Shown here: piece after piece, positions 1 to 63,859 of the stretch
Layout of the letters: the number at the start of each line of letters is the position of its first letter
Position numbering within the stretch: position 1 is the first letter of the stretch
From: Candidatus Ventrenecus stercoripullorum
GTDB lineage: Bacteria; Bacillota_I; Bacilli_A; RF39; UBA660
Direction of reading: 5' to 3'
DNA length: 63,859 nucleotides
Assembly: GCA_018712835.1 (NCBI GenBank)
Contig: DVGF01000038.1
Location: 1 to 63,859, forward strand
Position numbers and translations under genes: made by a program
The notes under the pieces: generated by a model
Told to the model about the DNA's origin: nothing
The model's database searches: none
What the model saw: only the letters and a program-made list of their open reading frames with translations

Positions 1-1
1 T

Positions 2-1036
2 AAATTAGAAAAATATATAGAACAAGAGCCACTGGAAAAACAAAATGAATTAAAAATTCAATTATCTTATATTGATGATTTTTATCATTATTACCAAAGT
101 GAACTATATGGCCATGAAAATTATGGCTTTGATTTTGATGACTTAATTTATTATGCAACCCTATATTTAGATCACGTAAAAGGACAAGATGATTTAAATA
201 TAAACCATATCATTATAGATGAGTATCAAGACATCAGTTTTAGTCGTTATGAATTTACAAGAAAAGTAGCTAGCCAAAATCATGCCAAAGTGACCGCGGT
301 TGGTGATGATTGGCAAACTATTTTTTCTTTTGCAGGTTCAAGAATCGATTATATTTATCATTTTCAAAAATATTTTCCTGGCGCAAAACTTCTTCATATT
401 ACTAAAACGTACCGTAATAGTCAAGAATTGATTTCTTATTCCGGAGCATTCATCATGAAAAATGAAAGTCAAATAAAAAAAGAGTTAGTTTCTGATAAAA
501 AACTAAAATATCCGATTCGCTTTGTAGAATTTGAACAAGAAGAGTATGAAACATTAAAAAAATTAATTTTATGGATTCATCGCCAAAACAAAGAAGATAA
601 AATATTAATTCTTGGCCGTACCAACCAGATTATTAATCGTTGCTTTCTAGAACCGGAACTCAAAGACTCGGTAGGTACAAAAATAGAGTTTCGAGGGCTA
701 AAAGATTTAGAGATGGATGGTATGACAATTCATAAATCAAAAGGATTAACTTATGATCAAGTTATATTAATTGGTTTATCAAATGCTTGGCCAAGAGAAA
801 ATGTTTCTTCTTATTGGTTTACTAATGTTTTAAAAGAAAAAAAAGAAACAGAAAAAATATTATATCCTGAAGAAAGACGACTTTTTTATGTAGCTTTAAC
901 ACGTACTAAAAATTATGTCTATCTCTTAGTAAATAAAGATCAAACAAAAAATAGTCCTTTTATTAACGAAATAAAAAACATTATGAAAGAATATGAAAAG
1001 AGTAAGTCATCTACCCAACCAAAAATTATCAACTAA
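2..1036 (+). CDS. UvrD/Rep (helicase IV-like) superfamily 1 helicase, C-terminal part; 5' end lies outside the window
   Basis: Frame 2 is open from base 2. Upstream of the listed Met it reads IIIDEYQDISFSRY (DExQ motif II), then AVGDDWQTIFSFAG, TYRNS and EERRLFYVALTRTK (motif VI). Paralog of 4630..6114. Confidence 0.85.
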   Translation, partial: KLEKYIEQEPLEKQNELKIQLSYIDDFYHYYQSELYGHENYGFDFDDLIYYATLYLDHVKGQDDLNINHIIIDEYQDISFSRYEFTRKVASQNHAKVTAVGDDWQTIFSFAGSRIDYIYHFQKYFPGAKLLHITKTYRNSQELISYSGAFIMKNESQIKKELVSDKKLKYPIRFVEFEQEEYETLKKLILWIHRQNKEDKILILGRTNQIINRCFLEPELKDSVGTKIEFRGLKDLEMDGMTIHKSKGLTYDQVILIGLSNAWPRENVSSYWFTNVLKEKKETEKILYPEERRLFYVALTRTKNYVYLLVNKDQTKNSPFINEIKNIMKEYEKSKSSTQPKIIN

Positions 1037-1064
1037 CTTATACTACTTTTGAAAGGAGTATTTT

Positions 1065-1511
1065 ATGTTATTTGATAATACAGATTTTGATTATGCAATA
1101 AGTTTCTTATCCATTCCTGGTAGTGATTTCAATAAAGAAACAAGAGTAGATAAATTTTTAACACCAGAAGAAGGATTTTTAAGAGGAAATTTAGAAAAAA
1201 ACGAATATGTTCCATACAAAAACTACACATATTTTAAATTACAACCAGAAACGGAAAAGGAAAACTTATTATTTAAATTAATGGCTTATTCATTTGCTAT
1301 TAATGATTTAAACTTATATTTAGACCTCCATCCAGAAGACAAAACAACATTTGATTTATTTAAATGTTATGTCAAAGAAAAAAATGAATTAGAAGACATG
1401 TATACCTCAAAATATGGACCTATGACCATTACAGAAACACAAGGCTCTAGTTATAATTGGATTAACAATCCATGGCCATGGGATAGGACAGGAGGTAGTA
1501 AATATGTTTAA
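1065..1511 (+). CDS. cotJB: Spore coat protein, CotJA-CotJB fusion
   Basis: The N-terminal third has a CotJA-like motif (TPEEGFLRGNL..YVPYKNY). The rest has the CotJB signature (INDLNLYLDLHPED, YTSKYGPMT, NNPWPWD). RBS GAAAGGAG; overlaps cotJC by 8 nt. Confidence 0.75.
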   Translation: MLFDNTDFDYAISFLSIPGSDFNKETRVDKFLTPEEGFLRGNLEKNEYVPYKNYTYFKLQPETEKENLLFKLMAYSFAINDLNLYLDLHPEDKTTFDLFKCYVKEKNELEDMYTSKYGPMTITETQGSSYNWINNPWPWDRTGGSKYV

Positions 1512-2061
1512 ATATGTAAAACACTTGAATTATCCAATCAATATCAAGAAAAAAGATTTAAGAATGGCCAAAAGCCTACTTACCCAATTTGGTGGAGCAA
1601 ACGGAGAACTAGGAGCTGCCTTAAGATATTTTAGCCAAAAATTTTCTATGCCAGATGAAAAAGGAAAAGCATTACTAAATGATATAGCAACCGAAGAACT
1701 AGGTCATTGTGAAATGATTTGTACTATGGTTAGCCAACTAACAAAAGATGCTAGTCTAGAAGAATTAAAAGCTAACGGCTTACAAAGCCTTTATACAGAA
1801 CATGGCAAAGGCATCTATCCATCTGACTCTTTTGGAAATCCATTTACTGTAACATATTTTGCAGTAACAGGAGACGTATTAGCGGATTTATCAGAAGATA
1901 TGGCCGCAGAACAAAAAGCACGAGCAACCTATGAAAATCTAATTAATTTAACTGATGACGAAGATATCATAGGAGTATTACTTTTCTTAAGACAAAGAGA
2001 AATCGTTCATTTCAATCGCTTTAAAGAACTATATGATCATTATAAGAAAAAAGGGTATTAA
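1504..2061 (+). CDS. cotJC: Spore coat protein CotJC (manganese-catalase/ferritin-like family)
   Basis: Motifs LLTQFGGANGELGAALRYFSQ, EELGHCEMI and REIVHFNRF; typical ~185 aa length; follows cotJB. Confidence 0.9.
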   Translation: MFKYVKHLNYPINIKKKDLRMAKSLLTQFGGANGELGAALRYFSQKFSMPDEKGKALLNDIATEELGHCEMICTMVSQLTKDASLEELKANGLQSLYTEHGKGIYPSDSFGNPFTVTYFAVTGDVLADLSEDMAAEQKARATYENLINLTDDEDIIGVLLFLRQREIVHFNRFKELYDHYKKKGY

Positions 2062-2087
2062 GAACGTAACAAAACGTTCTTTTTTTC
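2061..2087 (+). terminator. Rho-independent terminator after cotJC
   Basis: Stem AGAACGT/ACGTTCT with loop aacaaa, followed by a T-run. Confidence 0.6.
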
Positions 2088-2155
2088 TTTTTCAGTTTTC
2101 GACAATTATTGCATAAGTTATATGATATAGTACGAAATAAAAGGAGTTGGTAAAC

Positions 2156-2183
2156 TTGACAAAAATAAAAAATATGTTAGAAT
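2156..2183 (+). promoter_or_regulatory. Sigma-A-type promoter for the Panacea gene pair
   Basis: TTGACA (2156-2161), 16-nt spacer, extended -10 TGtTAGAAT (2175-2183). Confidence 0.5.
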
Positions 2184-2241
2184 TTGTCATTAAACCATCA
2201 CAAAACTATGGTACAATGAAAATGAGAGTAGGTAAGAGAAT

Positions 2242-2754
2242 ATGAGTAAATTGGTTGACAGAAAAAAGAGTGGCATTTTTAGTGCTTTAGATATAGCGAA
2301 ATATTTAAACTATTTACATAATAAAATTTATGGTAAGGATATTTCTCCATTAAAATTACAAAAAGTGTTATTTTTCTTATTTGGAGAATGGGGTGCTTTT
2401 GTTCAAAAAGCTTCAGACGAAAATGATGGAAAAAAATTGAAGGAGTACTCAAAATATCTATTTAATGAAGATTTTCAATCTTGGGTTTACGGTCCTGTCA
2501 TTAATGAGGTATATAAGCACTTTAATAATGAACAATTATCAGAAGAGGAATTATTTAATGATGACCGAAAAAGATATGTTGGAAGTTTTATTAAAGATTT
2601 AGCCCAAGAACTTTTTGAACTTAGTGATTTTAGACTGGTAGAATTAACTCATCAAATGGATTGCTGGAAAAATAAATTTAATCCAGAGCAAGCTTATCAT
2701 AATAATGTTATGGATAAGGAAGAAATAATTAATGAATTTGCAAGGCAAATATAG
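2242..2754 (+). CDS. Panacea (DUF4065) domain protein, SocA/GepA-like putative antitoxin
   Basis: Reads SALDIAKYLNYL...ISPLKLQKVLFFLFGEW...FQSWVYGPVINEVYKHF. This matches the DUF4065 pattern (xxLKLQKLLYYaxg...aWxxGPVxxxvY) as I recall it. Confidence 0.8.
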   Translation: MSKLVDRKKSGIFSALDIAKYLNYLHNKIYGKDISPLKLQKVLFFLFGEWGAFVQKASDENDGKKLKEYSKYLFNEDFQSWVYGPVINEVYKHFNNEQLSEEELFNDDRKRYVGSFIKDLAQELFELSDFRLVELTHQMDCWKNKFNPEQAYHNNVMDKEEIINEFARQI

Positions 2755-3274
2755 TAATACAAAGATAATTAAATACCCAAATAAATATAGAAACATACCA
2801 ACTAATGAGGTAGTTTTTCTTAATAAAAAATCCATAAAAGATGATCGACTTAAATTCACAAATTTTTTGGAAAGAGGGTTATCTTCTTCTAGAAACCAAG
2901 AAATTAAAAATACTATTTGTACTTTAACAGAAAATCCTGAAAAGTTTGACTATGTTGTGAAAAGTAGAGATATTTCCATACAAACACGAGCCGATTTAAA
3001 AAAAGTAAAAAGAGTAGGAGAAATACTTCAATTAAATTTGGAAGTACCCAAATCTAACCAAATAATATTTAAAGGCACACTTTCAGAAAGTAATGAACGA
3101 GGATTTCAATTACTTTTTACGATGGACAATGATAAAAAATACATTTATTTAATAGATTTATATCATTTAATTATACCCAGTAGCACCAATAGAAAAAAGA
3201 AGAGTTTTTCCATACTTTTAGAATATGAAAAGAGAAAAAAATATAAAAAAGATATTCAAGATGTTTTATTTTAA
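2732..3274 (+). CDS. Hypothetical protein, candidate Panacea-associated toxin
   Basis: Overlaps the upstream Panacea gene by 23 nt, so it is probably in the same operon. Lys-rich, no family recognised. The C-terminal GFQLLFTMDNDKKYIYLIDLYH is faintly RelE/ParE-like. Confidence 0.55.
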   Translation: MNLQGKYSNTKIIKYPNKYRNIPTNEVVFLNKKSIKDDRLKFTNFLERGLSSSRNQEIKNTICTLTENPEKFDYVVKSRDISIQTRADLKKVKRVGEILQLNLEVPKSNQIIFKGTLSESNERGFQLLFTMDNDKKYIYLIDLYHLIIPSSTNRKKKSFSILLEYEKRKKYKKDIQDVLF

Positions 3275-3397
3275 ATTGTCTTTTCAAAATAGCTTTTGTA
3301 AAGTCGTTTTTTGCACTTTAAGATTTAAAGAATCAAAATGTTTATAAAAAACTACACATTTTCATAAAAATCCTTTATAATCAAAAAAGGAGGTTTT

Positions 3398-4567
3398 ATG
3401 GAAACTTTTTCTTATGCAATCAAAGTAGCGCTTTTGGCTTTTCCATTAGTTGCTTTATTATTTACAATTCCTTATATAATCCATCAGTACCATAAATATG
3501 GTTCAGTAAGTTCTTATCGTACGATTATCATCTATTCATTTCTTCTATATATGATAACCGCCTATTTCCTAGTCATTTTACCATTACCAAGTATGGAAAG
3601 CGTCTCAAAAATGACTACACCAAGCTATAATCTAATTCCATTTCAATTCATTAGCGAAATATTTTCAGACTCAGGTCTTATTATAAGTGATTTTGCAACC
3701 TATTTTCCAACGCTTAAAAATCCAGTAGTATATGAGTCTTTATTTAACGTTTTATTAACAGTTCCTTTTGGTATCTATTTACATTATTATTTTGAGTTTT
3801 CTTTCAAAAAGACGTTATTTGCAAGCTTTTGCCTAACTTTATTCTTTGAATTAACCCAACTAACAGGCCTATATTTTATATATCCAAGAAGTTACAGAGT
3901 CTTTGATGTAGATGATTTAATACTAAATACCTTAGGTGGAGTTATCGGCTATATCATTGCCTTTATTCCATTAAAGCTCTTACCAACCAGAAAAGAAATC
4001 GATGAAAATTCCCTAGAAAAAGGAGCAAGAGTAGGATTTTTAAAAAGAGTAGTATCCTTTACAATAGATTTCATGATTTATGGTGCATTCCTTTTCGTAG
4101 CCTTATACTTAACACACCATTACCTAGAAGATTGGGTTTCCGTTTTTAGTGTTATCTTTATCCTATGGAGTCTATTATACTATGTTTTCACACCATGCTT
4201 ATTAAAAGGAAAAACCTTAAGCATGAAATTCTTTCATCTAGAATTTACATCATCTAAAAAAGTAACCTGGTTAAGAATATTTGCCTATTATTTTTGGATG
4301 ATAGCATTTTACATCATCTTGCCATTCGGACTAACTTTTCTAGGATATTACCTTTATTATAAACAATATATTACCAGAGTATTTTTTGAATATTTCATCA
4401 TAGTAGTAGGAGCCCTAACCCTCATGATGTATCTAATTGCCTTATTAAAAAGAATATTTAGAATGCCTTTAATATTCGAAAAGATATCTCATATCGAAAT
4501 AATAAGTTCAATACAAGTACTGGTAGAAGAAAGTACAAAAGAAAATAGTGACAAAAATCTAAGCTAA
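3398..4567 (+). CDS. Membrane protein, VanZ-like domain fused to RDD domain
   Basis: VanZ-type motif DVDDLILNTLGGVIGY in the N-terminal half. RDD-type start (GFLKRVVSFTIDFMIYGAF) in the C-terminal half. Many TM helices; RBS AAAGGAGG. Confidence 0.7.
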   Translation: METFSYAIKVALLAFPLVALLFTIPYIIHQYHKYGSVSSYRTIIIYSFLLYMITAYFLVILPLPSMESVSKMTTPSYNLIPFQFISEIFSDSGLIISDFATYFPTLKNPVVYESLFNVLLTVPFGIYLHYYFEFSFKKTLFASFCLTLFFELTQLTGLYFIYPRSYRVFDVDDLILNTLGGVIGYIIAFIPLKLLPTRKEIDENSLEKGARVGFLKRVVSFTIDFMIYGAFLFVALYLTHHYLEDWVSVFSVIFILWSLLYYVFTPCLLKGKTLSMKFFHLEFTSSKKVTWLRIFAYYFWMIAFYIILPFGLTFLGYYLYYKQYITRVFFEYFIIVVGALTLMMYLIALLKRIFRMPLIFEKISHIEIISSIQVLVEESTKENSDKNLS

Positions 4568-4629
4568 TCAAGAAACTGAATTTCAATAAGATGATAAAAA
4601 ATAGATTTTTTATTACTAAAACCTAAAAT

Positions 4630-6114
4630 TCATAAGAATAATTTTCCTACATTCTTATGTTTTTTTAATTCTTTGACAAAACAAGAAGAATGATACCTAG
4701 GAGCAAGTACATATACACTAGATTTTGTTCTAGTAAGCCCTACATAAAAAAGTCTCCGTTCTTCTTCAAAAGGAAAAGGCTGTTCTTTTTTTATGAGAGA
4801 TAAAATTCTTTCATCGGGAATTAAACTAGGAAATCCATATAAAGTATGCTCAAGATTTAAAAGAATAACAACATCACTTTCTAATCCCTTAGATGCATGA
4901 ACCGTTAAAAAACGAACAGAATGATTTGGAAACTTATCAAAGATAATTTGCTTATCGTCCCTTTTAGTATAAGAAAGCTTCTTAGTATATTTTTGCATGT
5001 CAAAGTGGTTACGTCCCAAAATAAAAATCTTCTTATCTTTGGGAATTCGTTGTAGTACTTTTTCTAAGACAGTATCAACATTTTTATAAAATACCAATTG
5101 AATAGGATTACTGAAATGCTTATCACTACAAAGTTCTTTCTTAATTTGATTTGGGTTCTTTTGAATAAACTCTCCTGCAGTCTTAACAAGCTCATCACTA
5201 TTACGGTATGTCCTCTCTAGTTTATAAACTTTAGCTGTTGGATAATACTTTGTAAATTGCAAAAATATCGATAAATCACATCCTGAAAAATGATAGATAG
5301 ATTGATAATCATCTCCTACAACACATAACGAAGCATCAGTAAGTCTGAGTATTTCTTGAATAAATTGAAATCGACATAACGAAGTATCTTGAAATTCATC
5401 GATAATCAACATTTTATAAGGTAAAAATACCGAATGTGTTTTTAAATATTCTGTTGTTTTTAAAATAATATCATCAAAATCCAGAATAGAGGCCGCTTCT
5501 TTATGACTTTCATAAAGCAAATAAATAGCATAGATTAAATAGAGTAAAGGTTCTTTTTTAGCATGAAGTAATATATTTTTTAAATCATTTTGAAAATAGC
5601 CATTGGCTTTACAAAGATTGATAAACGTAATAATTTGCTTTTGAATTCCAGAAAATTTAGGAGAGTTTAGTAAAAAATTCCAAGAGAAGAAAGAAGGGTA
5701 GTCAAAGACTTGATAACATTTTTTTATTAAAAACGCATTTCCAAAACATTTGGCTTGAAAAAACTCTTGAACAGTGTAGGAAAGCAAATCCGGTGGAGCA
5801 ATTTGATAAGAAACATGTTCCTGTTTCAAAATATCTAAAGCAAGTTTATGAAAAGTAAAAACTGCTACATCTACACCACAATTTTTTTGAATGTTTTCCT
5901 TGAGATTGAAAACTGCTTCATTTGTAAAAGATATCATACAAATCTCTTCTGGTTTTAACAATTTGTTTTCTAATAAATATTTCACTTTTCCAATTAAAGT
6001 AAGTGTTTTTCCAGAACCTGCTCCTGCAACAATCATAGAGTATTTTGGATTATCGAAAATAGGCTTTAATTGTTCAGTATCTAAAGAATAATTGTTCACG
6101 ATGATTTTATCCAT
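4630..6114 (-). CDS. UvrD/Rep-family (helicase IV-like) helicase
   Basis: Walker A AGAGSGKTLT, IIDEFQDTS, VVGDDYQSIYHFSG, TYRNS, EERRLFYVGLTRTK. Confidence 0.85.
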   Translation of the reverse strand: MDKIIVNNYSLDTEQLKPIFDNPKYSMIVAGAGSGKTLTLIGKVKYLLENKLLKPEEICMISFTNEAVFNLKENIQKNCGVDVAVFTFHKLALDILKQEHVSYQIAPPDLLSYTVQEFFQAKCFGNAFLIKKCYQVFDYPSFFSWNFLLNSPKFSGIQKQIITFINLCKANGYFQNDLKNILLHAKKEPLLYLIYAIYLLYESHKEAASILDFDDIILKTTEYLKTHSVFLPYKMLIIDEFQDTSLCRFQFIQEILRLTDASLCVVGDDYQSIYHFSGCDLSIFLQFTKYYPTAKVYKLERTYRNSDELVKTAGEFIQKNPNQIKKELCSDKHFSNPIQLVFYKNVDTVLEKVLQRIPKDKKIFILGRNHFDMQKYTKKLSYTKRDDKQIIFDKFPNHSVRFLTVHASKGLESDVVILLNLEHTLYGFPSLIPDERILSLIKKEQPFPFEEERRLFYVGLTRTKSSVYVLAPRYHSSCFVKELKKHKNVGKLFL

Positions 6115-6232
6115 GAGAGTTATTATAAATTCTTACTTAAGGGTTGTCAAATGTAAAAAAAGAAAACAAAATTATTTCTTGTAAACCTCCCATCAATTTG
6201 ATAAAATATACTGCGCAGAAAAGAGGTGTGTT

Positions 6233-7297
6233 ATGCCAACTAATATATTTTTTGAAAATTTAAATAAAGAAGAAATCATCCAAATCCTAAGAATGTTTGA
6301 AGCTCGTGAAGAAAAATTACAACATCAAATAGAAAAACTAAAAAAGAAAATTCATGCCCAAAAAGAAACCGATTTAACACCCCAAGAAAAAGAACAACTA
6401 ATGAAATTCTTACAACTTGTTCCCCTCATGGATCCACAAGAATTAAAAAAAGAAAGTAGAGCATTTTTAGATATCATCTCGGCTGCTTGGCAAGATGAAG
6501 TCTTATTAAGTAACATGCAAAGAAGAATACAAAACCTTCAAAAAGTAAAAGAAGAAATATTAAAAACAGACATTACCTTTCAATCCTTTGGTAAAAAAAA
6601 TTGTCCCCATCGCTTTGTAGAAACAGATACGGGATTAAAATGTATTTGCTGTGGTCATTCTACAGATGAATATCAACTGAGTATTCATGAGTCTCTATAC
6701 TTAGTAGAAGCTGCAAAAATGCAAGGAATATTAATAAGACATGCTTGCATAAAAGAAATTCCATTTTTAGAAAACCTAGCTTATGAACAGAAGATTTTAA
6801 AGGCAGAAGACCAAGATAAAATCAGTGCCAAACAATATGAGAAAGAATTAATTGTGGCCCGAGAACAAGACTTAAGAAAAGTAAAAACGCCATATTTAAA
6901 TACGAAAGAGTCCGTCCGTTTCTTTAAAAAAATTGAAAGCGAGAAAAAAGAAATCGAAGAAACAATCAAAACACTTCAAGCCCAAGCTTTAGTAGATGAT
7001 GAAGTAAAAAGAAACTATGATAGATTATTAGAAGAAAAAAATCTTGCCTTAGAAGAATGTTTAGTAGCAACTTACGAAATATACATTTTAATGGGATATT
7101 CTGTAGAAGAACTATATTATGAAGAACAAAAAGAAGAAAACAAATATGCAGTAGTAAAAGCATATCACAATTTATCACGAAAACAATTTCAAAAAGAAAG
7201 TGGTTATTTCAAAAGCAAAGCTAGAATAGAAAGTTTTACTTGCATGACAGCCAACCCAGAAATAAACCAAATGATATTAGACCTTAGAAGAAAATGA
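6233..7297 (+). CDS. Hypothetical coiled-coil protein with a CxxxxH...CxxC zinc-ribbon-like motif
   Basis: Long Glu/Lys-rich heptad-like stretches plus CPHRFVETDTGLKCICCGH. No family recognised. Confidence 0.6.
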   Translation: MPTNIFFENLNKEEIIQILRMFEAREEKLQHQIEKLKKKIHAQKETDLTPQEKEQLMKFLQLVPLMDPQELKKESRAFLDIISAAWQDEVLLSNMQRRIQNLQKVKEEILKTDITFQSFGKKNCPHRFVETDTGLKCICCGHSTDEYQLSIHESLYLVEAAKMQGILIRHACIKEIPFLENLAYEQKILKAEDQDKISAKQYEKELIVAREQDLRKVKTPYLNTKESVRFFKKIESEKKEIEETIKTLQAQALVDDEVKRNYDRLLEEKNLALEECLVATYEIYILMGYSVEELYYEEQKEENKYAVVKAYHNLSRKQFQKESGYFKSKARIESFTCMTANPEINQMILDLRRK

Positions 7298-7410
7298 GAA
7301 AATTAAGAGTACACCTAATTTTTTTTCATTTCTGCTGTCAACTAAAGTGGGGTTTCTCTATAAAGAAAACCTCTTTTTTGATATAATAAGGTGGTAAAGA
7401 AGGTGATAAC

Positions 7411-8586
7411 ATGCAAAGAAAAACGTATGCATACATAGATGGAAATATTTTAGAAAATAATATAAAAGAAATCAAAAAAAAATATCCAGATTATAAGTAT
7501 TATATAGGTGTTGTAAAAAATAATGCTTATCATCATGGAATGAAATGTGTTCTAGATATGATAAGAGGAGGAATAAATTACTTCGCGGTATCATCATTGG
7601 AAGAAGCTCTTGCTCTAAGAAAATATACTGATTACCCAGTGTTAATATTGGAGCCGATTTCCCTAGAGTTTGTAAGCGATGCCATTAACAACAATATCAC
7701 TCTGACAGTCGAGTCATTAGAATATACCAAAGAACTATTAAAAGAAGATATTTATTCAGAACTAAAAGTGCATCTAGCCATAGACTCTGGGATGAACCGT
7801 TTAGGATTTCAAACAAGAAAAGAACTAGACGAAGCCCTAAAACTATTAAAAGAACACAAAAAAATTGTAGTAGAAGGTTTATTTACACATTTTGCAACAT
7901 CTGGAGTAATGGACCCTCATTGGGATAATCAAGTAAAGAAATTTTTAAATATTACAAAAAATATTGATTTCAAAGAAATTCCAATGGTTCATTTAGGAAG
8001 AAGTTTAACTCTAGTGAACCATCCAAAATTAGAATACGCGAACGCAGTACGCTTAGGAATTATTATGTATGGCTTTTCGCAAAGCAGAAAAGAAGGGACT
8101 TCCCTAAGAAGCAAACTACAAAAACTAAAAAGAAACCATTACCAAAAGAAATATGAATGTAGCAAGACATTCCTAGAAAATGATTTAAAACTAAATACAG
8201 CAATGTCTTTGTATACCGAGGTTATAAGTACAAGAAAAGTTCATGTTGGTGATGTTGTAGGGTACAACGCCTATCCTATAAAAGAAGACGGCTACATTTT
8301 AACACTACCAGTGGGTTATGCCGATGGAGTAACCAAAGATTATAAAGAAGTAGCCATTGAAAGTAAACGTTACAAAATCGTATCAGATTGTATGGACATG
8401 ATTATGGTTTACTCAGAAACACCCATCAAAATTGGTACAAAAGTAGAAATATTTGGTCGTACCATTCCAATTTCTAGTGTAACAAGACGTCTTGGATTAA
8501 ATAGCTATCATTTATTCAACCAAATTAGTGACCGTGTCGTCCGTGTCCATCGAAGTAATGATATCGAAGAAGAAATCACATATTAA
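7411..8586 (+). CDS. alr: Alanine racemase-family PLP enzyme
   Basis: PLP-lysine motif GVVKNNAYHHG, DSGMNRLGF, VGYNAY...LPVGYADG. Confidence 0.85.
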   Translation: MQRKTYAYIDGNILENNIKEIKKKYPDYKYYIGVVKNNAYHHGMKCVLDMIRGGINYFAVSSLEEALALRKYTDYPVLILEPISLEFVSDAINNNITLTVESLEYTKELLKEDIYSELKVHLAIDSGMNRLGFQTRKELDEALKLLKEHKKIVVEGLFTHFATSGVMDPHWDNQVKKFLNITKNIDFKEIPMVHLGRSLTLVNHPKLEYANAVRLGIIMYGFSQSRKEGTSLRSKLQKLKRNHYQKKYECSKTFLENDLKLNTAMSLYTEVISTRKVHVGDVVGYNAYPIKEDGYILTLPVGYADGVTKDYKEVAIESKRYKIVSDCMDMIMVYSETPIKIGTKVEIFGRTIPISSVTRRLGLNSYHLFNQISDRVVRVHRSNDIEEEITY

Positions 8587-8597
8587 GGAGGAGTCCT

Positions 8598-9812
8598 ATG
8601 AAAGAGTTTAAAGTACTAATACTAGGCAGTGATGCAAATGCTTATTATATGGCAAGATGTGCATACGAAGCATATCACAAAAAAGCTCATTTAATTGCCA
8701 AAGATAGACTTGCATTTACAAAGTTTTCCAATATCTTAACCATTGAGTATCATGAAGATTTATGGGACGAAACAAAGTTTATAGAATACGTAAATACCTA
8801 TGCCAAAGAAAATGCAAATTATAAAATTTTAATGATTAGTACCAACGAAACTTATTCCGTATATATTGCAAGAAATAAAGAAAAATTTTTAGAAAACATT
8901 ATCTTTCCAAACCAGTCAGAAAGTGTTTTAGTAACACTAACTAACAAAGAAAAATTTTACAAAACCTATAAACATTCTACCTTAGATTTTCCAGAAACCT
9001 ATTACTTTGATACAACAAAAAGTACAGTCATTCCAACCATGAACTACCCAATGATTTTAAAGCCAGCCAATGTCGTAGAATACAACCACTTAGAGTTTGC
9101 AGGAAAACACAAGATATTTAAACTAAATAGTGAAGAAGAATTAAAAAGAACCATTGAACTCATTAAAAAAGCAGGATACAAAGATAGACTAATTTTACAA
9201 GAGTTTATTCCTGGAGACGATTCGCATCTATTTGACTCAGTCGTCTACGTCGATAAAAAAGGCAAAGTAAAAGTAATTAGCTTTGCCCAGATTGGAATTC
9301 AAGAAAGAAGTAAAAGCATGGTTGGAAATGCTGCTGCCTTAATAAATGGCTTTAATACCTTTGGGATAGATCCAGAACCAATGAAAGAGAAAATTATCAC
9401 ATTTATGGAAACCTTAGGAATGAATGGCTTCTATGAATTTGATATGAAATACGATGAAAAAACAAAGACATTCAAAGTATTAGAAATCAATGCCCGTCAA
9501 GGAAGATGTAGTTACTATATCTCTCCATTAGGTGCAAACTTAGTAGAAACACTTGTAAAAGATTTAATCGAAAAAGAAGAGTTACCAAAAAAAGATTTAA
9601 AAGGGGAAATCTTACTTTCCTTTGTTCCAAAAAAAATTATAAAAAAATATGTAAGCAATGACAAATTTAAACAAAAAGCCTTAAAAATGTGGCGTAAAAG
9701 AGTAAGTCCAATGGAATGCAAAGAAGACAAAAACTTCTTAAGATTTCTAATGATGAAAAAAAGACTATGGCATTACCAAAAAGAATATAAAGACAGTTAT
9801 TGGAAAGAATAA
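8598..9812 (+). CDS. ATP-grasp carboxylate-amine ligase (D-aspartate-ligase-like, COG3919 type)
   Basis: N-terminal KVLILGSDANAYYMARCAYEAY, LQEFIPGDD, FKVLEINARQGR. Lies 11 nt after the racemase gene. Confidence 0.75.
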   Translation: MKEFKVLILGSDANAYYMARCAYEAYHKKAHLIAKDRLAFTKFSNILTIEYHEDLWDETKFIEYVNTYAKENANYKILMISTNETYSVYIARNKEKFLENIIFPNQSESVLVTLTNKEKFYKTYKHSTLDFPETYYFDTTKSTVIPTMNYPMILKPANVVEYNHLEFAGKHKIFKLNSEEELKRTIELIKKAGYKDRLILQEFIPGDDSHLFDSVVYVDKKGKVKVISFAQIGIQERSKSMVGNAAALINGFNTFGIDPEPMKEKIITFMETLGMNGFYEFDMKYDEKTKTFKVLEINARQGRCSYYISPLGANLVETLVKDLIEKEELPKKDLKGEILLSFVPKKIIKKYVSNDKFKQKALKMWRKRVSPMECKEDKNFLRFLMMKKRLWHYQKEYKDSYWKE

Positions 9813-9871
9813 ACAAAGAAATTTGTAGAATTTTAGAAAAATGTATTATAATAAGTAACAAGGAGGCAATT

Positions 9872-11713
9872 ATGTGCGGAATTGTAGGGTTTATAGACCA
9901 AAAAAAGAAAAAAGAAAAAACAGAAATTATTAAAAACATGGCAGACATGATAAAACACCGTGGACCAGATGGAGAAGGATACTTTGTAAATGACAAGGTA
10001 GCCTTAGGTCATAGAAGACTATCTATTATAGATGTAGAAGGTGGTTCTCAACCAATTTATAATGCTGATAAATCTTTAGTCATTATCTTTAATGGAGAAA
10101 TATACAATTATCAAAGCTTAAAAGAAGAGCTAAAAGGAAAAGGGTATAAATTTAAAACCAAAACAGATACGGAAGTCATTTTACATGGTTATGATGCATG
10201 GAAAGACAAACTCTACGAAAAACTAAGAGGAATGTTTTCCTTTGTAATTTATGACAAAAAAAACGATGAGCTAATCGGGGCCAGAGACCATTTTGGAATG
10301 AAACCATTCTACTATTACTATAAAGATGATGTTTTCATGTTTGCATCTGAAATAAAATCATTTCTAGCACACCCAGATTTTGAAAAAGAAGTAAACAAAG
10401 ATGCCTTAAAAATGTACTTGATTTTCCAATATTCTGTAAAAGAAGAAACATTCTTTAAAAATGTTTATAAACTAAAACCAGGTCATTATTTCCATTACAA
10501 AAACGGCAAATTGAAAGTAAAACCTTATTTTGAAGTTTCATTTGATAAAAACAAGAAAAAAAGCTTTGAAAGAATGGAAAGCGAACTTACCAATGTACTA
10601 GAAAGTTCTATCTATTACCATCAAACAACCAGTGATGTAGAGGTCGGAGCATACCTTTCTGGAGGAGTAGACTCATCATACGTTGTAAGTGTTGCCAAAC
10701 CAGATAAAACTTTTTCTGTTGGCTTCTCTTATGAAGGCTTTGATGAAACAGATTATGCCAAAGATTTATCAAAAATGTTAAAAATCACAAACTTTCGGGA
10801 AAAAATCAGCCCAGAAGATTTCTTTGATGCCTTACCAAAAGTAGAATGGCACACGGATGAACCACACGCTAATCTATCTACTGTACCTTTATATTTCTTA
10901 TCAGAATTAACAAGAAAACAAGTAAAAGTAGCGCTAGCTGGAGAAGGTTCTGATGAAATGTTTGGTGGCTATAACGAGTACAATGACCCGCTTGCATTAA
11001 GAATGTATTTGAAAGTTCCGTTATTCATTAGAAGAGGAATAAGAAATATCTGCAAACATCTGCCACATTTTCCAGGAAGAAATACCTTAGTGAAATATGG
11101 CCTTCCATTTAACGAAAGATATATTGGCCATGGCACATTCATGGAAGAGTGGGAAGCCAATAAAATACTAGCAGATGACTTAAAAAATGATGAAACGATT
11201 GCAAGTATTCTAGAACCATACTATAAAAAGGTGGAGAAAGAACCAGAACTTACCAAAAAAATGTTCATTGATTTCCATTTTTGGTTACCACAAGACATTC
11301 TTTTGAAAGCAGATAAAATGAGCATGTCGCATTCTATAGAGCTAAGAACTCCATTAATGGATATCGAAGTATTCAATTATGCACGTACACTTCCGAATAA
11401 ATTTCTTTTAAAAGACAAACAAACAAAATATATTTTTAGACGTATTAGTGAACATAAAATTCCAGAAGAGTGGTCAAAAAGAAGAAAATGTGGATTTCCA
11501 GTTCCATTTTCCAAATGGATCCGCGAAGAAAAATTTTATCAAAAAGTTCATGATGCTTTCAATTTATCATTCGTTCCAGAATTTTTTGACCAAAAATATA
11601 TCAACGAACTATTAGAAAATCACTATCACAAAAAAGAAAATAATGGTCGAAAAATATACAATATTTACTGTTTTATTGTCTGGTATCAACAATATTTTAA
11701 AAATTTTGAATAA
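9872..11713 (+). CDS. asnB: Asparagine synthase (glutamine-hydrolysing) family amidotransferase
   Basis: The start was moved to the ATG preceded by AGGAGG, which gives the obligatory N-terminal MCGIVGF nucleophile. PP-loop SGGVDSS is present. The track start at 9800 adds 24 non-homologous residues. Confidence 0.9.
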   Translation: MCGIVGFIDQKKKKEKTEIIKNMADMIKHRGPDGEGYFVNDKVALGHRRLSIIDVEGGSQPIYNADKSLVIIFNGEIYNYQSLKEELKGKGYKFKTKTDTEVILHGYDAWKDKLYEKLRGMFSFVIYDKKNDELIGARDHFGMKPFYYYYKDDVFMFASEIKSFLAHPDFEKEVNKDALKMYLIFQYSVKEETFFKNVYKLKPGHYFHYKNGKLKVKPYFEVSFDKNKKKSFERMESELTNVLESSIYYHQTTSDVEVGAYLSGGVDSSYVVSVAKPDKTFSVGFSYEGFDETDYAKDLSKMLKITNFREKISPEDFFDALPKVEWHTDEPHANLSTVPLYFLSELTRKQVKVALAGEGSDEMFGGYNEYNDPLALRMYLKVPLFIRRGIRNICKHLPHFPGRNTLVKYGLPFNERYIGHGTFMEEWEANKILADDLKNDETIASILEPYYKKVEKEPELTKKMFIDFHFWLPQDILLKADKMSMSHSIELRTPLMDIEVFNYARTLPNKFLLKDKQTKYIFRRISEHKIPEEWSKRRKCGFPVPFSKWIREEKFYQKVHDAFNLSFVPEFFDQKYINELLENHYHKKENNGRKIYNIYCFIVWYQQYFKNFE

Positions 11714-11739
11714 AATTAATAAAAAATGAAAAATTACAA

Positions 11740-11768
11740 TTGACATTAACCACCAATTTTGGTAATAT
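11740..11768 (+). promoter_or_regulatory. Promoter of the tRNA Val-Thr-Tyr-Gln-Lys operon
   Basis: TTGACA (11740-45), 17-nt spacer ending in TGg, TAATAT (11763-68). Confidence 0.6.
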
Positions 11769-11787
11769 TTTAAGTGTCAATTGAAAC

Positions 11788-11864
11788 GGGCGTTTAGCTC
11801 AGTTGGTTAGAGCATCTGCCTTACAAGCAGAGGGTCTGCGGTTCGAGTCCGTAAACGCCCACCA
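11788..11864 (+). tRNA. tRNA-Val(UAC)
   Basis: Cloverleaf GGGCGTT..AACGCCC, anticodon loop CTTACAA, T-loop TTCGAGT, encoded CCA. Confidence 0.95.
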
Positions 11865-11911
11865 TTATTTTTTTTGCCGAAATAGCGTAATTGGTAGCGC
11901 AACTGACTTGT

Positions 11912-12541
11912 GGGATAGAAGCCTAGTGCTTGTTGAACTATCTTGCACCTATAATTAGAAATGATTATAGTGGACGTCGCTAATTCGGGGAAAGCTAAGT
12001 AAACTGAAGGGGGATTATGGATTGCAAAAATTGTGGTAAACCATTAAAAAGAGGTAAAAGCTATTGTAGTAATGCTTGCCAACATCATTATGAATATAAA
12101 GAATATATTTATAAATGGAAAAATGGTTTAGCCAATGGCATGAAAGGAAAATATCAAGTATCCAATCACGTACGGCATTACTTATATGAAAAATATAATT
12201 ATCGCTGTGCATTATGTGGATGGAGCAAAATAAATCCTTTTAGCAATATTATTCCATTGGAAATTGAGCATATTGATGGCAATTATCTAAACAATTCAGA
12301 ATCCAATTTAACACTTTTATGTCCGAACTGTCATTCATTGGCTGCAACTTATAAAGGTGCAAATAGAGGAAATGGTAGAAAAGACAGAAAAAGATACAGT
12401 TTATATGCCAATCCCGAGCTAAAGGAAAATCCTTGAGTGTAGAGACTTTATACGACGAACCTAAGTCAACAATAAATTGATATGGTTAAGAGAAAGTCCA
12501 GACTACAAACACATTGTGGTAGTGAAAACTATAGTAGTACG
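11912..12541 (+). mobile_element. Group I intron (IC3-like) with embedded homing-endonuclease ORF
   Basis: It follows an exon U and ends in G. TAATTCGGGGAAAGCTAAG (11981-11999) resembles the P4/P5 core of the Azoarcus tRNA intron. CCAGACTACA (12498-12507) and AAACTATAGTAG (12526-12537) resemble the R and S/P7 elements. Confidence 0.8.
12017..12436 (+). CDS. HNH homing endonuclease (intron-encoded)
   Basis: N-terminal Cys cluster CKNCGKPL...CSNAC. HNH core LEIEHIDGNYLNNSESNLTLLCPNCHS. Strong RBS AAGGGGGA. Confidence 0.85.
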   Translation: MDCKNCGKPLKRGKSYCSNACQHHYEYKEYIYKWKNGLANGMKGKYQVSNHVRHYLYEKYNYRCALCGWSKINPFSNIIPLEIEHIDGNYLNNSESNLTLLCPNCHSLAATYKGANRGNGRKDRKRYSLYANPELKENP

Positions 12542-12589
12542 AATCAGTGGGTTGGGGGTTCGAGTCCCTCTTTCGGCACCATTTTTATT

Positions 12590-12673
12590 GGAGGGATAGC
12601 GAAGTGGTCAAACGCGGCAGACTGTAAATCTGTTCCTTCGGGTTCCATGGTTCAAATCCATGTCCCTCCACCA
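12590..12673 (+). tRNA. tRNA-Tyr(GUA)
   Basis: Acceptor GGAGGGA/TCCCTCC, loop CTGTAAA, long variable arm, CCA encoded. Confidence 0.95.
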
Positions 12674-12683
12674 TTATATATAT

Positions 12684-12759
12684 TGCCTCGTAGCCAAGTG
12701 GTAAGGCATCAGACTTTGACTCTGACATTCCGGTGGTTCGAACCCACCCGAGGCAGCCA
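12684..12759 (+). tRNA. tRNA-Gln(UUG)
   Basis: Acceptor TGCCTCG/CGAGGCA, loop CTTTGAC, CCA encoded. Confidence 0.95.
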
Positions 12760-12770
12760 TTCTTATTTTT

Positions 12771-12846
12771 GGTTCGCTAGCTCAGTAGGTAGAGCATTTG
12801 ACTTTTAATCAAAGGGTCTCGGGTTCGAATCCCGAGCGAGCCACCA
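12771..12846 (+). tRNA. tRNA-Lys(UUU)
   Basis: Acceptor GGTTCGC/GCGAGCC, loop CTTTTAA, T-loop TTCGAAT, CCA encoded. Confidence 0.95.
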
Positions 12847-12857
12847 GTTTATAAATA

Positions 12858-12883
12858 AACCTCGCATGATCGAGGTTTTTTCT
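12858..12883 (+). terminator. Terminator of the tRNA operon
   Basis: Stem AACCTCG/CGAGGTT followed by TTTTTT. Confidence 0.7.
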
Positions 12884-12945
12884 ATATAAAAATGCTAATA
12901 GAACTATGATCGAAAGAAAAATATACAGAAAATCATCAAAAATAG

Positions 12946-12974
12946 TTGCGTTTTCACACGTTATCGCATATAAT
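12946..12974 (+). promoter_or_regulatory. Promoter of the large ncRNA
   Basis: TTGCGT (12946-51), exactly 17-nt spacer, consensus TATAAT (12969-74). Confidence 0.6.
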
Positions 12975-12980
12975 GCTAAT

Positions 12981-13635
12981 ACATCAACGAAATCTAATAA
13001 ACTTGAAAGTTGCTCTTTGATAATTAGATAATGAACCGTATGAAAAACAAGGAGGCAACCTTGGACGGACTATATCTCGTGCTTATTACCTAATAGAGAG
13101 GTCTTTTAGGGGATTGGAGTAGATAATAATAGCAATATTATTGTCGGGACTTACAAAGTAAGAAAAGAGATATGGGTCGTTTAAAGTATTGGTTTATAAG
13201 GCACAGTCCTAATCGTGACAACCACAAACTTCTTTGGTAGAAAACAAAGAGATTCACTTTTCGACTTACTAGGGTGGCTTCCTAGAGAGAAGAAAAGAAT
13301 TAGCCAATAAGTCATTTTGCAGTTGATGTTTAGTGATAAACTATAAGATTAGAAACTGGTTAAAGTAGCACAAATCTGCAGGCCGAAAACGGTATAAGTG
13401 GTAAAGAAACGTTCAATTCGTTTAAGTTTCCTATGCGTGTGAAATTTGGGAGTGCAAGTCTCCTGTAGTGATCGTAGGTAGTTGAAGATTGAAGGTCGCT
13501 CCTTCATGAGGACAACTACTGGCTAGTGGCTGAAATAAAAAATAAACTGGTATTTTAAATGAATGAGAGAATCATCATTATCTAATTATCAAAAAGCAAT
13601 TATCAAAATACAACCGAAACATGGTTGTTTTTTCT
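12981..13635 (+). ncRNA. Large structured non-coding RNA (candidate ROOL-like ornate RNA; family not verified)
   Basis: The track shows no ORF of 60 aa or more on either strand between 12809 and 13671. The unit has its own promoter and terminator. An 18-bp perfect closing helix joins 13017-13034 and 13575-13592. Nested hairpins include 13122-13145 (10 bp, GCAA tetraloop), 13048-13063, 13270-13286, 13407-13423, 13448-13464 and 13478-13519. Confidence 0.65.
13610..13635 (+). terminator. Terminator of the large ncRNA
   Basis: Stem ACAACC/GGTTGT with loop gaaacat, followed by TTTTTT. Confidence 0.7.
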
Positions 13636-13686
13636 TTCCTTTTTTGAAATTAGTGTTATACTAAATTTAAATTGAGGGAGGGTATC

Positions 13687-15759
13687 ATGAATAAAAGAGA
13701 ATTATCAAAAAACGTTAAATTTTTAATGACACATTTAGAAGAATTATTTCAAGATGAAGACCATTTGTTTGATGAATATGTAAATTATGAAGTGCTACAT
13801 CAATTAGAAAAAGAATTAAACAACGAGTTTCAAGGTTTAATTGCAACAATTAACTACTACAAAGAACAGAAAGATAAAGCAAACGAAAGAAAATATCAAG
13901 AAGCAATAGAAATAGTAAAAGAACAGATGAACCATCTTAGCGCATACAAAAATGATTATCGAAAAAGACTAAAAAAAGAGAAAAGAAAACAAAAAGAGAA
14001 CCAAAAAAAATTACAACAAAAGAAAAGATTCAAACCAATTACCAAAGAACTTCCACCATCTCCTGTATTGGAAGACCTACTTCATTTAAAATCGCCTTAT
14101 ATGAATCAAGCATTTAAAGAGTTCATTATAGATATCAAAAGAAGTAAATATCTAGAAGAATACTACGTCGGATTAAAGTATAGTATGCCTGTAGAATTAG
14201 AAAAACTAATGAATAAAACGAACCATTTAACAGAAGAAGAGAAAGATGAACTAGCGATTGTAATTAGTGATGTTGCAAAAAATAAGAAAAGAAGTCTCGA
14301 TAAAAAAGATATAGGCTTTGAAATAGAACGATACTTTTTACAAGAAGTAATCAAATTACTATCTAACTTAAAATCTCCTGTGTATGAGGATATTCAAGAA
14401 GACACAACGCCATATTATAATATTTTAGTTTCTCTTTCCGAAAAAGATTATAATTACCCTTATATTGAAAGACTTTTAATAGAAAATCCTAAATTCATCA
14501 ATGCCAAAAAGAATGGAAAACCTATTGCGTTATACCTTGTAGAAGAATTTATCTATCATTATCGTCAAAAATTAATGAATCACAAAAATGATTGGATAGA
14601 TCCACAATTCTATAAAAAAATCATTTTATTAATGTGTCAGGAAGGCTTAAGTTTTTCCCAAACAGAAGAAGTAGAATTTTTCCAAAAGCTAGAAGAATTC
14701 AAAGATTACGCAAGTCAAAGAAGATATACAATGCTAAAAGACGTTTTAAAAGATATAGCAGAAATAGAAAATGCTTACGAAAGAAAAATAGAAAGAAATG
14801 AAGAGAAAGAAGAGACAATAAAACAAGAAATTCAACAAATAAAGAATTTTAAAATTCAAGATGCAGCATTATCCTTTATGAGAAAAGGTTATCCATACTA
14901 TGAGGCTTTCCAGTTCTCTAAAATAATGAATTATGCGTTTTCCATCACTTATAGGGATGACGGAAGTATAAACCTTCATATTCATATGTTAGATACATCT
15001 AGTATGATTGAAAAAGACAGTATATTATATGAAGAACTGAAAAAAGGAAAAGCATCACTTCCAAAGATGCATGTGAATAAAATATATCCTGTTATGACAT
15101 TTACATATAGTTTAAATAATAATAGAATAAGTAACTTAGAAGTATCTTCTTCAACAATTTTGATAAATAAAGTATACAAAGAAAAAGACTTAGATCATTA
15201 TCGCAGTATTCCTGAATTAAAGATGATGATTACCTTTCTAAAAAGATTAACACAAGCAAAAAATATTGACACAAATATTCACTATCAAGAAGGTGTAAAT
15301 GATACAATAAATAGTTCTTTAAATATGGATATTACTAAAAGTTTCAAAGAAAATAAAATGCCATTTATCTGGCAAGGACAACTAGAAAATTCTGAAGAAA
15401 TAATTAATGAAAACCATAATGCCGTATGCACAGAACTAATGAATATAAAAAAAGAAGAGGCACATAGTATTTTTAAAATATTAGATGAACCACCAACTGC
15501 CTTTTATACTGTGGAAAGTAAAGGTATATTAGAATTAGATAGCACAAAATTTTTAGGAATGTATTTATTAGAAACAATTCACACCATTCAAAGTGGAACA
15601 TACAATATCGAAGACGTACAAAAAAAATTAAAAGAAATTCTTGATGTTTTAAATAACACAGAAAAAGGTTATTACCCAACTTGTGCAGAACAAGAAGACT
15701 TAAAACTGTTACGAACGATACATCATGAATATAAAAAAGGACAGGAGCAAAATTCATGA
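13687..15759 (+). CDS. Hypothetical protein: N-terminal coiled coil, C-terminal degenerate RNB (RNase II/R)-like region
   Basis: The start was moved to the ATG after GAGGGAGGG. YAFSITYRDDGSINLHIHMLDTSSMIEKDS and PVMTFTYSLNNNRISNLEVSSSTILINKVY resemble the RNB core but lack its acidic catalytic residues. This is a weak call made by eye. Confidence 0.6.
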   Translation: MNKRELSKNVKFLMTHLEELFQDEDHLFDEYVNYEVLHQLEKELNNEFQGLIATINYYKEQKDKANERKYQEAIEIVKEQMNHLSAYKNDYRKRLKKEKRKQKENQKKLQQKKRFKPITKELPPSPVLEDLLHLKSPYMNQAFKEFIIDIKRSKYLEEYYVGLKYSMPVELEKLMNKTNHLTEEEKDELAIVISDVAKNKKRSLDKKDIGFEIERYFLQEVIKLLSNLKSPVYEDIQEDTTPYYNILVSLSEKDYNYPYIERLLIENPKFINAKKNGKPIALYLVEEFIYHYRQKLMNHKNDWIDPQFYKKIILLMCQEGLSFSQTEEVEFFQKLEEFKDYASQRRYTMLKDVLKDIAEIENAYERKIERNEEKEETIKQEIQQIKNFKIQDAALSFMRKGYPYYEAFQFSKIMNYAFSITYRDDGSINLHIHMLDTSSMIEKDSILYEELKKGKASLPKMHVNKIYPVMTFTYSLNNNRISNLEVSSSTILINKVYKEKDLDHYRSIPELKMMITFLKRLTQAKNIDTNIHYQEGVNDTINSSLNMDITKSFKENKMPFIWQGQLENSEEIINENHNAVCTELMNIKKEEAHSIFKILDEPPTAFYTVESKGILELDSTKFLGMYLLETIHTIQSGTYNIEDVQKKLKEILDVLNNTEKGYYPTCAEQEDLKLLRTIHHEYKKGQEQNS

Positions 15760-16682
15760 GTTATGTTTATCATGGAAGTCATACAAGTGGCCTCAAAAAA
15801 TTAATACCACACAAATCGACTCACGGAAATTATGTCTATGCTACAGAAGACAAAACTTTACCCGTGATATTTTCTGGGGTAGCCGGCGATGATTTAGTAT
15901 ATTCTCTATTTCGACAGAACACAGAACCTTGGCAGTTAGTAGAAAGAGTCCCTGAATGTTTCTCTGTAATATATAACACTTCTGCATCTGTTTACACATT
16001 AGAGTCCGATTCCTTTAAAGATATTCATACTGGTTTTACCGAGGTAGTATCCGAAACAGCAGTAGATGTCGTTCAAGAAGAAAAAATTCCTAATGTGTAT
16101 CAAGAACTAGAAAGGTTAGAAAAAGAAGGATTAATTCAAATATATCATTATCCTAAAAGACCAGAATCAATTCCAAAAGACGACTTGGATTTACTAGAGA
16201 GAACTATAGAATACACAAAAATGAATAATGGATCTGTCAACAAATTGACGTTTGAAAGATTATTATATTTACATCCAAACTTGCTAAAAAAAGTAAACGA
16301 AACGTTAAGTGATATGGGCGAACTGACTTATCAAAAAGAGGAACTCACGGATATTTTTGAAAAATTCATCTTTAAACAAATGACAAATCCAGAAAAAGAA
16401 TACTTTTTAAAATCTTCTATGCTACAAATAAGTACAACATATCCAAATCTCACAAATTCTTTGAAGCAAAAAATGGAAATCTTTTCAAAATCAAAAGAAG
16501 AAAAAGTAGAAAGATTGATTACTTTATTATCAAATTCTCTAGAAAATAACCCCGAGGTTTTTAAAATGCAAATGCAATCATTATACTTGAAAGATCCTAG
16601 ATCTTTGAAAGAAATTTCTAGAGAAATACTAGAAAAATATCAATTAACAAAAGCAACCAAAGAGCCAAATATTTTAAAATAA
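15756..16682 (+). CDS. Hypothetical protein (N-terminal YHGS...YVYAT motif)
   Basis: ATGA start/stop overlap with the upstream gene suggests translational coupling. The N-terminus VYHGSHTSGLKKLIP...GNYVYATED...VYTLES is reminiscent of H-Y-E ADP-ribosyltransferase folds. That link is speculative. Confidence 0.6.
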   Translation: MSYVYHGSHTSGLKKLIPHKSTHGNYVYATEDKTLPVIFSGVAGDDLVYSLFRQNTEPWQLVERVPECFSVIYNTSASVYTLESDSFKDIHTGFTEVVSETAVDVVQEEKIPNVYQELERLEKEGLIQIYHYPKRPESIPKDDLDLLERTIEYTKMNNGSVNKLTFERLLYLHPNLLKKVNETLSDMGELTYQKEELTDIFEKFIFKQMTNPEKEYFLKSSMLQISTTYPNLTNSLKQKMEIFSKSKEEKVERLITLLSNSLENNPEVFKMQMQSLYLKDPRSLKEISREILEKYQLTKATKEPNILK

Positions 16683-16776
16683 TATATTTGCCAAAAATTA
16701 CCAATTACAATATCCTTTATTTGACAAAATTTTTAGCTTTTTCTTGTTATAATACTATAGAAAAGAGAAAGTAAAA

Positions 16777-16998
16777 ATGAAAATAGTAGAAGAAAATAAG
16801 AAAAAAATCATTATTTTAGAAACAAATGAAGAAATTGAAGTAAAAACACTAAAAAGAAATCCCATTTCAATTTTCATTAAAGAAAAAGATGGAGCATTAT
16901 TAGTTGATGAAGTATCTGTAAAAAGAATTAAAGAGATTGCATTAGAAGAAGAACAAGTCAAAATTTTAAAAGAATACAATTTCAAAAAAAAGAAATAA
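16777..16998 (+). CDS. Small hypothetical protein (73 aa)
   Basis: Only a weak purine-rich stretch (GAGAAAG) lies upstream of the ATG. Charged sequence of low complexity. The antisense ORF 16755..17039 is probably spurious. Confidence 0.4.
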   Translation: MKIVEENKKKIIILETNEEIEVKTLKRNPISIFIKEKDGALLVDEVSVKRIKEIALEEEQVKILKEYNFKKKK

Positions 16999-17084
16999 AA
17001 AAGTGACAAAATTGTAGGAAAATAATACTTGGAAAACACTAGTATTATTTTTTCAATATGGTATACTTTATCATAGTGATTTAT

Positions 17085-18083
17085 ATGAAAAAAATGAAGT
17101 ATATATTAAAAAGATTAAAAAATTTGGAGTGGCGTCAATTTATAGATGTAGTAAAAAAGATAGCCAAAAAGACAAATCGCTCAAAAATCGTGATTTTCTT
17201 TGACTGTATTTGGTGTGGTTTTCGTTATGGGGCAGGCTACATGGATTATTTTGAATTTGAATTCTATTTACTAAAAGGAAAAGAAAGAAAAACATATCTA
17301 ACTTCTACTATTAATAACAAAATAATCGCAAAATATAATGACAAACAATATACCAAAGTATTTAAAGATAAAATTCTATTTAACCAAACATTCAAAGAAT
17401 ACATACACAGAGACTTTATAGATTTGCAAAAATCTTCTTTTGAAGAATTCCAAACATTCTTGAAAGGGAAAGAAAAAATAATTGGTAAAGTAATTGATGA
17501 ATGTGGTGGTAAAGGAATTAAAATTTATGAACAAAAAGACTATAAAGCAGAAGAATTATACCAAGAGCTAAGAAAAAATAAACAATACTTAGTAGAAGAA
17601 TGCATTACCCAACATGAAAAAATGAATTCCTTATATGCCAAAAGCGTAAACTCTTTAAGAATGATCAGTTTTATTCGTGATGATGGTGAAGTAGAAATAC
17701 TAAATATAGTTTTAAGAATAGGAAATGGCGGCGAAGTAGATAACTTCAGTAGTGGTGGAATGTACACGTTTGTTGGATTAGACGGGAAAGTATTAATCCC
17801 GGCAATAGATGAAAAAGGACATATCTATGAATATCATCCCATTAGCAATACAAAAATTTCAGGGTTCCAAATACCTGATTTTGAAACAGTAATAAAATAT
17901 GTAAAAGTCTTAGCCAAAGTAGAACCACATGTAAGGTATGTAGGATGGGATATTGCAGTTACAAAAGATGGTGTAGATGTGATTGAAGGAAACGAATATT
18001 CTGGAGTCTTCCAAATGAAACCAAGCATTAGTCACAAAAAAGAAGGATTACTTCCACTTTACAAAAAATACATGGATATTTAA
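17085..18083 (+). CDS. Sugar-transfer-associated ATP-grasp family protein
   Basis: N-terminus ILKRLKNLEWRQFIDVVKKIAKK..IFFDCIWCGFRYGAGYMDYFEFEFY, then VEECITQHEKM, NFSSGG and DVIEGN. The start is uncertain (17058, 17085 or 17094). Confidence 0.7.
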   Translation: MKKMKYILKRLKNLEWRQFIDVVKKIAKKTNRSKIVIFFDCIWCGFRYGAGYMDYFEFEFYLLKGKERKTYLTSTINNKIIAKYNDKQYTKVFKDKILFNQTFKEYIHRDFIDLQKSSFEEFQTFLKGKEKIIGKVIDECGGKGIKIYEQKDYKAEELYQELRKNKQYLVEECITQHEKMNSLYAKSVNSLRMISFIRDDGEVEILNIVLRIGNGGEVDNFSSGGMYTFVGLDGKVLIPAIDEKGHIYEYHPISNTKISGFQIPDFETVIKYVKVLAKVEPHVRYVGWDIAVTKDGVDVIEGNEYSGVFQMKPSISHKKEGLLPLYKKYMDI

Positions 18084-18137
18084 AAAATCTATGTATTTTT
18101 AATTTAGCGGAGTATAATAAAAGAGGAGAGTGATAAA

Positions 18138-18608
18138 TTGAAAACGGCAATTATTTACTATTCTTATGGAAATAACACAAGAAGTATCGCCCGAAAAATA
18201 AAAGAAAATATCGATGCAGATTTATACGAGATTGAGCCAGAAATACCGTACACAAAAGACTATAATGCCTTAGTGGATATGGAAGAAGAAAAAATGGACC
18301 AACAAGAAATCGTGCCAATAAAAAAAATGAATATAGATTGGAATAACTACGATAAAGTGATTTTAGGAACATCAGTTTGGTGGTATGCCATTACTCCTCC
18401 AATGAGGTCATTTTTAGAAAAAAACAAAGAAGAATTAAATAAAAAAACTTGTAGAGCATTTATTACAAATGGTGGATGGATAGGACACTCTAAAGAAGAC
18501 ATAGAAAACTATGTTCCTTTAAAAAACTATGTGAATTTAGAATTTGATGAAAACACAATTCGTAGAAATTCTCAAATAGAACTAGAAAATTGGATAAAAA
18601 GTTTATAG
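18138..18608 (+). CDS. Flavodoxin-family protein
   Basis: TTG start after AAGAGGAGAG. Reads KTAIIYYSYGNNTRSIARKI...ILGTSVWWYAITPPMRSFL. Confidence 0.75.
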   Translation: MKTAIIYYSYGNNTRSIARKIKENIDADLYEIEPEIPYTKDYNALVDMEEEKMDQQEIVPIKKMNIDWNNYDKVILGTSVWWYAITPPMRSFLEKNKEELNKKTCRAFITNGGWIGHSKEDIENYVPLKNYVNLEFDENTIRRNSQIELENWIKSL

Positions 18609-18749
18609 AAGATATAGAAAGAAAAACTATATCTTTTTTTATTTTAAAATTACAATTGTTAAGAAAACGGGCGAAAGTTCCAAGTAAAAAAGGTGGAATA
18701 TCACGCAAAGAAAATTTAAAATAAAGATAGAAAGGAGGGTAGGAATTAT

Positions 18750-19292
18750 ATGGGAAATAAAATATTGGAATTAAGAAAACAAAATCATATGTCTCAAGAA
18801 CAATTGGCAGAAAAAATAGGTGTTGCAAGACAAACTATAAGCAAATGGGAACTCGGAGAAACTTCGCCGGATATAGAACAATCAAAAAAATTAGCTCAAA
18901 TATTTCAAGTGAGTTTAGATGAATTAGTGCAAAATGATATAGTATCCAAAAATAATAATAAAATCATATCTACAAAATGGATATTGAACATATTAAAAAT
19001 AATACTGTTAATCATCGTAATTTGCCTTCTTGTACTAGTGGCAATTATATGTTTTAAAGATTACTTCGATGCCCATCCGATTTCAACAGGCAAGAGTATT
19101 ACGTGTCAAATTGATAATCAAGAGTATACTTATGAAGTATGGACAAAATATGAGACTCCAAATATTATCGAAAACTTTTATACAAATGATGAAGAAATAA
19201 ACCTAGATATTACTAGATATAATAGTATAGATAAGATGTTAGAAGATGTAGAAAACTCGGTAATATCGCGTGGTGGAACATGTATACAATAG
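18750..19292 (+). CDS. XRE-family HTH regulator with a C-terminal transmembrane/extracellular part
   Basis: LRKQNHMSQEQLAEKIGVARQTISKWELGETSPD, followed by the TM helix ILKIILLIIVICLLVLVAII. Confidence 0.8.
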   Translation: MGNKILELRKQNHMSQEQLAEKIGVARQTISKWELGETSPDIEQSKKLAQIFQVSLDELVQNDIVSKNNNKIISTKWILNILKIILLIIVICLLVLVAIICFKDYFDAHPISTGKSITCQIDNQEYTYEVWTKYETPNIIENFYTNDEEINLDITRYNSIDKMLEDVENSVISRGGTCIQ

Positions 19293-19352
19293 GAAGCGAA
19301 AGTTAGCACAATTTGTTAATTTTTAAAATTTATCCAAGGGAGTTGCAAGACA

Positions 19353-19379
19353 TAAAAAAATCTCATTATAAAATGAGAT
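19353..19379 (-). terminator. Terminator downstream of the minus-strand tRNA pair
   Basis: Stem ATCTCATT/AATGAGAT (19360-19379), followed on the minus strand by a T-run. Confidence 0.55.
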
Positions 19380-19396
19380 GTATTGTTAAATAAAAA

Positions 19397-19473
19397 TGGT
19401 CGAGAAGACAGGATTTGAACCTGCAACCCCTTGGTCCCAAACCAAGTGCACTACCAAATTGTGCTACTTCTCG
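19397..19473 (-). tRNA. tRNA-Pro(UGG)
   Basis: The reverse complement reads CGAGAAG...CTTGG-TTTGGGA-CCAAG...CTTCTCG-ACCA. Confidence 0.95.
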
Positions 19474-19524
19474 ATTTCCTATAAGTATTATACTCCAAAA
19501 AAATGAAAATGTGAATAATAAAAA

Positions 19525-19601
19525 TGGTGCACCCAAAGGGAGTCGAACCCCTAACCTTTAGATCCGTAGTCTAACGCTCTATCCAATTGCGCTATGGGTG
19601 C
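19525..19601 (-). tRNA. tRNA-Arg(ACG)
   Basis: The reverse complement reads GCACCCA...TTAGA-CTACGGA-TCTAA...TGGGTGC-ACCA. Confidence 0.93.
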
Positions 19602-19620
19602 ATTTCTTTGTTGCATTATG

Positions 19621-19649
19621 ATTATATAATAAGAAAAAGGAAAAAGCAA
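19621..19649 (-). promoter_or_regulatory. Promoter of the tRNA-Arg/tRNA-Pro unit
   Basis: On the minus strand: TTGCTT (19649-19644), 17-nt spacer, TATAAT (19626-19621). Confidence 0.5.
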
Positions 19650-19746
19650 GTATAAATTTCATTTAGAAAATATTTATAGTGCTATTTTTCTTTTGTATTT
19701 TTGCGTAATTTATTGTATACTAATTTTAGAATTGAGGGTTGCTAGT

Positions 19747-22095
19747 ATGACAAAAGTTTTAAATGAGAAAGAATTAAAAGCAATAGATGGATATTTTAGA
19801 GCAGTAAATTATGTATCTGCGGCATCATTGTATCTAAAGGATAATGTTTTATTAAAAAGACCTTTAAAGTTTGAAGATGTCAAATCCAAACTAATTGGTC
19901 ACTGGGGAAGTGCTCCCGGTCAAAATTTTATTTATACGCACTGTGACCGTATCATCAAAAAATATCATTTAAATATGATGTGGATAAGCGGTCCTGGTCA
20001 CTCTGGCCAAGCAACAATGAGTAACACATATTTTGAAGGAAGCTATGGCTACCGTTATCCAGAATTTACCCAAGATGAAAAAGGCCTAACAAAATTCATG
20101 AAACATTTTAGCTTCCCAGGCGGAACATCTAGCCATGTCGCTCCAGAAGTTCCAGGAAGTATTCATGAAGGGGGAGAATTAGGTTATAGCTTAAGCCATG
20201 CTTTTGGTGCTGTCTTAGATAATCCAGATTTATTTGTAACAGTAGTAATCGGCGATGGCGAAGCAGAAACCGGTCCTTTAGCCACCAGTTGGCATGGCAA
20301 CAAATTCCTAAATCCAAAAACAGATGGCGCTGTCATTCCTGTTCTACATTTAAATGGCTATAAGATAGCAAATCCAACGATACTTGCTAGAATTAGTCAT
20401 GAAGAATTAGAAAACTTATTAAAAGGTTACGGTTGGACTCCTTACTTTGTAGAAGGAGACAATCCTTTAAAAATGCATGAAAAAATGGCCAAAACAATGG
20501 ATGAAGTAGTAGAAAGAATATTAGAAATCCAAAAACTAGCTCGTGAAGAAAACGTAACAGAACGCCCATTATGGCCTATGATTGTCTTACGCACTCCAAA
20601 AGGTTGGACTGGTCCTAAAAAAATCGATGGCAAACAAATAGAAGGGTCATTTCGTGCTCATCAAGTACCAGTAGAAGTAACAAAAGACCACCCAGAAAGT
20701 TTAACACGTTTAGAAAGCTGGTTAAAAAGCTATCATCCAGAAGAATTATTCGACAAAAACGGAACACTCAAAGACGAATACCGCGAGTTTATTCCAGAAT
20801 TAAGTCATTGTATGGGACAAAATCCTCATGCCAATGGCGGAGAACTACTACAAGATTTAAAAATGCCAGATTTCAAAAAATATGCTGTAAAAGTTCCATA
20901 TCCTGGTAGTGTCGAAAAAGAAGATATGCGAGTATTAGGAACTTTCTTAAAAGATGTAATCAAAGAAAATCAAGAAGCTCGTAGCTTTAGAATTTTTGGC
21001 CCAGATGAAGCCTTATCAAATCGTTTAAATAACGTGTTTGAAGTAACAAAAAGACAATGGGATAATAAAATTTTAGAGACAGATGAATACTTAGCAAACG
21101 ATGGCCGTGTTATGGACTCATTTTTGTCAGAACACATGTGCGAAGGCTGGTTAGAAGGCTATTTACTAACAGGTCGACATGGTCTTTTCCATAGTTATGA
21201 GTCCTTCATGCGAATTGTAGACTCTATGATAAGCCAACATGCAAAATGGATGAAAGTAGCAAGTGAAATCTCTTGGCGAAAACCAATCTCTTCCCTAAAT
21301 CTATTAGTAACAAGTCACTGCTGGCAACAAGACCATAACGGATTTACCCATCAAGATCCAGGTATCATCAATCACGTTATTAGTAAAAAAACTAGCATGT
21401 CTAGAGTATACTTACCATGCGATACGAACACCTTATTATCCGTTGTAAATCACGTATTACAAACCAAAAACTATGTCAATGTCATCGTTGCAAGTAAACA
21501 CCCAAGACCACAATGGCTTTCTATGAACCAAGCAATTCGTCATTGTAAAGCAGGATTAGGTATTTGGGCATTTGCGAGTAACGACATTGATAACAATCCT
21601 GATTTAGTACTTGCTTGTGCAGGAGATACACCAACCCTTGAAGTCATGGCCTCAACAAGCATTTTAAGAAAATACTTACCAAATTTAAAAGTGCGAGTAG
21701 TTAACATTGTCGACTTAATGAAACTAGAAGCAAATCATCCCCATGGTTTAAGCGATACAGAATACAACTACATCTTTACCAAAAACAAACCTATCGTCTT
21801 TGCGTTTCATGGATATCCTAATGTCATTCATGAACTTACATATAAAAGAACGAACCAAAATATGCATGTAAGAGGCTACATCGAAGAAGGAACAATTACC
21901 ACGCCGTTTGACATGCGAGTACAAAACAAAATGGATCGTTTCCATTTAATACTACTAGCATTAGAGTATTTACCACAGTTTGACACGACAGAGCTACGTC
22001 TTTACTGCGAAAACATGCTAGAACGTCATGCTTCATATATTAAAGAATATGGCGTAGATATGAAAGAAATAACTGAGTGGAAGTGGGATTTATAA
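19747..22095 (+). CDS. xfp: Xylulose-5-phosphate/fructose-6-phosphate phosphoketolase
   Basis: GHWGSAPGQNFIYTH, EGGELGYSLSHAFGAVLDNPD, VIGDGEAETGPLATSWH, typical length. The start was moved to the ATG after GAGGG; the track start at 19693 adds a hydrophobic artefact. Confidence 0.9.
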   Translation: MTKVLNEKELKAIDGYFRAVNYVSAASLYLKDNVLLKRPLKFEDVKSKLIGHWGSAPGQNFIYTHCDRIIKKYHLNMMWISGPGHSGQATMSNTYFEGSYGYRYPEFTQDEKGLTKFMKHFSFPGGTSSHVAPEVPGSIHEGGELGYSLSHAFGAVLDNPDLFVTVVIGDGEAETGPLATSWHGNKFLNPKTDGAVIPVLHLNGYKIANPTILARISHEELENLLKGYGWTPYFVEGDNPLKMHEKMAKTMDEVVERILEIQKLAREENVTERPLWPMIVLRTPKGWTGPKKIDGKQIEGSFRAHQVPVEVTKDHPESLTRLESWLKSYHPEELFDKNGTLKDEYREFIPELSHCMGQNPHANGGELLQDLKMPDFKKYAVKVPYPGSVEKEDMRVLGTFLKDVIKENQEARSFRIFGPDEALSNRLNNVFEVTKRQWDNKILETDEYLANDGRVMDSFLSEHMCEGWLEGYLLTGRHGLFHSYESFMRIVDSMISQHAKWMKVASEISWRKPISSLNLLVTSHCWQQDHNGFTHQDPGIINHVISKKTSMSRVYLPCDTNTLLSVVNHVLQTKNYVNVIVASKHPRPQWLSMNQAIRHCKAGLGIWAFASNDIDNNPDLVLACAGDTPTLEVMASTSILRKYLPNLKVRVVNIVDLMKLEANHPHGLSDTEYNYIFTKNKPIVFAFHGYPNVIHELTYKRTNQNMHVRGYIEEGTITTPFDMRVQNKMDRFHLILLALEYLPQFDTTELRLYCENMLERHASYIKEYGVDMKEITEWKWDL

Positions 22096-22161
22096 TTCTG
22101 CTTCTTTTTCATGATTGAATCGCGAACAAATATCTGATAATATAAATCTAGGTGAAGTAAA

Positions 22162-23292
22162 ATGAAAGAAAACTTATTAGAAAAAAATATGCAAAGACAC
22201 AATATTGGATTAAGTAAATACGCTACCAAAGATGAAGATGCCATTCGCATACATCCTGAACAAGAAGACGTCCGTAGTCCATTTTTTCATGACATTGACC
22301 GGATTATTTATTCCTATGCTTACGTAAGATACAGCGATAAGACCCAAGTATTTTCTAAGAAATACAACGACCATATTACAAAACGCATGCTTCATGTCCA
22401 ATACGTGAGTAAAATCGCAAGAACCATTGGTCGGGCCCTAGGACTAAATGAGGATTTAATTGAAGCGGCAAGTCTGGGCCACGATTTAGGCCACGTTCCT
22501 TATGGTCATTATGGAGAAAGCGTATTAAATGAAATAAGTGTAAAAGAACAACAAGGCTATTTCAACCATAACATCGAGTCAGTAAGACTATTAATGGAAA
22601 TCGATAATGCTGGTTTAGGAAGAAATCTTAACCTTCAAGTTTTAGATGCAATTATGTGCCACAATGGCGAATTTGTAATGGGTGAGTACTATCCCAAACA
22701 AAAAACCAAAGAAGAATTTCTAGCTGAGTACCAAAATACCTATCAAGAAAAAGGTGTTGTAAAAGAGTTGGTACCAATGACTCTAGAAGGCTGTGTTGTT
22801 CGTATCAGTGATATCATCGCTTATCTTGGCCGCGACATTGAAGATGCCTGCATGCTAAACCTCATAAAAAAAGAAGATATTCCTGAAAATATTCGTGAGA
22901 TTTTAGGGGTAAAAAATAGAGAAATCGTGAATACTATTATTATGGATATTATAAAAAATAGTTTAGATAAACCATACATTAAACTAAGTGATGACGTATT
23001 TAAAGCCATTGTTGACTTAAAAAAATTTAATAATATACACATATACGAACCTTCCATGACAGAGGAAGAAAGAAAAATAGTCAAAGAAAAATTTTACAAA
23101 GTCTATGAGCATTACTTAAAAGATGTCCAAAACGAAAAGAAAGACTCCAAAATTTATCAAAATTTCTTAAATTTCAAAAAAGACATATATTTTAAAAATA
23201 CAACCGAAGAAAGAAGAGTAATAGACTTTATCGCGGGTATGACCGATGATTACTTTGAAGAGTGCTACAAGTGTACTAGAAATGACGAATAA
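22162..23292 (+). CDS. HD-domain dNTP triphosphohydrolase-like protein (dGTPase family)
   Basis: FFHDIDRIIYSYAYVRYSDKTQV, SLGHDLGHVPYGHYGE, C-terminal DFIAGMTDDY. Confidence 0.8.
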   Translation: MKENLLEKNMQRHNIGLSKYATKDEDAIRIHPEQEDVRSPFFHDIDRIIYSYAYVRYSDKTQVFSKKYNDHITKRMLHVQYVSKIARTIGRALGLNEDLIEAASLGHDLGHVPYGHYGESVLNEISVKEQQGYFNHNIESVRLLMEIDNAGLGRNLNLQVLDAIMCHNGEFVMGEYYPKQKTKEEFLAEYQNTYQEKGVVKELVPMTLEGCVVRISDIIAYLGRDIEDACMLNLIKKEDIPENIREILGVKNREIVNTIIMDIIKNSLDKPYIKLSDDVFKAIVDLKKFNNIHIYEPSMTEEERKIVKEKFYKVYEHYLKDVQNEKKDSKIYQNFLNFKKDIYFKNTTEERRVIDFIAGMTDDYFEECYKCTRNDE

Positions 23293-23320
23293 GGACATAA
23301 TAAGAAAAGAGGGTGAAAAA

Positions 23321-24580
23321 ATGAAGTACAAAAAATATGATTTTGAAAGTTTCCAAATCTTTACAGTCAAAACAGACAAATTTAAAAATGGTTATCTAGA
23401 AATAAATTTCCGCGATGACATTAGAAATGTCAATGCTTGTAGAAGAAATTTCTTAAACCAAGCAATGCTTTACAATTCCAAAAAATATCCGACCAAAAGA
23501 GATATGATTATCGCCTCAGAAGAACTTTATAACATTGGTTTTGGTGGAGGAACTAGCCGTTATGGATACAATATTATCTCAACATTTAATATAGATTTCC
23601 TTGACCCAAAATACATCACAGAAAAAGATTATTTAGAAAAATCCTTAACATTTTTCTTTAACATGATTATGCATCCAAATGTTTCTGATAACATATGGCA
23701 AGAAGAAGCATACGAAGTCGTAAAAGAACGTCTTCATATTCAAATAGAGTCTCCAAAAGAAAAACCAGCTAGCTTTGCAAGAATACAAATTTTAGAAAAA
23801 TTATTTCCTAATTCCTACAGTGGAAAAAGACTTGTCGGTACGCATGAAGAACTAGAAAGCATTACCAGAGAAAATCTCTATGAAGAGTATTTAAATATGC
23901 TTAGAAGTTCTATCTGTGAAATCGTGATCGTTGGCAATCTAGATATGGATGAAGTTGTAAAAATGATTAAGAAAATATTCCATAAATCAGCCATTGTAAA
24001 AAAAGAAATTCCTACAACTATTCAAAATCCTATGACTTCTTATAAAGAAGAAACTGTTCAAAAAAACTATAATCAGACCATTTTAAACATGATTTATCAA
24101 TTAGAGGAATTAACCCCATTTGAACAAAATTTTGTCGTTCCAATCTTTGACCGTATCTTTGGCTATGGAGCATTGAGTGATAAATTAGGTAGATACTTAC
24201 GAGCAGAAAATTCACTGTGCTATGGATATATGACAGATTTTGTATTAAAAGATGCCTATCTTGCCATCACTACGGGACTTACGAAAGAAAATGTTGAACT
24301 AGCCATCGCCTGTATAAAAAAAGCTTACCAAGAAATGCGAGATGGAATATTTACCGAAGAAGAATTAGAAACTGCCAAGAAAAAACATTTATCAGATAGT
24401 GTCTTACAACAAGATAACATATATACCATCGCCGATAAATACTACTATCATGAAGTATTTAACCGAGCATCTTTTGATGAGGTTGAAAGAGAAATTCCTA
24501 AAGTAACAAAGAAAGATTTATGTGCTTTAGCTAAAAAAATGCACTTAACTTATACATTCATAATGGAAGAGGGTGAGTAG
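23321..24580 (+). CDS. M16 (insulinase/pitrilysin) family protein, non-catalytic subunit type
   Basis: M16-like length, with the partner gene abutting its stop codon. The position of HxxEH reads RRNFLNQAML instead. The start is the ATG after GAGGGTGA. Confidence 0.7.
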   Translation: MKYKKYDFESFQIFTVKTDKFKNGYLEINFRDDIRNVNACRRNFLNQAMLYNSKKYPTKRDMIIASEELYNIGFGGGTSRYGYNIISTFNIDFLDPKYITEKDYLEKSLTFFFNMIMHPNVSDNIWQEEAYEVVKERLHIQIESPKEKPASFARIQILEKLFPNSYSGKRLVGTHEELESITRENLYEEYLNMLRSSICEIVIVGNLDMDEVVKMIKKIFHKSAIVKKEIPTTIQNPMTSYKEETVQKNYNQTILNMIYQLEELTPFEQNFVVPIFDRIFGYGALSDKLGRYLRAENSLCYGYMTDFVLKDAYLAITTGLTKENVELAIACIKKAYQEMRDGIFTEEELETAKKKHLSDSVLQQDNIYTIADKYYYHEVFNRASFDEVEREIPKVTKKDLCALAKKMHLTYTFIMEEGE

Positions 24581-25879
24581 ATGAAAGAAATCGTATTAAA
24601 AGGACTAGATGAAAAAATCTATTGTGACGAATGCGAAAATGGTTTAGGAATTTATGTTTGGGTAAATCCTAAAATAAATACCGTAAAGGGTTCACTTACT
24701 TATATAGTAGGAAGTGAAGATGTAGAATTTAAAGTAGGAACTACCAACTTTACTGTCCCATTTGGAACTGCCCATTATTTAGAACATATGATGTGTAAAG
24801 ACGAAAATGGCTCTTATATGCTTAAAAAATTCCAAGAATTAGGTTGCTACAGCAATGCCTCCACGTACGCCTACAAAACAGTTTATGAATTTGTTGGTTC
24901 CGAAAACATCAAAGAAGCGATTAATTTACTATTAGATGTGACACAAGAAAAAGAGTTTTCTTTAGACGCATTTGAAAAAGAAAGAGGCCCTATTCTAGAA
25001 GAAGCAAGACGAAATCTTGATAATGCAAGCCGTGACATCATGATTGAATTAAATAAAAGCTTATTTCACTCTTATCCAAACCGAACGCCTGGAGTAGGAA
25101 CTCTAGAAGATATCCAAAATATTTCTTTAGAAGATTTAAAATTGTTGTATCGATGCTTTTATCACCCAAAAAATAGCTTTATAACAGTCACAGGAAATGT
25201 AAATCCTAGAGAAGTAATTCGTTGGGTAAAAGATAATCAAAATCAAAAAGAATTTCCAAAATACCAAAAACCAGTTCTAAAAAAATATCGAGAACCAAAA
25301 AAAGTAGTTGAAAAATATAAAGAAATTGCAACTACAATCGAAGTTCCTCAAGTATATTTAGTAATAAAAACACCTTTAAAGCCTTTAGAAGAATACGACA
25401 TCAACACCATTTTAAATGGGGTTCAAGTAGTCCTATCTTCAAACTTTGGTACAACGTCTTTACTAAAAGAAGAACTAACCAGCAAAAACCTTGTCACAAC
25501 TTTGGGAGCAATGGCTTGGTTTGAAAAAGATTACTTATTATTGCAAGTCGTATCAAAAACAAAATATCCGGAAGAAGTAATTCCAATACTAAAAGAGAAA
25601 CTATGTCATTTAGAAATCCTTGAAGAAGATATCGAAAGAAAGAAAAAAGGAGAGATAGCAAATTTAGTATTAGGATATGAAGACCCTGAAAGCGTGAATG
25701 ATTTTATCTCTTATAGCATTGCCAAATTCGGTCATATCTGGGACGATGAAAAAGAAAGCTTTGAAAACTTAACCATCCCTAAAGTAAAAAGCATTTTAGG
25801 AAAAGTTTCTACCAAAGAACTGACAATTTTAGTTGCCAAACCAAAAACGCATCAAAAACAAGAAGACACTATGAACTAG
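24581..25879 (+). CDS. M16 family zinc peptidase (catalytic HxxEH present)
   Basis: GTAHYLEHMM inverted zinc motif. Its start codon directly follows the stop of the upstream M16 gene. Confidence 0.8.
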   Translation: MKEIVLKGLDEKIYCDECENGLGIYVWVNPKINTVKGSLTYIVGSEDVEFKVGTTNFTVPFGTAHYLEHMMCKDENGSYMLKKFQELGCYSNASTYAYKTVYEFVGSENIKEAINLLLDVTQEKEFSLDAFEKERGPILEEARRNLDNASRDIMIELNKSLFHSYPNRTPGVGTLEDIQNISLEDLKLLYRCFYHPKNSFITVTGNVNPREVIRWVKDNQNQKEFPKYQKPVLKKYREPKKVVEKYKEIATTIEVPQVYLVIKTPLKPLEEYDINTILNGVQVVLSSNFGTTSLLKEELTSKNLVTTLGAMAWFEKDYLLLQVVSKTKYPEEVIPILKEKLCHLEILEEDIERKKKGEIANLVLGYEDPESVNDFISYSIAKFGHIWDDEKESFENLTIPKVKSILGKVSTKELTILVAKPKTHQKQEDTMN

Positions 25880-25937
25880 TGTTTTCTTTTGCACATTTTT
25901 TGGGTGTTTTGCATAGATTAAACTAGAGGTGAATGAA

Positions 25938-26462
25938 ATGGCAGGTTTTAAAGAAATCGTAACCAAAGCTGTAATTGGGAAAGCCAAAAAAACAAATACA
26001 ATGCACTTTTCTTTTACTCCTGATGAAACAGTAAGCACTATTCTTGGTTGTTGGGTAATTAATCATAACTTTTCTGGTGTAAACCAAAATGGTAAAGTAG
26101 GTGTAAACGGTTCGTTTGACGTCAACGTCTGGTATGCGTATGATAACGATACCAAAACCAAAGTAAATACCAAACGATTTGGCTATAATGAATTACTAAG
26201 TGTTCCACTAAAAGACGAAGCAACATTAACAAACAATTCTGAGATTATCGTAAGAGGCTTAAAACAACCAACCGTGACAAATGTCGGAATTGAAGATGGA
26301 AATATTGCGTTAGATATCGAAAAAGAACTAGGAGTAGAGATTGTTGGAGATACAAAAATCAAAGTGCCAGTAGAAGATGATTTTGATGACTATGAAGAAA
26401 TCATAGATGAAGGAGAAATAGACTCCATCGATGAAGTAAAAGAAGATTATTTAAGCGAATAG
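25938..26462 (+). CDS. cotE: Outer spore coat morphogenetic protein CotE
   Basis: FKEIVTKAVIGKAKK...ILGCWVINHNF...VNVWYAYDNDTKT and an acidic C-terminal tail, collinear with B. subtilis CotE as I recall it. Confidence 0.85.
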   Translation: MAGFKEIVTKAVIGKAKKTNTMHFSFTPDETVSTILGCWVINHNFSGVNQNGKVGVNGSFDVNVWYAYDNDTKTKVNTKRFGYNELLSVPLKDEATLTNNSEIIVRGLKQPTVTNVGIEDGNIALDIEKELGVEIVGDTKIKVPVEDDFDDYEEIIDEGEIDSIDEVKEDYLSE

Positions 26463-26517
26463 AAGTGCGAAAGCATTTCTTTTTTTGTTATAATAATCTA
26501 AGAAAGAAGTGATTTTT

Positions 26518-26898
26518 ATGATGTTAAGTTCCGTTGTAATTGATACCGATGATGTAGCAATGCTCTCTAACTTTTACCAAAACTTGCTTGGTTGGGAGAA
26601 AAAAGTTTATGACCATGGCGAAGATGGTCTTTGGGTAACTTTGAGAAACAAAAAAGAAAGCACAACAAGATTAGTGTTTCAAGAGTTAAAAAACTATCAA
26701 AGGCCAGTTTGGCCAGAAGAAAAAGGTACACAACAGCAAATGATGCACCTAGATTTTTATGTGGATGACTTAGAAGAAAGCATCAAACATGCCCTAGACT
26801 GTGGAGCTGTATTAGCCACATATCAATCAGGTGATTGGAAAGTCTTAATTGACCCATCAGGACACCCGTTTTGCCTTGTTCCAAAAAGAGAAAGGTAG
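26518..26898 (+). CDS. VOC (glyoxalase/bleomycin-resistance) family protein
   Basis: VVIDTDDVAMLSNFYQNLLGWE...HLDFYVDDLEESIKHALDCGA...DPSGHPFCL. Confidence 0.75.
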   Translation: MMLSSVVIDTDDVAMLSNFYQNLLGWEKKVYDHGEDGLWVTLRNKKESTTRLVFQELKNYQRPVWPEEKGTQQQMMHLDFYVDDLEESIKHALDCGAVLATYQSGDWKVLIDPSGHPFCLVPKRER

Positions 26899-26954
26899 CC
26901 TTGAAAAAACAAACCTTATATGCTAAAATAACTCCTACCAAAGGGTGTTTTTAA

Positions 26955-27194
26955 ATGAAACAAAAGAAAAAAAGAACAGCAGAGCAAAAAGCATTGCTTA
27001 GTCTACAACTTGTTTTACTTGCTATTCAAAGTCTAGCTACATTGACTAGTTTTGAATTAAACGGAAAACATAAAAACAATATGGCAATAGAACAATCCGC
27101 TGATGATTTGGAAGAAGAAGCTACCAAAGAAACAGAGCAATTAGAAACCATCAAAGAAAAAATAAATCACGAATTGATGCATCTAATAATATAA
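26955..27194 (+). pseudogene. 5' fragment of a probably frameshifted membrane-anchored zincin-like gene
   Basis: Signal/TM-like N-terminus. The ORF ends just after HELMH. The next frame is open from 27107 and runs into the 27377..28300 ORF. Confidence 0.4.
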
Positions 27195-27376
27195 ATGAAG
27201 AAGAAAAGTCATTAATTTGGAACGAAAATCTAATAGAGAATGTTGTTCCATACTATGAAACTTCTGGATTTGTAGACGATGCTTATACTAGACATACTAA
27301 TATTGATATCACAGGTTTAGAAGGAGAAAAAAGAGCGGAAGACAATCTCGTAGGGTATTACACTTATGATACAAAT

Positions 27377-28300
27377 GTGATGCAAGTTCGGGATTATGAA
27401 CTAGATATGCAAATCGATGAGGAAAACGTTGCTACACTTTATTATGAATATATCCATTTATTACAAGTAAACTATGACTATCGCGTACTCACAGAAGGCA
27501 GTGCAAACATCATTTGCGAAGAATTTTTCGATCAACCTAAAGTCTCTTATCCTTTAGAAGTCCGTTACACAAAAATACTTATGGAAATCATTGGACCAGA
27601 GCCAATATGGAGATATAATTTCGAAGAAAATTCGCAAGCTTTAGAGGAAGCGATAAAACCATACCTAGAGGATGGAGAGTATAAAACCTTAATGCAAATT
27701 TTGAATACGAACATGGAAGTCTTCCCAAATCACCTAGAAAATCTAAATAATCTCTTAAAAAAACTTTATTATAATAAATATGGAAGGGCTATATATGAAG
27801 ATGACCATTTAAAAGCTTTGCTAACATATAGAGAGACATTACCAACAATAGAAGACGAGTTATATTACAATCGGAGTTATATTAATGAAGAAAAAATAAA
27901 CCAAGTTTATAATAAGGAAACGTTAGGCATTCCTCTAAATATAATAGATGAAAATCGTCCTTTATATAAATTAAGACCCATAGACTCAATCGATGAGTTA
28001 AGAAAAGAAGAATGTGTGTATATAGATGAAGCGGGAAATTATTATGCTAAAAAGTTTGTAACATCAGACGAGTATTTTTCAGGTATCGAAGACCAAGAAT
28101 ACCAATATGTAACTATAGAAAAATATTTAACGGAACAAAATGGAATTCCAAAATGTGGTGAATTAGAAGAATATCATCTTGAAAATGGACATTTAGTCTA
28201 CACAGTAGTCGAGAAAAGTTCAAATATCTTTGCAAAATTTCCAGAACAATCCATTTCTAAAAGAGAAGAAGCATTGAGTTTAACGAGAACTAAAAAATAA
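27377..28300 (+). CDS. Hypothetical protein (3' part of the split gene; degenerate zincin-like motif)
   Basis: The open frame extends upstream to 27107 with no ATG, GTG or TTG before the GTG at 27377. YYEYIHLLQ...LTEGSANIICEEF is collinear with LLHEIFHQT...FEEGLTD of the protein encoded at 39366..41126. Confidence 0.55.
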   Translation: MMQVRDYELDMQIDEENVATLYYEYIHLLQVNYDYRVLTEGSANIICEEFFDQPKVSYPLEVRYTKILMEIIGPEPIWRYNFEENSQALEEAIKPYLEDGEYKTLMQILNTNMEVFPNHLENLNNLLKKLYYNKYGRAIYEDDHLKALLTYRETLPTIEDELYYNRSYINEEKINQVYNKETLGIPLNIIDENRPLYKLRPIDSIDELRKEECVYIDEAGNYYAKKFVTSDEYFSGIEDQEYQYVTIEKYLTEQNGIPKCGELEEYHLENGHLVYTVVEKSSNIFAKFPEQSISKREEALSLTRTKK

Positions 28301-28318
28301 ACTGTCAACAAAATTATC

Positions 28319-28347
28319 TTGACAACATATACTTTCTCTGGTATGAT
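28319..28347 (+). promoter_or_regulatory. Promoter of rpsP
   Basis: TTGACA (28319-24), 17-nt spacer ending in TGg, TATGAT (28342-47). Confidence 0.6.
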
Positions 28348-28376
28348 AAAACCGTATTTATGAAGGAGGTATAACA

Positions 28377-28652
28377 ATGGCTGTAAAATTAAGATTAAAA
28401 AGAATGGGTTCAAAAGCAAAACCTTTCTATAGAATTGTTGCTGCTGACTCTAGAAGCCCAAGAGATGGAAGATTTTTAGAGACAGTTGGTACTTATGACC
28501 CAATTAAAAAAGATGCTCCTGTAACAGTAAATGAAGAAAAAGCATTATACTGGTTAAGTAAAGGCGCTATTCCTACTGATACTGTACGTAGCATTTTAAG
28601 CAAACAAGGAATTATGAAAAAGTTTGCTGACCAAAAAAAAGCAGGTAAATAA
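28377..28652 (+). CDS. rpsP: 30S ribosomal protein S16
   Basis: [42 protein letters not shown]. Confidence 0.95.
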
Positions 28653-28900
28653 TGATGAATATTGTAGAGTACGCAGAGTTTTTAGTAAAAAGTATCTGCA
28701 AAGAACCTGATTTAGTAAAAGTAAGTAGTTACACCGGAGAAGAAGATATGACAATTTTAGATATTCTAATTCCCGAAAGTGCCATGGGTTCTGTGATTGG
28801 AAAAAGTGGTCGTAACGCAAGTGCCCTAAGAACATTAATCCAAGCCTATGCTTATGTAAACAAAACAGGAAAAGTAAAAATAAACATTGATGCTTTTTAA
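28652..28900 (+). CDS. KH-domain RNA-binding protein (YlqC/UPF0109 family)
   Basis: GSVIGKSGRNASALRTLI (GxxG KH motif). Conserved position right after rpsP. Confidence 0.85.
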   Translation: MMNIVEYAEFLVKSICKEPDLVKVSSYTGEEDMTILDILIPESAMGSVIGKSGRNASALRTLIQAYAYVNKTGKVKINIDAF

Positions 28901-28994
28901 CGAGAGAAAAATTCTCGTTTTTTTCTTGTGTGGATAATTGAAAAAAAACAAAATATTCGATATACTATACATAGAAAATAAATGGAGGTTAACA

Positions 28995-29447
28995 ATGAAA
29001 AATGGATTTACATTAATTGAATTATTGGCAGTAATCGTCATTCTTGCTCTACTTGCAACCATTGCTGTTCCAAGTGCAATTAATATATCAAATAACATTA
29101 AGAAAAACATGTATTGTGAAAAAGTAGATTTACTACTAACGGATGCCAAAAGATGGGGACAAGACCATCTAAGCGATTTAAGCGAAGACTGCTATATCGA
29201 AGTATCCATAAGTTATTTAGTAGAACAAGGTATCACAAACAAAGAAAATGATGAAGGTGCTTATATCACAAATCCTTATACGGGAAGTGCTATGGATGGA
29301 GATACAATTGGACTTTACAAACATAACAAACGTGCATATGCCTTTTATACATTAAATACAAGTGGACTTCGTTCTGAGGTTGTAACAGAACTTGAAAACG
29401 CTTGTGAAGAAGTAGAACCAGAAGCTCGTCCAGCAAACAAATGTTAA
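28995..29447 (+). CDS. Prepilin-type N-terminal cleavage/methylation domain protein (pseudopilin/ComGC-like)
   Basis: The start is the ATG after GGAGG. MKNGFTLIELLAVIVILALLATIAVP is the class III signal peptide (G|FTLIE). Confidence 0.8.
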   Translation: MKNGFTLIELLAVIVILALLATIAVPSAINISNNIKKNMYCEKVDLLLTDAKRWGQDHLSDLSEDCYIEVSISYLVEQGITNKENDEGAYITNPYTGSAMDGDTIGLYKHNKRAYAFYTLNTSGLRSEVVTELENACEEVEPEARPANKC

Positions 29448-29501
29448 TTTACATTTCATCTATTTTCTGTTAAAATAAATCCCGTTAAAGGAGGTGCTTT
29501 C

Positions 29502-30803
29502 ATGAAATGCGTTTGTTTAATTGGCAGACCCAATACTGGGAAATCTAGCCTTTTTAATCGCTTAGTAGGCGAAGAAAAATCGATTATCATGGACATGCCA
29601 GGAATTACCAGAGACCGTATTTATGGTGAAGTAAATTATAACCAGAAAAAGTTTTCATTAATTGATACGGGTGGCTTAGAGTTAGGAAAGGAAAACTTCA
29701 AACAAGATATATTGGCCCAAGCAACCTTTGCCATTGACGAATCAGACCTTATCTTATTTGTTGTAGATGGCAAAACAGAATTAAATCAAAGCGACTATAT
29801 GATAAGAGATATCCTTAGAAAGTCTGGCAAAGAAGTGATAGTCGTGGTAAATAAAATCGATAACAAAGAAAGAGAAAATAGCATCTATAACTTTTATGAA
29901 CTAGGATTTGAACAAGTAATTGGAGTATCAGCAACTCATAAATTAGGAATAAAAGAATTATTAAATACGATTACAGAGGACTTAGGTGTAACAGAAGAAC
30001 AAGAAGAAAACATCTGTAGATTTTGCTTTATTGGTCGCCCAAACACAGGAAAATCAAGCTTAGTCAACGCCTTACTAAATGAAGAAAGAGCCATTGTAAG
30101 CAATGTTGCAGGTACCACAAGAGATGCTACAGATACAAGGTTTACCTATCATGGAGAAGACTATATCATGGTCGATACAGCCGGGATAAAAAAGCGTGGA
30201 AAAATTTACGAAAATATCGAAAAATATAGCTTAATTAGAAGCATGAGAGCAATAGAAAGAAGCAATGTCTGCGTTCTTGTAATCAGTGCCGAAGATGGTA
30301 TTATTGAACAAGACAAACATATTGCAGGAATGGCAATCAATGCTGGGAAAGCCTTAGTCATCTGTGTCAACAAATGGGATACCATAGAAAATAAAGATAC
30401 TGCCATAAAAAAATGGAAAGAACTATTAAAATACGAATTCCAATTTGCAACTTATGCAAAAGTCGTCTTTTTATCTGCCTTAACTAAAAAGAGAATACAC
30501 ATGCTCATGCCGGAAATTATTGGAGCATATGAAAATCATCAAAAAGAAGTAAAAACATCCCTTGTCAATAGCGTGATTGAAGAAGCAGTTGCATTACACG
30601 AACCTCCATCTTATAAAGGAAGACGTTTAAAAATATATTTTGTAAATGAAGAAGCTACAAAACCACCAAAATTTGTCTTTCGTGTCAATGACAAAAAATT
30701 AGTTCATTTTAGTTACGAACGTTATTTAGAAAACAAATTAAGAGAAAACTTTGATTTTACAGGAACTCCTATTATTTTAAAATTTAAAAATCGTTCCGAC
30801 TAA
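29502..30803 (+). CDS. der: Ribosome-biogenesis GTPase Der (EngA)
   Basis: Two tandem G domains (GRPNTGKSSLFN...DTGG, GRPNTGKSSLVN...DTAG, NKxD) plus a KH-like C-terminus. Confidence 0.95.
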   Translation: MKCVCLIGRPNTGKSSLFNRLVGEEKSIIMDMPGITRDRIYGEVNYNQKKFSLIDTGGLELGKENFKQDILAQATFAIDESDLILFVVDGKTELNQSDYMIRDILRKSGKEVIVVVNKIDNKERENSIYNFYELGFEQVIGVSATHKLGIKELLNTITEDLGVTEEQEENICRFCFIGRPNTGKSSLVNALLNEERAIVSNVAGTTRDATDTRFTYHGEDYIMVDTAGIKKRGKIYENIEKYSLIRSMRAIERSNVCVLVISAEDGIIEQDKHIAGMAINAGKALVICVNKWDTIENKDTAIKKWKELLKYEFQFATYAKVVFLSALTKKRIHMLMPEIIGAYENHQKEVKTSLVNSVIEEAVALHEPPSYKGRRLKIYFVNEEATKPPKFVFRVNDKKLVHFSYERYLENKLRENFDFTGTPIILKFKNRSD

Positions 30804-30813
30804 AAAGAAGTCC

Positions 30814-31086
30814 TTAGTGGCTTCTTTTTTGGTCAATTCTTTTCTTCGATATCACTCTATCAGGATAATAAGTGACAAGCTCAGCCGGTGTGATATGAAA
30901 AGTATTAGCAAGCTGTTCTAAAAGCTCCACACCAATATTAATCTCTCCTCGTTCAATCGAAGAAAGATATTTCACACTTAAATGATATTTCTCATAAAAC
31001 TTCTCCTGACTGAGTCCACTTTGATAACGAATATATCTCAAATTATTACCAATAACTTTCTTAATGTCAGACATAACTACCTCCAT
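30814..31086 (-). CDS. XRE-family HTH transcriptional regulator
   Basis: IGNNLRYIRYQSGLSQEKFYEKYHLSVKYLSSIERGE. Confidence 0.8.
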   Translation of the reverse strand: MEVVMSDIKKVIGNNLRYIRYQSGLSQEKFYEKYHLSVKYLSSIERGEINIGVELLEQLANTFHITPAELVTYYPDRVISKKRIDQKRSH

Positions 31087-31200
31087 ATTTCTATATTTAG
31101 TCTATTGGCGAGAGTTTGTGATGTCTACCTAGTCATCACTAGACAAAATTGACTTTTTGAAGTATTTATTATATGATTAAGTTACTTTAAGGAGTGCTTT

Positions 31201-31410
31201 ATGGAAATGAAAAGTAAAAATTATAAGTTGGAGGCATTACGAATAAAGTATGGTTTCACTTATCAAGAAATGGCTGACAAGATAGGTGTATGTAAGTCTT
31301 ATTACTGGCAATTAGAACATAATAATCGCAGATTATACTACGATGTAGCAAAAAAAATCGCGAATATTTTTTCTTTAAAACCAGATGATATTTTCTATAA
31401 TCAAGAATAA
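31201..31410 (+). CDS. Small HTH protein (69 aa), paralog of 32272..32466
   Basis: LRIKYGFTYQEMADKIGVCKSYYWQLEHNNRRLYYDVAKKIANIFSLKPDDIFY. Divergent from the XRE gene at 30814..31086. Confidence 0.7.
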   Translation: MEMKSKNYKLEALRIKYGFTYQEMADKIGVCKSYYWQLEHNNRRLYYDVAKKIANIFSLKPDDIFYNQE

Positions 31411-31456
31411 TGTTCAAGAATGATAATTTTGCATAGAATAATTTAGGAGGGAATCT

Positions 31457-31699
31457 ATGCAATTTGAAGACAGTTTTTTTAAAAAAGTAGAAAAGAAAAC
31501 AAAAGTAGATAAGGATACGATTGTACATTTAGCAGAAAAACTACAGAATGGAAATATGAAGGACGAAAAAACAATTAGAGAAGTCATTGCCACATTATCC
31601 AAAATGACAGGGAAACCGGTATCCAAAGAAAGAGAAGACAAAATTATAGAAACAATAGTAGAAGACAAAGTACCGAAAAGCATTGATAAAATGTTCTAA
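31457..31699 (+). CDS. spoVIF: Stage VI sporulation protein F-like (SpoVIF/YjcC family)
   Basis: FFKKVEKKTKV...LAEKLQNGNMKDEKTIREVI...KPVSKEREDKIIETI matches my recollection of B. subtilis YjcC. RBS AGGAGGG. Confidence 0.65.
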   Translation: MQFEDSFFKKVEKKTKVDKDTIVHLAEKLQNGNMKDEKTIREVIATLSKMTGKPVSKEREDKIIETIVEDKVPKSIDKMF

Positions 31700-31729
31700 A
31701 AAAAAGAGAGATGATATCTATCTCTGCTT

Positions 31730-32176
31730 TTATTTTCTACCAAGTAATTTATCTAATGAATAAGAAAAGTGTTTTGAAAATTCTAAGGCATACATAGTAG
31801 TAATTAGACATTTACCGGTTTCATATTTATGAATATTAGATTGTGTTGTTTGCAAAGCATCCGCGACTTGCTTCTGCGTTAGATGTTGTTCCTTACGGAA
31901 ATTCTTCATTCGCTCAGCAACTTGATCTAAATCAATAAACTTTGTTTTAGAAACAACTTTCGACTCATCATCGTTAAGTCCTGTTAAATAATCAAGACTA
32001 AGTTGATAACTATTAGAGAGTTTAAAGAATTGGCGGAGTGGCATAATGTCTTTACCTGTTTCCCAACCAGCATAAGTAGCCCTTTGAACATTCAAAATAT
32101 TCGCTACTTCTTGTTGAGTATAACCTTCGTATTTTCTTCTTTCTTTTAATCTTTCGAAAATCATTTTAATCATCAC
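31730..32176 (-). CDS. XRE-family regulator with two tandem HTH domains
   Basis: Two repeats of the LKxxRxxxGxTQxxVAxxL...I..xExG pattern (residues ~8-65 and ~85-145). Confidence 0.8.
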   Translation of the reverse strand: MMIKMIFERLKERRKYEGYTQQEVANILNVQRATYAGWETGKDIMPLRQFFKLSNSYQLSLDYLTGLNDDESKVVSKTKFIDLDQVAERMKNFRKEQHLTQKQVADALQTTQSNIHKYETGKCLITTMYALEFSKHFSYSLDKLLGRK

Positions 32177-32271
32177 CCAAACTTATTTTCGCAAAAGAAT
32201 TTTCATTATTCTTAATTTGGTGGTTATATGTGATTTTTATGTGCTATAATTGAAAAAAAGGTTGTGATAAT

Positions 32272-32466
32272 ATGAAAAAATATCAAAAATTATATGAATT
32301 AAGGAAGAAATTTTCTTATTCTTGTCAAGATATGGCAAGCAAACTAGATATCAGTTCTTCCTACTATTGGCAAATTGAAAATGGTTATCGAAGATTATTT
32401 TATGATATTGCCGTAAAAATAGCAGACATATTTAATCTTCGTCCAGATGATATCTTTTACTACTAA
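32272..32466 (+). CDS. Small HTH protein (64 aa), paralog of 31201..31410
   Basis: LRKKFSYSCQDMASKLDISSSYYWQIENGYRRLFYDIAVKIADIFNLRPDDIFYY. Confidence 0.7.
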   Translation: MKKYQKLYELRKKFSYSCQDMASKLDISSSYYWQIENGYRRLFYDIAVKIADIFNLRPDDIFYY

Positions 32467-32519
32467 ATTCTTATGAATGTTTTTGAAAGCTAATTCATAT
32501 ATTGTTTTAGGTGATTTAT

Positions 32520-33998
32520 ATGGATAAGAAAGAATTGTTAAGTTCTATTGCTCGCCGTGGAAATGGAGAAATCTATTTAGGGGTTGTTGGAGCGGTCAGA
32601 ACTGGAAAAAGTACCTTTATTAAACGGTTTATTGAAAATTTAGTAGTTCCCAGTATTAGTGATGAATACGAAAAGAAACGTTGTTTAGACGAAATTCCCC
32701 AAAGTGCTCAAGGAAAAACAATTATGACAACAGAACCAAAATTTGTCCCGTCTAATGGTGCAAAAATTAAAGTAGATGATTTTGAAGCAGACATTAAACT
32801 GGTAGATTGTGTTGGCTTTGTTATTCCAAACGCTTTAGGCTATGAAGATGCAGATGGCAACCCTAGAATGATTAAAACACCATGGTTTCAAGACTCTGTC
32901 CCTTTTGTAGAAGCAGCAGAAATAGGAACAGAAAAAGTAATCAAAGACCATTCAACGATTGGTATAGTCGTTACCACAGATGGTTCTTTTGGAGAACTTA
33001 GAAGAGAAGACTATCTAGACGCGGAAGAAAAAGTGATTGGCGAGTTAATAAGTATTGGAAAACCCTTTATTATTGTATTAAATAGTAGTAGACCAAATTC
33101 CGAAGAAACAAGAGGATTAGCTGAGTCCTTACAAAATACCTATAATGTACCAGCCATTCCTATGAATGTCGAAACAATGGAAGAAAAGGATATTCTAGAA
33201 GTATTAAAACAAGCGTTATACGAATTTCCTGTGATGGATATTGCAATTGATATGCCAGAATGGGTTCATGTTCTTCCAAATACCCATGAGATTAAAAGCC
33301 ATTACTTAGAAAAAATCAAAGAAAGTGTCATGAGTGTTTCCAAAGTAAGAGATGTTGAAGAAATTATTACTCACTTTACTGACTCTGAGATTATTTCCAA
33401 GGCTTATATCAGCGAATTAGACACTGCCTCAGGGGTTGTCCATCTTCGCCTAGAAAGTAGCGATGAACTATACCAAAACGTCTTAAAAAGCTTAGTAGGG
33501 GATGCTGCAACATCAAAAGCGGGTCTCTTAAAAGTATTTACTACTTATGCGGAAGGAAAAGAAGAACTAGATAGTATCAAAGATGCCTTAAAAATGGCCA
33601 AGAGCACTGGTTATGGAATTGTCTATCCAACTTTAAAAGATATGAAACTAGATACGCCAGAAATTATTAAACAAGGCAATCGTTATGGGGTAAAACTAAA
33701 AGCCAAAGCAAGTTCTATTCATCTTATGAAAGTAGATGTAGAAAGCACATTCGAACCAATTATCGGTTCAGAACTCCAAAGCAAAGAACTCATTAATTAT
33801 ATTATGAAAGATTACCAGACAGACCCATCTAGTATTTGGAAAAGTGAAATCTTTGGAAGAAGCCTTGATGTCATTGTCAAAGAAGGAATTCAAGCTAAAC
33901 TATCTATCATGCCAGAAAATACTCGTTATAAACTAAGCCAAACAGTTACCAAAATCGTCAATAAAGGCTCTAGTAACCTAATTGCCTTCGTGCTTTAG
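32520..33998 (+). CDS. spoIVA: Stage IV sporulation protein A (coat-basement ATPase)
   Basis: IARRGNGEIYLGVVGAVRTGKSTFIKRF (Walker A) and full-length collinearity. Followed by hup, as in Bacillus. Confidence 0.92.
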   Translation: MDKKELLSSIARRGNGEIYLGVVGAVRTGKSTFIKRFIENLVVPSISDEYEKKRCLDEIPQSAQGKTIMTTEPKFVPSNGAKIKVDDFEADIKLVDCVGFVIPNALGYEDADGNPRMIKTPWFQDSVPFVEAAEIGTEKVIKDHSTIGIVVTTDGSFGELRREDYLDAEEKVIGELISIGKPFIIVLNSSRPNSEETRGLAESLQNTYNVPAIPMNVETMEEKDILEVLKQALYEFPVMDIAIDMPEWVHVLPNTHEIKSHYLEKIKESVMSVSKVRDVEEIITHFTDSEIISKAYISELDTASGVVHLRLESSDELYQNVLKSLVGDAATSKAGLLKVFTTYAEGKEELDSIKDALKMAKSTGYGIVYPTLKDMKLDTPEIIKQGNRYGVKLKAKASSIHLMKVDVESTFEPIIGSELQSKELINYIMKDYQTDPSSIWKSEIFGRSLDVIVKEGIQAKLSIMPENTRYKLSQTVTKIVNKGSSNLIAFVL

Positions 33999-34160
33999 AA
34001 GAAAAAACATTGTAAAATAAAGGTCAAATGACAGAAAACCAATGAAAATTTTGTGAAAAAAAGCTATAAAAGAGCTTTTTTTCTTGCATTTATCCCAATT
34101 TTTTGCTAACTTTAATATGTAAGGATAAACACCTTATGTTTTGAAAGGGAGGTCAAAAAA

Positions 34161-34433
34161 ATGACAAAACAAAGTTTAATTGATTATGTAGCTGAAAAAG
34201 CTGAAATGAGTAAAGCAGAAGCTGGACGTGCATTAGATGCAGTTCTAGATGGAATCGTTGCTGGACTTAAAGAAAGTGGTGACGTTACATTCGTAGGATT
34301 TGGAAAATTCTCAGTAAAAGAACGTCCTGCAAGAGAAGGAATTAATCCTGCAACAAAAGAAAAAATCACAATTCCTGCTAAAAATGCTGTTACATTCAAA
34401 GCTGGAAGCAAATTAAAAGACGCTATTCAATAA
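34161..34433 (+). CDS. hup: DNA-binding protein HU
   Basis: GFGKFSVKERPAREGINPATKEKITIPAKNAVTFKAGSKLKDA. Confidence 0.95.
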   Translation: MTKQSLIDYVAEKAEMSKAEAGRALDAVLDGIVAGLKESGDVTFVGFGKFSVKERPAREGINPATKEKITIPAKNAVTFKAGSKLKDAIQ

Positions 34434-34442
34434 TAGGAAAAA

Positions 34443-34472
34443 GACTAACGAAATCTGTTAGTTTTTTTTTTG
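34443..34472 (+). terminator. Terminator after hup
   Basis: Stem ACTAAC/GTTAGT followed by a 10-nt T-run. Confidence 0.6.
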
Positions 34473-34538
34473 GGATAAACGGCTTTTATTTGAATAAATG
34501 ACTAGAATATTGTATACTTTATATAAGAAGGTGATGAC

Positions 34539-35336
34539 ATGTTAAAAAAAGTCATAAGCGCAATTGTAATGCTCTTAATATTTATACCTATACTCTTAGC
34601 TGGTGGCAAAGTATTCTATTTAACAGTAGGTATTTTAGCATTATTTGCTTGTAAAGAAATGCTAGACTTAAAAGAAAGCCATTCAAAAATTCCTAGTGGA
34701 TTAGTTCTAGTTTCCATGTTAGCATTACTGGTATTAGTTTTTAGAGATGCCGAAACAAGTATTTTATCTTATGGAATTAGTACACGGTTATTTGCCTTAT
34801 TAATTTTAATTTTTCTTATTCCAACACTATTTTCCTATAAAAAGGGCGAATATAATACCAGAGATGCCTTTTACTTACTAGGAATGCTTCTATTTTTAGG
34901 AACTTCCTTCAATGCTATGATTGTTTTAAGAAATATGAATTTATATATTTTAATTTATCTTTTTGGAATTACAATTATTACCGATACATTTGCTTTGTTA
35001 ATAGGTATGGCATTTGGTCGTCACAAACTAGCTCCAGAAATTAGTCCTAAAAAAACATGGGAAGGCTTCTTAGGAGGGGCTATTTTTGGAACCATTATCC
35101 CAAGTATTTTTTATTACTTTTTTATTAGTAGTGAAAATATAATAGGCACTATCATCATGACTCTAGTAATATCAGTCGTAGCTCAATTAGGAGATTTGAT
35201 ATTTAGTAAAATAAAAAGAGAAAACAATATCAAAGACTTTTCAGATTTAATACCAGGTCATGGAGGCATATTAGACCGCTTAGATAGTACAATTTTTGCC
35301 ATAATTACTTACATTCTAATCATAATATTAATATAA
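34539..35336 (+). CDS. cdsA: Phosphatidate cytidylyltransferase
   Basis: SPKKTWEGFLGG and GDLIFSKIKRENNIKDFSDLIPGHGGILDRLDS. Confidence 0.9.
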   Translation: MLKKVISAIVMLLIFIPILLAGGKVFYLTVGILALFACKEMLDLKESHSKIPSGLVLVSMLALLVLVFRDAETSILSYGISTRLFALLILIFLIPTLFSYKKGEYNTRDAFYLLGMLLFLGTSFNAMIVLRNMNLYILIYLFGITIITDTFALLIGMAFGRHKLAPEISPKKTWEGFLGGAIFGTIIPSIFYYFFISSENIIGTIIMTLVISVVAQLGDLIFSKIKRENNIKDFSDLIPGHGGILDRLDSTIFAIITYILIIILI

Positions 35337-35348
35337 GGGAGGAACAAT

Positions 35349-36398
35349 ATGTGGATTATTAGTTTAATTGTATTTATTTTTATTCTCGGAATTATTATTT
35401 TAATTCACGAATTTGGACATTTTATCTGTGCTAAAAAATCAGGAGTATATATTTATGAATTTTCGATAGGAATGGGGCCAGTCATCTTTACTCATAAAGG
35501 GAAAGATGGCATTGACTATAATATCAGGGCCTTACCAATTGGTGGATTTGTCCAAATGGCTGGTGAAGTCTATGAAGACGATAGTAAAATAAAAAAAGAA
35601 CAATTTATGTGTAATCGTCCATGGTATCAAAGATTATGCATTTTAGTAGCCGGTGTATTTAATAACTTCTTACTAGCACTTGTCTTACTATTTGTAATGT
35701 CTTTGATTTGGGGCCCAACAAGTAGTACACCAAGGATTTTAATGGTTCAAGAAGGTTCTGCTGCCGAAGATGCTGGAATACGTGCTGGAGATTTAATTAC
35801 TAGTATTAACGGTCATAATTTTTCATCGTGGGATGTCGGGCAAATCTATCTGTACTACAAAGATAGTGATGGCATCTATGATTTTGGAGTAACGCATACA
35901 GATGGCACGAGTGAAATCATTTCCGTAAAACCAAATATTGTGACAGATGAGGAAGGCGAGGAAACAAGAGTATTTGGAATTCAAATCGACAATAGTCGTG
36001 AAAAAAATGTTTGGGAAAGCATCAAATTTACTTTTCAAAAATTTATCGATATCATCCATTCGATGGTAATTACAATAGGTGGACTTATTACAGGTCAAAT
36101 TTCTATTAGTAACTTAGCCGGCCCAGTTGGAATTTATCAAGTCATTGATCAAAGTGTGCAGTATGGCATTCAACAATTAATTTATATCACTGCATTCTTA
36201 TCAATCAATGTTGGATTTATTAATATTTTACCGTTCCCAGCATTTGATGGCGGTCATGTATTATTCTTAATCATAGAAAAAATAAAAGGAAGTCCAGTAA
36301 ACATGAAAGTAGAGACGATTTTAAATCTTATAGGCTTTGCTTTACTAATGCTTTTAATGATCGTAATTACGATTCAGGATATCACTAGACTATTTTGA
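35349..36398 (+). CDS. rseP: RIP metalloprotease RseP/RasP (site-2 protease, M50)
   Basis: HEFGHF zinc motif, central PDZ-like segment, NILPFPAFDGGH. Confidence 0.9.
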   Translation: MWIISLIVFIFILGIIILIHEFGHFICAKKSGVYIYEFSIGMGPVIFTHKGKDGIDYNIRALPIGGFVQMAGEVYEDDSKIKKEQFMCNRPWYQRLCILVAGVFNNFLLALVLLFVMSLIWGPTSSTPRILMVQEGSAAEDAGIRAGDLITSINGHNFSSWDVGQIYLYYKDSDGIYDFGVTHTDGTSEIISVKPNIVTDEEGEETRVFGIQIDNSREKNVWESIKFTFQKFIDIIHSMVITIGGLITGQISISNLAGPVGIYQVIDQSVQYGIQQLIYITAFLSINVGFINILPFPAFDGGHVLFLIIEKIKGSPVNMKVETILNLIGFALLMLLMIVITIQDITRLF

Positions 36399-36434
36399 AG
36401 AACATAAAGTTCTTCCTTTTTAGAAAGGCAGATT

Positions 36435-36791
36435 ATGAAATATAATATATTCGAATTATTTGTTATAAAAGAAAAATTAGATGAGAAAGAGATATATTTT
36501 ATATGTCAAAAAAGCTTTTATGATACGACATATAGGGAAGTATTTACGAAAAGAAAAATAATAGTACCAAAACATTTAGAAAGCATCTTAGTAGAAGAAT
36601 TAGCAGATTATTATTCTGTTTTAGCAGTGGCAAATTATACCACAGGAACACCGGCTATGCTTTCTAAAAAGGAATTACTTCAAAAAATGATCTCAATTAA
36701 TTTACTAAAACAGCGCTTGCAACTTGAAAAAGAATTACAAGCTGATAAGAAGAAAGAGTATCCGGCTGTGTTAACAAGAAAATACCAATAA
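36435..36791 (+). CDS. Hypothetical protein (118 aa)
   Basis: ORF only; no motif recognised. Confidence 0.5.
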   Translation: MKYNIFELFVIKEKLDEKEIYFICQKSFYDTTYREVFTKRKIIVPKHLESILVEELADYYSVLAVANYTTGTPAMLSKKELLQKMISINLLKQRLQLEKELQADKKKEYPAVLTRKYQ

Positions 36792-36835
36792 AACATATTG
36801 AAAGTATCTAAAGAGTTATGCTAAAATATTCTTGT

Positions 36836-36912
36836 GTTCTGATAGTTCAGCTGGATAGAACGTTAGCCTCCGGAGCTAAAGGTCGAGGGTTCGAATCCCT
36901 CTCGGAACACCA
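36836..36912 (+). tRNA. tRNA-Arg(CCG)
   Basis: Acceptor GTTCTGA/TCGGAAC, loop CTCCGGA, CCA encoded. Confidence 0.95.
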
Positions 36913-36917
36913 GAATT

Positions 36918-37004
36918 GCAAGAATGGCGGAATCGGTAGACGCGCTACTTTGAGGGGGTAGTGAGCATATGCTCGTGGGAGTTCAAGTCTCCTTTCTTGC
37001 ACCA
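36918..37004 (+). tRNA. tRNA-Leu(GAG)
   Basis: Acceptor GCAAGAA/TTCTTGC, loop TTGAGGG, long variable arm, CCA encoded. Confidence 0.95.
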
Positions 37005-37046
37005 TAAGAATTTAATCTAAATCATTGTGTTTTGGAATCATTTATA

Positions 37047-37113
37047 AATAGAACTTGTGAAAAGTTCTTTTTTATGTTATTATGAATATGTCAAGGAAAC
37101 TTGCATAAAATAA
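37047..37113. repeat. Repeat family R, copy A (terminator hairpin plus -10-like box)
   Basis: GAACTTgtgaaAAGTTC + TTTTTT (37051-37073), then TATGTTATTATGAATATG..TTGCATAAAAT. Related to the copies at 39067, 41756 and 45165. Confidence 0.7.
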
Positions 37114-37117
37114 AAAA

Positions 37118-37203
37118 GGGAACATTCAGTTTTTCCGCGTTGAATGTCTACCTAATTAATGTGCAGACATTTAATTCAATATAGAATTAAGTGTCATTTT
37201 TTT
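37118..37203 (+). ncRNA. Candidate type I antitoxin sRNA, locus 1
   Basis: Starts after TAAAAT (37106-11). 5' hairpin ACATTCA/TGAATGT. 12-bp terminator hairpin 37166-37195 plus T-run. Fully antisense to the 3' UTR and stop codon of the minus-strand toxin ORF. Confidence 0.55.
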
Positions 37204-37286
37204 ATTACAACTATCATAATGATAAGGAGAAATAAAATGATAGCAATGAGCTTAAGAACTTTTATAATAAAAGTCTTAGTTTTCAC
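37194..37286 (-). CDS. Candidate type I toxin, 30-aa hydrophobic peptide MKTKTFIIKVLKLIAIILFLLIIMIVVIKK
   Basis: GTG start 10 nt after GAGGAGG. A single TM helix flanked by Lys residues. TATAAT at 37358-37353 on the minus strand. Homologous copy at 45317..45409. Confidence 0.7.
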   Translation of the reverse strand: MKTKTFIIKVLKLIAIILFLLIIMIVVIKK

Positions 37287-37549
37287 TTTTATCAAACCTC
37301 CTCTCTATAAAGATTAGAGGTAGACACTCAACAACTGATATTCCCTGTGGGAATTATACTATTGAATATATTAAAAAACAAGCGAACAGCTATATATTTA
37401 ACAAAAAAATTTATAACAAAATTTGCTAATGTTAGAGTAGTGTTAAAAAATTGTTCACTATTGTAAAAATGTATAATATATTGTTACTGGACTGGGATGA
37501 GAGTACTAACTTAATCTTAGGTTCACTATTTAAACTCTCAAGACACCAT

Positions 37550-37626
37550 GGGTGATTAGCTCAGTTGGTTAGAGTGCTTGCTTGACGTGCAAGAGGTCAT
37601 AGGTTCGAGTCCTATATCACCCACCA
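37550..37626 (+). tRNA. tRNA-Val(GAC)
   Basis: Acceptor GGGTGAT/ATCACCC, loop TTGACGT, CCA encoded. Confidence 0.95.
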
Positions 37627-37783
37627 GATGAAATGTTACTTGAACTTTATTTTGTGAAAGTTCGGGTTTTAATATATGTTAAAATTGAATTATAATTTTT
37701 ATAGAAATTAAATTGATTTTATCAATTAGAAAAACACTTGTATATTGGTAATATCAATGAATAGTGATAAGAAAGGTGGTTTT

Positions 37784-39040
37784 ATGCAATCTATCCAATT
37801 ACCATCAGGATATGGACAGGAAGTTTATGTCGATCCAGATGAGCTTTATATTAAGCCTGAATGGATAAATCAAGAACTGCATTACATAAATTTTCCTGAT
37901 ATTCCAATTAGTCAAAGTAATCCTGTTTATGAGGCATATAAAGAAATGTTTAAATATTTGTTCGAGAATGGCTATAAAGTTGTGACAAATAGTAGTACAG
38001 TTGGAAATGACGCATTTTTTTTCACTCCTTGTTTAGATACGCACATGAATAATACTAAAGAAGATTATAGTTTTAAGAAAAAAAATAAAATCGACTATTA
38101 TCTAAACAGTGAAGGAATAACAGAACCTTTTAGTATTTCATTCCCTACCGATTCATTTCCAGAAACATTACCAAGTTTACCATTTGTTCTTAAAAATGAA
38201 GAAAGCCAAGGTGGAATAGAAAAATTTATAATAAGAACGCCTGAACAAATAGATATACTAAAAAGGTTCTATAATGAAATAAATTTTTATGACCGTCAAA
38301 AAAGAATAGAGAAAGTGAAAAGTCAGTGGTCATGTTATCCAGATTTAGAATTTGATGAAAATGGGCATTCTAATAAAGGAATAAGCCTTAATTTCGTAGA
38401 TTATAAAAAAGAATTTCATCAAAATATGAGAATACAAAAATTTATTAAAACACCAACTAAATACAATACATCTTTAAGGGTTATTACATCATCATCTGGC
38501 GATATTCTAGCATCAAGTCTTAAGTATTCAAAACCATCAACCAATACTAAGGAAAAATATTATGGGCTTTTTGATAAGTATTTATCAGATCCGTCATCTC
38601 CATATTTTTTAAGAAGTGAAAGTATTGTTTCAAATACAATAGCTGGAGGGAATAGTATTTTACTTGAAAAGGATAATTATTCTGAATTAGAACAAGAAAT
38701 TTTAAGGGCACATGGTATTAATCCGAACGGCGCTATTCTTCCACCTGATGTAATGAACGCATGTATAAAGATAGCAAGTAATTGTAGTCGTGAGATTGGA
38801 GCAATTTGTGGCTTAGATTTTATTTATGATGATGAGGAGAAAACTTGGAAATATCTTGAAGAACATGAATATCCCATGTTATATTCCTATGCCGAGAAAT
38901 ATAATTTACCATATAACCCTAATGCGAAAGATTTTTATACTACTAATCAATTACTGGATTTGAGGGTAAGATTACATGCTTTAGCTTTAACGTTGAAAAA
39001 GAAACAATTATTTATTTCAGAAAATCAAAAGCATAGATAA
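37784..39040 (+). CDS. ATP-grasp-like protein (RimK-type fold, function unknown)
   Basis: The start is the ATG after AAAGGTGG. LPFVLKNEESQGGIEKFII, RIQKFIKTP..SLRVITSSSGDIL, SNTIAGGNS and CGLDFIYDDEEKTWKYLEEHEYP follow the order of ATP-grasp motifs. Confidence 0.55.
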   Translation: MQSIQLPSGYGQEVYVDPDELYIKPEWINQELHYINFPDIPISQSNPVYEAYKEMFKYLFENGYKVVTNSSTVGNDAFFFTPCLDTHMNNTKEDYSFKKKNKIDYYLNSEGITEPFSISFPTDSFPETLPSLPFVLKNEESQGGIEKFIIRTPEQIDILKRFYNEINFYDRQKRIEKVKSQWSCYPDLEFDENGHSNKGISLNFVDYKKEFHQNMRIQKFIKTPTKYNTSLRVITSSSGDILASSLKYSKPSTNTKEKYYGLFDKYLSDPSSPYFLRSESIVSNTIAGGNSILLEKDNYSELEQEILRAHGINPNGAILPPDVMNACIKIASNCSREIGAICGLDFIYDDEEKTWKYLEEHEYPMLYSYAEKYNLPYNPNAKDFYTTNQLLDLRVRLHALALTLKKKQLFISENQKHR

Positions 39041-39066
39041 ATGTTGTTGGACGTCCTTCTTTAGGG

Positions 39067-39165
39067 CACCATAAAAAAAATAGTTCGATTAAGCGGACTT
39101 TGAAATAGGGAACTTGGAAAAAGTTCTTTTTTATATTACTATCTGTATGCAAGCAAGTATAATAA
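39067..39165. repeat. Repeat family R, copy B (99-bp perfect direct repeat of 41756..41854)
   Basis: CACCATAAAAAAAATAGTTCGATTAAGCGGACTTTGAAATAGGGAACTTGGAAAAAGTTCTTTTTTATATTACTATCTGTATGCAAGCAAGTATAATAA, identical in both copies. Confidence 0.9.
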
Positions 39166-39365
39166 TTAGTGTTGACTATTATTCATAACATAAATTGTAT
39201 TCTATAAAATCGTTACAACAGAAAAATATAACGATAACAACAAATCGATAAAAATTAAATTATAGAAGTCTTAAATTTTACTATAAAAGTGATAAAAATT
39301 AAATTGTAAATTCATAGATTATTTAAAAGTATAATGATATACTTATTCTAATAGGAGGCAATGCT

Positions 39366-41126
39366 ATGGATATAAGAATTGATGAAACTATCGATAAAGC
39401 TCCATATTATAAAAAAATTTCAGATGATAAAGTTATAAATATTACTGGTGAAGGTGGAAGCGGAAAATCTACAATAGCAAGTAAATATAAAAAAGATGAT
39501 AATTATATAGTAGTAGATTATGATTTGATTATGTTAAATCCAGAAGAAGGAACAATAGAATATGAACTAAGACAAATGTTATTAAATAAATATGGTGAAG
39601 TATTATTTAAAGGTATTAATGAACTTGGACTGGATAAAGTAAAAGAAAATTTTACAACCATGTATACAGAAATCATTAATTATCTTTCAAAGAAAGAAAC
39701 AAACAAAACAATTGTTTTAGATGGCTCACAGTTACGATTTATTAATGATGTACAAGTGATTAAAGGAGAAGTCTTTGTTTTAAGACCATCTATACAAACT
39801 TGTATTTCTCAATCTGTTAAAAGATACATTCAAAAAAATCCACAAGCAACTATCGAACAAATTCAAGAATATACCCAAAAAAGAACAAATATACTATATC
39901 AATTAAATCCACTGATGAATGAATTATTGATTAAAGTATCTACGCTTCCAGAAGTGGAAAAAAAAAGAGCTGAATTATTTAATCAAAACTTAAATACTAT
40001 ATTTTCAGATGAAATAATTTATAATATTTTAAATAGAATAAGTGAAAATGAAGATTATAAAAATCCGATTACAAAAGAGCAATTTTTGCAATCAATAAAC
40101 CAAAAGGGATACAATATTATAACAACTCATAAAAAACTAGAAAATGAATTAGAACAAAAACTAAAAAGTTATGCTTACAATAAAAGTCAATTTCAACCTG
40201 ATTGTTTATATGAATATGCGGCATACATAATAACATTGATAAAGGAAGATTATAAAACATCTATAAAACCTGAAGCAATAGAACGATTAGAAGATTTGAT
40301 AACACAAAAGAAAATTGTACTTTGCAAAAAAGAACAAGGCACTGCTCATACAGATGGTAGTATCGAAATACCTTGGGCCAATCCGGCTGATCCGTTATTT
40401 ATAAGAAATGTTCGATATAGTTTAGATACCTTATTGCACGAGATATTTCATCAAACACATAGATACAGAGTTGGTGAGGATTTGAATATTATAGTAAACG
40501 AAAAAGAAGTAGTAGCAAAAAACTTTGGAGGCTATTTGTTTGAAGAAGGTCTTACTGATAAATGTACCGTTGATTTTGCAAGAAAGCATCAATTGTCTTG
40601 TAGTCCATTTTTTGAATATCATATCTATACTCAATTAGTAGCTGCTGTTGAAAAACAATTGGGCGTTACAAATGAATACTTGTTTGATAAGGATTATCGG
40701 CAAATATTTAATAAAATAGATCCAACAGGTCAAATGCTAGAACATTATCGTTTTGCGGAGCTATCGCGATATGCTTCGACAGCAAAGAAAAGAAAAGCCA
40801 AGGTAGAATTTGTGTTTAACGGAAAAAAATATGAAGCACAAGAATTTCCTTCATTAAAACAAGAAATAAAATCCCAGAACGCAATTATTAACAATGAGGA
40901 GCAAAAAAAATATTTTGACCAAAGAAGTGAAATTGAAATCCAAATTGCAGAACAAATAAGAATAAAAAATCAGGCAATAGCTCAACAAAAGCAGAAAAAG
41001 CCAAAAATGTTAGTGAAAACCAGCGCAACTTCTTCTCTTACAAGTAAGGGCTATATTAATGGAGTGATTTTATCTTTTATTGTAAGTGGTATGTTAGCAA
41101 TGATAATCTATTTTCTTTTTAAGTAA
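39366..41126 (+). CDS. Multidomain protein: P-loop NTPase/kinase-like N-terminus, zincin (HExxH..ExxxD) middle, coiled coil, C-terminal TM anchor
   Basis: INITGEGGSGKSTIASKY (Walker A). LLHEIFHQTH plus FEEGLTD about 30 aa later. C-terminal GVILSFIVSGMLAMIIYFLF. RBS AGGAGG. Confidence 0.7.
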   Translation: MDIRIDETIDKAPYYKKISDDKVINITGEGGSGKSTIASKYKKDDNYIVVDYDLIMLNPEEGTIEYELRQMLLNKYGEVLFKGINELGLDKVKENFTTMYTEIINYLSKKETNKTIVLDGSQLRFINDVQVIKGEVFVLRPSIQTCISQSVKRYIQKNPQATIEQIQEYTQKRTNILYQLNPLMNELLIKVSTLPEVEKKRAELFNQNLNTIFSDEIIYNILNRISENEDYKNPITKEQFLQSINQKGYNIITTHKKLENELEQKLKSYAYNKSQFQPDCLYEYAAYIITLIKEDYKTSIKPEAIERLEDLITQKKIVLCKKEQGTAHTDGSIEIPWANPADPLFIRNVRYSLDTLLHEIFHQTHRYRVGEDLNIIVNEKEVVAKNFGGYLFEEGLTDKCTVDFARKHQLSCSPFFEYHIYTQLVAAVEKQLGVTNEYLFDKDYRQIFNKIDPTGQMLEHYRFAELSRYASTAKKRKAKVEFVFNGKKYEAQEFPSLKQEIKSQNAIINNEEQKKYFDQRSEIEIQIAEQIRIKNQAIAQQKQKKPKMLVKTSATSSLTSKGYINGVILSFIVSGMLAMIIYFLFK

Positions 41127-41136
41127 GGAGGAACTA

Positions 41137-41736
41137 ATGTATAATATTGAAAATATAAAAGGTGAAATATTAGAAATCTTTGCAGAAAAACAAAATTACG
41201 ATGAAAAATATAATAGTTTAATGTTTGACTTTATTACTAAAGCTTATGAGCTTGTTGAGTTATCAGAAGACTTATATCAAGTAGAACATACAATAAAACT
41301 AAATCAAATATCATTAAAAGATTATATTTTAAATTCAAAGATATGTAATTATTTGAAAGACAATAATTTTAATAATTACTCGATTGAAGATTTAAAGGAA
41401 TATATGCAAAAATATGAAAATCAAAATCCTTCAGATATGATTTCTTATAAATTAGCTTTAGAATTGTACGAAAAATTAGAAGAAATAAAAGATATAGAAA
41501 AGTCAAAAATCGATTATGAAATAAGTCGAATGGGTAATTTATTAGACAATGTTAGTAAAATTGAAAGTGTTACCAAAGATAAATATCAAGCGCTATATAA
41601 TGATTTATTGCAACAAGTTAAAGTAAAATATTTAGATAATAATCTTATTGATGATAAGACAAATAATTATGTTATGAAAATATTAAACGACATATTTAAT
41701 TATTATTTATATGGAAATAAAGAAATTCCATTGTGA
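41137..41736 (+). CDS. Hypothetical acidic helical protein (199 aa), operon partner of 39366..41126
   Basis: RBS AAGGAGG, 10-nt gap after the upstream stop. No motif recognised. Confidence 0.65.
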   Translation: MYNIENIKGEILEIFAEKQNYDEKYNSLMFDFITKAYELVELSEDLYQVEHTIKLNQISLKDYILNSKICNYLKDNNFNNYSIEDLKEYMQKYENQNPSDMISYKLALELYEKLEEIKDIEKSKIDYEISRMGNLLDNVSKIESVTKDKYQALYNDLLQQVKVKYLDNNLIDDKTNNYVMKILNDIFNYYLYGNKEIPL

Positions 41737-41755
41737 TAGCCAATTGCTTTATAGA

Positions 41756-41854
41756 CACCATAAAAAAAATAGTTCGATTAAGCGGACTTTGAAATAGGGA
41801 ACTTGGAAAAAGTTCTTTTTTATATTACTATCTGTATGCAAGCAAGTATAATAA
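41756..41854. repeat. Repeat family R, copy C (99-bp perfect direct repeat of 39067..39165)
   Basis: Identical 99-mer, including the GAACTTggaaaAAGTTC + T-run hairpin and TATAAT. Confidence 0.9.
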
Positions 41855-42020
41855 AAAAAGAAAAATACCCAACAATTAGTATTGCCTGTATACATTATCT
41901 GTATAAACCAAAAGAGAATTTAAAAACTATTGAAATATTTATAACTGTAATAAAGTATCATTAATAGATAGATTATATTTAGAAAAAATAGTATAATGAA
42001 GCTAGAAACGAGGTGTAATA

Positions 42021-42566
42021 ATGGTTGAGTTAATGCAAAAATTAAATTTTCCTTTATTAGAAGTTCAACCAGTAATGGAATATTTTAGACAATTTGAAAA
42101 ATATGGAATAATAAGAGAAGAAGTAGAAAAAGATAATGGTGAAATAGATATATTAGTAAAAGATGAACTCATAAGAATAGTATACCTCATGATTAATGGA
42201 GGAAAATTCTGGAGTGTATATAGATACCATTCAAATGGCATAAAATATGAACAAATAGATATAATAGCTTGGGATAAAATAAAAGAGGGCGGATATAATA
42301 AAGTTATTAAATATGCAGGACACATAGAAGATGCTAATTATTCTTATATTACATGTTCTGGATTTTCTTATTTAAATGGAGAAATTACAAAAAGTTGGAA
42401 ACAGACGAGAGTAGTGCCAGTACAAGATATACAGAAAATCCAATATAGCAATGAGATGAATTTGACAGAACTAATTATAATGGCTGATAGCAAAAGTAAT
42501 AATATTGTAAAAAAAGAAGAACAAAAAGATATAGAAACATTAGTTTTAAAATTACAAAAGGTATAA
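42021..42566 (+). CDS. Hypothetical protein (181 aa)
   Basis: ORF with RBS GAGGTG; no motif recognised. Confidence 0.6.
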   Translation: MVELMQKLNFPLLEVQPVMEYFRQFEKYGIIREEVEKDNGEIDILVKDELIRIVYLMINGGKFWSVYRYHSNGIKYEQIDIIAWDKIKEGGYNKVIKYAGHIEDANYSYITCSGFSYLNGEITKSWKQTRVVPVQDIQKIQYSNEMNLTELIIMADSKSNNIVKKEEQKDIETLVLKLQKV

Positions 42567-42616
42567 TTTATTTTATATTAATATAAAATGCGATGTCTAT
42601 TGAAAGGAGTAAATAC

Positions 42617-42913
42617 ATGGAAGCAAATAATGAAGAATTAAATACATTAATCAATACTATTAATGATAATATGAGAGCATATGATAGAGATATTAAAGTA
42701 AGAATGAAAATATCAGATAATTTAGAAATAAAAAGATTAAAACAGGCAGCAACAGTACTTTTTTAAGAACTAAGTGAGCTCACACAAGGACCTTTTGCGC
42801 TAGATTTAGAAGAGGAAACTTCCACAATAACTACGAAAGAAGAGTCAACAGAGGAGTGCATAAATCCATCAATGCCTAGCCAAGTTATGAAAAGGACATT
42901 AGTAAAAAAGTAA
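42617..42913 (+). pseudogene. Small ORF interrupted by an in-frame TAA (49 + 48 codons)
   Basis: ATG after GAAAGGAG. TAA at 42764-42766, then the same frame stays open to the TAA at 42911-42913. Confidence 0.35.
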
Positions 42914-42975
42914 GTTTTTTGTTTGGCGTTCTTGATACAACACAATGAATTTAGACTTCATTTTTTCAATATTTT

Positions 42976-43004
42976 TTGACAAGTTCAATAAAATATACTA
43001 AAAT
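42976..43004 (+). promoter_or_regulatory. Promoter of the trpS leader
   Basis: TTGACA (42976-81), 17-nt spacer, TAAAAT (42999-43004). Confidence 0.55.
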
Positions 43005-43010
43005 TAGCTT

Positions 43011-43260
43011 ATATTTAAATCGTTGATTTGGAAAAGTACATATTAATGAAGCTTGTAGAAAGTAACTGGTTGATGAAAAGTTATAGTGGAGTAATATGGA
43101 ATGGCCCAATGAGAGTTTTTCTGAAATTATCAAAATAAAAGTATGGAAAATCGGAGTTTCTATCCGTTATCAATAGAACATATATGGTAGTATATGAAAT
43201 AAATCTATTTTTAGGTGGCACAAGATTCTTGTCCTATTCTTAGGAAAAGAGTCTTTTTTT
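43011..43260 (+). promoter_or_regulatory. T-box riboswitch leader, Trp specifier (UGG)
   Basis: Stem I-like GGAAAAGTAC / GTAGAAAGTAACTGGTTGA. TGG followed by A at 43097-43100. T-box-like ATTTTTAGGTGGCACAAG (43206-43223). Terminator AGATTCTTGTCC/GGAAAAGAGTCT plus TTTTTTT (43223-43260). Confidence 0.75.
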
Positions 43261-43284
43261 AATATCGTAAGAGGAGTGATTAAA

Positions 43285-43323
43285 ATGTTTATATTAGCTA
43301 AGCGATGGTGGTTTTCATTTTAA
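43285..43323 (+). CDS. Candidate 12-codon leader peptide MFILAKRWWFSF with tandem Trp codons
   Basis: Strong RBS AGAGGAG 8 nt upstream. TGG TGG at 43306-43311. Lies between the T-box terminator and the trpS RBS. Confidence 0.5.
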   Translation: MFILAKRWWFSF

Positions 43324-43357
43324 TAAAAAATAAAAAATAAGAAAGAGGGAATAAAAA

Positions 43358-44350
43358 ATGAAAACAATGATTACTGGTATTAGACCAACAGGTACGATAA
43401 CTTTAGCCAATTATATTGGAGGAATTAAAAAATTTATTGAACAACAAAAAGAATATAAATCTTTAATATTTATAGCTGATATTCACGGGCTTACCACATA
43501 TATTGAACCAAAGGAAATAAGAAACAATATACTTGATATAACTGCTCTTTATTTGGCTTGTGGTATTGATTTAGAGCATACAATAATATTTCAACAAGGT
43601 GACGTTTTAGAACACTGTAATTTAGGCTTTTTAATATCATTTCAATGCAGTGTAGGGGAATTATCTAGAATGACTCAGTACAAATCAAAAAAATTAGAAT
43701 TAGCAAAAACAGATAAAGATATGGGACTCTTTATTTATCCGACATTAATGGCTGCTGATATTTTATTATATGATGCTTCAATCGTACCAGTAGGGGAAGA
43801 TCAAAGAACTCATATAGAAAAAACAAGAGATTTAGGAGAAAGATTTAACAAAGTTTATGGCAAAACTTTTGAACTCCCTGAATATCAAATACCAAAGATT
43901 GGAGCCAAAATCATGAATTTACAAAATCCCAAAGTAAAAATGAGTAAATCGGCGCCCAAAAACGATAAGGGAACAATATTCATACTAGATGACGTTGAAA
44001 TAACCAAGAAAAAAATAATGTCTGCAGTTACTGATAATGAGGGTAAAATTTATTTTGATCCAGAAAGAAAGCCAGGAATTTCAAATCTCTTATCCATCAT
44101 GGCAGTCATTGACAACCTAAGTATTGAAGAAGTTTCTGATAAATATAAAGATTATACTTATAAGGACTTTAAAATAGAAGTGGCGGATAAAGTATCAAAG
44201 TTTATTTTAAATATTCAAGATAAGTTTTATAAGTATAGAAATGATGAAGATTATCTAAAAAAAGTTTTAAAAGAAGGCGCAAATAAAGCAAGAAAACTTG
44301 CAAGCAAAAAAATGGACGAAGTAAGAAAAACAATTGGATTAAAGCTTTGA
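43358..44350 (+). CDS. trpS: Tryptophan--tRNA ligase
   Basis: Collinear with Bacillus TrpRS: GIRPTGTITLANYIGG, MAADILLYDASIVPVGEDQRTHIE, KMSKS, KPGISNLL. Confidence 0.95.
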   Translation: MKTMITGIRPTGTITLANYIGGIKKFIEQQKEYKSLIFIADIHGLTTYIEPKEIRNNILDITALYLACGIDLEHTIIFQQGDVLEHCNLGFLISFQCSVGELSRMTQYKSKKLELAKTDKDMGLFIYPTLMAADILLYDASIVPVGEDQRTHIEKTRDLGERFNKVYGKTFELPEYQIPKIGAKIMNLQNPKVKMSKSAPKNDKGTIFILDDVEITKKKIMSAVTDNEGKIYFDPERKPGISNLLSIMAVIDNLSIEEVSDKYKDYTYKDFKIEVADKVSKFILNIQDKFYKYRNDEDYLKKVLKEGANKARKLASKKMDEVRKTIGLKL

Positions 44351-44382
44351 TTTATGATATGCTAAAGACATGGAGTGATTAT

Positions 44383-44904
44383 ATGACAATAACGAGATAT
44401 AGTAAAAGAAAAAATATAAATGAAAGAGAAAGTATTAATACCAAGCTAAAAGTTACAGATTATGTTTTTAATTATAATAATGAAGATTTTAACAATGCTA
44501 CATTAGAATACTATTTTGATAAAATAAAAAATGTAGAGATGAGTTATGAAGATGAAAAGAAAATATATAAAAAAGAAAGTTTTAGCCCAATTATAACATT
44601 TTTGATAAGTGCCGAAGACAAAAACAAAGAAAAATATTCATTTGAATTTTCTTTAAATTTAGATATAAAAGATTTAAATAAAATGAGCCAAACAAATCCA
44701 ACAAATATAATCGATTATGTGATAGAAGGAGAAATCTTTTTTCAAAATCCATATAAAAAAGGAGTAGAGTTCTGGGAAATCGAGAAAAAAGAAAATATTT
44801 ACCATTTTACTCCAAGCTATTGGGTTCAAAAGCTGTCAGAAAATAAATTTGCTTTTAAAATACAATACCAAACATTATTTATATGGTTTCATGTTGATAT
44901 TTGA
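44383..44904 (+). CDS. Hypothetical protein (173 aa) immediately downstream of trpS
   Basis: ATG after GGAGTGA. The frame is already open from 44347, where it overlaps the trpS stop. No motif recognised. Confidence 0.6.
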   Translation: MTITRYSKRKNINERESINTKLKVTDYVFNYNNEDFNNATLEYYFDKIKNVEMSYEDEKKIYKKESFSPIITFLISAEDKNKEKYSFEFSLNLDIKDLNKMSQTNPTNIIDYVIEGEIFFQNPYKKGVEFWEIEKKENIYHFTPSYWVQKLSENKFAFKIQYQTLFIWFHVDI

Positions 44905-44985
44905 ATAATAAAAGTTAGAAGGAAGAAAAATACAATTAAAATAAGAAATAATTAATATTTGAAAAAAGATAAGGAGTTTTCTAAA

Positions 44986-45135
44986 ATGAATGAAATAATA
45001 ATTACACCCCTTGGAACAATATCCCCTTACACAAAAGGAAATAGGAATTGTCCTGGTTTTTTAATCGAATACAATAACCAAAAAATATTATTAGATTGCG
45101 GTAATAGTGTATATGAATTAAGCAAAAATCAATGA
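44986..45135 (+). pseudogene. Truncated N-terminal fragment of an MBL-fold metallo-hydrolase
   Basis: MNEIIITPLGTISPY..NCPGFLIEYNNQKILLDCGN stops after 49 codons, before the HxHxDH motif. This is about 30 nt upstream of where repeat copy D and TA locus 2 begin. Confidence 0.5.
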
Positions 45136-45164
45136 AGTGACATAAAATAATTAGTTTTGTAACT

Positions 45165-45238
45165 TTAAGGAACTTGAAAAAAGCTCATTTTTATGCTACT
45201 ATTTGTATGAAAGCAAGAAACCTTGCGTATAATAAAAA
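45165..45238. repeat. Repeat family R, copy D (degenerate hairpin plus TATAAT)
   Basis: GGAACTTGAAAAAAGCTCATTTTTATGCTACTATTTGTATGAAAGCAAG..GCGTATAATAAAAAAAG aligns with copies A to C. Confidence 0.65.
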
Positions 45239-45239
45239 A

Positions 45240-45326
45240 AGAGGAACATTTGATTTCGCAAGTGAATGTCGCCTCTAAAATATTAGTGCTGACACTCAAT
45301 CAATGCTGAAAGAGTGTCATATTTTT
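45240..45326 (+). ncRNA. Candidate type I antitoxin sRNA, locus 2
   Basis: Starts after TATAAT (45228-33). Terminator hairpin GACACTC/GAGTGTC (45291-45318) plus T-run. Antisense to the 3' UTR and stop codon of toxin 2. Confidence 0.55.
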
Positions 45327-45409
45327 ATTGCTATTACCAATAAGGTAAGGAGTAATAAAATGATAGCAATAAGACGGAGGACTTTTATAATAAAAGTTCT
45401 TTTCTTCAT
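45317..45409 (-). CDS. Candidate type I toxin, 30-aa peptide MKKRTFIIKVLRLIAIILLLLTLLVIAIKI
   Basis: ATG 5 nt after AAAGGAGGG. TATAAT at 45477-45472 on the minus strand. Homologous to the 37194..37286 peptide. Confidence 0.7.
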   Translation of the reverse strand: MKKRTFIIKVLRLIAIILLLLTLLVIAIKI

Positions 45410-45588
45410 TGTATCCCTCCTTTCTTTCTCAAGATTGGAGGACGACACTCACATCAAATGTTCCGAGTAAAATTATATAATAATTGAATGATCAAAACAA
45501 GCAAATTGGTAAAGTTTTGATAAAAATTAGTACCAATGATATCATTTCAATACCAAAATATGTTAAGATATAGTCATAAGGGAAGGTT

Positions 45589-46113
45589 ATGATTATGGAT
45601 AGAACAGAAAAAGTAAGAAAATTACAAGAATTAAAGAAAGAAATCAAAAGAAAAGAATTGCAAATAATAGAGAAACAAAGTGAACTAAAAATATTAGAAG
45701 AAGAATATATGCAAGAAGAAACATCAGAGTTACCAATACTATTATTTTTAATTGATGAAACATTACCTATGCCAGATGAACCAAGAGATTTTATGTATGA
45801 ATATGTTTATTATTGTCCTGATACAGATGAAAAACTCTATATCGATCAGCATTCAGAGGAGGTATTTTTACCAAACACGATTGATTTACGAGATAGTTTT
45901 TCTACATTTAATGTTCCAAGAAAAAGTTTTCCTGCAACTGCATTAGATTATTCATCGGAAATTAATTTAGCAATAAGCATTTTAAAATCACAAATCGATG
46001 ATATATTTCGTCATGATACAATTGATTCTTGGGCTGATTTAGGAGCATCTTTAAAAGTAGCAGCTTTAGAAAAACAATTTTCTAGAGACTTAAAAGCAAC
46101 TAAACAGAATTGA
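45589..46113 (+). CDS. Hypothetical protein (174 aa, N-terminal coiled coil)
   Basis: ORF with RBS-like GGGAAGG; no family recognised. Confidence 0.6.
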   Translation: MIMDRTEKVRKLQELKKEIKRKELQIIEKQSELKILEEEYMQEETSELPILLFLIDETLPMPDEPRDFMYEYVYYCPDTDEKLYIDQHSEEVFLPNTIDLRDSFSTFNVPRKSFPATALDYSSEINLAISILKSQIDDIFRHDTIDSWADLGASLKVAALEKQFSRDLKATKQN

Positions 46114-46206
46114 TTAAGCTATTTACAAAGAATAATTTGTGAATATATGTAAACTAGCCAAAAACAAATCTCTTGACAAACCTAATCCAAAAAGAGTAAA
46201 CTTTTC

Positions 46207-46719
46207 ATGTACAAAATAGAAAGTAGGCTAGATATGGTACCAAATAAATTTGATGAATTATTTCAAAGCAAAGATACAGTATATATTTTTGATGTGGATG
46301 GTGTCCTAGCAAGAATAGAGTATGGAGAATATAACCATTATTACTATGATGACGAAGCATGGGGCAAAAACATTTATAAAATGAATTATTATGAAGATTA
46401 CCGAGCAATCAAAACGATGCAAAACTTTTTAAGTGATAAAGATATGAAAAGAGTTTACGTATGTACAAAAGTAATGAACGAAGAAGAATTTAGACAAAAG
46501 AGTGATTTCCTAGAAAAAAACTATCATATCCAAAAAGAACACATGTATTTAGTATATAAAAACGAAGACAAATTAGAAACCATAAAACAAATTCAAAAAG
46601 AGTATCCCAATCTAGAAGAAAAATACTTTGTCTTAATCGATGATAGTGTGGATGTACTAAACCATGTGATGGAAAATTCTAAGTTTAGTACAGTTCACAA
46701 CAGTAGTTTTCTCCCTTAA
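46207..46719 (+). CDS. HAD-superfamily hydrolase, 5'(3')-deoxyribonucleotidase-like
   Basis: VYIFDVDGVLA (DxDG nucleophile motif) and the late VLIDDS motif. Confidence 0.6.
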   Translation: MYKIESRLDMVPNKFDELFQSKDTVYIFDVDGVLARIEYGEYNHYYYDDEAWGKNIYKMNYYEDYRAIKTMQNFLSDKDMKRVYVCTKVMNEEEFRQKSDFLEKNYHIQKEHMYLVYKNEDKLETIKQIQKEYPNLEEKYFVLIDDSVDVLNHVMENSKFSTVHNSSFLP

Positions 46720-46751
46720 GAAAACTATTTTTTTATGAAAAAAAGAAACCA

Positions 46752-47729
46752 TTACTGATTTCCTTCAATATAAAATGCATAATATTCATCATAGGTAATT
46801 CCTTCATCATGAATAACTTTTGCAACATCCTTACCAACATAACGCCAATGCCATGACTCAGGAGAGTATCCAGTAATATAAGTTTTATCCTCTGGATATC
46901 TTTCTATCCATCCATATTCATGTGCGTGTTTTTGTAGCCATTTATAAGCCTCACTATCAGAAAAACTTTCCGCATTAGGCTCCGTCGTACTTGTCATATC
47001 TACAACAAGTCCTGTTTGGTGTTCAGAGTGTCCTGGTCTTGCTGCAATTTCATTCGCTCTTCGTTCTCCCAAAGAAGTCTTATAATCATTATATACAGCT
47101 TCTTGACTAGCATAGTCTCGATAACTAGAATTCACCATTAAATAAAAGCCTTCCTCATGAGCAGCGTCCCATAAATCAATAAAAGCATCATAAGCATAAT
47201 CAACTAATTTATTATCGCCTTCATTTCCATAAGAATAATCCAAAGAAATATTTTTTAAATTCTCAGGAGTATAATCACTAGAAAGTGCATAAAATTTGTT
47301 AACATTGACACGCTCATTTAACGAAGGATCACTATCCAAAATAGTTTCATACCAGTTTTGATAAGCATGAACATTAACAACAGCCACAACATCACTAAGA
47401 CTTAATTCAGCTTCTTCCTCATGATATTCCAAATACGTATCTAAATTTTTTGATAAAAAATATTTTTCATTGACAAGGTCTACAATCGTATCATTCTTAT
47501 CTTTTCCTAAAATATTAGCAATTTCTTCTGAACTTAACTTTCCTTGTAAAATAGTTGCTTGCTCTAGTGTATATCCTTTCTCTATAAGTTTATATTCATC
47601 TGTTTGTTGATACTCTATTCGCTTATAAAAATTAAAACCAAGAATAGAAATGACAATAACTGCAACCACACCAGCAAACAGAAAGTAGGCTTGTTTCTTT
47701 AATTTCAATTTTCTTTTTTTTCTCTTCAT
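46752..47729 (-). CDS. M15B D-alanyl-D-alanine carboxypeptidase (VanY-like), membrane anchored
   Basis: N-terminal TM helix, then SSYRDYASQ, RPGHSEHQTGLVVD and ESWHWRYVG. Confidence 0.85.
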   Translation of the reverse strand: MKRKKRKLKLKKQAYFLFAGVVAVIVISILGFNFYKRIEYQQTDEYKLIEKGYTLEQATILQGKLSSEEIANILGKDKNDTIVDLVNEKYFLSKNLDTYLEYHEEEAELSLSDVVAVVNVHAYQNWYETILDSDPSLNERVNVNKFYALSSDYTPENLKNISLDYSYGNEGDNKLVDYAYDAFIDLWDAAHEEGFYLMVNSSYRDYASQEAVYNDYKTSLGERRANEIAARPGHSEHQTGLVVDMTSTTEPNAESFSDSEAYKWLQKHAHEYGWIERYPEDKTYITGYSPESWHWRYVGKDVAKVIHDEGITYDEYYAFYIEGNQ

Positions 47730-47839
47730 TTACTGTATCCTCCTACAATTCATTATAACATAATTCATTTGTTCTTGCATTTTTTTCCATTCCGTTGTAT
47801 TCTTTATTTAAGAGTATTTTAGAAAGTAGGGGATAAACA

Positions 47840-48199
47840 GTGGATAATGCAAAAAAAATACTAGATTATTGTAAGAATTACCAAAGAATAGTTAATTTTG
47901 ATTATTTGCAAGATGACTTAATCTCTGCCAAATTAATCAGAGTATATAAAGATTATGTATTTAAAGTAAATATTAATAGCAGTGAAGAAGTAGAGGAACT
48001 AACACATTTTGATTATGTTCTTGGAAAATATATTGATGATTATAATTTTAGAAAAGAATTAAAAAAAGAAATTGTTCATGTCAAAATCAAAAAAAGTTGT
48101 ACAGACATTTTACGGGCAATTGTCGCAAGTATCTTAAAAATATTTGATAATTATTTAGAAAATTCTACCAGAAAAATTACAATCGCACGTTGGATTTAA
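47840..48199 (+). CDS. Hypothetical protein (119 aa)
   Basis: GTG start after AGGGGA; no motif recognised. Confidence 0.5.
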   Translation: MDNAKKILDYCKNYQRIVNFDYLQDDLISAKLIRVYKDYVFKVNINSSEEVEELTHFDYVLGKYIDDYNFRKELKKEIVHVKIKKSCTDILRAIVASILKIFDNYLENSTRKITIARWI

Positions 48200-48258
48200 A
48201 TTTTCCCTTGCGAATACGTCATTTTTTTGATATATTCTTTATGTTTGGAGGGTGAGTT

Positions 48259-48375
48259 ATGAAAACTTATAAGAAAAATTTACCAGACGGTGTAAAAAAA
48301 GTATTTACAACCGAACGTGGTGTAAAAGTAAGAATATTAAATAAAAAATATTGTAAAAAAAAGAGTTCAAAATAA
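48259..48375 (+). CDS. Possible small basic protein (38 aa)
   Basis: ATG 7 nt after GGAGGGTGA. MKTYKKNLPDGVKKVFTTERGVKVRILNKKYCKKKSSK. Ends inside the terminator hairpin. Confidence 0.35.
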   Translation: MKTYKKNLPDGVKKVFTTERGVKVRILNKKYCKKKSSK

Positions 48376-48390
48376 GAAAACTCTTTTTTT
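48355..48390. terminator. Bidirectional terminator between convergent genes
   Basis: Stem AGAGTT/AACTCT, flanked by an A-run and a T-run. Confidence 0.6.
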
Positions 48391-49132
48391 ATGCTAGTGA
48401 ACTTTCTCCGGTTAAATAATCAATTGTAATACCATCTTGTACATTATAAATATAAACATTGAACTGGACACCTGCACCATTATCTTCTACAGAGTATGCT
48501 TCCATTTGCACTCCACTAGCTAGTAAATTATCTCCCTCAAAATAAGGAGTTACCCGATACAAGACATGATTGTTTGTTTCTTTAATATAATCAGCAACTT
48601 GATTTTCAAACTCAAGCATCACCCCAACATTCATCTGTCTAGTACATGTAATTAAATTCTTTTCATTCGCATCTTCACCAGTTAATTGATAGCCTATTAA
48701 ATGACACCGATTATATAAATATTTTCCACTGACAATATCATACTTTACCGTATGCCATCCGCTTGGTTGTACCATTCCGATACTACCACGTTCTTCCGTA
48801 GGCATTAAATCACTTCCGATACTAGCCATTGCGACACCACAACGTCCAAGACTATCTAATTCACTGTAAGACTCATACGATGTCGTAGTGTAATCACTTT
48901 CCCAAAAACTAGGTACATTATTATTTAAAATAACGTATTCTTCTCCTGTGTAATCAGGAACATTCTCTAAAGAATAACTAGTGGGAGTATTACCATAAGA
49001 TGTTTCAATCACAGAAAAGAAATCTTCTCGATAATAACCAATATATGCGACTAAAAGAAAAATAAGTACGCCTAAAACAACCTGATAAATATTAGTTGTT
49101 TTTTTCTTTCTTCGTCGTCTTCGCTTCGCCAT
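48389..49132 (-). CDS. DNA/RNA non-specific endonuclease (DNA-entry-nuclease-like), membrane anchored
   Basis: N-terminal RRRRKKK plus a TM helix, then GWHTVKYD, YLYNRCHLIGYQLTGE, NLITCTRQMN. Confidence 0.8.
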   Translation of the reverse strand: MAKRRRRRKKKTTNIYQVVLGVLIFLLVAYIGYYREDFFSVIETSYGNTPTSYSLENVPDYTGEEYVILNNNVPSFWESDYTTTSYESYSELDSLGRCGVAMASIGSDLMPTEERGSIGMVQPSGWHTVKYDIVSGKYLYNRCHLIGYQLTGEDANEKNLITCTRQMNVGVMLEFENQVADYIKETNNHVLYRVTPYFEGDNLLASGVQMEAYSVEDNGAGVQFNVYIYNVQDGITIDYLTGESSLA

Positions 49133-49196
49133 CTACTTCACCTACCATATAAATATTATACCATACTAAAATATTAAGAAGAAAAAAACATTCAAA

Positions 49197-50774
49197 TTAC
49201 AACCGTAACTTAAATGTTTTAGGAGCCAAATGATAAACAAGAAATAATGAAATAAGAGAGTAAAGAATGCAAAAGATACAAGTTGCAATTCCAAAGTAAA
49301 ATGTCGGTAAATGTAAATCAATCATAAAATAACAAACAAAATAAGTAAGTCCTTGTACTAAACTATAAGTGCTGCTTTTCATTTCTGTTTGTACATTGTA
49401 AGGTTGTAATAAATAATACATCACAAGATAATGAACAGAAAAGAAGACACTCATAGCCGGTATAGAAACAAAGAGTACAAGGTAGTTAAAAAGATTATCT
49501 GTTCCTCCAGTCACATATAGTAAAATAGTAAGAGCACTTCCTAAAATAAATGCTGGAATAAGATTTAAAGAAATCAACGTTTTTAGTCTCTCACGAAAAA
49601 TTCCTAAAATGACTCTTGGTGTCCGGTAAATACGATAAGTAAGCATACTATGATCACAGTTCATAAACATCGCTTGAGTTACAGTGGTCCCACGGTTTAA
49701 TAAATACATAATAAATACAAAGTAAGGTAGATAAGTAAGCAAAAGCCCATTAATCTCTCCATGAATATCTTTATTAATAAGTAAAAGAACCAATGCTCCT
49801 AGAAATAATAGAAGAATTACAATAGATTGTTTTTTTATTGCTAAAGTAAGTATTTTACGATGTCTTTTTACAAATAAATCATGGAAGAAAGCAAACCCTT
49901 TCTTATTACTAGTAAATCGTGCATCAAATTGAATATATTTATGAGTTGTTTCTTGTGTAACCTTATTTTTTTGTTCACTTGCTGAAAGAATAATAGAATG
50001 ATTGGCAAGTAAAAAACGATAAATAGAAAAATAATAAGGAAAATACCAAATCTTAACCCACGCATAAATGCCACAAAGTGCAAAAAATAGAAATAAAATA
50101 CCAAAGACAAGTGGCGTAATTGTGATATGAAGAGCCGGAAGACCATAAGCACATAACAAGCAAATACCAACAACAATCCAATAACTTTTAGGAGGATTAT
50201 TCTCATTGATAACTTGTTTTTTATTCTGATAAACAGCTAAATTATAACAAGACACAATACTTTTCGTGAAAGCTATAAAAAAGGGAAGAAGAATAGAAAT
50301 CCAAAGAGGCATACCAATTAGAAATCCAAATAAAAGAGTAAAAGGAAGAAATCCAATAATTGTCTTTAACATCGAGTAAAGATAATTACTAACAGTATAC
50401 CATCTAGCATCCATTCGCATCAGTATCATCGCATAATACTTATCCTTTGTTGGATTAAACATATAAGTATTCATAAGTGCTCCAGCAATGGTTAAAAAGA
50501 AGATAAGATGTAAAAAAGTGTTAGCTGGATTGGTTGGATATAAAGTTAAAAATGCATAAATCATGAGCCAAAGATAAAGAATTTTACCTAAGAAAATATT
50601 AACTATTTCTAACAGAATACTAATAATATTTCCAAGTATTTTTAAAGCCTTACTTTGATAAAGACGATCAAGTAATATCTTCTTTACAAGTGGTATCTGC
50701 TTCAAAGAATAAAGAATACTATTCACGCGATAGGCATTTCTTAATCGAAATGACAAAACAAAAGAATGCAACAT
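49197..50774 (-). CDS. Polytopic membrane protein, probable permease partner of the ABC ATPase
   Basis: At least 10 hydrophobic helices. Lies 4 nt downstream of the ABC ATPase gene. Confidence 0.7.
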   Translation of the reverse strand: MLHSFVLSFRLRNAYRVNSILYSLKQIPLVKKILLDRLYQSKALKILGNIISILLEIVNIFLGKILYLWLMIYAFLTLYPTNPANTFLHLIFFLTIAGALMNTYMFNPTKDKYYAMILMRMDARWYTVSNYLYSMLKTIIGFLPFTLLFGFLIGMPLWISILLPFFIAFTKSIVSCYNLAVYQNKKQVINENNPPKSYWIVVGICLLCAYGLPALHITITPLVFGILFLFFALCGIYAWVKIWYFPYYFSIYRFLLANHSIILSASEQKNKVTQETTHKYIQFDARFTSNKKGFAFFHDLFVKRHRKILTLAIKKQSIVILLLFLGALVLLLINKDIHGEINGLLLTYLPYFVFIMYLLNRGTTVTQAMFMNCDHSMLTYRIYRTPRVILGIFRERLKTLISLNLIPAFILGSALTILLYVTGGTDNLFNYLVLFVSIPAMSVFFSVHYLVMYYLLQPYNVQTEMKSSTYSLVQGLTYFVCYFMIDLHLPTFYFGIATCIFCILYSLISLFLVYHLAPKTFKLRL

Positions 50775-50778
50775 AAAC

Positions 50779-51477
50779 TTATTCCTCCATTAAAGAGGCC
50801 ATAATTTTTTCTTTAAAAGCCTTTTCACTTTTTCTATCAGGTTCAATAGGTTTTAAAACACCTTTATTTAATACAACAATTTCATCGCACAAATCCAAAG
50901 CTAGTTCCATAATATGAGTAGAAAAAATAATAATATGGTCCTTTTTAATACTGCGTAATAAATTCTTCATTTCTTCTGCTACCACCACATCAAAACTAGT
51001 TAAAGGTTCATCTAACAAAAGGACTTTAGGACTCATAATAATATTAACAAGCATTTGCATCTTGTTTTTCATACCATGAGAATAATCCTTTAATAGTTTG
51101 TCACGGTCTTCTTCTAAAATCTTCATTAATTCAAAATATTCATCGATAGATCTCAAATTAGTAATGTGTTCTTCATTAATATCAATGAAAAACTTTAGAA
51201 ATTCTCGTCCTGTTAAAAATTCAGGAACATTTGGTGTAGAAAGAACATAACCAATATCTTCAGCTTCCATCGGTCTTTTTTGTTTATCTTCGACTAGATA
51301 AAAAGAACCCTCATCTACTTCCAAATCTTCATTCAAACAATTAAATAGAGTAGTCTTTCCAGCTCCATTTCGTCCTAATAAACCATAAATTTTACCTTTT
51401 TCAAATTCAAAATCAATTCCTTTTAATACTTCTTTTTTATCAAATCTTTTTTTTACATTTTCAATAACTAATTTCAT
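50779..51477 (-). CDS. ABC transporter ATP-binding protein
   Basis: Walker A GRNGAGKTT, signature-like YSHGMKNKMQM, Walker B LLLDEP. Confidence 0.9.
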   Translation of the reverse strand: MKLVIENVKKRFDKKEVLKGIDFEFEKGKIYGLLGRNGAGKTTLFNCLNEDLEVDEGSFYLVEDKQKRPMEAEDIGYVLSTPNVPEFLTGREFLKFFIDINEEHITNLRSIDEYFELMKILEEDRDKLLKDYSHGMKNKMQMLVNIIMSPKVLLLDEPLTSFDVVVAEEMKNLLRSIKKDHIIIFSTHIMELALDLCDEIVVLNKGVLKPIEPDRKSEKAFKEKIMASLMEE

Positions 51478-51495
51478 AATAAATCCTTTCTATGC

Positions 51496-52131
51496 TTAAG
51501 ATAAATCATCTTTAATTTTCACTCCCAATAATCTTACGATAGTAGGGCTTTGAAACATATCAATAATCATTCCTTGTACAGATGTATAATCAAATAACGT
51601 TCCTTCAATAAAACATGTGGAAAAATCTATTTGTCTAAGACTAGTATGAAAAAACTCAGCTTCTTCAAAATGTACCTTATCCAAAAAAACATTCTTAAAT
51701 AAAACCTCACTAAACGTAGTCCAACGAAAGTCACTCTCACAAACCTTAAAATTTTCTATTTTACTACCATAAAAATTAGCATACTCCACCTGACATTCTA
51801 AAAAAGAAACGTCTTTAATATGACTATCAATAAAGCTAGTTCCCAAAAGCTTACAATTAGAAAAAGAAAACCGACTAATGAGCTTTTTATCAAACCTTTG
51901 ATTAGATAAATCACAATTCTTAAAAACCACATCAACAAAATCAACATTTTCTAACTTGATATCTGTAAAATCAATATTTTCAAAGATACAAGTATCAAAA
52001 GTGACATCTTGAATGAGGAGAGGCTTTTTAGAAATATCACGAAAAATTCCTTGATAAAATTCGTGTGTTTCCACGCATTCCAAAAAGTTTTTCAAAACAC
52101 ATTCCTTAATTTTTGGCGTATTTAATTTCAT
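51496..52131 (-). CDS. Pentapeptide-repeat protein
   Basis: A long run of A(D/N)LxF-type pentads (FENIDFTDIKLENVDFVDVVFKNCDLSNQRF...). Confidence 0.8.
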   Translation of the reverse strand: MKLNTPKIKECVLKNFLECVETHEFYQGIFRDISKKPLLIQDVTFDTCIFENIDFTDIKLENVDFVDVVFKNCDLSNQRFDKKLISRFSFSNCKLLGTSFIDSHIKDVSFLECQVEYANFYGSKIENFKVCESDFRWTTFSEVLFKNVFLDKVHFEEAEFFHTSLRQIDFSTCFIEGTLFDYTSVQGMIIDMFQSPTIVRLLGVKIKDDLS

Positions 52132-52159
52132 AAAAACTTCCTCTTTTCAAAAACGCTAA

Positions 52160-52984
52160 TCATGCCTCTAATATTTTAATAGTTCCAATTCCGCCATCGA
52201 TATCAATATAATCTTGTCCTTGTCCATAAGTAGAGTCATCCCTCATATCCTCATCTTGGATAGTAACAGAGCCAATCCCTTTATTTACGTGAAAAGTATA
52301 ACGATTTAACCCATTCTCTAAATGAAGAGCGACACTTCCAATGCCAGCATTCATTTCACTTTTTCCAATTAATTCTCCATGAAGCGTAAACTTACCAATT
52401 CCTAAATCCAAATCCGCATTGGTAAGAGTAGAGGACTCAATATTCATTTCTCCAGCTCCTCCAAAAATATCAGCCTTCGAATGAATATAAACATCACGAA
52501 GAGAAACCCTCCCAGCTCCTTGGTCTAATTCAAAATAATAACTTTGTAACCCCGAAATATCAATCGTTCCAGCTCCTGCCTCAATCGCAACTTTTTCAAA
52601 AACAGAGTCTGGAAGAGAAATAACTAAACAATCCTGTTCATTCCCAAAAGAACTGTCTAAAAAGTTGACATTTTCTCGAATATACGCAGTATTATCTTTT
52701 TTCTCATAAGTAATAGCAGAACTATTAGAGCTCACTTGAAACTCTGAACCTCTTTGAATAACCAAATGAGTAAAATTAAGTTCAATATCTAACTTAGAAG
52801 GAAAAGTAGTTTCACTAGCTATCTCCGTCATATGAGAAGAGCAAACAACTTCTTCCTCATCATAAAGCCCTAAGAAACTTCCAAACAACCGAAATCCCCA
52901 TAAAATAAGAAAAATAATTTGAAAGATTAAAAAGAACGCTAGTAAAATCGCTCCATATTTAATGATTTTTTGCCAAGTTGTCAT
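52160..52984 (-). CDS. DUF4097-like beta-repeat protein with N-terminal TM helix
   Basis: Repeated G(A/I)G-x-(I/V)-x-(I/L) units (GAGTIDISG, GAGRVSLRD, GIGSVALHL, GIGTIKILE). Confidence 0.6.
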   Translation of the reverse strand: MTTWQKIIKYGAILLAFFLIFQIIFLILWGFRLFGSFLGLYDEEEVVCSSHMTEIASETTFPSKLDIELNFTHLVIQRGSEFQVSSNSSAITYEKKDNTAYIRENVNFLDSSFGNEQDCLVISLPDSVFEKVAIEAGAGTIDISGLQSYYFELDQGAGRVSLRDVYIHSKADIFGGAGEMNIESSTLTNADLDLGIGKFTLHGELIGKSEMNAGIGSVALHLENGLNRYTFHVNKGIGSVTIQDEDMRDDSTYGQGQDYIDIDGGIGTIKILEA

Positions 52985-53667
52985 TTGATTTCAACCTCAC
53001 CAAATAAACAAGTAGCATTGATATAAAGAGTATGCTTATCTTCATTTTTTTCATCATGTTTATGATGATTATCAACACCTCCAAAAATAGAGTTAGACTT
53101 CACTTTAACTTTTACGTTTTTAGGAACATAAATATCGATGCCACCAAAAATAGCAGAACAATTAATAACTTGATTTTCCTTAATAGTAGATTTTCTTAAA
53201 TCAAGTTTTAATCCTCCAAAAACACTTGTTAAATTAGCCCCTTGAAATACTTCCTCATCATAGTCGACGTCTTGACTAGAAAAAGTAGAGCAGTACTCAT
53301 TTTCTTTATTTTTAGATTGATTAATTTTCTTAATTTCTTTATTAATTTTACTATGCAAACTATCTTTAAAAAGAAAAGATAACCCAATAATAATTAAAAT
53401 CGCTGGCAATAAAAGTTTCCAAACTAGTTCAAAATTTAAAACATTCAAACAGCAGAGTAGAAGAACAACTCCAATCACAAGTCCAATAAAGTTGCCAGTT
53501 TTTCCAGGCTCTGTAAGTAAACCAATAAAACACGGAACAATAATAAATAAAGTCCACCATCCATCAAAGAAAATATTGATATGAGTGATATCTAAAGCGT
53601 TAAGACCTAAAATCACTCCAAGGATAATCAAAACTATCCCCCATAAAAAATTCTTAAATTTGTTCAT
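52981..53667 (-). CDS. LiaF-like cell-wall-stress membrane protein
   Basis: Four TM helices followed by SVFGGLKLDL...SAIFGGIDIYVP...SIFGGV. The start was moved to the ATG after GGGAG. 4-nt overlap with the downstream gene. Confidence 0.65.
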   Translation of the reverse strand: MNKFKNFLWGIVLIILGVILGLNALDITHINIFFDGWWTLFIIVPCFIGLLTEPGKTGNFIGLVIGVVLLLCCLNVLNFELVWKLLLPAILIIIGLSFLFKDSLHSKINKEIKKINQSKNKENEYCSTFSSQDVDYDEEVFQGANLTSVFGGLKLDLRKSTIKENQVINCSAIFGGIDIYVPKNVKVKVKSNSIFGGVDNHHKHDEKNEDKHTLYINATCLFGEVEIK

Positions 53668-53938
53668 AATTTTCTCCCTCACTTTTAATGTCTTTATTAT
53701 ATCATTTACTTATCTATATGAAAACAAGAAAGCATAAAATAACAATTTCTTTTTTTAAAATCATTTCAGTTGAATGAAGTTTGTTATTTTAATCGGAAAA
53801 TTATAGGAAAGGGAGAAGAAGAAAAAATTTGTTTTACCGCTCTTTAGATTATTTACTCATATATAATAACTTAAATTTTAGGTATATTTTTATTTTTTGG
53901 TAGTATATGAATAAAGTCTTCATTTTTATAATTTTCTT

Positions 53939-54538
53939 TTAAAGTTCACATTGATTATAAAAAATATCTTTGATAGTATTTCCAGTAACACAAAAGGCTT
54001 GAATTCCACATTCTTTCGCAACTTGTACATTCTTTTCTATATCATCAAAAAAATAAATATCATTAGGATTAACTTGTAAAGTATCTATCATTTTAAGGTA
54101 AATATCTTTGTCTGGCTTATTTAAATGCATTTCATAAGATAAAAATAATCTATAAAATTTATGAACATCAAAATGGCTTTGAAACCATTCAAAGTCGATT
54201 TTTCTTAAATTAGAAAGCAAGCAGACTTTTTTTCTTTGCTTGATTAATTGATCAATAATGTCTACTGTATCAGAGAAAAAAACACCTTTAGCTTCATAAT
54301 AAATCCGTTTATATTCTTCTATAGATTTTTGGCTTTTTGAAAAATCTAATAATTTTTGAATATGCTTTTTATCCGAAATAAGCCCGGCGTGAGCATCAAT
54401 AACTGATTTATCATAAAGAAAAAAAGATAAAAAGTTTTCATAAGAAATAAGACAGTCTAGTTTTTCATATAAAAATTTTGTGTTGATAGGTGTTACAATA
54501 ACATTTCCTAAATCAAATACATATATTTTTTCTTTCAT
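53939..54538 (-). CDS. HAD-superfamily hydrolase
   Basis: IYVFDLGNVI (motif I), LLSN (motif II), FFDD (motif IV). The start is the ATG after GGAGG. Confidence 0.8.
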   Translation of the reverse strand: MKEKIYVFDLGNVIVTPINTKFLYEKLDCLISYENFLSFFLYDKSVIDAHAGLISDKKHIQKLLDFSKSQKSIEEYKRIYYEAKGVFFSDTVDIIDQLIKQRKKVCLLSNLRKIDFEWFQSHFDVHKFYRLFLSYEMHLNKPDKDIYLKMIDTLQVNPNDIYFFDDIEKNVQVAKECGIQAFCVTGNTIKDIFYNQCEL

Positions 54539-54819
54539 TATTTCCTCCATATCTTAGTATAATTATTATATCATTGAGTACTAAAATAAAAAAGAGAATA
54601 ATCTTTTATATTCTCTAATATCTTAAAGCAAATTATTGTTTTTAATCTATTAAAATAATAACTAAAATAGCAATCCCAAAAATCACTAAAGCCTTGAAAA
54701 ATTAAATAAAAAAATAATTTTCGACATTTTAAGGGAATTATATTTACTTTTGTTCGGCAAAATTCTATAACGTACGTACAAAAGTAAATGAGATAGATAT
54801 AAACGTTTTAAAAGAAGCT

Positions 54820-55032
54820 ATGGATAATACATTTACTAAAAGGAATTCATTTGAATATTTAAATGACTATGAACAAATTATAGATTCGATAATTGTTAAT
54901 GAAAGAATAGAAAAATTATGGAATATTTATAGTAATAAGTATAAATATGCTAGTGGTATAGATATTTATGAAATATTAAATTTATTGAAAAATATAATTA
55001 AAGAAGTAGATTTAGAACTTGTTGCAGTATAG
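54820..55032 (+). CDS. Hypothetical protein (70 aa)
   Basis: ORF only. Confidence 0.4.
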   Translation: MDNTFTKRNSFEYLNDYEQIIDSIIVNERIEKLWNIYSNKYKYASGIDIYEILNLLKNIIKEVDLELVAV

Positions 55033-55182
55033 AACTATTGTAACGGTGATATAAAAGGAAACAACACTGTATGTTGTTTTTTTATTAACCTTTAAAGATG
55101 TTATCTGCGTAAGCAGAAAATCAAAAAAAGGTCAAGAAATTAATTATTTAATTTCCCGACAGCTTCTATAAAAAAATTCAAA

Positions 55183-55893
55183 TTACTTACAATAATTGAT
55201 TAATTCTTCAATCGTCGGATTACTATTTTGTTGAATAGTCCAATATTCATTATCTTCATCAAAATGACATCGATAGACATCATAGAATAGAGTATCATAA
55301 TAAATAACGTCTCCCGTAGTAGTAGTTGTTAACCGAAACCTTGGTGCTTCCTTATTATTCTTAACATTGACATAGTCAGCAAATAATAAAATGGATAAAG
55401 TAACAAATACAGTTACAATTAAAATAATAGATTGCTTTAATAATCCTAAATGTTTAAAATTCAACCCAATTCCAATAATAAAAAGAGTAACCCCTATAGT
55501 GGAATAAATAGAACCCCAACTACTTTCAGAAGGAAAAATAGTAATAGCCGTGATAACAATAAATAATCCAAAGATAATAAGTAATAAATATACAAACCTA
55601 GAATACTTAGCAATTTTCTTATTAGAATAATTGATTGTATCTAATATATTTTCTTCAAATTTTTCCTGATAATTTTCTTTACTTAATTTCTCGCCACTTA
55701 ATAATTCATTAATTGTAATTCCAAGTATATTACATAAAGGCTTAAATAAAGATAAGTCAGGCATATTTTTCCCATTTTCCCAATTAGAAACAGCTCGGTC
55801 TGTTACCCCTAATTGTTCAGCTAACTCTTGCTGGGTCATATTTTTATCTTTTCGACATGTAGCAATAAACCTTCCTATTTTTTCTTGACTCAT
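55183..55893 (-). CDS. XRE-family HTH regulator with TM helices
   Basis: IGRFIATCRKDKNMTQQELAEQLGVTDRAVSNWENGKNMP followed by three TM helices. The start is the ATG after AAAGGAGA. Confidence 0.8.
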   Translation of the reverse strand: MSQEKIGRFIATCRKDKNMTQQELAEQLGVTDRAVSNWENGKNMPDLSLFKPLCNILGITINELLSGEKLSKENYQEKFEENILDTINYSNKKIAKYSRFVYLLLIIFGLFIVITAITIFPSESSWGSIYSTIGVTLFIIGIGLNFKHLGLLKQSIILIVTVFVTLSILLFADYVNVKNNKEAPRFRLTTTTTGDVIYYDTLFYDVYRCHFDEDNEYWTIQQNSNPTIEELINYCK

Positions 55894-55998
55894 AATTTTT
55901 TCTCCTTTCACATCTTCATAATACAATGCAAAAGCAAAATTTAACACGAAGTATTACTTGAGTTAGATAACTTGCAATCTGCTAGCCTAATCTCTATT

Positions 55999-56532
55999 TT
56001 ATAAAGATATCTCATGAATTATGTCGTCTAAACTAGAAAAATCAATAAAATTGACTTTCTTATTATAAGTTTCTATCATTGCTTTATTCTCAGACGTTTG
56101 CTTTTCTTCTGGCAAATTCTTAATAGAATTATAAAGCAACCCCAACATAGTTTTATGACCAAAATTTAATTTAGAATAATCAATTCCACCTCTTAAATGA
56201 AATATCTTTGCTTTTTCAAACACTTCTTTTTTTAACTGTCTTTTGATATTATTTCTTATGTTATTTTTATTAACTTCATCTGTCGGGTCAGCAAGACCAA
56301 CCGTTACTAAAATAATTTTTTTATGGGATACATCATTTAAATTTTTTAGAGTTTTAGCCATTCCTAAAACACCACCGGCATACAATCCTCCTAAATAAAT
56401 AATTGTTTCATACTGATTAATATATTTAATAGTTTTAAAAGAACTCACTTCAATATTCGTTCTTCTAGAAAGTTCTTCAGCATATTGCTTTGTTGTTCCA
56501 TAATGAGAACCATATAAAATAATATTACTCAT
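55999..56532 (-). CDS. Flavodoxin-domain protein (HemG/Flavodoxin_5-like)
   Basis: MSNIILYGSHYGTTKQYAEEL, typical ~175 aa length. Confidence 0.7.
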   Translation of the reverse strand: MSNIILYGSHYGTTKQYAEELSRRTNIEVSSFKTIKYINQYETIIYLGGLYAGGVLGMAKTLKNLNDVSHKKIILVTVGLADPTDEVNKNNIRNNIKRQLKKEVFEKAKIFHLRGGIDYSKLNFGHKTMLGLLYNSIKNLPEEKQTSENKAMIETYNKKVNFIDFSSLDDIIHEISL

Positions 56533-56544
56533 AAACCCTCCAGT

Positions 56545-56706
56545 TTATCTTTGCTTTTTAAACACAAGAATAGCCTTGGCAGTTCCTGTAATTGACATAG
56601 TAATAAGTTCATATCCATCTTGTAACATTTCATTTGCTTTTTCTTCAATCTTTTTTGCCATATCATCTGCTTTTGGCGAATATTCAATAACAATAGTTTT
56701 ATACAT
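56545..56706 (-). CDS. Small hypothetical protein (53 aa)
   Basis: ATG after AGGAGGT. MYKTIVIEYSPKADDMAKKIEEKANEMLQDGYELITMSITGTAKAILVFKKQR. Too short to appear in the track. Confidence 0.5.
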   Translation of the reverse strand: MYKTIVIEYSPKADDMAKKIEEKANEMLQDGYELITMSITGTAKAILVFKKQR

Positions 56707-56735
56707 TGCTATACCTCCTAACTTTTTTATATAAA

Positions 56736-56936
56736 TTATTTATGGCTATCATTTTTCGAAATAAATAGTACTAATAATATAATTCCGATAAGATTAATTC
56801 CTACAGATAACCCTAATAATAATCCTGTACTAAACTCAGCAAATGGTGTAGTTTCATTACCACAAAAGAAAATATAAGCTAAATACAAAATATTTCCTAA
56901 TATTATCATCAATATTCCAGTTTTACCTTTATTCAT
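56736..56936 (-). CDS. Small two-TM membrane protein
   Basis: The start is the ATG after GGAGG. Hydrophobic. Confidence 0.5.
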   Translation of the reverse strand: MNKGKTGILMIILGNILYLAYIFFCGNETTPFAEFSTGLLLGLSVGINLIGIILLVLFISKNDSHK

Positions 56937-57103
56937 AAATCCTCCATACAACTTATTATTCCTATATGCTTATTATCGCATTTATTTTAGGAATTTCAAC
57001 AAAGCAAGGATAAAAATATTCCTTACTTACACTTATTAAAATAATTATAGCATTTCTATTAAAAAATAGGGATAAATTTTAAAAATCTATCTCTAGTTTA
57101 TTA

Positions 57104-57499
57104 TTACTTATTATCTTTATTTTTAAGTAAATAAATTGCTAAACAACTCATTCCTATTCCTAACATAATTACTGCGTTATTCGTATCCATTTGGTTCAAA
57201 ATAGACGAAACTATGATACAAATGCCCATTGCTAGCCCAACACCAATCAATGAAATATTAACAATATCATCAATTTTATTGGTCTGTTTTTTAACTTGAG
57301 CATTTAATAAATCTTCTACTGATGTCCCTAATATCTCTGCTAATTTTGGAATAGAATTAATATCAGGACACGAAAGATTTCTTTCCCATTTTGATACAGC
57401 TTTGTCAGTTACATTCATTTTTTCTGCTAAATCATTTTGTGTCATTCCTTTTTCTTTTCTTAAAGAGCTAATCATCTCTCCAATACTTTTATTTGACAT
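57104..57499 (-). CDS. XRE-family HTH regulator with C-terminal TM helices
   Basis: ISSLRKEKGMTQNDLAEKMNVTDKAVSKWERNLSCPD. Confidence 0.8.
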   Translation of the reverse strand: MSNKSIGEMISSLRKEKGMTQNDLAEKMNVTDKAVSKWERNLSCPDINSIPKLAEILGTSVEDLLNAQVKKQTNKIDDIVNISLIGVGLAMGICIIVSSILNQMDTNNAVIMLGIGMSCLAIYLLKNKDNK

Positions 57500-57667
57500 C
57501 TAACTTCCTCCTTTGCTAATTCTATTGTAATATTCCTTTTTAATAATCTCAACCGACAGTTAGTTTATTTTAATAAACTTTTAGTTTAGTTCTAGTTTAT
57601 CATACGAAGTACTAGTTATTATTTTTAAATAAAAACTAGACACTGCTGTCTAGTTAATAATCAATCT

Positions 57668-57744
57668 TGGTAGCGAGAGGGGGATTCGAACCCTCGACGC
57701 CGCGGGTATGAACCGCGTGCTCTAGCCAACTGAGCTATCTCGCC
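57668..57744 (-). tRNA. tRNA-Met(CAU), elongator-like (an Ile2 identity through lysidine cannot be excluded)
   Basis: The reverse complement reads GGCGAGA...CGCGG-TTCATAC-CCGCG...TCTCGCT-ACCA. It has a G1-U72 wobble and an A50:C64 mismatch. Confidence 0.88.
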
Positions 57745-57917
57745 ATAAGAACAAGAAAATTATAACAAAATAAAAGGGGAGTTTCAAGTGCTTTTTTCAA
57801 AGAAAAGCAAAATTATAGAGAAATATTAAAAAATTGTAATATAAAATAAATTGAAAAATCCAGAAAATAGTGTATGATATAGTTAAAGAAAGGAAGAAAA
57901 AGGATTTTTGTGATTTT

Positions 57918-58493
57918 ATGAAGTGGAGTAGAAGTAAAATTATTAAAGAAATAATGTTTTATATTTTCTTATTTTTTATATTTTCTTTCTTAGGATATAT
58001 CATCGAAGTCATCGTGGCCTTTATACAATCAGGAAGATTTATTAATCGTGGTACCTTATTTGGACCATGGTTACCGATTTATGGAAAAGGTGGAGTCTTA
58101 ATAGTCCTCGTATGTAAATTCTTTAAAAAGAAACCAAGTTTAGTTTTCTTAGTAAGCTTACTTCTTTGTGGAATACTAGAGTACTTTACTGCCTGCTATT
58201 TAGAACTTGTGAAAAACATGAGTTGGTGGGATTACAGTCATTTGCCACTGAATATCGCCGGGAAAATATGGATACCAAGCTTAATTTTCTTTGGATTATT
58301 AGGATTAGTCGTAATTTATATACTAGAGCCTAAGCTAAGAAACTTATGGCAAAAACTTTCAAAGAAACCACAAATAATCTTTTGCGTCGTATTCATAACC
58401 CTTTATTTAATAGATTATACATATTCTTTCTTCCATCCAAATACAGGCGAGGGGATAACCACCGTAGCAACCAGAGAGATAAAAAGCGAGTAA
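57918..58493 (+). CDS. Polytopic membrane protein (CmpB / putative ABC-transporter type IV family-like)
   Basis: FLGYIIEVIVAFIQSGRFINRGTLFGPWLPIYGKGG. Start uncertain (57870 or 57918). Confidence 0.6.
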   Translation: MKWSRSKIIKEIMFYIFLFFIFSFLGYIIEVIVAFIQSGRFINRGTLFGPWLPIYGKGGVLIVLVCKFFKKKPSLVFLVSLLLCGILEYFTACYLELVKNMSWWDYSHLPLNIAGKIWIPSLIFFGLLGLVVIYILEPKLRNLWQKLSKKPQIIFCVVFITLYLIDYTYSFFHPNTGEGITTVATREIKSE

Positions 58494-58540
58494 TCCAAAA
58501 CTCGCTTTTTGAAAAATTAAAAAAAGCTCTTTCTGAGCTT

Positions 58541-59545
58541 TTAGGCATTGTTACTTCTAGCATTTGCAATTTGATTTGCAATGTAGTTAGAATATTGTTC
58601 TTTAATATCAGTATCAGTAATATCCATACCGTATTCTTTTCTCATTTCATCTAACGCAGTAATTTGAATAGTCGCGTCTTCATTTAATTTTTCTTCAGCA
58701 AGAGCTTCTTCAATATCTGCTAAAGCGTCTTCATAAGAAGGCTTTTCAGAAGAAGACTCACGATAAATAATATGATATCCAAGTTCTGTAGTAATTACAG
58801 AAGTAGAGTATTCGCCATCTTTTAAATTTCTAGCAGCCTCTAATAACTCATCATATTCACTAGATAACGTTCCAGTATTAATAGCTCCTAGGCTACCACC
58901 ATTATCCTTTGTCGCGTCATCTTCAGAATATTGAGCAGCCAAATCCTTAAAAGTAGCAAGCTTATCATCTGCATTATTTAACTCTTCAATAATACTATTT
59001 GCTTTTTCTTTTGCTTCATTTTCTTTCTCTGTCTTTTCTTCATCTGTCATATCATCTGTAACACCAGTTGTAATTAAGATATGGTCTACTGTAACATCTC
59101 CATAAACATTCTTTTCATAGTAAGACTCTTTTTCATCATCACTAAGCAATGATTTCGCATAATCTGTAACAGCTTTATTCCGTAAATTACTTAAATATAA
59201 CGTATCAATATAATTATCTACAGAACCATAATAATAAGTAATTTGTTCTTCTCCATAAGTTTCTTTCATAGAATTAGCAGTATTCTCAGCACTTTCTCTT
59301 GCACTTTCTAAATCATCTGGATATTTCTGTTCTAATATTTTCGTATCAATAAGTGTAATCAAAGAGTCCAATGCATAAGATTCTTTCATCTTTTCATACA
59401 ACTCATTCGCAGAAATTCCTTCCGTTCCTTCATTAAAATTAACTACAGCTTGACTGCCATCACTTAGTGTTGGAACAGTCTTACCACAACCAGTAAGTAG
59501 TAGGGCACAAGCACCTATTGCAATTATTTTTTTTGTTTTATTCAT
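58541..59545 (-). CDS. prsA: Foldase lipoprotein PrsA (parvulin-type PPIase)
   Basis: Lipobox LLTGC. VDHILI...GGSLGAINTGTLSSEYDE...TELGYHIIY. Confidence 0.85.
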   Translation of the reverse strand: MNKTKKIIAIGACALLLTGCGKTVPTLSDGSQAVVNFNEGTEGISANELYEKMKESYALDSLITLIDTKILEQKYPDDLESARESAENTANSMKETYGEEQITYYYGSVDNYIDTLYLSNLRNKAVTDYAKSLLSDDEKESYYEKNVYGDVTVDHILITTGVTDDMTDEEKTEKENEAKEKANSIIEELNNADDKLATFKDLAAQYSEDDATKDNGGSLGAINTGTLSSEYDELLEAARNLKDGEYSTSVITTELGYHIIYRESSSEKPSYEDALADIEEALAEEKLNEDATIQITALDEMRKEYGMDITDTDIKEQYSNYIANQIANARSNNA

Positions 59546-59725
59546 ACACATTCTCCTATCATTTCAACCAAGTTAATTATATCAAACCCCCAAAGGCATT
59601 ACAAGTTTTTTAAGTAAGAAAACGCTTTAGAAAGGCAAAAAAGAGCAGAAAAAACACACCTATGCACAATTCTAGAAATTATCCATAAACTATAAATGAA
59701 AAGACAAATAAAAGGAGGGAGTTTT

Positions 59726-59815
59726 ATGAACTGCTGTCATGAAAATGGACTTGGACCTGCAATCATATTAGTATTATTCATTTTATTAATTTTAATTGTA
59801 GGAGCATTCATTTAG
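59726..59815 (+). CDS. Tiny TM protein, YjcZ-like sporulation peptide (29 aa)
   Basis: RBS AAAGGAGGG. MNCCHENGLGPAIILVLFILLILIVGAFI. Confidence 0.6.
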   Translation: MNCCHENGLGPAIILVLFILLILIVGAFI

Positions 59816-59837
59816 TCTTTAAGTTAGGAGGTGCCTT

Positions 59838-59966
59838 ATGAGTTGTTGCAAAAAGCCAGTAGATTGTGGTAACGAATGTGGTAACAATAGCTTCTTAAAT
59901 GGAGCATTTATTATTCTAGTATTATACATCTTACTTGCAATTATTCTAGGTGGAATTTTATTCTAA
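59838..59966 (+). CDS. Tiny TM protein, YjcZ-like sporulation peptide (42 aa)
   Basis: RBS TAGGAGGTG. MSCCKKPVDCGNECGNNSFLNGAFIILVLYILLAIILGGILF. Confidence 0.6.
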   Translation: MSCCKKPVDCGNECGNNSFLNGAFIILVLYILLAIILGGILF

Positions 59967-60079
59967 TAAAGAGGGGTTAACCTTCTTTTTTTTAAACATA
60001 AATTAAAAGGAAAAAAATGTTGAAAAACTATGATAGTTTAGTATAATGAAATTAAGACAAGAAAGTGAGAAAGATAATT

Positions 60080-60451
60080 ATGAAAGATATATCATTAGCT
60101 GTAAAACACATTAATTGGAGTATAATAGGCCCAAAAGAGTGGACCAATATTGAATGGACCATTTATACTGATTTAAGCGTTGATATAAAACTCTTTTATA
60201 ACGCTAAAGATCAAGATCAAGAAACAAAATGCAAAATAACAGAAGAAATGTATAAGAGATTATTAGATCAAGTAACATTAGCAAAAGAAAATAAAAATAA
60301 AGTAGAAGCATCCGATGGTTCAGCTTGGGAAATAATACAGTATGAAAACGGTCAAGAAATATGGCATAGAAGCCCGGATTATATATATGGAATTTCTTCA
60401 TTTGAAGAAATCGCAAGTATTTTAAACAGTTTATTACCTAACGAAAGATAA
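60080..60451 (+). CDS. Hypothetical protein (123 aa)
   Basis: ORF; ATG preferred over the upstream GTG at 60065. Confidence 0.55.
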   Translation: MKDISLAVKHINWSIIGPKEWTNIEWTIYTDLSVDIKLFYNAKDQDQETKCKITEEMYKRLLDQVTLAKENKNKVEASDGSAWEIIQYENGQEIWHRSPDYIYGISSFEEIASILNSLLPNER

Positions 60452-60674
60452 AATAAAAGTACATGGAATAAATAAAATTGAAAAAAGTACTACAGCCAAA
60501 AAAAGTTCAACAAGCATAAGAAAGTTTTATTTTTCACCAGATATCTAATGTTAGAAAATATAGATACAATGAGAAATATGCTTTATTATAGCGTATATGC
60601 TACTGAACTTTTTTTCATTGTATCAAACTAAAAAATAGGGTATAATAAAAAAGTAGAATAAAGAGGTGTTTACC

Positions 60675-62465
60675 ATGTTTGGAAAAGTAATAAATATACG
60701 AGATAACAAAGTAATCGTTGAAAATATATCAGGGACAGTTCCCTTACACATTAAAGATATCCATGTAACATTTGAAGAAAACAATCGTAAAATTATCGGA
60801 CGTATTACCGATGTAACAAAAGAAAACTTTGAAATTATGTTAATCGGAGAAATTGTTAATGGAGACTTTATCGCTGGTATTTATCGTCAGCCAGCCCTAG
60901 TAAATCCTCCAAGAGTCGTATCTGGTGAAGAATTAGTAACATTCATTGGAAGTCAAAACATCAAAGACCCTCAAGTCATGTTAATTGGAAACTCAACCCT
61001 TTACGAAAACTTCAAAATAACAGGGGACTTAAATGACTTTTTCTCCAACCATTTTGCCATCATCGGAAACTCTGGAGCTGGTAAATCTTGTGGTGTTGCA
61101 AGAGTATTACAAAATATTTTCTATTACAACGAAAAACCTCCAATCAATGCTCACATTATTTTATTTGATGCTTATGGAGAATACAATCAAGCTTTCCATA
61201 ATTTAGACCAAATTCCAGGCTTACACTTTAAAAACTTTCGTAACGAAAGAGATAGTGTATCCAATGTTATTTCCATCCCGCCATATTTTCTAGATGCAGA
61301 TGACTTAGCAATTCTATTAAATGTGGAAGATCCAGGACTTATTCCTATTTTAGAGAAAACATTACAATACGTTCAAATCTTTAAAAGCGATGACCCTGTT
61401 TCTATCGAATACAAAAACGATATTATAGCATCTTGCTTACTAGACGTTCTATCAAGTGGTAAAAACTCATCGCAAATTCGTGACCAAATATTAAGTATTT
61501 TAAATAAATACAATACCCCAGACTTAAATGAGTCGAGTGAAATTAGAGAACCGGGATACGTGAGAACCATAAGACAATGCTTAAACATCGATAACCAAGG
61601 AAAAATTAATGCAATTTCTCAAGTAATTGATTTCTTAAGTAAATTTAAAAAGAAAAACTTACAAGAATTTGCTATGATACCAAACTTAGTATATACCTTA
61701 GAAGACCTCTATGACGCTTTAGAATTTGCCTTACTAAGTGAAGGAGTCTTTAATAGTGAAACTGCCTATGACAAAGCAAATTCCTTAAAAATCCATTTAC
61801 ATCATATTATCAATAGCCCAAATAAAATGTTTTTCGAATACGATGGAGCAATAAGCAAAAAAGATTATATTGAAGGACTATTTAAAATGCCAAATGGCGA
61901 AAATGCTCAAATAGTCAACGTAACCCTTGATAGTTTAGAGGATAGATTTGCAAAAATCTTAACAAAACTATATTCAAAATTATTCTTTAACTATGCAACT
62001 GGACTACAAGATAGAGGGTCTTTTCCAATTAACATTATCCTAGAAGAAGCCCATCGTTACGTAAATAACGACCGTGATATTGATGTCCTTGGATACAACA
62101 TCTTTGACCGGATTACAAAAGAGGGTAGAAAATATGGTATCATTTTAGGTTTAATTACCCAAAGACCAAGCGAATTATCAAGAACAGCCTTATCTCAATG
62201 TTCAAACTTCTTGATTTTCCGTATCTTCCACCCAGAAGATTATACAATGATTGAATCTATTGTTTCATCCAGTGCAAGAGAAGAACTAAATCAATTAAAA
62301 GGTCTTCGTAAAGGAATTGCCCTAGTATTCGGAACAGCTTTCCGTATTCCAATACTTGCCCAGTTAGAAATGCCAAATCCATCTCCATTAAGTAGTAATG
62401 TTATGATTACTCAAAAATGGTTTGAAGCAGAAAAAGAAAAACCAGGAATTATCATACAATCCTGA
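60675..62465 (+). CDS. HerA/FtsK-type (DUF87) hexameric ATPase with N-terminal HAS-barrel-like domain
   Basis: The start is the ATG after AAGAGGTG. Walker A IIGNSGAGKSCG, Walker B ILEEAHRY, KEGRKYGIILGLITQRPSEL. Confidence 0.8.
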   Translation: MFGKVINIRDNKVIVENISGTVPLHIKDIHVTFEENNRKIIGRITDVTKENFEIMLIGEIVNGDFIAGIYRQPALVNPPRVVSGEELVTFIGSQNIKDPQVMLIGNSTLYENFKITGDLNDFFSNHFAIIGNSGAGKSCGVARVLQNIFYYNEKPPINAHIILFDAYGEYNQAFHNLDQIPGLHFKNFRNERDSVSNVISIPPYFLDADDLAILLNVEDPGLIPILEKTLQYVQIFKSDDPVSIEYKNDIIASCLLDVLSSGKNSSQIRDQILSILNKYNTPDLNESSEIREPGYVRTIRQCLNIDNQGKINAISQVIDFLSKFKKKNLQEFAMIPNLVYTLEDLYDALEFALLSEGVFNSETAYDKANSLKIHLHHIINSPNKMFFEYDGAISKKDYIEGLFKMPNGENAQIVNVTLDSLEDRFAKILTKLYSKLFFNYATGLQDRGSFPINIILEEAHRYVNNDRDIDVLGYNIFDRITKEGRKYGIILGLITQRPSELSRTALSQCSNFLIFRIFHPEDYTMIESIVSSSAREELNQLKGLRKGIALVFGTAFRIPILAQLEMPNPSPLSSNVMITQKWFEAEKEKPGIIIQS

Positions 62466-62491
62466 TTTTTTTTCGTTTAAATAAATTGAAA

Positions 62492-63595
62492 TTAATATTC
62501 ATAAAAGGTAAATGGATCACTAGAAGTACCAATACCATCTTGATAAATTGCTTCACTTGGAATAGCAATAACAATTCTTAAATCTTTTCGACTACTTGCA
62601 GAGTCTAAAGCAATCGCACCTGTAGAGTTCGATGCATAAACTTGATAAGTATTTTCATTTGTTCCATTCATAAGCCACCATCTATTTTTAGTAGTAGATA
62701 AATAATTATAATTAGAACAATTTCGACTAGTTGCAATTAAACACATTGGGTCTAAAGAAGCATTCATATAATCATAAACACTAAGTAAAGAAATAGGGGT
62801 TTTAAACGTTGAGTAACACTCAATTGCTCCCGTTTTATCTTGGTCTTGTTCACTTCTTGTATGAACACAAGCATCCATCGTATTTAAATAAGCATGATGA
62901 TTTGCAAAATATCCATCATAAAAACCTTGTAAAGTTAAATATACACGACTATTAGCAAAATCATTCTTTCCACGATAATTATTAATAGACTCATTAAACC
63001 GATCATCAAAGACATACATTTCATCACCATTTAAAGTATCTGATAAAATTAAATACATCATTTCATCATTAAACTTTAAAATTCTCCAAGAATAATTTAC
63101 AAAATTCACATAATTATTAACGTATTCTCCTCGGTAAGTATAATAATCATTCATTTCATACAAACCATTTCCATCTGTTACAATCGTTTCACGACTTAAA
63201 ATCGTTTCACTTATTGAATAAGTTTCATAATTCGTACAAACAAGTTCTGGAATATAACGTAACGTATTATTATTAAAAACCACTTTTATATTTCCAGTAC
63301 AACCTTCTTCAGTACTTAATTTACTCAAATCTTTTAAATATTTTCCTTCTACTAAAGTATTTACTTCAATCGTAACAGGACCACTTTCTGCAGTCGGAGT
63401 CATTTCTCTATGTTCACTCAAATATTCTTTTGCAGCCTCGACCATCATACTTTCTACTTGACTAGGACCATATCTTCGAAAAACATTCACTAAGATAATA
63501 ATCACAATAATTAAAATAATAAGACTTAAAAGCCCAATTCCTCCATACAAAAACGCTTTTTTATTTTCTAAAAATATATTCTTTAATTTTTCCAT
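62492..63595 (-). CDS. Membrane-anchored extracytoplasmic protein, function unknown
   Basis: N-terminal TM helix (LYGGIGLLSLIILIIVIIILV), several Cys residues, a WRILKFNDEMMYLILSD motif. Confidence 0.6.
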   Translation of the reverse strand: MEKLKNIFLENKKAFLYGGIGLLSLIILIIVIIILVNVFRRYGPSQVESMMVEAAKEYLSEHREMTPTAESGPVTIEVNTLVEGKYLKDLSKLSTEEGCTGNIKVVFNNNTLRYIPELVCTNYETYSISETILSRETIVTDGNGLYEMNDYYTYRGEYVNNYVNFVNYSWRILKFNDEMMYLILSDTLNGDEMYVFDDRFNESINNYRGKNDFANSRVYLTLQGFYDGYFANHHAYLNTMDACVHTRSEQDQDKTGAIECYSTFKTPISLLSVYDYMNASLDPMCLIATSRNCSNYNYLSTTKNRWWLMNGTNENTYQVYASNSTGAIALDSASSRKDLRIVIAIPSEAIYQDGIGTSSDPFTFYEY

Positions 63596-63810
63596 GTGTC
63601 TAATCTCCTTATAAAAAAATTATACAAGGTATCGAAAAAAAAAGCAATGAAATGCTGAATGATTATAAAAAATCTATGAAAGAATAGGGGACTTTCTATA
63701 ATAAAAGTCAAAAAAAATCTATCAAATAATGAAATGCACCCCTTAGGGTAGACATACAAAAAAAGTCTAATTTATGATAGAATACACCTCCGAAAGGAGG
63801 TGTATTTCTT

Positions 63811-63859
63811 ATGGCTGAAAAAGTAAATAAAACATATAGATATTCATATGAAGAAAAAA
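63811..63859 (+). CDS. 5' end of an unidentified CDS running out of the window
   Basis: ATG 9 nt after AAAGGAGGTG. Only 16 codons are visible. Confidence 0.3.
   Translation, partial: MAEKVNKTYRYSYEEK

Follow-up and report, generated by a model that had tools for sequence, protein, structure and literature searches.

The group I intron of the Azoarcus tRNA-Ile gene has two tertiary contacts, one between the GAAA loop of L2 and a receptor in P8 and the other between the GAAA loop of L9 and a receptor in P5. Bacterial tRNAs split by group I introns were catalogued by K. P. Williams (bioRxiv 2020, doi 10.1101/2020.01.27.920355); this preprint distinguishes 21 kinds, including Thr.5Ug and Tyr.4Ug, and remarks that introns over ~400 bp "may contain" genes, without otherwise describing the encoded proteins. 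According to the same preprint, the seed of the Rfam Intron_gpI model holds no bacterial intron at all, and an Intron_gpI cut-off of 18 to 20 bits was applied to this class (doi 10.1101/2020.01.27.920355). A 2007 compilation placed HNH intron endonucleases solely in protein-coding genes of phages, and a paper on a group I intron database (PMC11835236) gave nothing specific to tRNA-Thr or HNH. The earlier note on this DNA had judged a tRNA-Thr(UGU) host with an HNH passenger not to be a textbook case; this is true of textbooks, but the novelty was overstated, as Thr.5Ug is already present in the 2020 preprint.

We analyzed a window of 63,859 nucleotides, that is, the whole stretch of DNA presented here. 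With introns allowed, a check that had been suggested beforehand, ARAGORN called a tRNA-Thr(tgt) gene at window positions 11876-12581 with a 630-nt intron beginning at tRNA position 37, thereby recovering exactly the two halves and the 36/37 split that the earlier note had proposed:

11876..11911, + strand: tRNA-Thr(UGU) 5' exon, positions 1-36, the last being anticodon U34 G35 U36 (ARAGORN intron mode, joined-exon cloverleaf)
12542..12581, + strand: tRNA-Thr(UGU) 3' exon, positions 37-76, CCA encoded (ARAGORN intron mode, joined-exon cloverleaf)

When joined, the exons form the anticipated 76-nt regular cloverleaf, which is itself called tRNA-Thr(tgt) and agrees at 62 to 70 of 76 positions with the tRNA-Thr(UGU) genes that related genomes have without an interruption. 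U (11911) is the last base of the exon and G (12541, ωG) the last of the intron, as had been deduced for this junction, and the same U-1/ωG combination was found in all of the homologous introns examined (95/95). The comparison with intron-less alleles, likewise suggested beforehand, yielded tRNA-Thr(UGU) genes with an identical anticodon arm in related genomes. The intron-less site reads GCAACTGACTTGT|AATCAGT (GCAACTGACTTGTAATCAGTGGGTT). A tRNA search found no second tRNA-Thr within the 64-kb window. The tRNA array is flanked by a promoter-like site on one side and a terminator-like site on the other:

11740..11768, + strand: promoter-like site TTGACA, 17 nt, TG-TAATAT, upstream of the tRNA operon Val-Thr(intron)-Tyr-Gln-Lys (consensus scan, 10/12 matches, extended -10 TG; putative function)
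12857..12878, + strand: terminator-like hairpin with T run, 3' of tRNA-Lys, likely the end of the tRNA operon (putative function)

The Val-Thr-Tyr-Gln-Lys array is presumably transcribed as one operon. Judged from its sequence, 11876-12581 is very probably a functional tRNA-Thr(UGU) gene with an IC3-type group I intron of 630 nt between its positions 36 and 37; this intron is predicted to be spliced and carries a probable homing endonuclease ORF.

The fold model of the intron comprises 78 pairs in 15 helices that run from P1 to P9; P3 and P7 make up the pseudoknot, and the two domains are P4-P6 and P3-P9. Its elements are the following:

11912..12541, + strand: group I (IC3-like) intron, 630 nt, first base G, last base ωG at 12541
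11909..11947, + strand: P1 hairpin, 5' strand exon UGU plus GGGAUAG (11909-11918), 3' strand CUAUCUU-GCA (11938-11947)
11919-11931, + strand: P1a sub-hairpin within P1
11933-11937, + strand: conserved bulge UUGAA within P1
11949..11970, + strand: P2 hairpin, 9 bp, GAAA tetraloop 11958-11961, 97.4% of cells paired
11975..11979, + strand: P3 5' strand CGUCG, partner 12453-12457, 100% paired
11985..11990, + strand: P4 5' strand UCGGGG, preceded by J3/4 UAAU, partner 12412-12417, invariant
11994..12006, + strand: P5 5' strand with receptor half GCUAAG (11994-11999), then P5a 5' strand UAAACUG (12000-12006), from covariation
12397..12417, + strand: P5a 3' strand CAGUUUA (12397-12403), receptor half UAUGC (12404-12408), J5/4 CAA and P4 3' strand UCCCGA (12412-12417), from covariation and alignment
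12419..12437, + strand: P6/P6a hairpin CUAAAGGA-AAA-UCCUUGAG, both-side changes in 5/7 pairs
12437..12457, + strand: R-like element GTGTAGAGACTTTATACGACG, with J6/7, P7 5' strand, J7/3 UAUA and P3 3' strand CGACG (12453-12457)
12458..12487, + strand: P8/P8a hairpin with 11-nt GAAA-tetraloop receptor CCUAAG...UAUGG, P8 100% paired
12488..12501, + strand: S-like element AAGAGAAAGTCCAG, with J8/7 AAGAGA, P7 3' strand AAGUCC (12494-12499) and then AG, invariant
12502..12541, + strand: P9 domain, with P9 ACUAC/GUAGU, P9a CAC-AUU-GUG, P9b UAGU-GAAA-ACUA and tail ACG to ωG 12541

The P1 guide sequence, which the earlier note had missed by eye, is GCA (11945-11947), and the splice-site wobble pairs U11911 with G11945. 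The UA, GC and UG pairs of P1 are unchanged in 73/73 aligned sequences and UUGCACC in 95/95 introns, while compensatory changes were observed in distal P1 and in all four P1a pairs (4/4). The adjacent UU (11943-11944) is able to pair with AA of the 3' exon and is thus a candidate P10. A pairing of the conserved bulge UUGAAC with the T-arm GUUCGA was rejected, since the variants UGGAAC and UAGAAC are uncompensated and the tRNA-Tyr copies lack the bulge. In P2, both-side changes occur in 8/9 pairs and the GAAA loop is unchanged across homologues; the second pair of P3 is AU in 45, GC in 21 and GU in 7 sequences. The 19-nt core motif TAATTCGGGGAAAGCTAAG (11981-11999), which had been likened to the P4/P5 core of the Azoarcus intron, indeed aligns with Azoarcus AAAUUCGGCGAAACCUAAG as J3/4-P4-J4/5-P5; it occurs once in the window, where 0 matches are expected. 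P4 was assigned from the Rfam Intron_gpI alignment of an ORF-less homologue (L011) and from the alignment to the Azoarcus and other IC3 introns. The pairs of P5 and P5a covary (7/7 in P5a); the P5 receptor motif was set against Azoarcus CCUAAG...UAUGG.

In the 3' part of the intron, the P7 5' strand consists of G12442, bulged A12443 and GACUU (12444-12448). The R-like element around it is invariant in its core and identical to GUGUAGAGACU, a block of the Azoarcus and other IC3 introns, and Rfam aligns it to R. The S-like element is identical to AAGAGAAAGUCCAG of the published intron Sba135.Met.2Ug. In the earlier note, the labels R-like and S-like had been given to CCAGACTACA and AAACTATAGTAG, of which the first actually covers J7/9 and the 5' strand of P9, the second P9b and the 3' strand of P9; they covary as P9/P9b. 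Covarying pairs number two in P8 and four in P8a. P9, P9a and P9b are 98 to 100% paired, with compensatory changes in each, and the GAAA tetraloop of P9b (12524-12527) is invariant. We also considered pairing of P9 ACUAC with the nearer GUAGU (12518-12522) and rejected it; comparison with L011 and covariation favor the distal GUAGU (12534-12538), with P9a and P9b enclosed.

Covariation was assessed on 73 distinct homologous introns, with slid controls and 500 shuffles for comparison. Standard pairs fill 96.3% of the pair cells, compared to 36.5 to 41.1% in the slid controls, and 42 of the 78 pairs show both-side (compensatory) changes. The covariation score is 0.335 versus 0.140 for the shuffles, none of which (0/500) reaches 0.335; P4 and P7 contribute no covariation because both are invariant. 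Minimum free energy folding of the ORF-deleted intron recovers the nested helices, with z = -3.46.

The Rfam Intron_gpI model (RF00028) did not match the window at its gathering score of 50 bits, nor 11850-12600 at E ≤ 10, and the 3' half alone gave 8.3 bits (E 7.3). The homologue L011 matched model positions 1-253 with 36.8 bits (E 4.5e-8) and the same helix assignments, a score below the gathering score, which none of 17 homologous loci searched with the model passed either. The window intron is missed because its 420-nt ORF splits P5 and breaks the model. The Intron_gpI search that the earlier note had put forward as a refuting check would have been a false negative for the window itself.

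Aligned end to end with six seed introns of Williams' alignment, which are published IC3 tRNA introns, the intron is 47 to 58% identical, and it has in common with IC3 introns the blocks AAUUCGG.GAA, CCGAGC, GUGUAGAGAC and AGUCCAG, as well as the two GAAA loops and a G as last base. It combines the hallmarks of group I (core fold, P1 U·G at the 5' splice site, ωG) with those of IC3: the anticodon-loop site, a compact core without P5abc, and conserved J3/4-P4, J6/7-P7 and J8/7-P7' sequences. Two tetraloop-receptor sets are found, GAAA 11958-11961 (L2) with P8 CCUAAG...UAUGG and GAAA 12524-12527 (L9b) with P5 GCUAAG...UAUGC, suggesting L2-P8 and L9b-P5 tertiary contacts by analogy with Azoarcus. 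The original proposal of a group I intron is thus borne out by a P1-P9 model with strong covariation, a sub-threshold but full-length Rfam match of L011, and the IC3 alignments. By these sequence features, the insert is an IC3-type group I intron, of the structural class of the Azoarcus tRNA-Ile and cyanobacterial tRNA-Leu introns.

The 19-nt core motif is present in ~100 GTDB species representatives, which are uncultured, mostly gut-associated Firmicutes. Most of the 103 genome stretches with the motif were called split by ARAGORN; the calls total 85 tRNA-Thr and 16 tRNA-Tyr when the 10 loci derived from HNH homologues are included, all of which (10/10, intron mode) have the split tRNA-Thr arrangement. 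Nearly all of the 21 motif matches without a call are Thr/Tyr copies that are cut by the locus end or were missed by ARAGORN. One locus from Woesebacteria (L044) has a related intron in another tRNA; a locus from Bacteroidia (L033) was rejected as another host gene, the match being chance-like and intron features absent. Intact-ORF forms, decayed forms (L026, L039, L041, L078, L096) and ORF-less forms of 222 to 245 nt coexist. In tRNA-Tyr, the same ribozyme occupies an identical UGU|AA site and carries a PD-(D/E)XK ORF (PDDEXK_5).

The ORF of the window intron lies in a peripheral loop, as had been noted:

12017..12436, + strand: 139-aa ORF in the P5a loop, N-terminal 4-Cys zinc ribbon plus HNH nuclease (Pfam, PHROG, conserved residues, model)

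It is preceded by the ribosome binding site AAGGGGG (12007-12013), and its last ~40 nt overlap P5a', P5', P4' and P6. The HNH assignment made beforehand holds by PHROG, whose HNH families match clearly (phrog_1271, E 6.8e-21), and is marginal by Pfam (21.1 bits versus a cut-off of 21.4). Residues C3, C6, C17, C21, C64, C67, H85, N97 and C102 are unchanged in the homologues, and C105 and H106 are conserved in at least 90% of them. The AlphaFold model (pLDDT 81) has strands at 82-85 and 98-101 followed by a helix at 103-116, and the predicted fold contains the ββα-metal His...Asn...His/Asn motif with CxxC pairs. The top Foldseek matches are HNH nucleases (McrA, Cap5, Cas9 HNH) and weak (best E 4e-3), with no homing endonuclease among the fold neighbors; the PDB sequence search returned only marginal DotN and IscB (E ~0.1), no significant match to a solved HNH homing endonuclease and no close characterized homing endonuclease relative. 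The ORF is under purifying selection (dN/dS 0.07-0.22) and has 1639 homologues, the best 120 of which are all at least 59% identical; among phages, the best relative (57% identity) lies unannotated within the tRNA array of Enterococcus phage iF6. The protein is most likely a homing endonuclease that would cut intron-less tRNA-Thr(UGU) alleles and spread the intron by repair.

The protein could instead have ceased to be a homing endonuclease within a genuine group I intron, serving as a maturase or RNA chaperone for splicing or being domesticated or inactive, which we regard as improbable. Protein and ribozyme are coupled, as the 3' end of the ORF overlaps P5a', P4' and P6; purifying selection acts in a seemingly vertically inherited position, always the Val-Thr-Tyr array; and the marginal Pfam score also fits such a role. 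However, the ORF is absent from 52/79 Thr intron copies, which retain the full fold, so the ribozyme is independent of the protein. Moreover, conservation covers both CxxC pairs as well as the catalytic residues H85, N97 and H106, the ORF is patchily present with decayed copies, as a homing cycle predicts, and homologues occur free-standing in phage tRNA arrays.

Far less probable still is that the locus is a dead split tRNA pseudogene, in which an element has been inserted while another tRNA-Thr copy does the work. The lack of a significant Rfam match on the window itself would agree with this, but both exons are intact here and in ~100 species, no further tRNA-Thr lies within the 64-kb window, and U-1, ωG and the guide do not vary among the 95 introns. 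Compensatory changes at 42 pairs uphold the intron fold, and a pseudogene would not keep its ribozyme pairing in lineages with 30 to 40% divergence between their HNH proteins. It is hardly conceivable that the insert is another intervening sequence (a group II intron, a protein-spliced bulge-helix-bulge intron or an HNH insertion element) with superficial group I likeness, for which the Rfam failure at the gathering score is the only support, against the full-length Intron_gpI alignment of a homologue, core blocks identical to those of Azoarcus and other IC3 introns, a pseudoknotted P3/P7 architecture with covarying P3, and exon junctions at which terminal inverted repeats, target duplication and a bulge-helix-bulge motif are all absent.

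For the spliced tRNA-Thr gene that we favor, the following mechanism can be proposed. The gene would be transcribed within the Val-Thr-Tyr-Gln-Lys operon, and the intron would then fold such that its 5' splice site is displayed at the U·G of P1, where exon UGU pairs with the guide GCA. Docking of the L2 GAAA into the P8 receptor and of the L9b GAAA into the P5 receptor would clamp the P4-P6 domain to the P3-P9 domain. An exogenous guanosine bound to P7 would attack the 5' splice site; ωG (12541) would take its place, the AA of the 3' exon would pair with the UU beside the guide (P10), and the exons would be ligated to the 76-nt tRNA. Both this self-splicing and the endonuclease activity of the 139-aa protein, including its target, are predictions from sequence.

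It is possible, if somewhat doubtful, that a single IC3 ribozyme lineage has been moving between tRNA-Thr(UGU) (after 36) and tRNA-Tyr(GUA) (after 35), the sole anticodon loops with UGU|AA, its site being set by the invariant UU-GCA via reverse splicing or ectopic conversion. Same-genome copies are 95 to 99% identical in the ribozyme body, and unrelated endonucleases would have been gained independently, HNH in P5a (Thr) and PD-(D/E)XK in P1 (Tyr). If true, gut Firmicutes would provide a natural and still active case of a bacterial group I intron whose sites are selected by RNA guidance, together with modular homing-endonuclease exchange. The paired Thr/Tyr sites with UGU|AA offer a tractable system for group I intron site choice, and from the homologues comes a large natural alignment for a compact ribozyme like that of Azoarcus, 222-245 nt in length when the ORF is absent.

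The split tRNA-Thr gene escapes default tRNA finders as well as Rfam with the curated threshold, and therefore genomes of this large clade seem to be without tRNA-Thr(UGU) and often without tRNA-Tyr. Such apparent tRNA loss can mislead estimates of completeness, analyses of codon usage and conclusions about genetic-code changes.

Like the IC3 intron in tRNA-Ile(CAU) of Azoarcus sp. BH72, which appears as Ile2.5Ug in the 2020 preprint, the window intron directly follows the third anticodon base (loop position 5) and has U-1/ωG. The two also share a short guide (3 bp), a P2 GAAA loop with a P8 CCUAAG/UAUGG receptor, a P9 GAAA loop with a P5 receptor, identical core blocks (AAUUCGG.GAA, CCGAGC, GUGUAGAGACU, AGUCCAG) and the absence of a P5abc extension. 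Unlike the Azoarcus intron, to which it is only 52% identical overall, the window intron resides in tRNA-Thr(UGU) of low-GC Firmicutes; it has a long P1 (10 bp) that includes an additional P1a hairpin and the conserved UUGAA bulge, its P3 is shorter (5 bp), with J7/3 UAUA, its P9 is a three-way junction, and the 420-nt HNH ORF takes the place of the P5 terminal loop.

Under the nomenclature of that preprint, the window intron would be named Thr.5Ug, by host isotype, loop position and U-1/ωG, and its tRNA-Tyr relatives, at the site CUGU|AA, Tyr.4Ug; the discovery route given there, an ARAGORN split tRNA plus a sub-threshold Intron_gpI match, is the same as well. The corresponding seed introns of the preprint differ: Rba53 (Thr.5Ug) is in tRNA-Thr(GGU), GC-rich and 47% identical to the window intron, and Mba143 (Tyr.4Ug) has another core (GAUAACGGUGAAA).

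As for the encoded proteins, the PDDEXK_5 ORF of the tRNA-Tyr copies belongs to the same family as I-Ssp6803I (PD-(D/E)XK) of the Synechocystis PCC 6803 tRNA-fMet intron, whereas the window ORF, situated in the P5a loop, is of the HNH/zinc-ribbon type. Endonuclease-bearing tRNA group I introns, of which the cyanobacterial I-Ssp6803I is a case, would thereby be extended to Firmicutes and to the HNH family. With I-HmuI, I-BasI, I-TwoI, I-TevIII and free-standing phage HNH genes, the window protein shares an HNH ββα-metal nuclease encoded in or beside a self-splicing intron, but it is small (139 aa) and without the long DNA-binding tail of I-HmuI, its host gene is a tRNA gene, and its intron is IC3, not IA. 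Current understanding is not overturned, given that the class was already catalogued computationally in 2020; the window intron is real and a fairly ordinary addition to a known class.

On the forward strand, positions 11876-12581 contain the two halves of a tRNA, 5' (GCCGAAA...ACTGACTTGT) and 3' (AATCAGT...TTTCGGCACCA), separated by an insert of 630 nt. The gene is absent from the output of ARAGORN in default mode, and Rfam at gathering scores did not report it; with introns allowed, ARAGORN called a tRNA-Thr(tgt) over exactly this interval, with a 630-nt intron starting at tRNA position 37, at the same coordinates as the tRNA-Thr(UGU) halves and insert of an earlier note made from the sequence alone. 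Once joined, the exons fold into a regular 76-nt cloverleaf in which the acceptor stem is perfect and the anticodon loop reads CUUGUAA. That note had also proposed a comparison with intron-less alleles, and uninterrupted tRNA-Thr(UGU) genes were indeed found in related genomes; they match the joined exons at 62 to 70 of 76 positions, with an identical anticodon arm in most. The split tRNA-Thr with its group I intron is a real feature, correctly interpreted at the outset. The gene lies in an operon-like setting:

11740-11768, strong promoter-like site upstream of the tRNA array
11788-12846, tRNA array (Val, Thr, Tyr, Gln, Lys)
12590-12673, tRNA-Tyr of the array, uninterrupted; it contains the site UGU/AA and no intron
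12857-12878, terminator-like hairpin downstream of the array

Directly 3' of the operon, we observed a full-length ROOL RNA (13012-13594, forward strand; Rfam RF03087, 180.7 bits, E = 6.6e-39) with signals of its own, a promoter-like site (13003-13032) and a terminator-like hairpin (13610-13628).

A fold model of the intron was drawn by comparison with the Azoarcus-type architecture and then tested on 73 distinct introns, aligned after the interior of the ORF had been cut out of the long forms. Its elements are as follows:

P1, exon UGU plus GGGAUAG (11909-11918) with CUAUCUU-GCA (11938-11947); splice-site wobble U11911·G11945
P1a, hairpin 11919-11931
P2, 11949-11970, 9 bp with a GAAA loop
P3, CGUCG (11975-11979) with CGACG (12453-12457)
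P4, UCGGGG (11985-11990) with UCCCGA (12412-12417)
P5, receptor-like GCUAAG...UAUGC
P5a, UAAACUG (12000-12006) with CAGUUUA (12397-12403); ORF in its terminal loop
139-aa ORF, 12017-12436, forward strand, preceded by AAGGGGG (12007-12013) and starting just past the P5a 5' strand
P6/P6a, 12419-12437
P7, G, bulged A, and GACUU (12442-12448) with AAGUCC (12494-12499)
P8, 12458-12487, canonical 11-nt receptor CCUAAG...UAUGG
P9, 12502-12538, three-way domain with the second GAAA loop
Intron tail, ACG, ending in the terminal G (ωG) at 12541

Across the 73 introns, standard pairs filled 96.3% of pair cells, compared with 36.5 to 41.1% when partners were slid by 1 to 3 columns, and both partners had changed in 42 of the 78 pairs. 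Covariation scored 0.335, against 0.140 ± 0.004 in shuffled alignments, none of 500 of which scored as high. Compensatory changes occurred in all helices but P4 and P7, both of which are invariant, and the long-range P3 covaries (one pair is AU in 45, GC in 21, and GU in 7 sequences). Minimum-free-energy folding of the ORF-deleted window intron recovered all nested helices (z = −3.46). The last 5'-exon base U-1, ωG, and the guide sequence UUGCACC were present in 95 of 95 introns; the guide itself, sought by eye without success in the earlier note, is GCA (11945-11947), and the UU just 5' of it could pair with the first two 3'-exon bases (AA) to form a putative P10. The note's TAATTCGGGGAAAGCTAAG is indeed the P4/P5 core, but its R and S elements both fall within the P9 domain, the actual ones being at 12437-12457 and 12488-12501. 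Separately, a UUGAA bulge (11933-11937; columns 38 to 42 of the intron alignment A1) on the 3' side of the Thr-intron P1 stem is unpaired and nearly invariant, and it is missing from Tyr intron copies. No pairing partner was found for it; complementarity to the tRNA T arm was tested and showed no covariation.

The suggested Rfam Intron_gpI search yielded no acceptable match on the window intron, and it was ARAGORN's intron mode that found the split tRNA. An ORF-less homologue (L011) aligned to the complete Intron_gpI model (positions 1-253; 36.8 bits, E = 4.5e-8, below the curated 50 bits for Rfam membership), giving P3, P4, P5, P6, R, P8, S, and P9 that match the comparative fold. According to a 2020 preprint by K. 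P. Williams (doi 10.1101/2020.01.27.920355), no Intron_gpI seed sequence is bacterial, and its operational test combines a cutoff of 18 to 20 bits, a split tRNA called by ARAGORN, and U-1/ωG; by that test, these introns qualify. Six seed introns from the alignment that Williams curated, among them those of Azoarcus tRNA-Ile and of one tRNA-Leu, could also be aligned with the window intron along its full length and have in common with it AAUUCGG.GAA (J3/4-P4), CCGAGC (P4'-P6), GUGUAGAGAC (J6/7-P7), AGUCCAG (P7'), the two GAAA loops, and the final G. The L011 alignment, the covarying fold, and these common blocks bear out the group I reading, and as judged from sequence, the insert belongs to the IC3-type group I introns of tRNA genes and would be expected to self-splice.

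The ORF continues through P5a', P5', P4', and P6, so that the ribozyme core encodes the C-terminal residues (...YSLYANPEL...). Its product had 1,639 homologues in a large protein collection, the best 120 of which were 59 to 97% identical, and combines an HNH module with a zinc ribbon of four cysteines at its N terminus. Residues C3, C6, C17, C21, C64, C67, H85, N97, and C102 were invariant across 47 homologues, with C105 and H106 at least 90% conserved. The HNH assignment of the earlier note, marginal in Pfam (21.1 versus 21.4 bits), was clear in PHROG HNH families (E = 6.8e-21). An AlphaFold model (pLDDT 81) has two short strands (82-85 and 98-101) followed by a helix (103-116), a predicted arrangement consistent with a ββα-metal core; its best PDB fold neighbors were HNH nucleases (McrA, Cap5, and Cas9 HNH), with weak scores, and no sequence relatives were found among solved homing endonucleases. 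Pairwise dN/dS was 0.07 to 0.22 against ten homologues (in two more comparisons, synonymous sites had reached saturation), and the protein is therefore functional, presumably as an endonuclease that would cut intron-less tRNA-Thr(UGU) alleles. The closest phage relative (57% identity, 78% query coverage) is an unannotated ORF of Enterococcus phage iF6 (L121, 1501-1827; MT909815.1, 41124-41450), which lies within the phage tRNA array on the strand opposite to the tRNAs and ends 13 nt from tRNA-Thr.

When one genome per GTDB species was searched for exact copies of the 19-nt core motif GTGTAGAGACTTTATACGA, 103 stretches were recovered, and almost all of them come from uncultured MAGs labeled Bacilli, Clostridia, Mollicutes/Tenericutes, or Erysipelotrichaceae; one, L072 (Bacilli MAG BRZ_FK__bin21), differs very little from the window. 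With 10 loci from HNH-homologue contigs included, ARAGORN placed the motif in split tRNA-Thr(UGU) 85 times and in split tRNA-Tyr(GUA) 16 times, and 21 had no gene call, almost all being Thr/Tyr copies truncated at locus ends or overlooked. All ten contigs encoding three of the ORF homologues carry the same split tRNA-Thr and tRNA array, with differing flanking protein genes. ORF-less introns (222 to 245 nt) are the majority, and those with the ORF measure 596 to 630 nt. Two are intermediate: L026 (11-422; 336 nt) keeps a degenerate HNH ORF remnant (…CHSLTSTFGG…) in the P5a loop, and L063 (178-562; 309 nt) has a P1-loop insertion of ~80 nt forming a long hairpin. The L026 remnant, the truncated or mutated ORF copies in L039, L041, L078, and L096, the ORF-less majority, and the intron-less alleles fit a homing-endonuclease cycle of invasion, decay, and loss. 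The motif is also present in related IC3-like introns of other tRNAs, one in a CPR bacterium (L044, Woesebacteria MAG LBWB01000033.1) and others in large viral contigs from IMG/VR (L114 to L120); the ARAGORN calls include a tRNA-Asn with a 617-nt intron, a tRNA-Lys, and a tRNA-Tyr mistaken for His.

In tRNA-Tyr(GUA), the same ribozyme sits between positions 35 and 36 (CUGU/AAA), so the exon bases at the junction, UGU/AA, match tRNA-Thr (CUUGU/AAU) exactly. If positions 32 and 33 are C and U and position 37 is a purine, UGU/AA would be possible only in these two anticodon-loop contexts. In genomes with both copies (L039, L041, L045, L095, L096, and L097), the ribozyme bodies of the Thr and Tyr introns share 95 to 99% identity, in most cases exceeding their identity to the corresponding introns elsewhere, a similarity that suggests gene conversion or recent transposition between adjacent genes. 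Tyr introns were noted in L015, L024, L056, L092, L096, and L101; the long ones carry a different ORF, in the P1 loop rather than P5a, for a 125- to 133-aa PD-(D/E)XK protein (Pfam PDDEXK_5, E = 5.6e-17) of the I-Ssp6803I family. These introns offer a compact natural family of ribozymes in which two endonuclease cargoes occur as alternatives. At one locus (L093, 3970-4140), the Thr-intron P9 region joins the tRNA-Tyr 5' half directly (…ACAAACATGTGGTCAAACGCGGCAGACTGT/GATC…), and neither the Thr 3' exon nor the beginning of Tyr is present, reflecting either recombination between two intron copies or mis-assembly across the repeat.

The main practical value of the finding lies in annotation: split tRNA-Thr recurs in about 75 species-representative stretches and split tRNA-Tyr in 16, and because default ARAGORN and Rfam missed the gene here, routine annotation probably misses those genes as well. 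Classical reviews list four intron-containing bacterial tRNAs, with I-Ssp6803I (in tRNA-fMet) as the sole tRNA-intron endonuclease and HNH intron endonucleases in phage protein genes only (PMC1995217). The earlier remark that this is not a textbook case holds insofar as the classical four exclude Thr, but the Williams preprint extends the set computationally to 21 kinds, among them Thr.5Ug and Tyr.4Ug, and states that introns longer than ~400 bp may contain genes (doi 10.1101/2020.01.27.920355). The kind of split tRNA was therefore already known; as far as could be found, the lineage, the HNH passenger, and the Thr/Tyr pairing are undescribed, and the Thr.5Ug seed in the preprint has tRNA-Thr(GGU) as its host and shares no more than 47% identity with the window intron.

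Follow-up and report, generated by a model that had tools for sequence, protein, structure and literature searches.

ROOL RNAs, which are large RNAs of bacteria and phages, are among the few natural RNAs known to form closed cages that exceed the ribosome in size and contain no protein. The family (mean length 581 nt; Rfam RF03087) was described by Weinberg et al. in 2017, including copies that lie near tRNAs and copies that lie outside prophages, and three pseudoknots or tertiary pairings were assigned to it (PMC5737381); P10 and P13 are found in the cryo-EM model. Cryo-EM structures are available for the ROOLs env-120 (from a rumen sample) and those of Enterococcus faecalis, Ligilactobacillus salivarius, and Firmicutes CAG:227, of which the L. 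salivarius RNA forms D3 hexamers and the others form D4 octamers (PMC12286853, PMC12990946, PMC12515178). The monomers are flat and assemble without protein into particles of ~28 nm, via kissing loops and A-minor contacts (PMC12286853, PMC12990946, PMC12515178), and the variable linker lacks order in the solved cages and projects into their cavity (PMC12286853). In L. salivarius, the ROOL is a megaplasmid-encoded lncRNA that stands alone in a bacterial replicon, is patchily distributed among strains, exceeds 16S rRNA in abundance, and is very stable yet dispensable (PMC5643018). GOLLD is similar to ROOL in that it is a large ornate RNA of phages and bacteria, is encoded near tRNAs, and forms RNA-only cages (PMC12286853), but it has another sequence and secondary structure and assembles as a 14-mer.

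The copy reported here was found not in Lactobacillales but in the DNA of an uncultured gut lineage, in a stretch of 63,859 nt that was analysed as a whole (hereafter, the window). As judged from its gene content, the host is a spore former of the Bacilli, close to Candidatus Ventrenecus, in agreement with the Firmicute host named in an earlier annotation made from the letters of the sequence (hereafter, the first-pass annotation). The sporulation genes SpoIVA, SpoVIF, and CotE are present in the window, and a Candidatus Ventrenecus avicola MAG, the nearest genome with a name, shares 94.5% DNA identity with it over 16688-19443.

The first-pass annotation had proposed that an ORF-free stretch downstream of a tRNA operon encodes a ROOL-like giant noncoding RNA, with an undescribed large RNA as the alternative. 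In an Rfam scan of the whole window, RF03087 matched 13012-13594 on the forward strand with 180.7 bits (E 6.6e-39), i.e., almost twice the gathering score of 99.1 bits. This match of 583 nt covers model positions 1-574 of 574 without truncation, and a local covariance-model search of the ROOL region returned the same match (E 2.6e-40). The ORF-free stretch encodes a complete ROOL, and an undescribed RNA is superfluous as an explanation given this match. The Rfam matches in the window consist of the ROOL and ten tRNAs; none of the other large-RNA models that had been suggested for comparison, namely GOLLD, OLE, HEARO, and raiA, reached its gathering score anywhere in the window, and neither did RNase P, tmRNA, 6S, or SRP, signatures of which had not been seen by eye either. 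A search of 11500-14000 at E values of up to 1 gave no other relevant RNA family. The window copy shares with the ROOL family its length, the full consensus architecture, the position of the linker, the proximity to tRNAs, and a Firmicute host. With a high degree of confidence, 12946-13634 can be regarded as a stand-alone ROOL RNA gene. ROOL is already a described and curated family, to which this copy makes a modest addition through its host lineage and its stand-alone arrangement.

The Rfam model contains 159 consensus pairs (nested pairs only, taken from the cmscan structure line). Both bases are present in the window copy for 149 of these, and parsing of the model alignment showed that 131 of the 149 alignable pairs (88%) are canonical. 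The ten deleted pairs belong mostly to one small hairpin at approximately model positions 452-461, by which the copy differs from known ROOLs; the same hairpin is missing in 12 of the 13 other ROOLs that were aligned. The minimum free energy of the forward strand is -166.3 kcal/mol, with z = -6.13 versus shuffles, and the reverse strand has z = -3.70.

For a comparative assessment of this fold, ROOLs were gathered by means of a degenerate pattern derived from three conserved 3' motifs, yielding at least 120 IMG/VR loci. An iterative nhmmer alignment of 110 ROOLs was mostly partial, and ten distinct viral ROOLs were aligned end to end. Together with the window copy and three copies from related genomes, these ten make up an alignment of 14 ROOLs, onto which the Rfam structure was projected, with two hairpin registers corrected to the pairing given in the first-pass annotation. 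Across the 14 ROOLs, 85.2% of the pair cells are paired, as opposed to 40-46% when the partners are slid by 1-3 columns; 85 of 146 pairs have changed on both sides (26-48 in the slid controls), and the covariation score is 0.469 (at most 0.13 in the slid controls). None of 500 shuffles of this alignment matched any of the observed values. Changes on both sides occur in the closing helix, in nearly every hairpin, and in a long-range helix that joins 13182-89 to 13550-57. The same pattern is seen in pairwise comparisons with the window copy: among the pairs altered on both sides, 8 are still paired and none are broken in L146 (84.7% identity), 24 are still paired and 2 broken in L085 (74% identity), and 31 are still paired and 5 broken in L144 (69% identity). 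Even within the host lineage (94-99% identity), the copies L005 and L127 carry a compensatory swap from A-U to U-A in the CTAGG/CCTAG helix, and swaps from A-U to G-C and from G-C to A-U in TGAAGG/CCTTCA. Selection maintains the structure of the window ROOL across several related species, and the helices of the Rfam model are backed by compensatory changes in its relatives.

The individual helices can be placed as follows. The core is closed by helix P1, in which TTGATAATTAGATAATGA at 13017-13034 finds its exact reverse complement at 13575-13592 on the forward strand (18 bp), as had been claimed. These are the only two matches of TTGATAATTAGATAATGA in the window, even when 2 mismatches are allowed, with 0.08 expected by chance. 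P1 comprises 16 pairs in the model, and both bases of 7 of these vary among the 14 ROOLs; in L127, a 5-nt deletion in the 3' strand reduces the helix to 8 + 5 bp. Most of the local helices that had been listed by eye were recovered in the covariance-model alignment, namely CAAGG/CCTTG (13048-52/13059-63), the 10-bp stem with a GCAA loop (13122-13145), GGGAG/CTCCT, which the model gives as GGAG/TCCT at 13449-52/13461-64, and a two-tier hairpin (13478-13519, forward strand). CTAGG/CCTAG is present as well, although at 13269-13273/13281-13285, one base lower than originally placed. The two-tier hairpin consists of GTAGTTG/CAACTAC enclosing TGAAGG/CCTTCA and corresponds to helices 24 and 25 of the projected structure, in which 100% and 83% of the cells are paired and 5 and 6 pairs, respectively, have changed on both sides. 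It holds the GUCGCU loop core (13495-13500) that is conserved in the family, and the outermost G-C pair beside this loop is lost in the close relatives L005 and L127. The variable linker (13374-13434, forward strand; ~60 nt) corresponds to the model's long unpaired loop and contains two small local hairpins, CCG/CGG and AAACG/CGTTT. The latter (13407-13423) had been listed among the helices of the RNA; it exists, but it falls in this linker, which is unalignable among the 14 ROOLs and in which the window and L127 differ more than anywhere else in the RNA.

Short ORFs of 31-52 aa occur on both strands of the ROOL region, as they might in a degraded protein-coding gene or in a region encoding small proteins. 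The probability of such a coding origin is negligible: no ORF of 60 aa or more was found in 12809-13671 on either strand (the longest has 52 aa), as the first-pass annotation had stated, substitutions follow base pairing and not codons, and the covariance-model match is full length.

As read from the sequence, the ROOL gene is an independent transcription unit. Upstream of it lies a tRNA operon comprising Val, Thr (with an intron, see below), Tyr, Gln, and Lys, and the tRNA-Lys ends at 12846, 165 nt 5' of the ROOL core, so that the tRNA-adjacent position was described correctly. The operon is followed by an intrinsic terminator at 12857-12886 on the forward strand, where the scan returned a stem of 8 pairs (12857-12878) and a T run, as had been noted by eye; it is kept in L005, L133, L127, and L126, and it sets the Val-Thr-Tyr-Gln-Lys operon apart from the ROOL unit. 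A putative sigma-70-type promoter was read from the sequence at 12946-12974 on the forward strand. It had been called near-consensus, which holds for the -10 hexamer TATAAT (12969-12974) and the 17-nt spacer but not for the -35 hexamer TTGCGT (12946-12951), which agrees with TTGACA at only 3 of 6 positions; because of this low agreement, the site is absent from the promoter scan. In the four copies of the host lineage, the -10 is invariant and the -35 is either TTGCGT or TTGCGG. The structured core (13012-13594, forward strand) is followed by the ROOL's own intrinsic terminator at 13610-13634 on the same strand, in which a stem of 7 pairs (3 of them G-C; 13610-13628) precedes TTTTTT. This terminator was recovered by the scan where it had been proposed, and it is kept in L005, L133, and L127. 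Transcription would start near 12981, as predicted from the promoter, and a transcript of ~650 nt would end at 13610-13634. The ROOL core as delimited by the model lies inside the transcription unit of 12946-13635 given in the first-pass annotation.

The gene for tRNA-Thr(UGU) in the operon (11876-12592) is interrupted by an insert of 630 nt (11912-12541) between anticodon-loop positions 36 and 37, and was missed by both ARAGORN and Rfam. The insert is preceded by U, ends in G, and contains an ORF for a 139-aa HNH endonuclease; in L133, the tRNA-Thr is intact and the insert is precisely absent. Elements that resemble P4 and P7 of the group I intron core were seen by eye, and an Rfam search of the insert did not recognise it as a group I intron. 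The 3' core of the insert gave short blastn matches in phage genomes, one of which lies under a tRNA-Arg annotation.

The surroundings of the ROOL gene are those of a chromosome. VanZ, a UvrD helicase, alanine racemase (Alr), asparagine synthase (AsnB), an ATP-grasp enzyme, a flavodoxin, phosphoketolase (XFP), an HD hydrolase, and M16 peptidases are encoded in its neighbourhood, and S16, KhpA, EngA, HU, CdsA, RseP, and TrpS farther away in the window. Neither an integrase nor a phage structural gene was found in the window, nor a second copy of the tRNA-Lys att core, nor the B. subtilis dif sequence. The ROOL unit had no DNA match in a phage collection, searches of phage and plasmid collections with the 11-kb neighbourhood yielded nothing but tRNA matches, and a PADLOC search for defence systems among the neighbouring genes returned only generic HTH matches and one weak match. 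The window ROOL is host-chromosomal and lies outside any prophage. It resembles the L. salivarius lncRNA in being stand-alone and patchy among lineages, and differs from it in that the latter resides on a megaplasmid and has had its abundance measured, whereas the window ROOL is chromosomal.

At this locus, a ROOL is present in at least three related lineages: L133 (170 bits), L127 (164 bits; the same contig as L136, BRZ_IE bin60), and L137 (Ca. V. avicola), in which the 3' part of the ROOL is followed by the contig end. In L126, by contrast, tRNA-Gln and tRNA-Lys are followed after ~150 nt by the gene for a 690-aa protein that lies downstream of the ROOL in the window; the ROOL is absent, and window positions 12893-13627 have no counterpart. 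The ROOL may have been deleted in L126 or inserted in the other lineages, and its absence there fits with dispensability. Homology between L127 and the window begins precisely with the 14 nt that end tRNA-Lys (CGAGCGAGCCACCA), 5' of which L127 encodes an M23/CW_7 endolysin and genes with matches to phage families (PHROG). Since these genes abut the tRNA-Lys fragment, a prophage has entered tRNA-Lys in L127, with the ROOL outside it. ROOL identity to the relatives at this locus (~89-90% for L127) is on par with the ~90-94% DNA identity of the flanking genes to their relatives; the conservation of the sequence as such is therefore not exceptional. An exceptional conservation of the ROOL relative to its surroundings had been considered because the neighbouring 690-aa protein is only 57-76% identical, and was ruled out, as the flanking genes are equally conserved and it is the gene for the 690-aa protein that is unusually diverged.

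Outside the host lineage, the closest ROOLs, L146 and L085, both reside in phage-like contigs. The L146 contig encodes RusA, exonucleases, a small terminase subunit, a DUF2828/DUF7788 protein, and an invertase, and the metagenome from which it stems also holds a copy of the window's species. L085 is an IMG/VR contig with tRNA-Gln and tRNA-Ile 3' of the ROOL. Among the 120 viral loci listed, a tRNA lies no more than 1 kb from the ROOL in 93, and for 82 of those 93 the closest tRNA is 3' of the ROOL and in the same orientation. A same-strand tRNA starts less than 400 nt past the conserved 3' motif in 73 of the 120; for these 73 loci, the median distance from the ROOL motif to the tRNA is 93 nt, and a T5 run lies between the two in only 6. 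This closeness to tRNAs, together with the scarcity of T5 runs, suggests that phage ROOLs are co-transcribed with the tRNAs 3' of them. Phage-borne ROOLs (L006-L125, L146, and L085) have the same fold as the window copy and are up to 84.7% identical to it (L146). Most of them have a tRNA directly 3', whereas the window copy has no tRNA 3' and is itself located 3' of tRNAs, behind their terminator and in front of its own; L146 is like the window copy in having an intrinsic terminator 3' of its ROOL.

The window ROOL was probably derived from a phage copy. It might then be viewed as a decaying, non-functional relic of a phage-borne ROOL beside a tRNA-Lys integration site, given that tRNA-Lys serves as such a site in the genus (L127), that the nearest ROOLs outside the lineage (84.7% and 74% identity) are those of phage-like contigs, that L126 lacks the gene, and that the ROOL is conserved no better than its flanks. 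A relic is nevertheless very unlikely, as decay is at odds with a full-length match in which 88% of the alignable consensus pairs are intact, with within-lineage substitutions that are compensatory and not random, and with the retention of the -10 hexamer and the terminator in four of four copies; the window, moreover, has neither an att duplicate nor a phage gene around the ROOL. A stand-alone ROOL gene under selection for its structure remains the preferred reading.

The gene for the 690-aa protein starts with an ATG at 13687, preceded by TGTTATACT (13654-13662) and a Shine-Dalgarno sequence. The protein has no family match, and NCBIfam and PDB sequence searches gave no name. Its AlphaFold model has a mean pLDDT of 61.8, with values of 75-94 over residues 240-520, and in a Foldseek search against the PDB the best 42 matches were all RNase II, RNase R, Rrp44, Dis3L2, or Ssd1 (best E 4.7e-6). 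In an hhalign comparison with the RNase R of a related MAG, NYAFSI...LHIHMLDTS was aligned to DDAISI...VHIADVS (E 0.019). On the basis of the Foldseek and hhalign results, the protein probably has an RNase II/R-like (RNB) fold without the catalytic aspartates, the catalytic DD being replaced by NY.

In the window as well as in L133, L127, and L137, the ROOL immediately precedes this gene in the same orientation, and the gene product resembles an RNA-binding RNB-fold protein. Both observations would be compatible with an extended, structured 5' leader through which the gene is regulated in cis. Several observations make a leader extremely improbable. An intrinsic terminator separates the ROOL from the gene; TGTTATACT and the Shine-Dalgarno sequence are kept in L126, where the gene is present and the ROOL is not; no ROOL lies in the 10-kb vicinity of the gene's distant homologues (L138-L143); none of the 124 other ROOL loci has a homologue of the protein; and ROOLs elsewhere precede tRNAs or unrelated genes. 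With no homologue at 124 loci and with the gene occurring without a ROOL in L126, any link between the protein and the ROOL is only a lead.

For the ROOL RNA as a gene in its own right, homology to the solved ROOLs predicts a flat monomer that would self-assemble without protein. The expected product would be a hollow cage of ~28 nm that encloses the linker, built as a dihedral octamer or hexamer in which the subunits are joined through kissing loops and A-minor contacts. By analogy with the known structures, it is likely that the window ROOL forms such an RNA-only cage. It is a tentative and rather doubtful proposal that the RNA is stable and abundant and serves as a scaffold or container in connection with the biology of tRNAs or phages. 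It is much less probable, and would come as a surprise, that domestication has turned the ROOL into a host gene that is transcribed alone, is selected across species, and works with the RNB-like protein encoded downstream.

If both this domestication and this partnership were true, the 690-aa protein would be the first candidate partner of a ROOL cage, e.g., by binding the 3' end. The locus offers comparative material in the form of a chromosomal stand-alone ROOL that is present in some and absent from other close relatives, with compensatory changes that are datable within the lineage and a near relative in a phage-like contig. Contrasts between phage and cell could help to separate the role of ROOL in each.

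The window changes character at ~46.5 kb (window ~46000-47000), where the GC skew turns from positive to negative and the genes switch from the + to the - strand. A combined switch in skew and gene orientation is the pattern expected of a replication terminus; a search of the window for the B. subtilis dif sequence, allowing up to 3 mismatches, gave no match. The unusual scatter of tRNA genes had raised the suspicion that the window is a large phage or plasmid. This is opposed by the presence of housekeeping and sporulation genes, which argue for a chromosome. In addition to the operon upstream of ROOL, six further tRNA genes lie singly or in small groups on both strands, at 19397-19601 (-), 36836-37626 (+), and 57668-57744 (-).

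Within the operon, the tRNA-Thr(UGU) gene (11876-12592, +) is split by a 630-nt insert (11912-12541) between anticodon-loop positions 36 and 37, and was called neither by ARAGORN nor by Rfam in the window. In a related genome with ROOL at the same locus (L133), this tRNA gene is intact and precisely the 630 nt are missing. The last base of the 5' exon is U, the last base of the insert is G, and an ORF for a 139-aa HNH endonuclease (12017-12436, +) lies inside. By eye, segments resembling the P, Q, R, and S elements of group I introns can be made out (11981-11995, 12410-12419, 12497-12508, and 12519-12523, respectively), and none of the Rfam intron models matched the insert. Overall, the insert has the appearance of a mobile group I intron.

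Just 3' of ROOL lies a gene for a 690-aa protein (13687-15759, +), for which no family was found in Pfam, PHROG, NCBIfam, or PADLOC. Its AlphaFold model (pLDDT 61.8) was compared using Foldseek, and the best 42 matches (top E 4.7e-6) are all members of the RNase II/R/Rrp44/Dis3L2/Ssd1 group. By hhalign, its invariant NYAFSI...HIH.LD.S aligns with DDAISI...VHIADVS of a genuine RNase R (E 0.019). Together, the structural matches and the motif alignment suggest an RNB-like pseudonuclease. The gene is fast-evolving, with 57-76% amino acid identity vs 90-95% DNA identity in the flanks, and no homologue was found at 124 other ROOL loci. A 308-aa ORF without a family match (15756-16682, +) follows, its start codon and the stop codon of the preceding gene sharing bases in the sequence ATGA. 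This ORF is missing at the same position in L133 and three other related genomes (L127, L126, and Ca. V. avicola, L137), where homology restarts at ~16675-16691; it is a species-specific insertion.

ROOL itself is not constant at this locus. L126 shares the arrangement of tRNA-Gln, tRNA-Lys, and then a 686-aa gene, and in its positions 229-392, compared with window 12893-13627, ~36 unrelated bases replace the ~700-nt ROOL unit, which may reflect either loss or gain.

In viral contigs, ROOL is likewise found next to tRNA genes. At 73 of the 120 listed IMG/VR ROOL loci, a tRNA gene on the same strand, most commonly tRNA-Gln(UUG) or tRNA-Ser(GCU), begins less than 400 nt past the conserved ROOL 3' motif (median 93 nt, in some loci 44-55 nt), and a T5 run separates the two in only 6 of these 73. 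With the shortest of these spacings, the tRNA would lie at, or within, the stretch predicted to form the 3' strand of the ROOL closing helix. A phage-like contig (L146), whose source metagenome also yields a copy of the window's species, carries a ROOL (4987-5600, -) with 84.7% identity to that of the window, and ~800 nt upstream of it encodes a 439-aa DUF2828/DUF7788 protein (6400-7719, -) assigned to PHROG 850 ("RNA-binding protein").

In L127 (the same contig as L136, MAG BRZ_IE bin60), from a related species, the tRNA cluster is separated from ROOL by a prophage end (1-3540) with an M23/CW_7 endolysin and genes matching phage protein families (PHROGs). This prophage end is adjoined by CGAGCGAGCCACCA (3524-3537), 14 nt that repeat the 3' end of tRNA-Lys, and the junction marks tRNA-Lys as an integration site used in this genus. 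The ROOL core lies ~165 nt away from it.

Follow-up and report, generated by a model that had tools for sequence, protein, structure and literature searches.

A probable chromosomal type I toxin-antitoxin module with 3'-overlapping RNAs in uncultured gut Bacilli

We analysed a window of 63,859 nucleotides from Candidatus Ventrenecus stercoripullorum and conclude from its sequence, with a probability of about three in four, that it carries a chromosomal type I toxin-antitoxin module with 3'-overlapping RNAs, as found in Gram-positive bacteria, that belongs to a family undescribed until now. A sigma-A type promoter would produce an mRNA of about 240 nt for a 30-aa basic, hydrophobic, single-helix peptide; this mRNA would be closed by its own ends and have its Shine-Dalgarno (SD) sequence held by a CCUC anti-SD, while a convergent promoter lies where it could drive an RNA of about 118 nt, whose terminator hairpin would fall over the toxin stop codon (Table 1). 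The fold z-scores of -7.1 and, for the mRNA of a second copy in the window, -8.3, together with the recurrence of the whole arrangement at 23 loci elsewhere, indicate that this is more than chance. The original prediction had likened the locus to txpA/RatA and bsrG/SR4, as a type I-like module whose two RNAs run towards each other and overlap at the 3' ends, and the layout predicted here matches the experimentally probed bsrG/SR4 structure.

Table 1. Positions of the module features in the window
Feature	Position	Strand	Details
Antisense promoter	37055..37083	+	-35 TTGTGA 37055-60, 17-nt spacer, TG 37075-76, -10 TATTAT 37078-83; promoter scan
Predicted antisense RNA, ~118 nt	37088..37205	+	three hairpins; ends predicted
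Alternative -10 box TAAAAT	37106..37111	+	invariant in the family; poor -35 box
12-bp hairpin over toxin stop codon	37166..37195	+	followed by T7 37197-37203; terminator-like in terminator scan
Toxin promoter	37353..37381	-	-35 TTGTTT 37381-37376, 17-nt spacer, -10 TATAAT 37358-37353
Predicted toxin mRNA start	A37346	-	
Predicted toxin mRNA, ~240 nt	37107..37346	-	closed by long-range 5'-3' helix
Closing helix, 5' arm	37318..37346	-	AGGGAAUAUCAGUUGUUGAGUGUCUACCU; counterpart of the P1 5' arm in bsrG mRNA
Anti-SD CCUCU	37316..37320	-	can pair with the SD or, alternatively, with an AGG/GAGG motif in the 3' UTR
SD region	37297..37306	-	AGAGAGGAGG; GGAGG at 37301-37297
Toxin ORF	37194..37286	-	GTG start 37286, TGA 37196-37194; 30 codons + stop; peptide MKTKTFIIKVLKLIAIILFLLIIMIVVIKK
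Closing helix, 3' arm	37117..37153	-	its two halves can also pair together as a local terminator hairpin right before the U-tract
Hairpin ACATTCA/TGAATGT	37147-37141/37128-37122	-	followed by T-run 37117-37107
Toxin terminator U-tract	37107..37117	-	UUUUUUAUUUU
Second complete module	45164..45531	-	279 bits
Second module, promoter	45500-45495/45477-45472	-	TTGTTT/TATAAT
Second module, ORF	45317-45409	-	peptide MKKRTFIIKVLRLIAIILLLLTLLVIAIKI
Second module, antisense promoter	45174-79/45197-202	+	TTGAAA/TACTAT
Second module, antisense RNA	~45207-45330	+	predicted

The toxin promoter is, by its sequence, of the sigma-A type: the hexamers and the 17-nt spacing are the same in the homologues and in the paralogue, where the spacer sequence differs. 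The encoded peptide of 30 aa has a GRAVY of 1.95 and a net charge of +6, and is predicted to form a single helix over residues 2-29 (pLDDT 90.8). As modelled, it is a small (<60 aa) hydrophobic peptide with a transmembrane helix, as is characteristic of the type I toxin-antitoxin class. Among all copies only the one in the window at 37286 begins with GTG, 10 nt from the SD, and this copy may for that reason be attenuated. An alternative TTG start, giving 33 aa, was dropped because the SD is 1 nt away and the codon is not conserved. The minus-strand motifs of the original prediction (TATAAT, CCTCT, SD, GTG-initiated ORF, ACATTCA/TGAATGT hairpin and T-run) are all located where it had placed them. 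Conservation of the ORF among homologous copies, on which that prediction had staked itself, was observed: the homologous ORFs are 30-31 aa long with the frame kept, and the pooled pN/pS of 0.34 is the lowest among all six frames. By this measure the toxin ORF is under purifying selection.

Searches with the peptide yielded no match in Pfam and NCBIfam at E<=10. Likewise, no match to Fst/Ldr, Hok, Ibs, TisB, PepA1/SprA1, PepG1 or AapA was obtained in Pfam, NCBIfam, PHROGs and PDB sequences; PepG1 was confirmed to be present in NCBIfam, and the other known type I toxin families are presumably represented in the searched profile libraries. BLASTP of the peptide against BsrG and BsrE gave nothing at E<=100. 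Both toxins served as positive controls on the Hol_Tox profile (Pfam PF16935), scoring 34.5 bits for BsrG and 47.9 bits for BsrE. The BsrG sequence was verified in SPbeta, and the sequence used for BsrE has 92% identity, over 26 aa, with genes on Bacillus plasmids that carry the annotation holin-like toxin. Judged by sequence comparison, the window peptide is unrelated to the Hol_Tox toxins (TxpA, BsrG, BsrE, BsrH, ComI-like) or any other known toxin, in agreement with the earlier impression that it resembles none of Fst, TxpA, BsrG and PepA1. An exhaustive search of 1.84 billion protein cluster representatives returned only two weak matches, to near-identical mis-called ORFs. Rfam covariance models run on both strands gave none at the gathering score, with only chance-level matches at E<=10 in the region 36900-37650, and in the literature on the motif, on type I systems in Erysipelotrichaceae or Mollicutes and on gut small-protein families we found no earlier description.

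The predicted toxin mRNA has an MFE of -69.4 kcal/mol compared to -40.1 +/- 4.1 kcal/mol for shuffled sequences (z -7.1), and none of 200 shuffles folded as well. A closing helix of about 29 bp (37346-37318 with 37153-37117) joins its first ~29 nt to the ~35 nt that precede the U-tract. A pairing of 14 bp between the two UTRs had been proposed previously; 37332-37319 does pair with 37152-37139, although these base pairs turn out to be the core of the longer helix. The helix was predicted independently by RNAalifold, and at least 21 5'-3' pairs were present in 18 of the 22 homologous copies, while it was lost in the decayed copies L007 and L008. In the closing helix 97.2% of cells were paired, as against 34-56% when the partner was slid, and the covariation score of 0.162 was reached by none of 500 shuffles (0.114). 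Covariation was limited, the arms being highly conserved, and of the 17 pairs left in register by MAFFT, only 2 had changed on both sides. This formal count covers 17 pairs only and understates the covariation, because MAFFT misregisters parts of both arms where bulges differ between subfamilies. Further compensatory changes read by eye (CAGU:ACUG versus UUGA:UCAA versus UUGU:ACAA) fall where bulges shift the register.

With 1-5 G-U pairs per copy, the closing helix favours the toxin strand, on which it was the more stable in 18 of 18 copies (mean -33.7 versus -27.5 kcal/mol); the earlier argument that an asymmetry of G-U pairs and A-C mismatches points to the minus-strand RNA as the one that folds extends to all of these copies. 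The local 3' hairpin has a predicted stability of -6 to -13.5 kcal/mol in every copy, and TTTATTTTATG of the toxin U-tract is nearly invariant among them. Since this terminator is made of the two halves of the 3' arm, the terminator hairpin and the closing helix exclude each other.

The CCUC of the anti-SD is kept in all copies except one, and the predicted probability that the SD is unpaired averages 0.17 across copies. The suggestion that the SD can be sequestered by the upstream CCTCT agrees with these probabilities and with the folds of both window copies. When the 3' UTR was masked, the unpaired probability decreased from 0.17 to 0.08 and the anti-SD:SD pairing increased from 0.49 to 0.76, and in W1 from 0.18 to 1.00. 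The window copy and copies closely related to it show this predicted switch clearly; in several others it is weak or absent. According to the models, the fold restrains translation of the toxin mRNA by sequestering the SD, as is typical of the type I class.

A promoter scan identified the antisense promoter at the same site in the paralogue, and when 21 copies were aligned, TTG..A and TATGnTAnnAT proved invariant and the spacing was always 17 nt, while the spacer sequence varied. The RNA predicted from this promoter folds with a z-score of -3.5 (-4.5 for the paralogue antisense) into three hairpins: the first, at 37088-37106, is at the 5' end, the middle one is complementary to the 3' arm, and the last is the terminator. 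This RNA would overlap the toxin mRNA over its final ~100 nt, with perfect complementarity to both the 3' UTR and the last four codons of the toxin. On sequence grounds the 12-bp hairpin at 37166-37195 is the terminator of the predicted antisense RNA. The T-tract that always follows it is made of the C-terminal Lys codons, and in 18 of 24 copies the hairpin has its greater stability on the antisense strand; an antisense terminator of 12 bp overlapping the toxin stop codon had been foreseen, and it is kept among copies.

The original prediction had started an antisense RNA of ~86 nt from the TAAAAT box. The box itself is present, but the best-conserved promoter is that at 37055-37083, and a start near 37088, giving ~118 nt, appears more likely from the sequences. 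We rejected TAAAAT as the main antisense promoter given its poor -35 box and a spacing that is not kept, with a 3-nt insertion in W2 and L022a shifting the distance to the putative -35 box. With two candidate -10 boxes, the invariant TAAAAT may be part of a second antisense promoter. Relative to the ~86-nt RNA, the ~118-nt RNA gains an extra 5' hairpin. As in the type I class, the toxin mRNA is thus faced by a predicted complementary antisense gene with its own promoter and terminator.

The second module in the window is 72% identical to the first. Related modules were found at 23 loci in other genomes (MAGs of uncultured Bacilli/"Tenericutes" from chicken, rabbit, buffalo or human gut), plus extra tandem copies; these homologues come from one narrow lineage, so that the counts are not independent. 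The modules are often arranged in tandem and some are decayed, and in L021, L008 and L022 the ORF is broken while the RNA features persist. The flanking genes vary between loci and no conserved neighbour was found; in the window the context is one of chromosomal housekeeping genes (RseP-type protease, tRNAs, TrpRS), with the module at a tRNA-Leu/tRNA-Val site. The segments 39104-39157 and 41794-41860 are partial copies, limited to the module end that bears the antisense promoter. All members of the family were found in chromosomal contigs of uncultured gut Bacilli, and searches of viral contigs and of plasmid and phage DNA for the module yielded no match. A tblastn search of plasmids with the peptide was also negative, which is weak evidence as low-complexity filtering may mask the peptide.

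Antisense RNAs overlap the 3' end of their targets in all Gram-positive families (PMC8594479). In bsrG/SR4 from the B. subtilis prophage SPbeta (Jahn & Brantl 2013, PMC3834814), the two transcripts face each other and share a 3' overlap, as predicted for the window module, and probing experiments have shown that nt 1-35 of the bsrG mRNA pair with nt 232-262 in helix P1 (PMC3834814). A comparable closing helix is predicted between nt 1-29 and about nt 194-230 of the window mRNA, and in a control the same method recovered P1 from the bsrG mRNA (z -5.9). In both mRNAs the SD is located in a short helix just within the end closure, and in both systems the stop codon lies inside a hairpin facing the antitoxin terminator loop and the promoters of both RNAs are of sigma-A type. 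Both SR4 and the antisense RNA predicted in the window begin with a non-complementary 5' hairpin, continue through an A-rich linker to hairpins that are complementary to the 3' arm, and finish with a terminator. The two loci also have in common a 15-nt string, TTTTTATTTTATGCA, that runs from the toxin U-tract into the antitoxin 5' hairpin. This exact match, in the equivalent position (E 0.22), was the only one between the module HMM and the bsrG locus, with no nucleotide match beyond it, and could reflect either deep homology or convergence. Binding of SR4 frees nt 1-33 of bsrG, lengthens the SD helix from 4 to 8 bp and triggers decay by RNase III (PMC3834814); the effect predicted for the window antisense RNA, release of the 5' arm and strengthening of the SD helix, is that measured for SR4. 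In the models the window module therefore has a bsrG/SR4-type RNA architecture, with a P1-like closing helix, the 3' arm in the antitoxin target and a stop-codon hairpin.

The two systems differ in several respects. There is no protein similarity, BsrG matching Hol_Tox and the window peptide having no match, and the basic residues of BsrG are confined to its tail, whereas the window peptide has a basic N-terminus (MKTKT..K..K) in addition to a KK end. The window module is smaller (~240/118 nt versus 294/180 nt; 30 versus 38 aa), has its toxin terminator built from the halves of the 3' arm rather than from a separate hairpin, and lies outside any recognisable prophage. Among the other B. subtilis systems, bsrE/SR5, bsrH/as-bsrH, txpA/RatA and yonT/SR6 (PMC6562991), the toxins are 29-59 aa long, BsrE with 30 aa being the same size as the window peptide, and the bsrE mRNA and SR5 fold like the bsrG mRNA and SR4 (PMC6562991). 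Extended -10 promoters, seen also for the window antisense, occur in SR6 and yonT (PMC5848175). These toxins belong to the Hol_Tox group or to YonT, neither matched by the window peptide, and their genes reside in Bacillus prophage-like elements or on plasmids of Bacillus and Lactobacillales, whereas the window family was found in chromosomal contigs only.

A stable, poorly translated mRNA with long-distance 5'-3' pairing and a sequestered SD, as predicted here, is also found in hok/Sok of plasmid R1 and aapA1/IsoA1 of Helicobacter pylori (PMC5416894). AapA1 is a 30-aa peptide like that of the window, and chromosomal copies of these systems are multiple and often inactivated, as in the window family. 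In these systems of Gram-negative hosts, however, the target of the antisense RNA is the 5' region and the toxin mRNA must be trimmed at its 3' end to be activated, whereas the window antisense is predicted to target the 3' arm, and there is no sequence similarity. The fst/RNAII system (par locus of pAD1, Enterococcus faecalis) resembles the window module in its Gram-positive host, convergent transcripts, membrane toxin of ~33 aa and translation-limiting 5' structure. It differs in that the RNAs share one bidirectional terminator and interact via 5' direct repeats outside the overlap, and RNAII inhibits translation but does not bring about decay (PMC3834814).

By analogy with bsrG/SR4, the antisense terminator loop would first meet the complementary stop-codon loop of the toxin mRNA, and the duplex would then extend across the 3' arm of the closing helix. 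It would be a substrate for RNase III and set the 5' arm free, upon which the freed anti-SD would grip the SD more tightly, leaving the toxin message silenced and degraded. Upon loss of the antisense RNA, the closed and stable mRNA would be translated to some extent, and the peptide would enter the membrane and harm the cell.

Purifying selection and a single transmembrane helix also suit many benign small membrane proteins. The peptide might thus be a harmless regulator or subunit of a membrane complex, with a cis-antisense RNA and a structured mRNA and without toxin-antitoxin behaviour, and its lack of similarity to any proven toxin and the housekeeping context with no plasmid or prophage fit this view. 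[quoted passage not shown]

It is far less probable that the module is a non-coding repeat, such as a MITE-like element with terminal inverted repeats or an intergenic terminator/promoter cassette, in which the ORF and the folds are incidental. Its length of ~370 bp, its multiple copies, the inverted repeats at the transcript ends and the separate occurrence of the promoter-terminator end at 39104-39157 and 41794-41860 are in line with such an element, but the frame, peptide length and start and stop positions are conserved with an excess of synonymous change (pN/pS 0.34), and G-U pairs in the inverted repeats correspond to A-C mismatches in the DNA or on the other strand in 18 of 18 copies. 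Moreover, the window copies are just 72% identical, unlike recently transposed MITEs, and target-site duplications were not seen. We regard it as least probable of all that the real gene is the plus-strand open frame of 52 aa at 37159-37317, which also reads RTFIIKVL and contains an internal AAGGAG-N8-ATG. In most homologues no stop codon interrupts this frame over the length of the toxin ORF, because the sense peptide contains no Tyr, His or Gln, and RTFIIKV is common to the frames of both strands because of the palindrome ACTTTTATtATAAAAGT. The SD-like motif and ATG (37224-37239) are found in both window copies but absent from the L012-L020 group, and start, end and length are not conserved. 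The pN/pS of this frame is 0.60 versus 0.34 in the sense frame, and the conserved antisense terminator precedes it.

Within the preferred type I reading, we tentatively suggest, as something less than an even chance, that the module is a relative of the bsrG/SR4 RNA 'chassis' with an unrelated toxin cargo, streamlined in that the 3' arm doubles as intrinsic terminator. If so, the terminator hairpin would form first during transcription and later dissolve into the 5'-3' helix, the GAGG of the 3' UTR would act as an SD mimic that keeps the anti-SD off the real SD, and the antitoxin RNA, a near-copy of the toxin leader, would take this mimic away.

Type I toxins are hard to find, being tiny, seldom annotated and without a common sequence. 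While revealing no new principle, the module adds a well-delimited family, with promoters, two predicted RNAs and a conserved fold, in poorly known uncultured gut Bacilli with small genomes. It suggests that the bsrG/SR4 design, a self-closed mRNA with an antisense RNA on its 3' arm, reaches far beyond Bacillus prophages and occurs with a different toxin, and the compact size (~240 nt plus ~118 nt) would make it a handy system for the study of how a 3'-bound antisense RNA shuts off 5' translation. Should the kinship with the bsrG/SR4 chassis hold true, type I RNA scaffolds would have been exchanged with different toxins among distant Bacilli, and the module would serve as a minimal model, found in nature, of how an antisense RNA acting at the far end of a message controls its translation.

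The convergent gene pair in the window is probably a type I toxin-antitoxin module; we put the chance at roughly three in four, using toxin and antitoxin as names for the predicted peptide gene and antisense RNA. A sequence check found every listed element of the original prediction in its place, and its reading is supported with two amendments, to the antisense promoter and to the length of the helix that closes the toxin mRNA. In the table, L numbers denote loci of other genomes.

Features of the window and of related loci
Feature	Position	Strand	Remark
Toxin -35 TTGTTT	exactly 17 nt upstream of TATAAT	-	absent from original prediction
Toxin -10 TATAAT	37358-37353	-	
Anti-SD CCTCT	37320-37316	-	
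SD GGAGG	37301-37297	-	
Toxin start GTG	37286 (codon 37284-37286)	-	
Toxin stop TGA	37196-37194	-	ORF of 30 aa
Hairpin ACATTCA/TGAATGT, T-run	ends near 37107	-	toxin 3' end
12-bp hairpin, then T7	37166-37195	+	also called terminator-like by consensus scan
Antisense promoter TTGTGA-17-TG-n-TATTAT	37055-37083	+	sigma-70-type, extended -10
TAAAAT box	37106-11	+	
tRNA-Leu(gag)	36918-37004	+	flanks window copy; upstream of antisense promoter
tRNA-Val(gac)	37550-37626	+	flanks window copy on other side
tRNAs upstream of antisense promoter	L002 3776-3862; L011 3279-3355; L018 3309-3385; L021 3296-3372		same strand as promoter
Paralogue module	45164-45531	-	72% identical over 290 nt to window copy
Paralogue antisense promoter TTGAAA-17-TACTAT	45174-45202	+	sigma-70-type, extended -10
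SD-like AAGGAG, ATG 8 nt on	37224-37317; 45347-45440	+	antisense to toxin ORF; opens RTFIIKVL frame
15-mer TTTTTATTTTATGCA	L024 632-646; window 37102-37116 (-)		bsrG/SR4 of SPbeta-like phage vs window copy
Hairpin/T-run/promoter blocks	37051-37090; 39110-39149; 41799-41838; 45170-45209	+	each just past a plus-strand gene end
Divergent paralogues	L013 4532-4763; L020 1194-1426	+	adjoin standard copies
ROOL RNA, full-length	13012-13594	+	just downstream of tRNA cluster 12590-12846
Perfect 99-nt direct repeat	39067-39165; 41756-41854	+	flanks 2.6-kb two-ORF cassette
Cassette ORF, 586 aa	39366-41126		weak P-loop AAA_22/VakA match
Cassette ORF, 199 aa	41137-41736		no match found

Conservation of the ORF among homologous copies, named as a check in the original prediction, is borne out: frame and length are kept, all intact copies encoding 30-31 aa in the pattern MKTKTFIIKVLKLI[A/P]IILF...IKK, and pooled pN/pS is 0.34 in the toxin frame versus 0.60-2.05 in the other five. 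This pattern marks the ORF as protein-coding. One unbroken helix over residues 2-29 is predicted for the peptide (pLDDT 90.8; GRAVY 1.95, net charge +6). A plus-strand frame is also open across the ORF and reads RTFIIKVL, which is explained by the lack of Tyr, His and Gln in the peptide and by the ORF palindrome ACTTTTATtATAAAAGT. It was rejected as a gene, its ends and signals not being conserved and its pN/pS being 0.60. The L012-L020 group does not preserve the RTFIIKVL frame; in the window copy, the sense-strand CUCCUU opposite AAGGAG is a predicted pairing partner of the toxin SD.

The 14-bp pairing between the untranslated regions in the original prediction is real, but makes up only the central part of a longer helix: the minimum-energy fold of the predicted mRNA joins its first 29 nt to about 35 nt directly ahead of the U-tract. 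The entire 242-nt molecule is closed in this way (-69.4 kcal/mol versus -40.1 +/- 4.1 in shuffles, z -7.1). When copies were folded singly, at least 21 of the first 30 nt paired with the 3' end in 18 of 22, the four exceptions being decayed or the most divergent copies, and RNAalifold predicted the helix unguided from 23 transcripts. Among the 17 pairs left in register by MAFFT, standard pairs fill 97.2% of cells versus 34-56% with the partner slid by 1-3 columns, and the covariation score is 0.162 versus 0.114 +/- 0.008 in shuffles (reached by 0/500). Just two of these pairs change on both sides; since the arms are highly conserved and the genomes related, covariation is supporting, not overwhelming. 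Compensatory sets are visible by eye where bulges shift the register (e.g. CAGUU:AACUG, UUGAU:AUCAA, UUGUU:GACAA). The clearest evidence for the strand comes from G-U pairs (1-5 per copy): in 18/18 copies, the two arms form a more stable pairing as toxin-strand RNA than their complements would on the opposite strand (mean -33.7 versus -27.5 kcal/mol), extending to all of these copies the argument first drawn from a single A-C mismatch. This asymmetry excludes a DNA-level inverted repeat, and by these pairings the closing helix belongs to the toxin-strand RNA.

The second module in the window has the same toxin promoter, TTGTTT-17-TATAAT, with a different spacer sequence, and an ATG-initiated ORF of 30 aa (MKKRTFIIKVLRLIAIILLLLTLLVIAIKI) with a hairpin spanning the stop codon. 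Its mRNA is likewise predicted to close end to end (-78.9 kcal/mol, z -8.3), using partly different nucleotides. Among the approximately 30 copies listed, the window copy alone starts with GTG, all others with ATG, and its SD spacing is 10 nt because AG and GA are swapped in comparison with L002, its nearest relative; given these two features, it may be an attenuated allele.

The antisense RNA was originally placed at about 86 nt, starting from TAAAAT as the -10 box. This box is invariant, but its -35 position reads TGAATA or TGTATA and its promoter spacing is altered by a 3-nt insertion in two copies; it also complements the toxin U-tract, and would be at most a second start. Upstream, TTG..A and TATGnTAnnAT are invariant in a 21-copy alignment, with a spacing of always 17 nt, a freely varying spacer sequence and a -35 box that is a perfect TTGACA in many copies, the signature expected of a working promoter. 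From this site, the predicted start falls at about 37088-37091, at the base of a small hairpin that keeps its pairing although its inner stem differs among copies; transcription would end past the 12-bp hairpin, giving a predicted RNA of about 118 nt with three hairpins (z -3.5; paralogue, z -4.5). In 18 of 24 copies, the antisense strand gives the more stable form of the terminator hairpin, and in every copy the C-terminal Lys codons supply a T-tract after it. The closing helix shows the reverse strand preference, a contrast to be expected if functional RNAs are made from both strands.

A block of hairpin (GAACTTG..AAGTTC), T-run and TTGnnA-17-TAyTAT occurs four times within 8 kb. The outer two correspond to the antisense promoters of the two modules; the inner two have no toxin ORF, match just the last ~55-75 positions of the module profile, and could be either solo remnants or a shared terminator/promoter cassette. 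A tRNA gene lies upstream of the antisense promoter at five loci, within ~70 nt in four, its identity varying (Leu-gag, Leu-caa, Met, Arg-tct, Arg-ccg), which hints at insertion beside tRNA 3' ends or at a shared terminator.

In bsrG mRNA, nt 1-35 pair with nt 232-262 (helix P1), the SD lies within a 4-bp helix and the stop codon within SL3; the SR4 terminator loop meets SL3 first and pairing then extends to the 3' arm of P1, leaving nt 1-33 single-stranded, lengthening the SD helix to 8 bp and producing a duplex cut by RNase III (PMC3834814; PMC5848175). bsrE/SR5 folds like bsrG/SR4 (PMC6562991). As a control, our folding procedure recovered P1 and the terminator of bsrG (z -5.9). We infer the same sequence of events for the present module. 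In every copy, pairing between the two halves of the 3' arm could give a local terminator hairpin directly ahead of the U-tract (-6 to -13.5 kcal/mol), and a weak 5' hairpin is predicted; both would give way to the 5'-3' helix, which is much more stable (-24 to -40 kcal/mol). The anti-SD CCUC, at the inner end of the 5' arm, has two possible partners, the SD and an AGG/GAGG motif of the 3' UTR, with predicted pairing probabilities of 0.49 and 0.42 in the free mRNA. Masking of the 3' UTR by the antisense RNA, where the second pairing does not apply, would shift the anti-SD onto the SD, as inferred from bsrG/SR4: predicted pairing rises to 0.76 and the unpaired probability of the SD falls from 0.17 to 0.08. 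The effect varies from copy to copy; in the window copy, predicted anti-SD:SD pairing rises from 0.18 in the free mRNA to 1.00 with the 3' UTR masked.

The RNA architecture agrees with bsrG/SR4 in nearly every respect, including an antitoxin with a non-complementary 5' hairpin and A-rich linker, and supports the convergent, 3'-overlapping layout originally proposed, with the corrected promoter and longer helix. Both loci carry the 15-mer TTTTTATTTTATGCA at the junction of toxin U-tract and antitoxin 5' hairpin, a site at which CATAAAATAAA is invariant within the family; the overall match of the module profile to the bsrG/SR4 locus is not significant. The 15-mer may have a function in the antitoxin RNA or may reflect shared descent. 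The present module differs in being smaller, in having its terminator built into the 3' arm rather than in a separate hairpin, in the basic N-terminus of the peptide and in its chromosomal location outside any prophage. The mRNAs of hok and aapA1 also show long-distance closure, whereas their antisense RNAs act at the 5' end.

The originally noted dissimilarity of the peptide to TxpA and BsrG is upheld by family profiles, PDB and BLASTP. The window peptides matched neither Pfam Hol_Tox nor NCBIfam ComI, both of which matched the BsrG and BsrE controls, and BLASTP against BsrG/BsrE gave no alignment. The BsrG query was verified in SPbeta; the sequence used for BsrE shares 92% identity across 26 aa with genes on Bacillus plasmids that carry the annotation holin-like toxin. 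These comparisons place the peptide outside the BsrG/BsrE/TxpA group. No entry in Pfam, NCBIfam, PHROGs, PDB or Rfam matched the peptide or either strand, and no match to the module was found in plasmid and phage collections. An exhaustive scan of 1.84 billion protein representatives gave only two marginal matches, both mis-called ORFs containing the same peptide.

Scanning one genome per species with a back-translated pattern yielded at least 23 loci in other genomes. All those listed are from gut metagenome-assembled genomes, mostly labelled uncultured Bacilli or "Tenericutes"; three are Candidatus Caccenecus, Onthousia and Scybalousia, and two fragmentary matches are labelled Muribaculaceae and Clostridia. 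Additional copies, sought with a nucleotide profile within the 6-kb loci, are often tandem (two each in L004, L005, L009, L012, L020 and L022, three in L013). Decay takes the form of a truncated ORF and replaced 3' part (L008), a replaced 3' part (L007) or frameshifts (L021, L022). Chromosomal type I loci typically occur in multiple copies and tandem arrays and are often inactivated (PMC5416894; PMC8594479), as these modules are. The divergent paralogues in L013 and L020 keep the leader, closing-helix arms and antisense promoter with a strongly altered peptide, (V)KMKTFILKLLKSVALVVISLTLLIVAIKI; to judge from these, change seems to be slower in the RNA frame than in the peptide.

Elsewhere in the window, the ROOL RNA matches Rfam RF03087 (180.7 bits versus a gathering score of 99.1). 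The repeat-flanked cassette suggests a recent insertion or duplication, possibly of defence type.

The modules form a family not described before, within a familiar class of system and in a gut lineage that has received little study. To judge from sequence, the module would operate like bsrG/SR4, with an unrelated putative toxin and two predicted transcripts.
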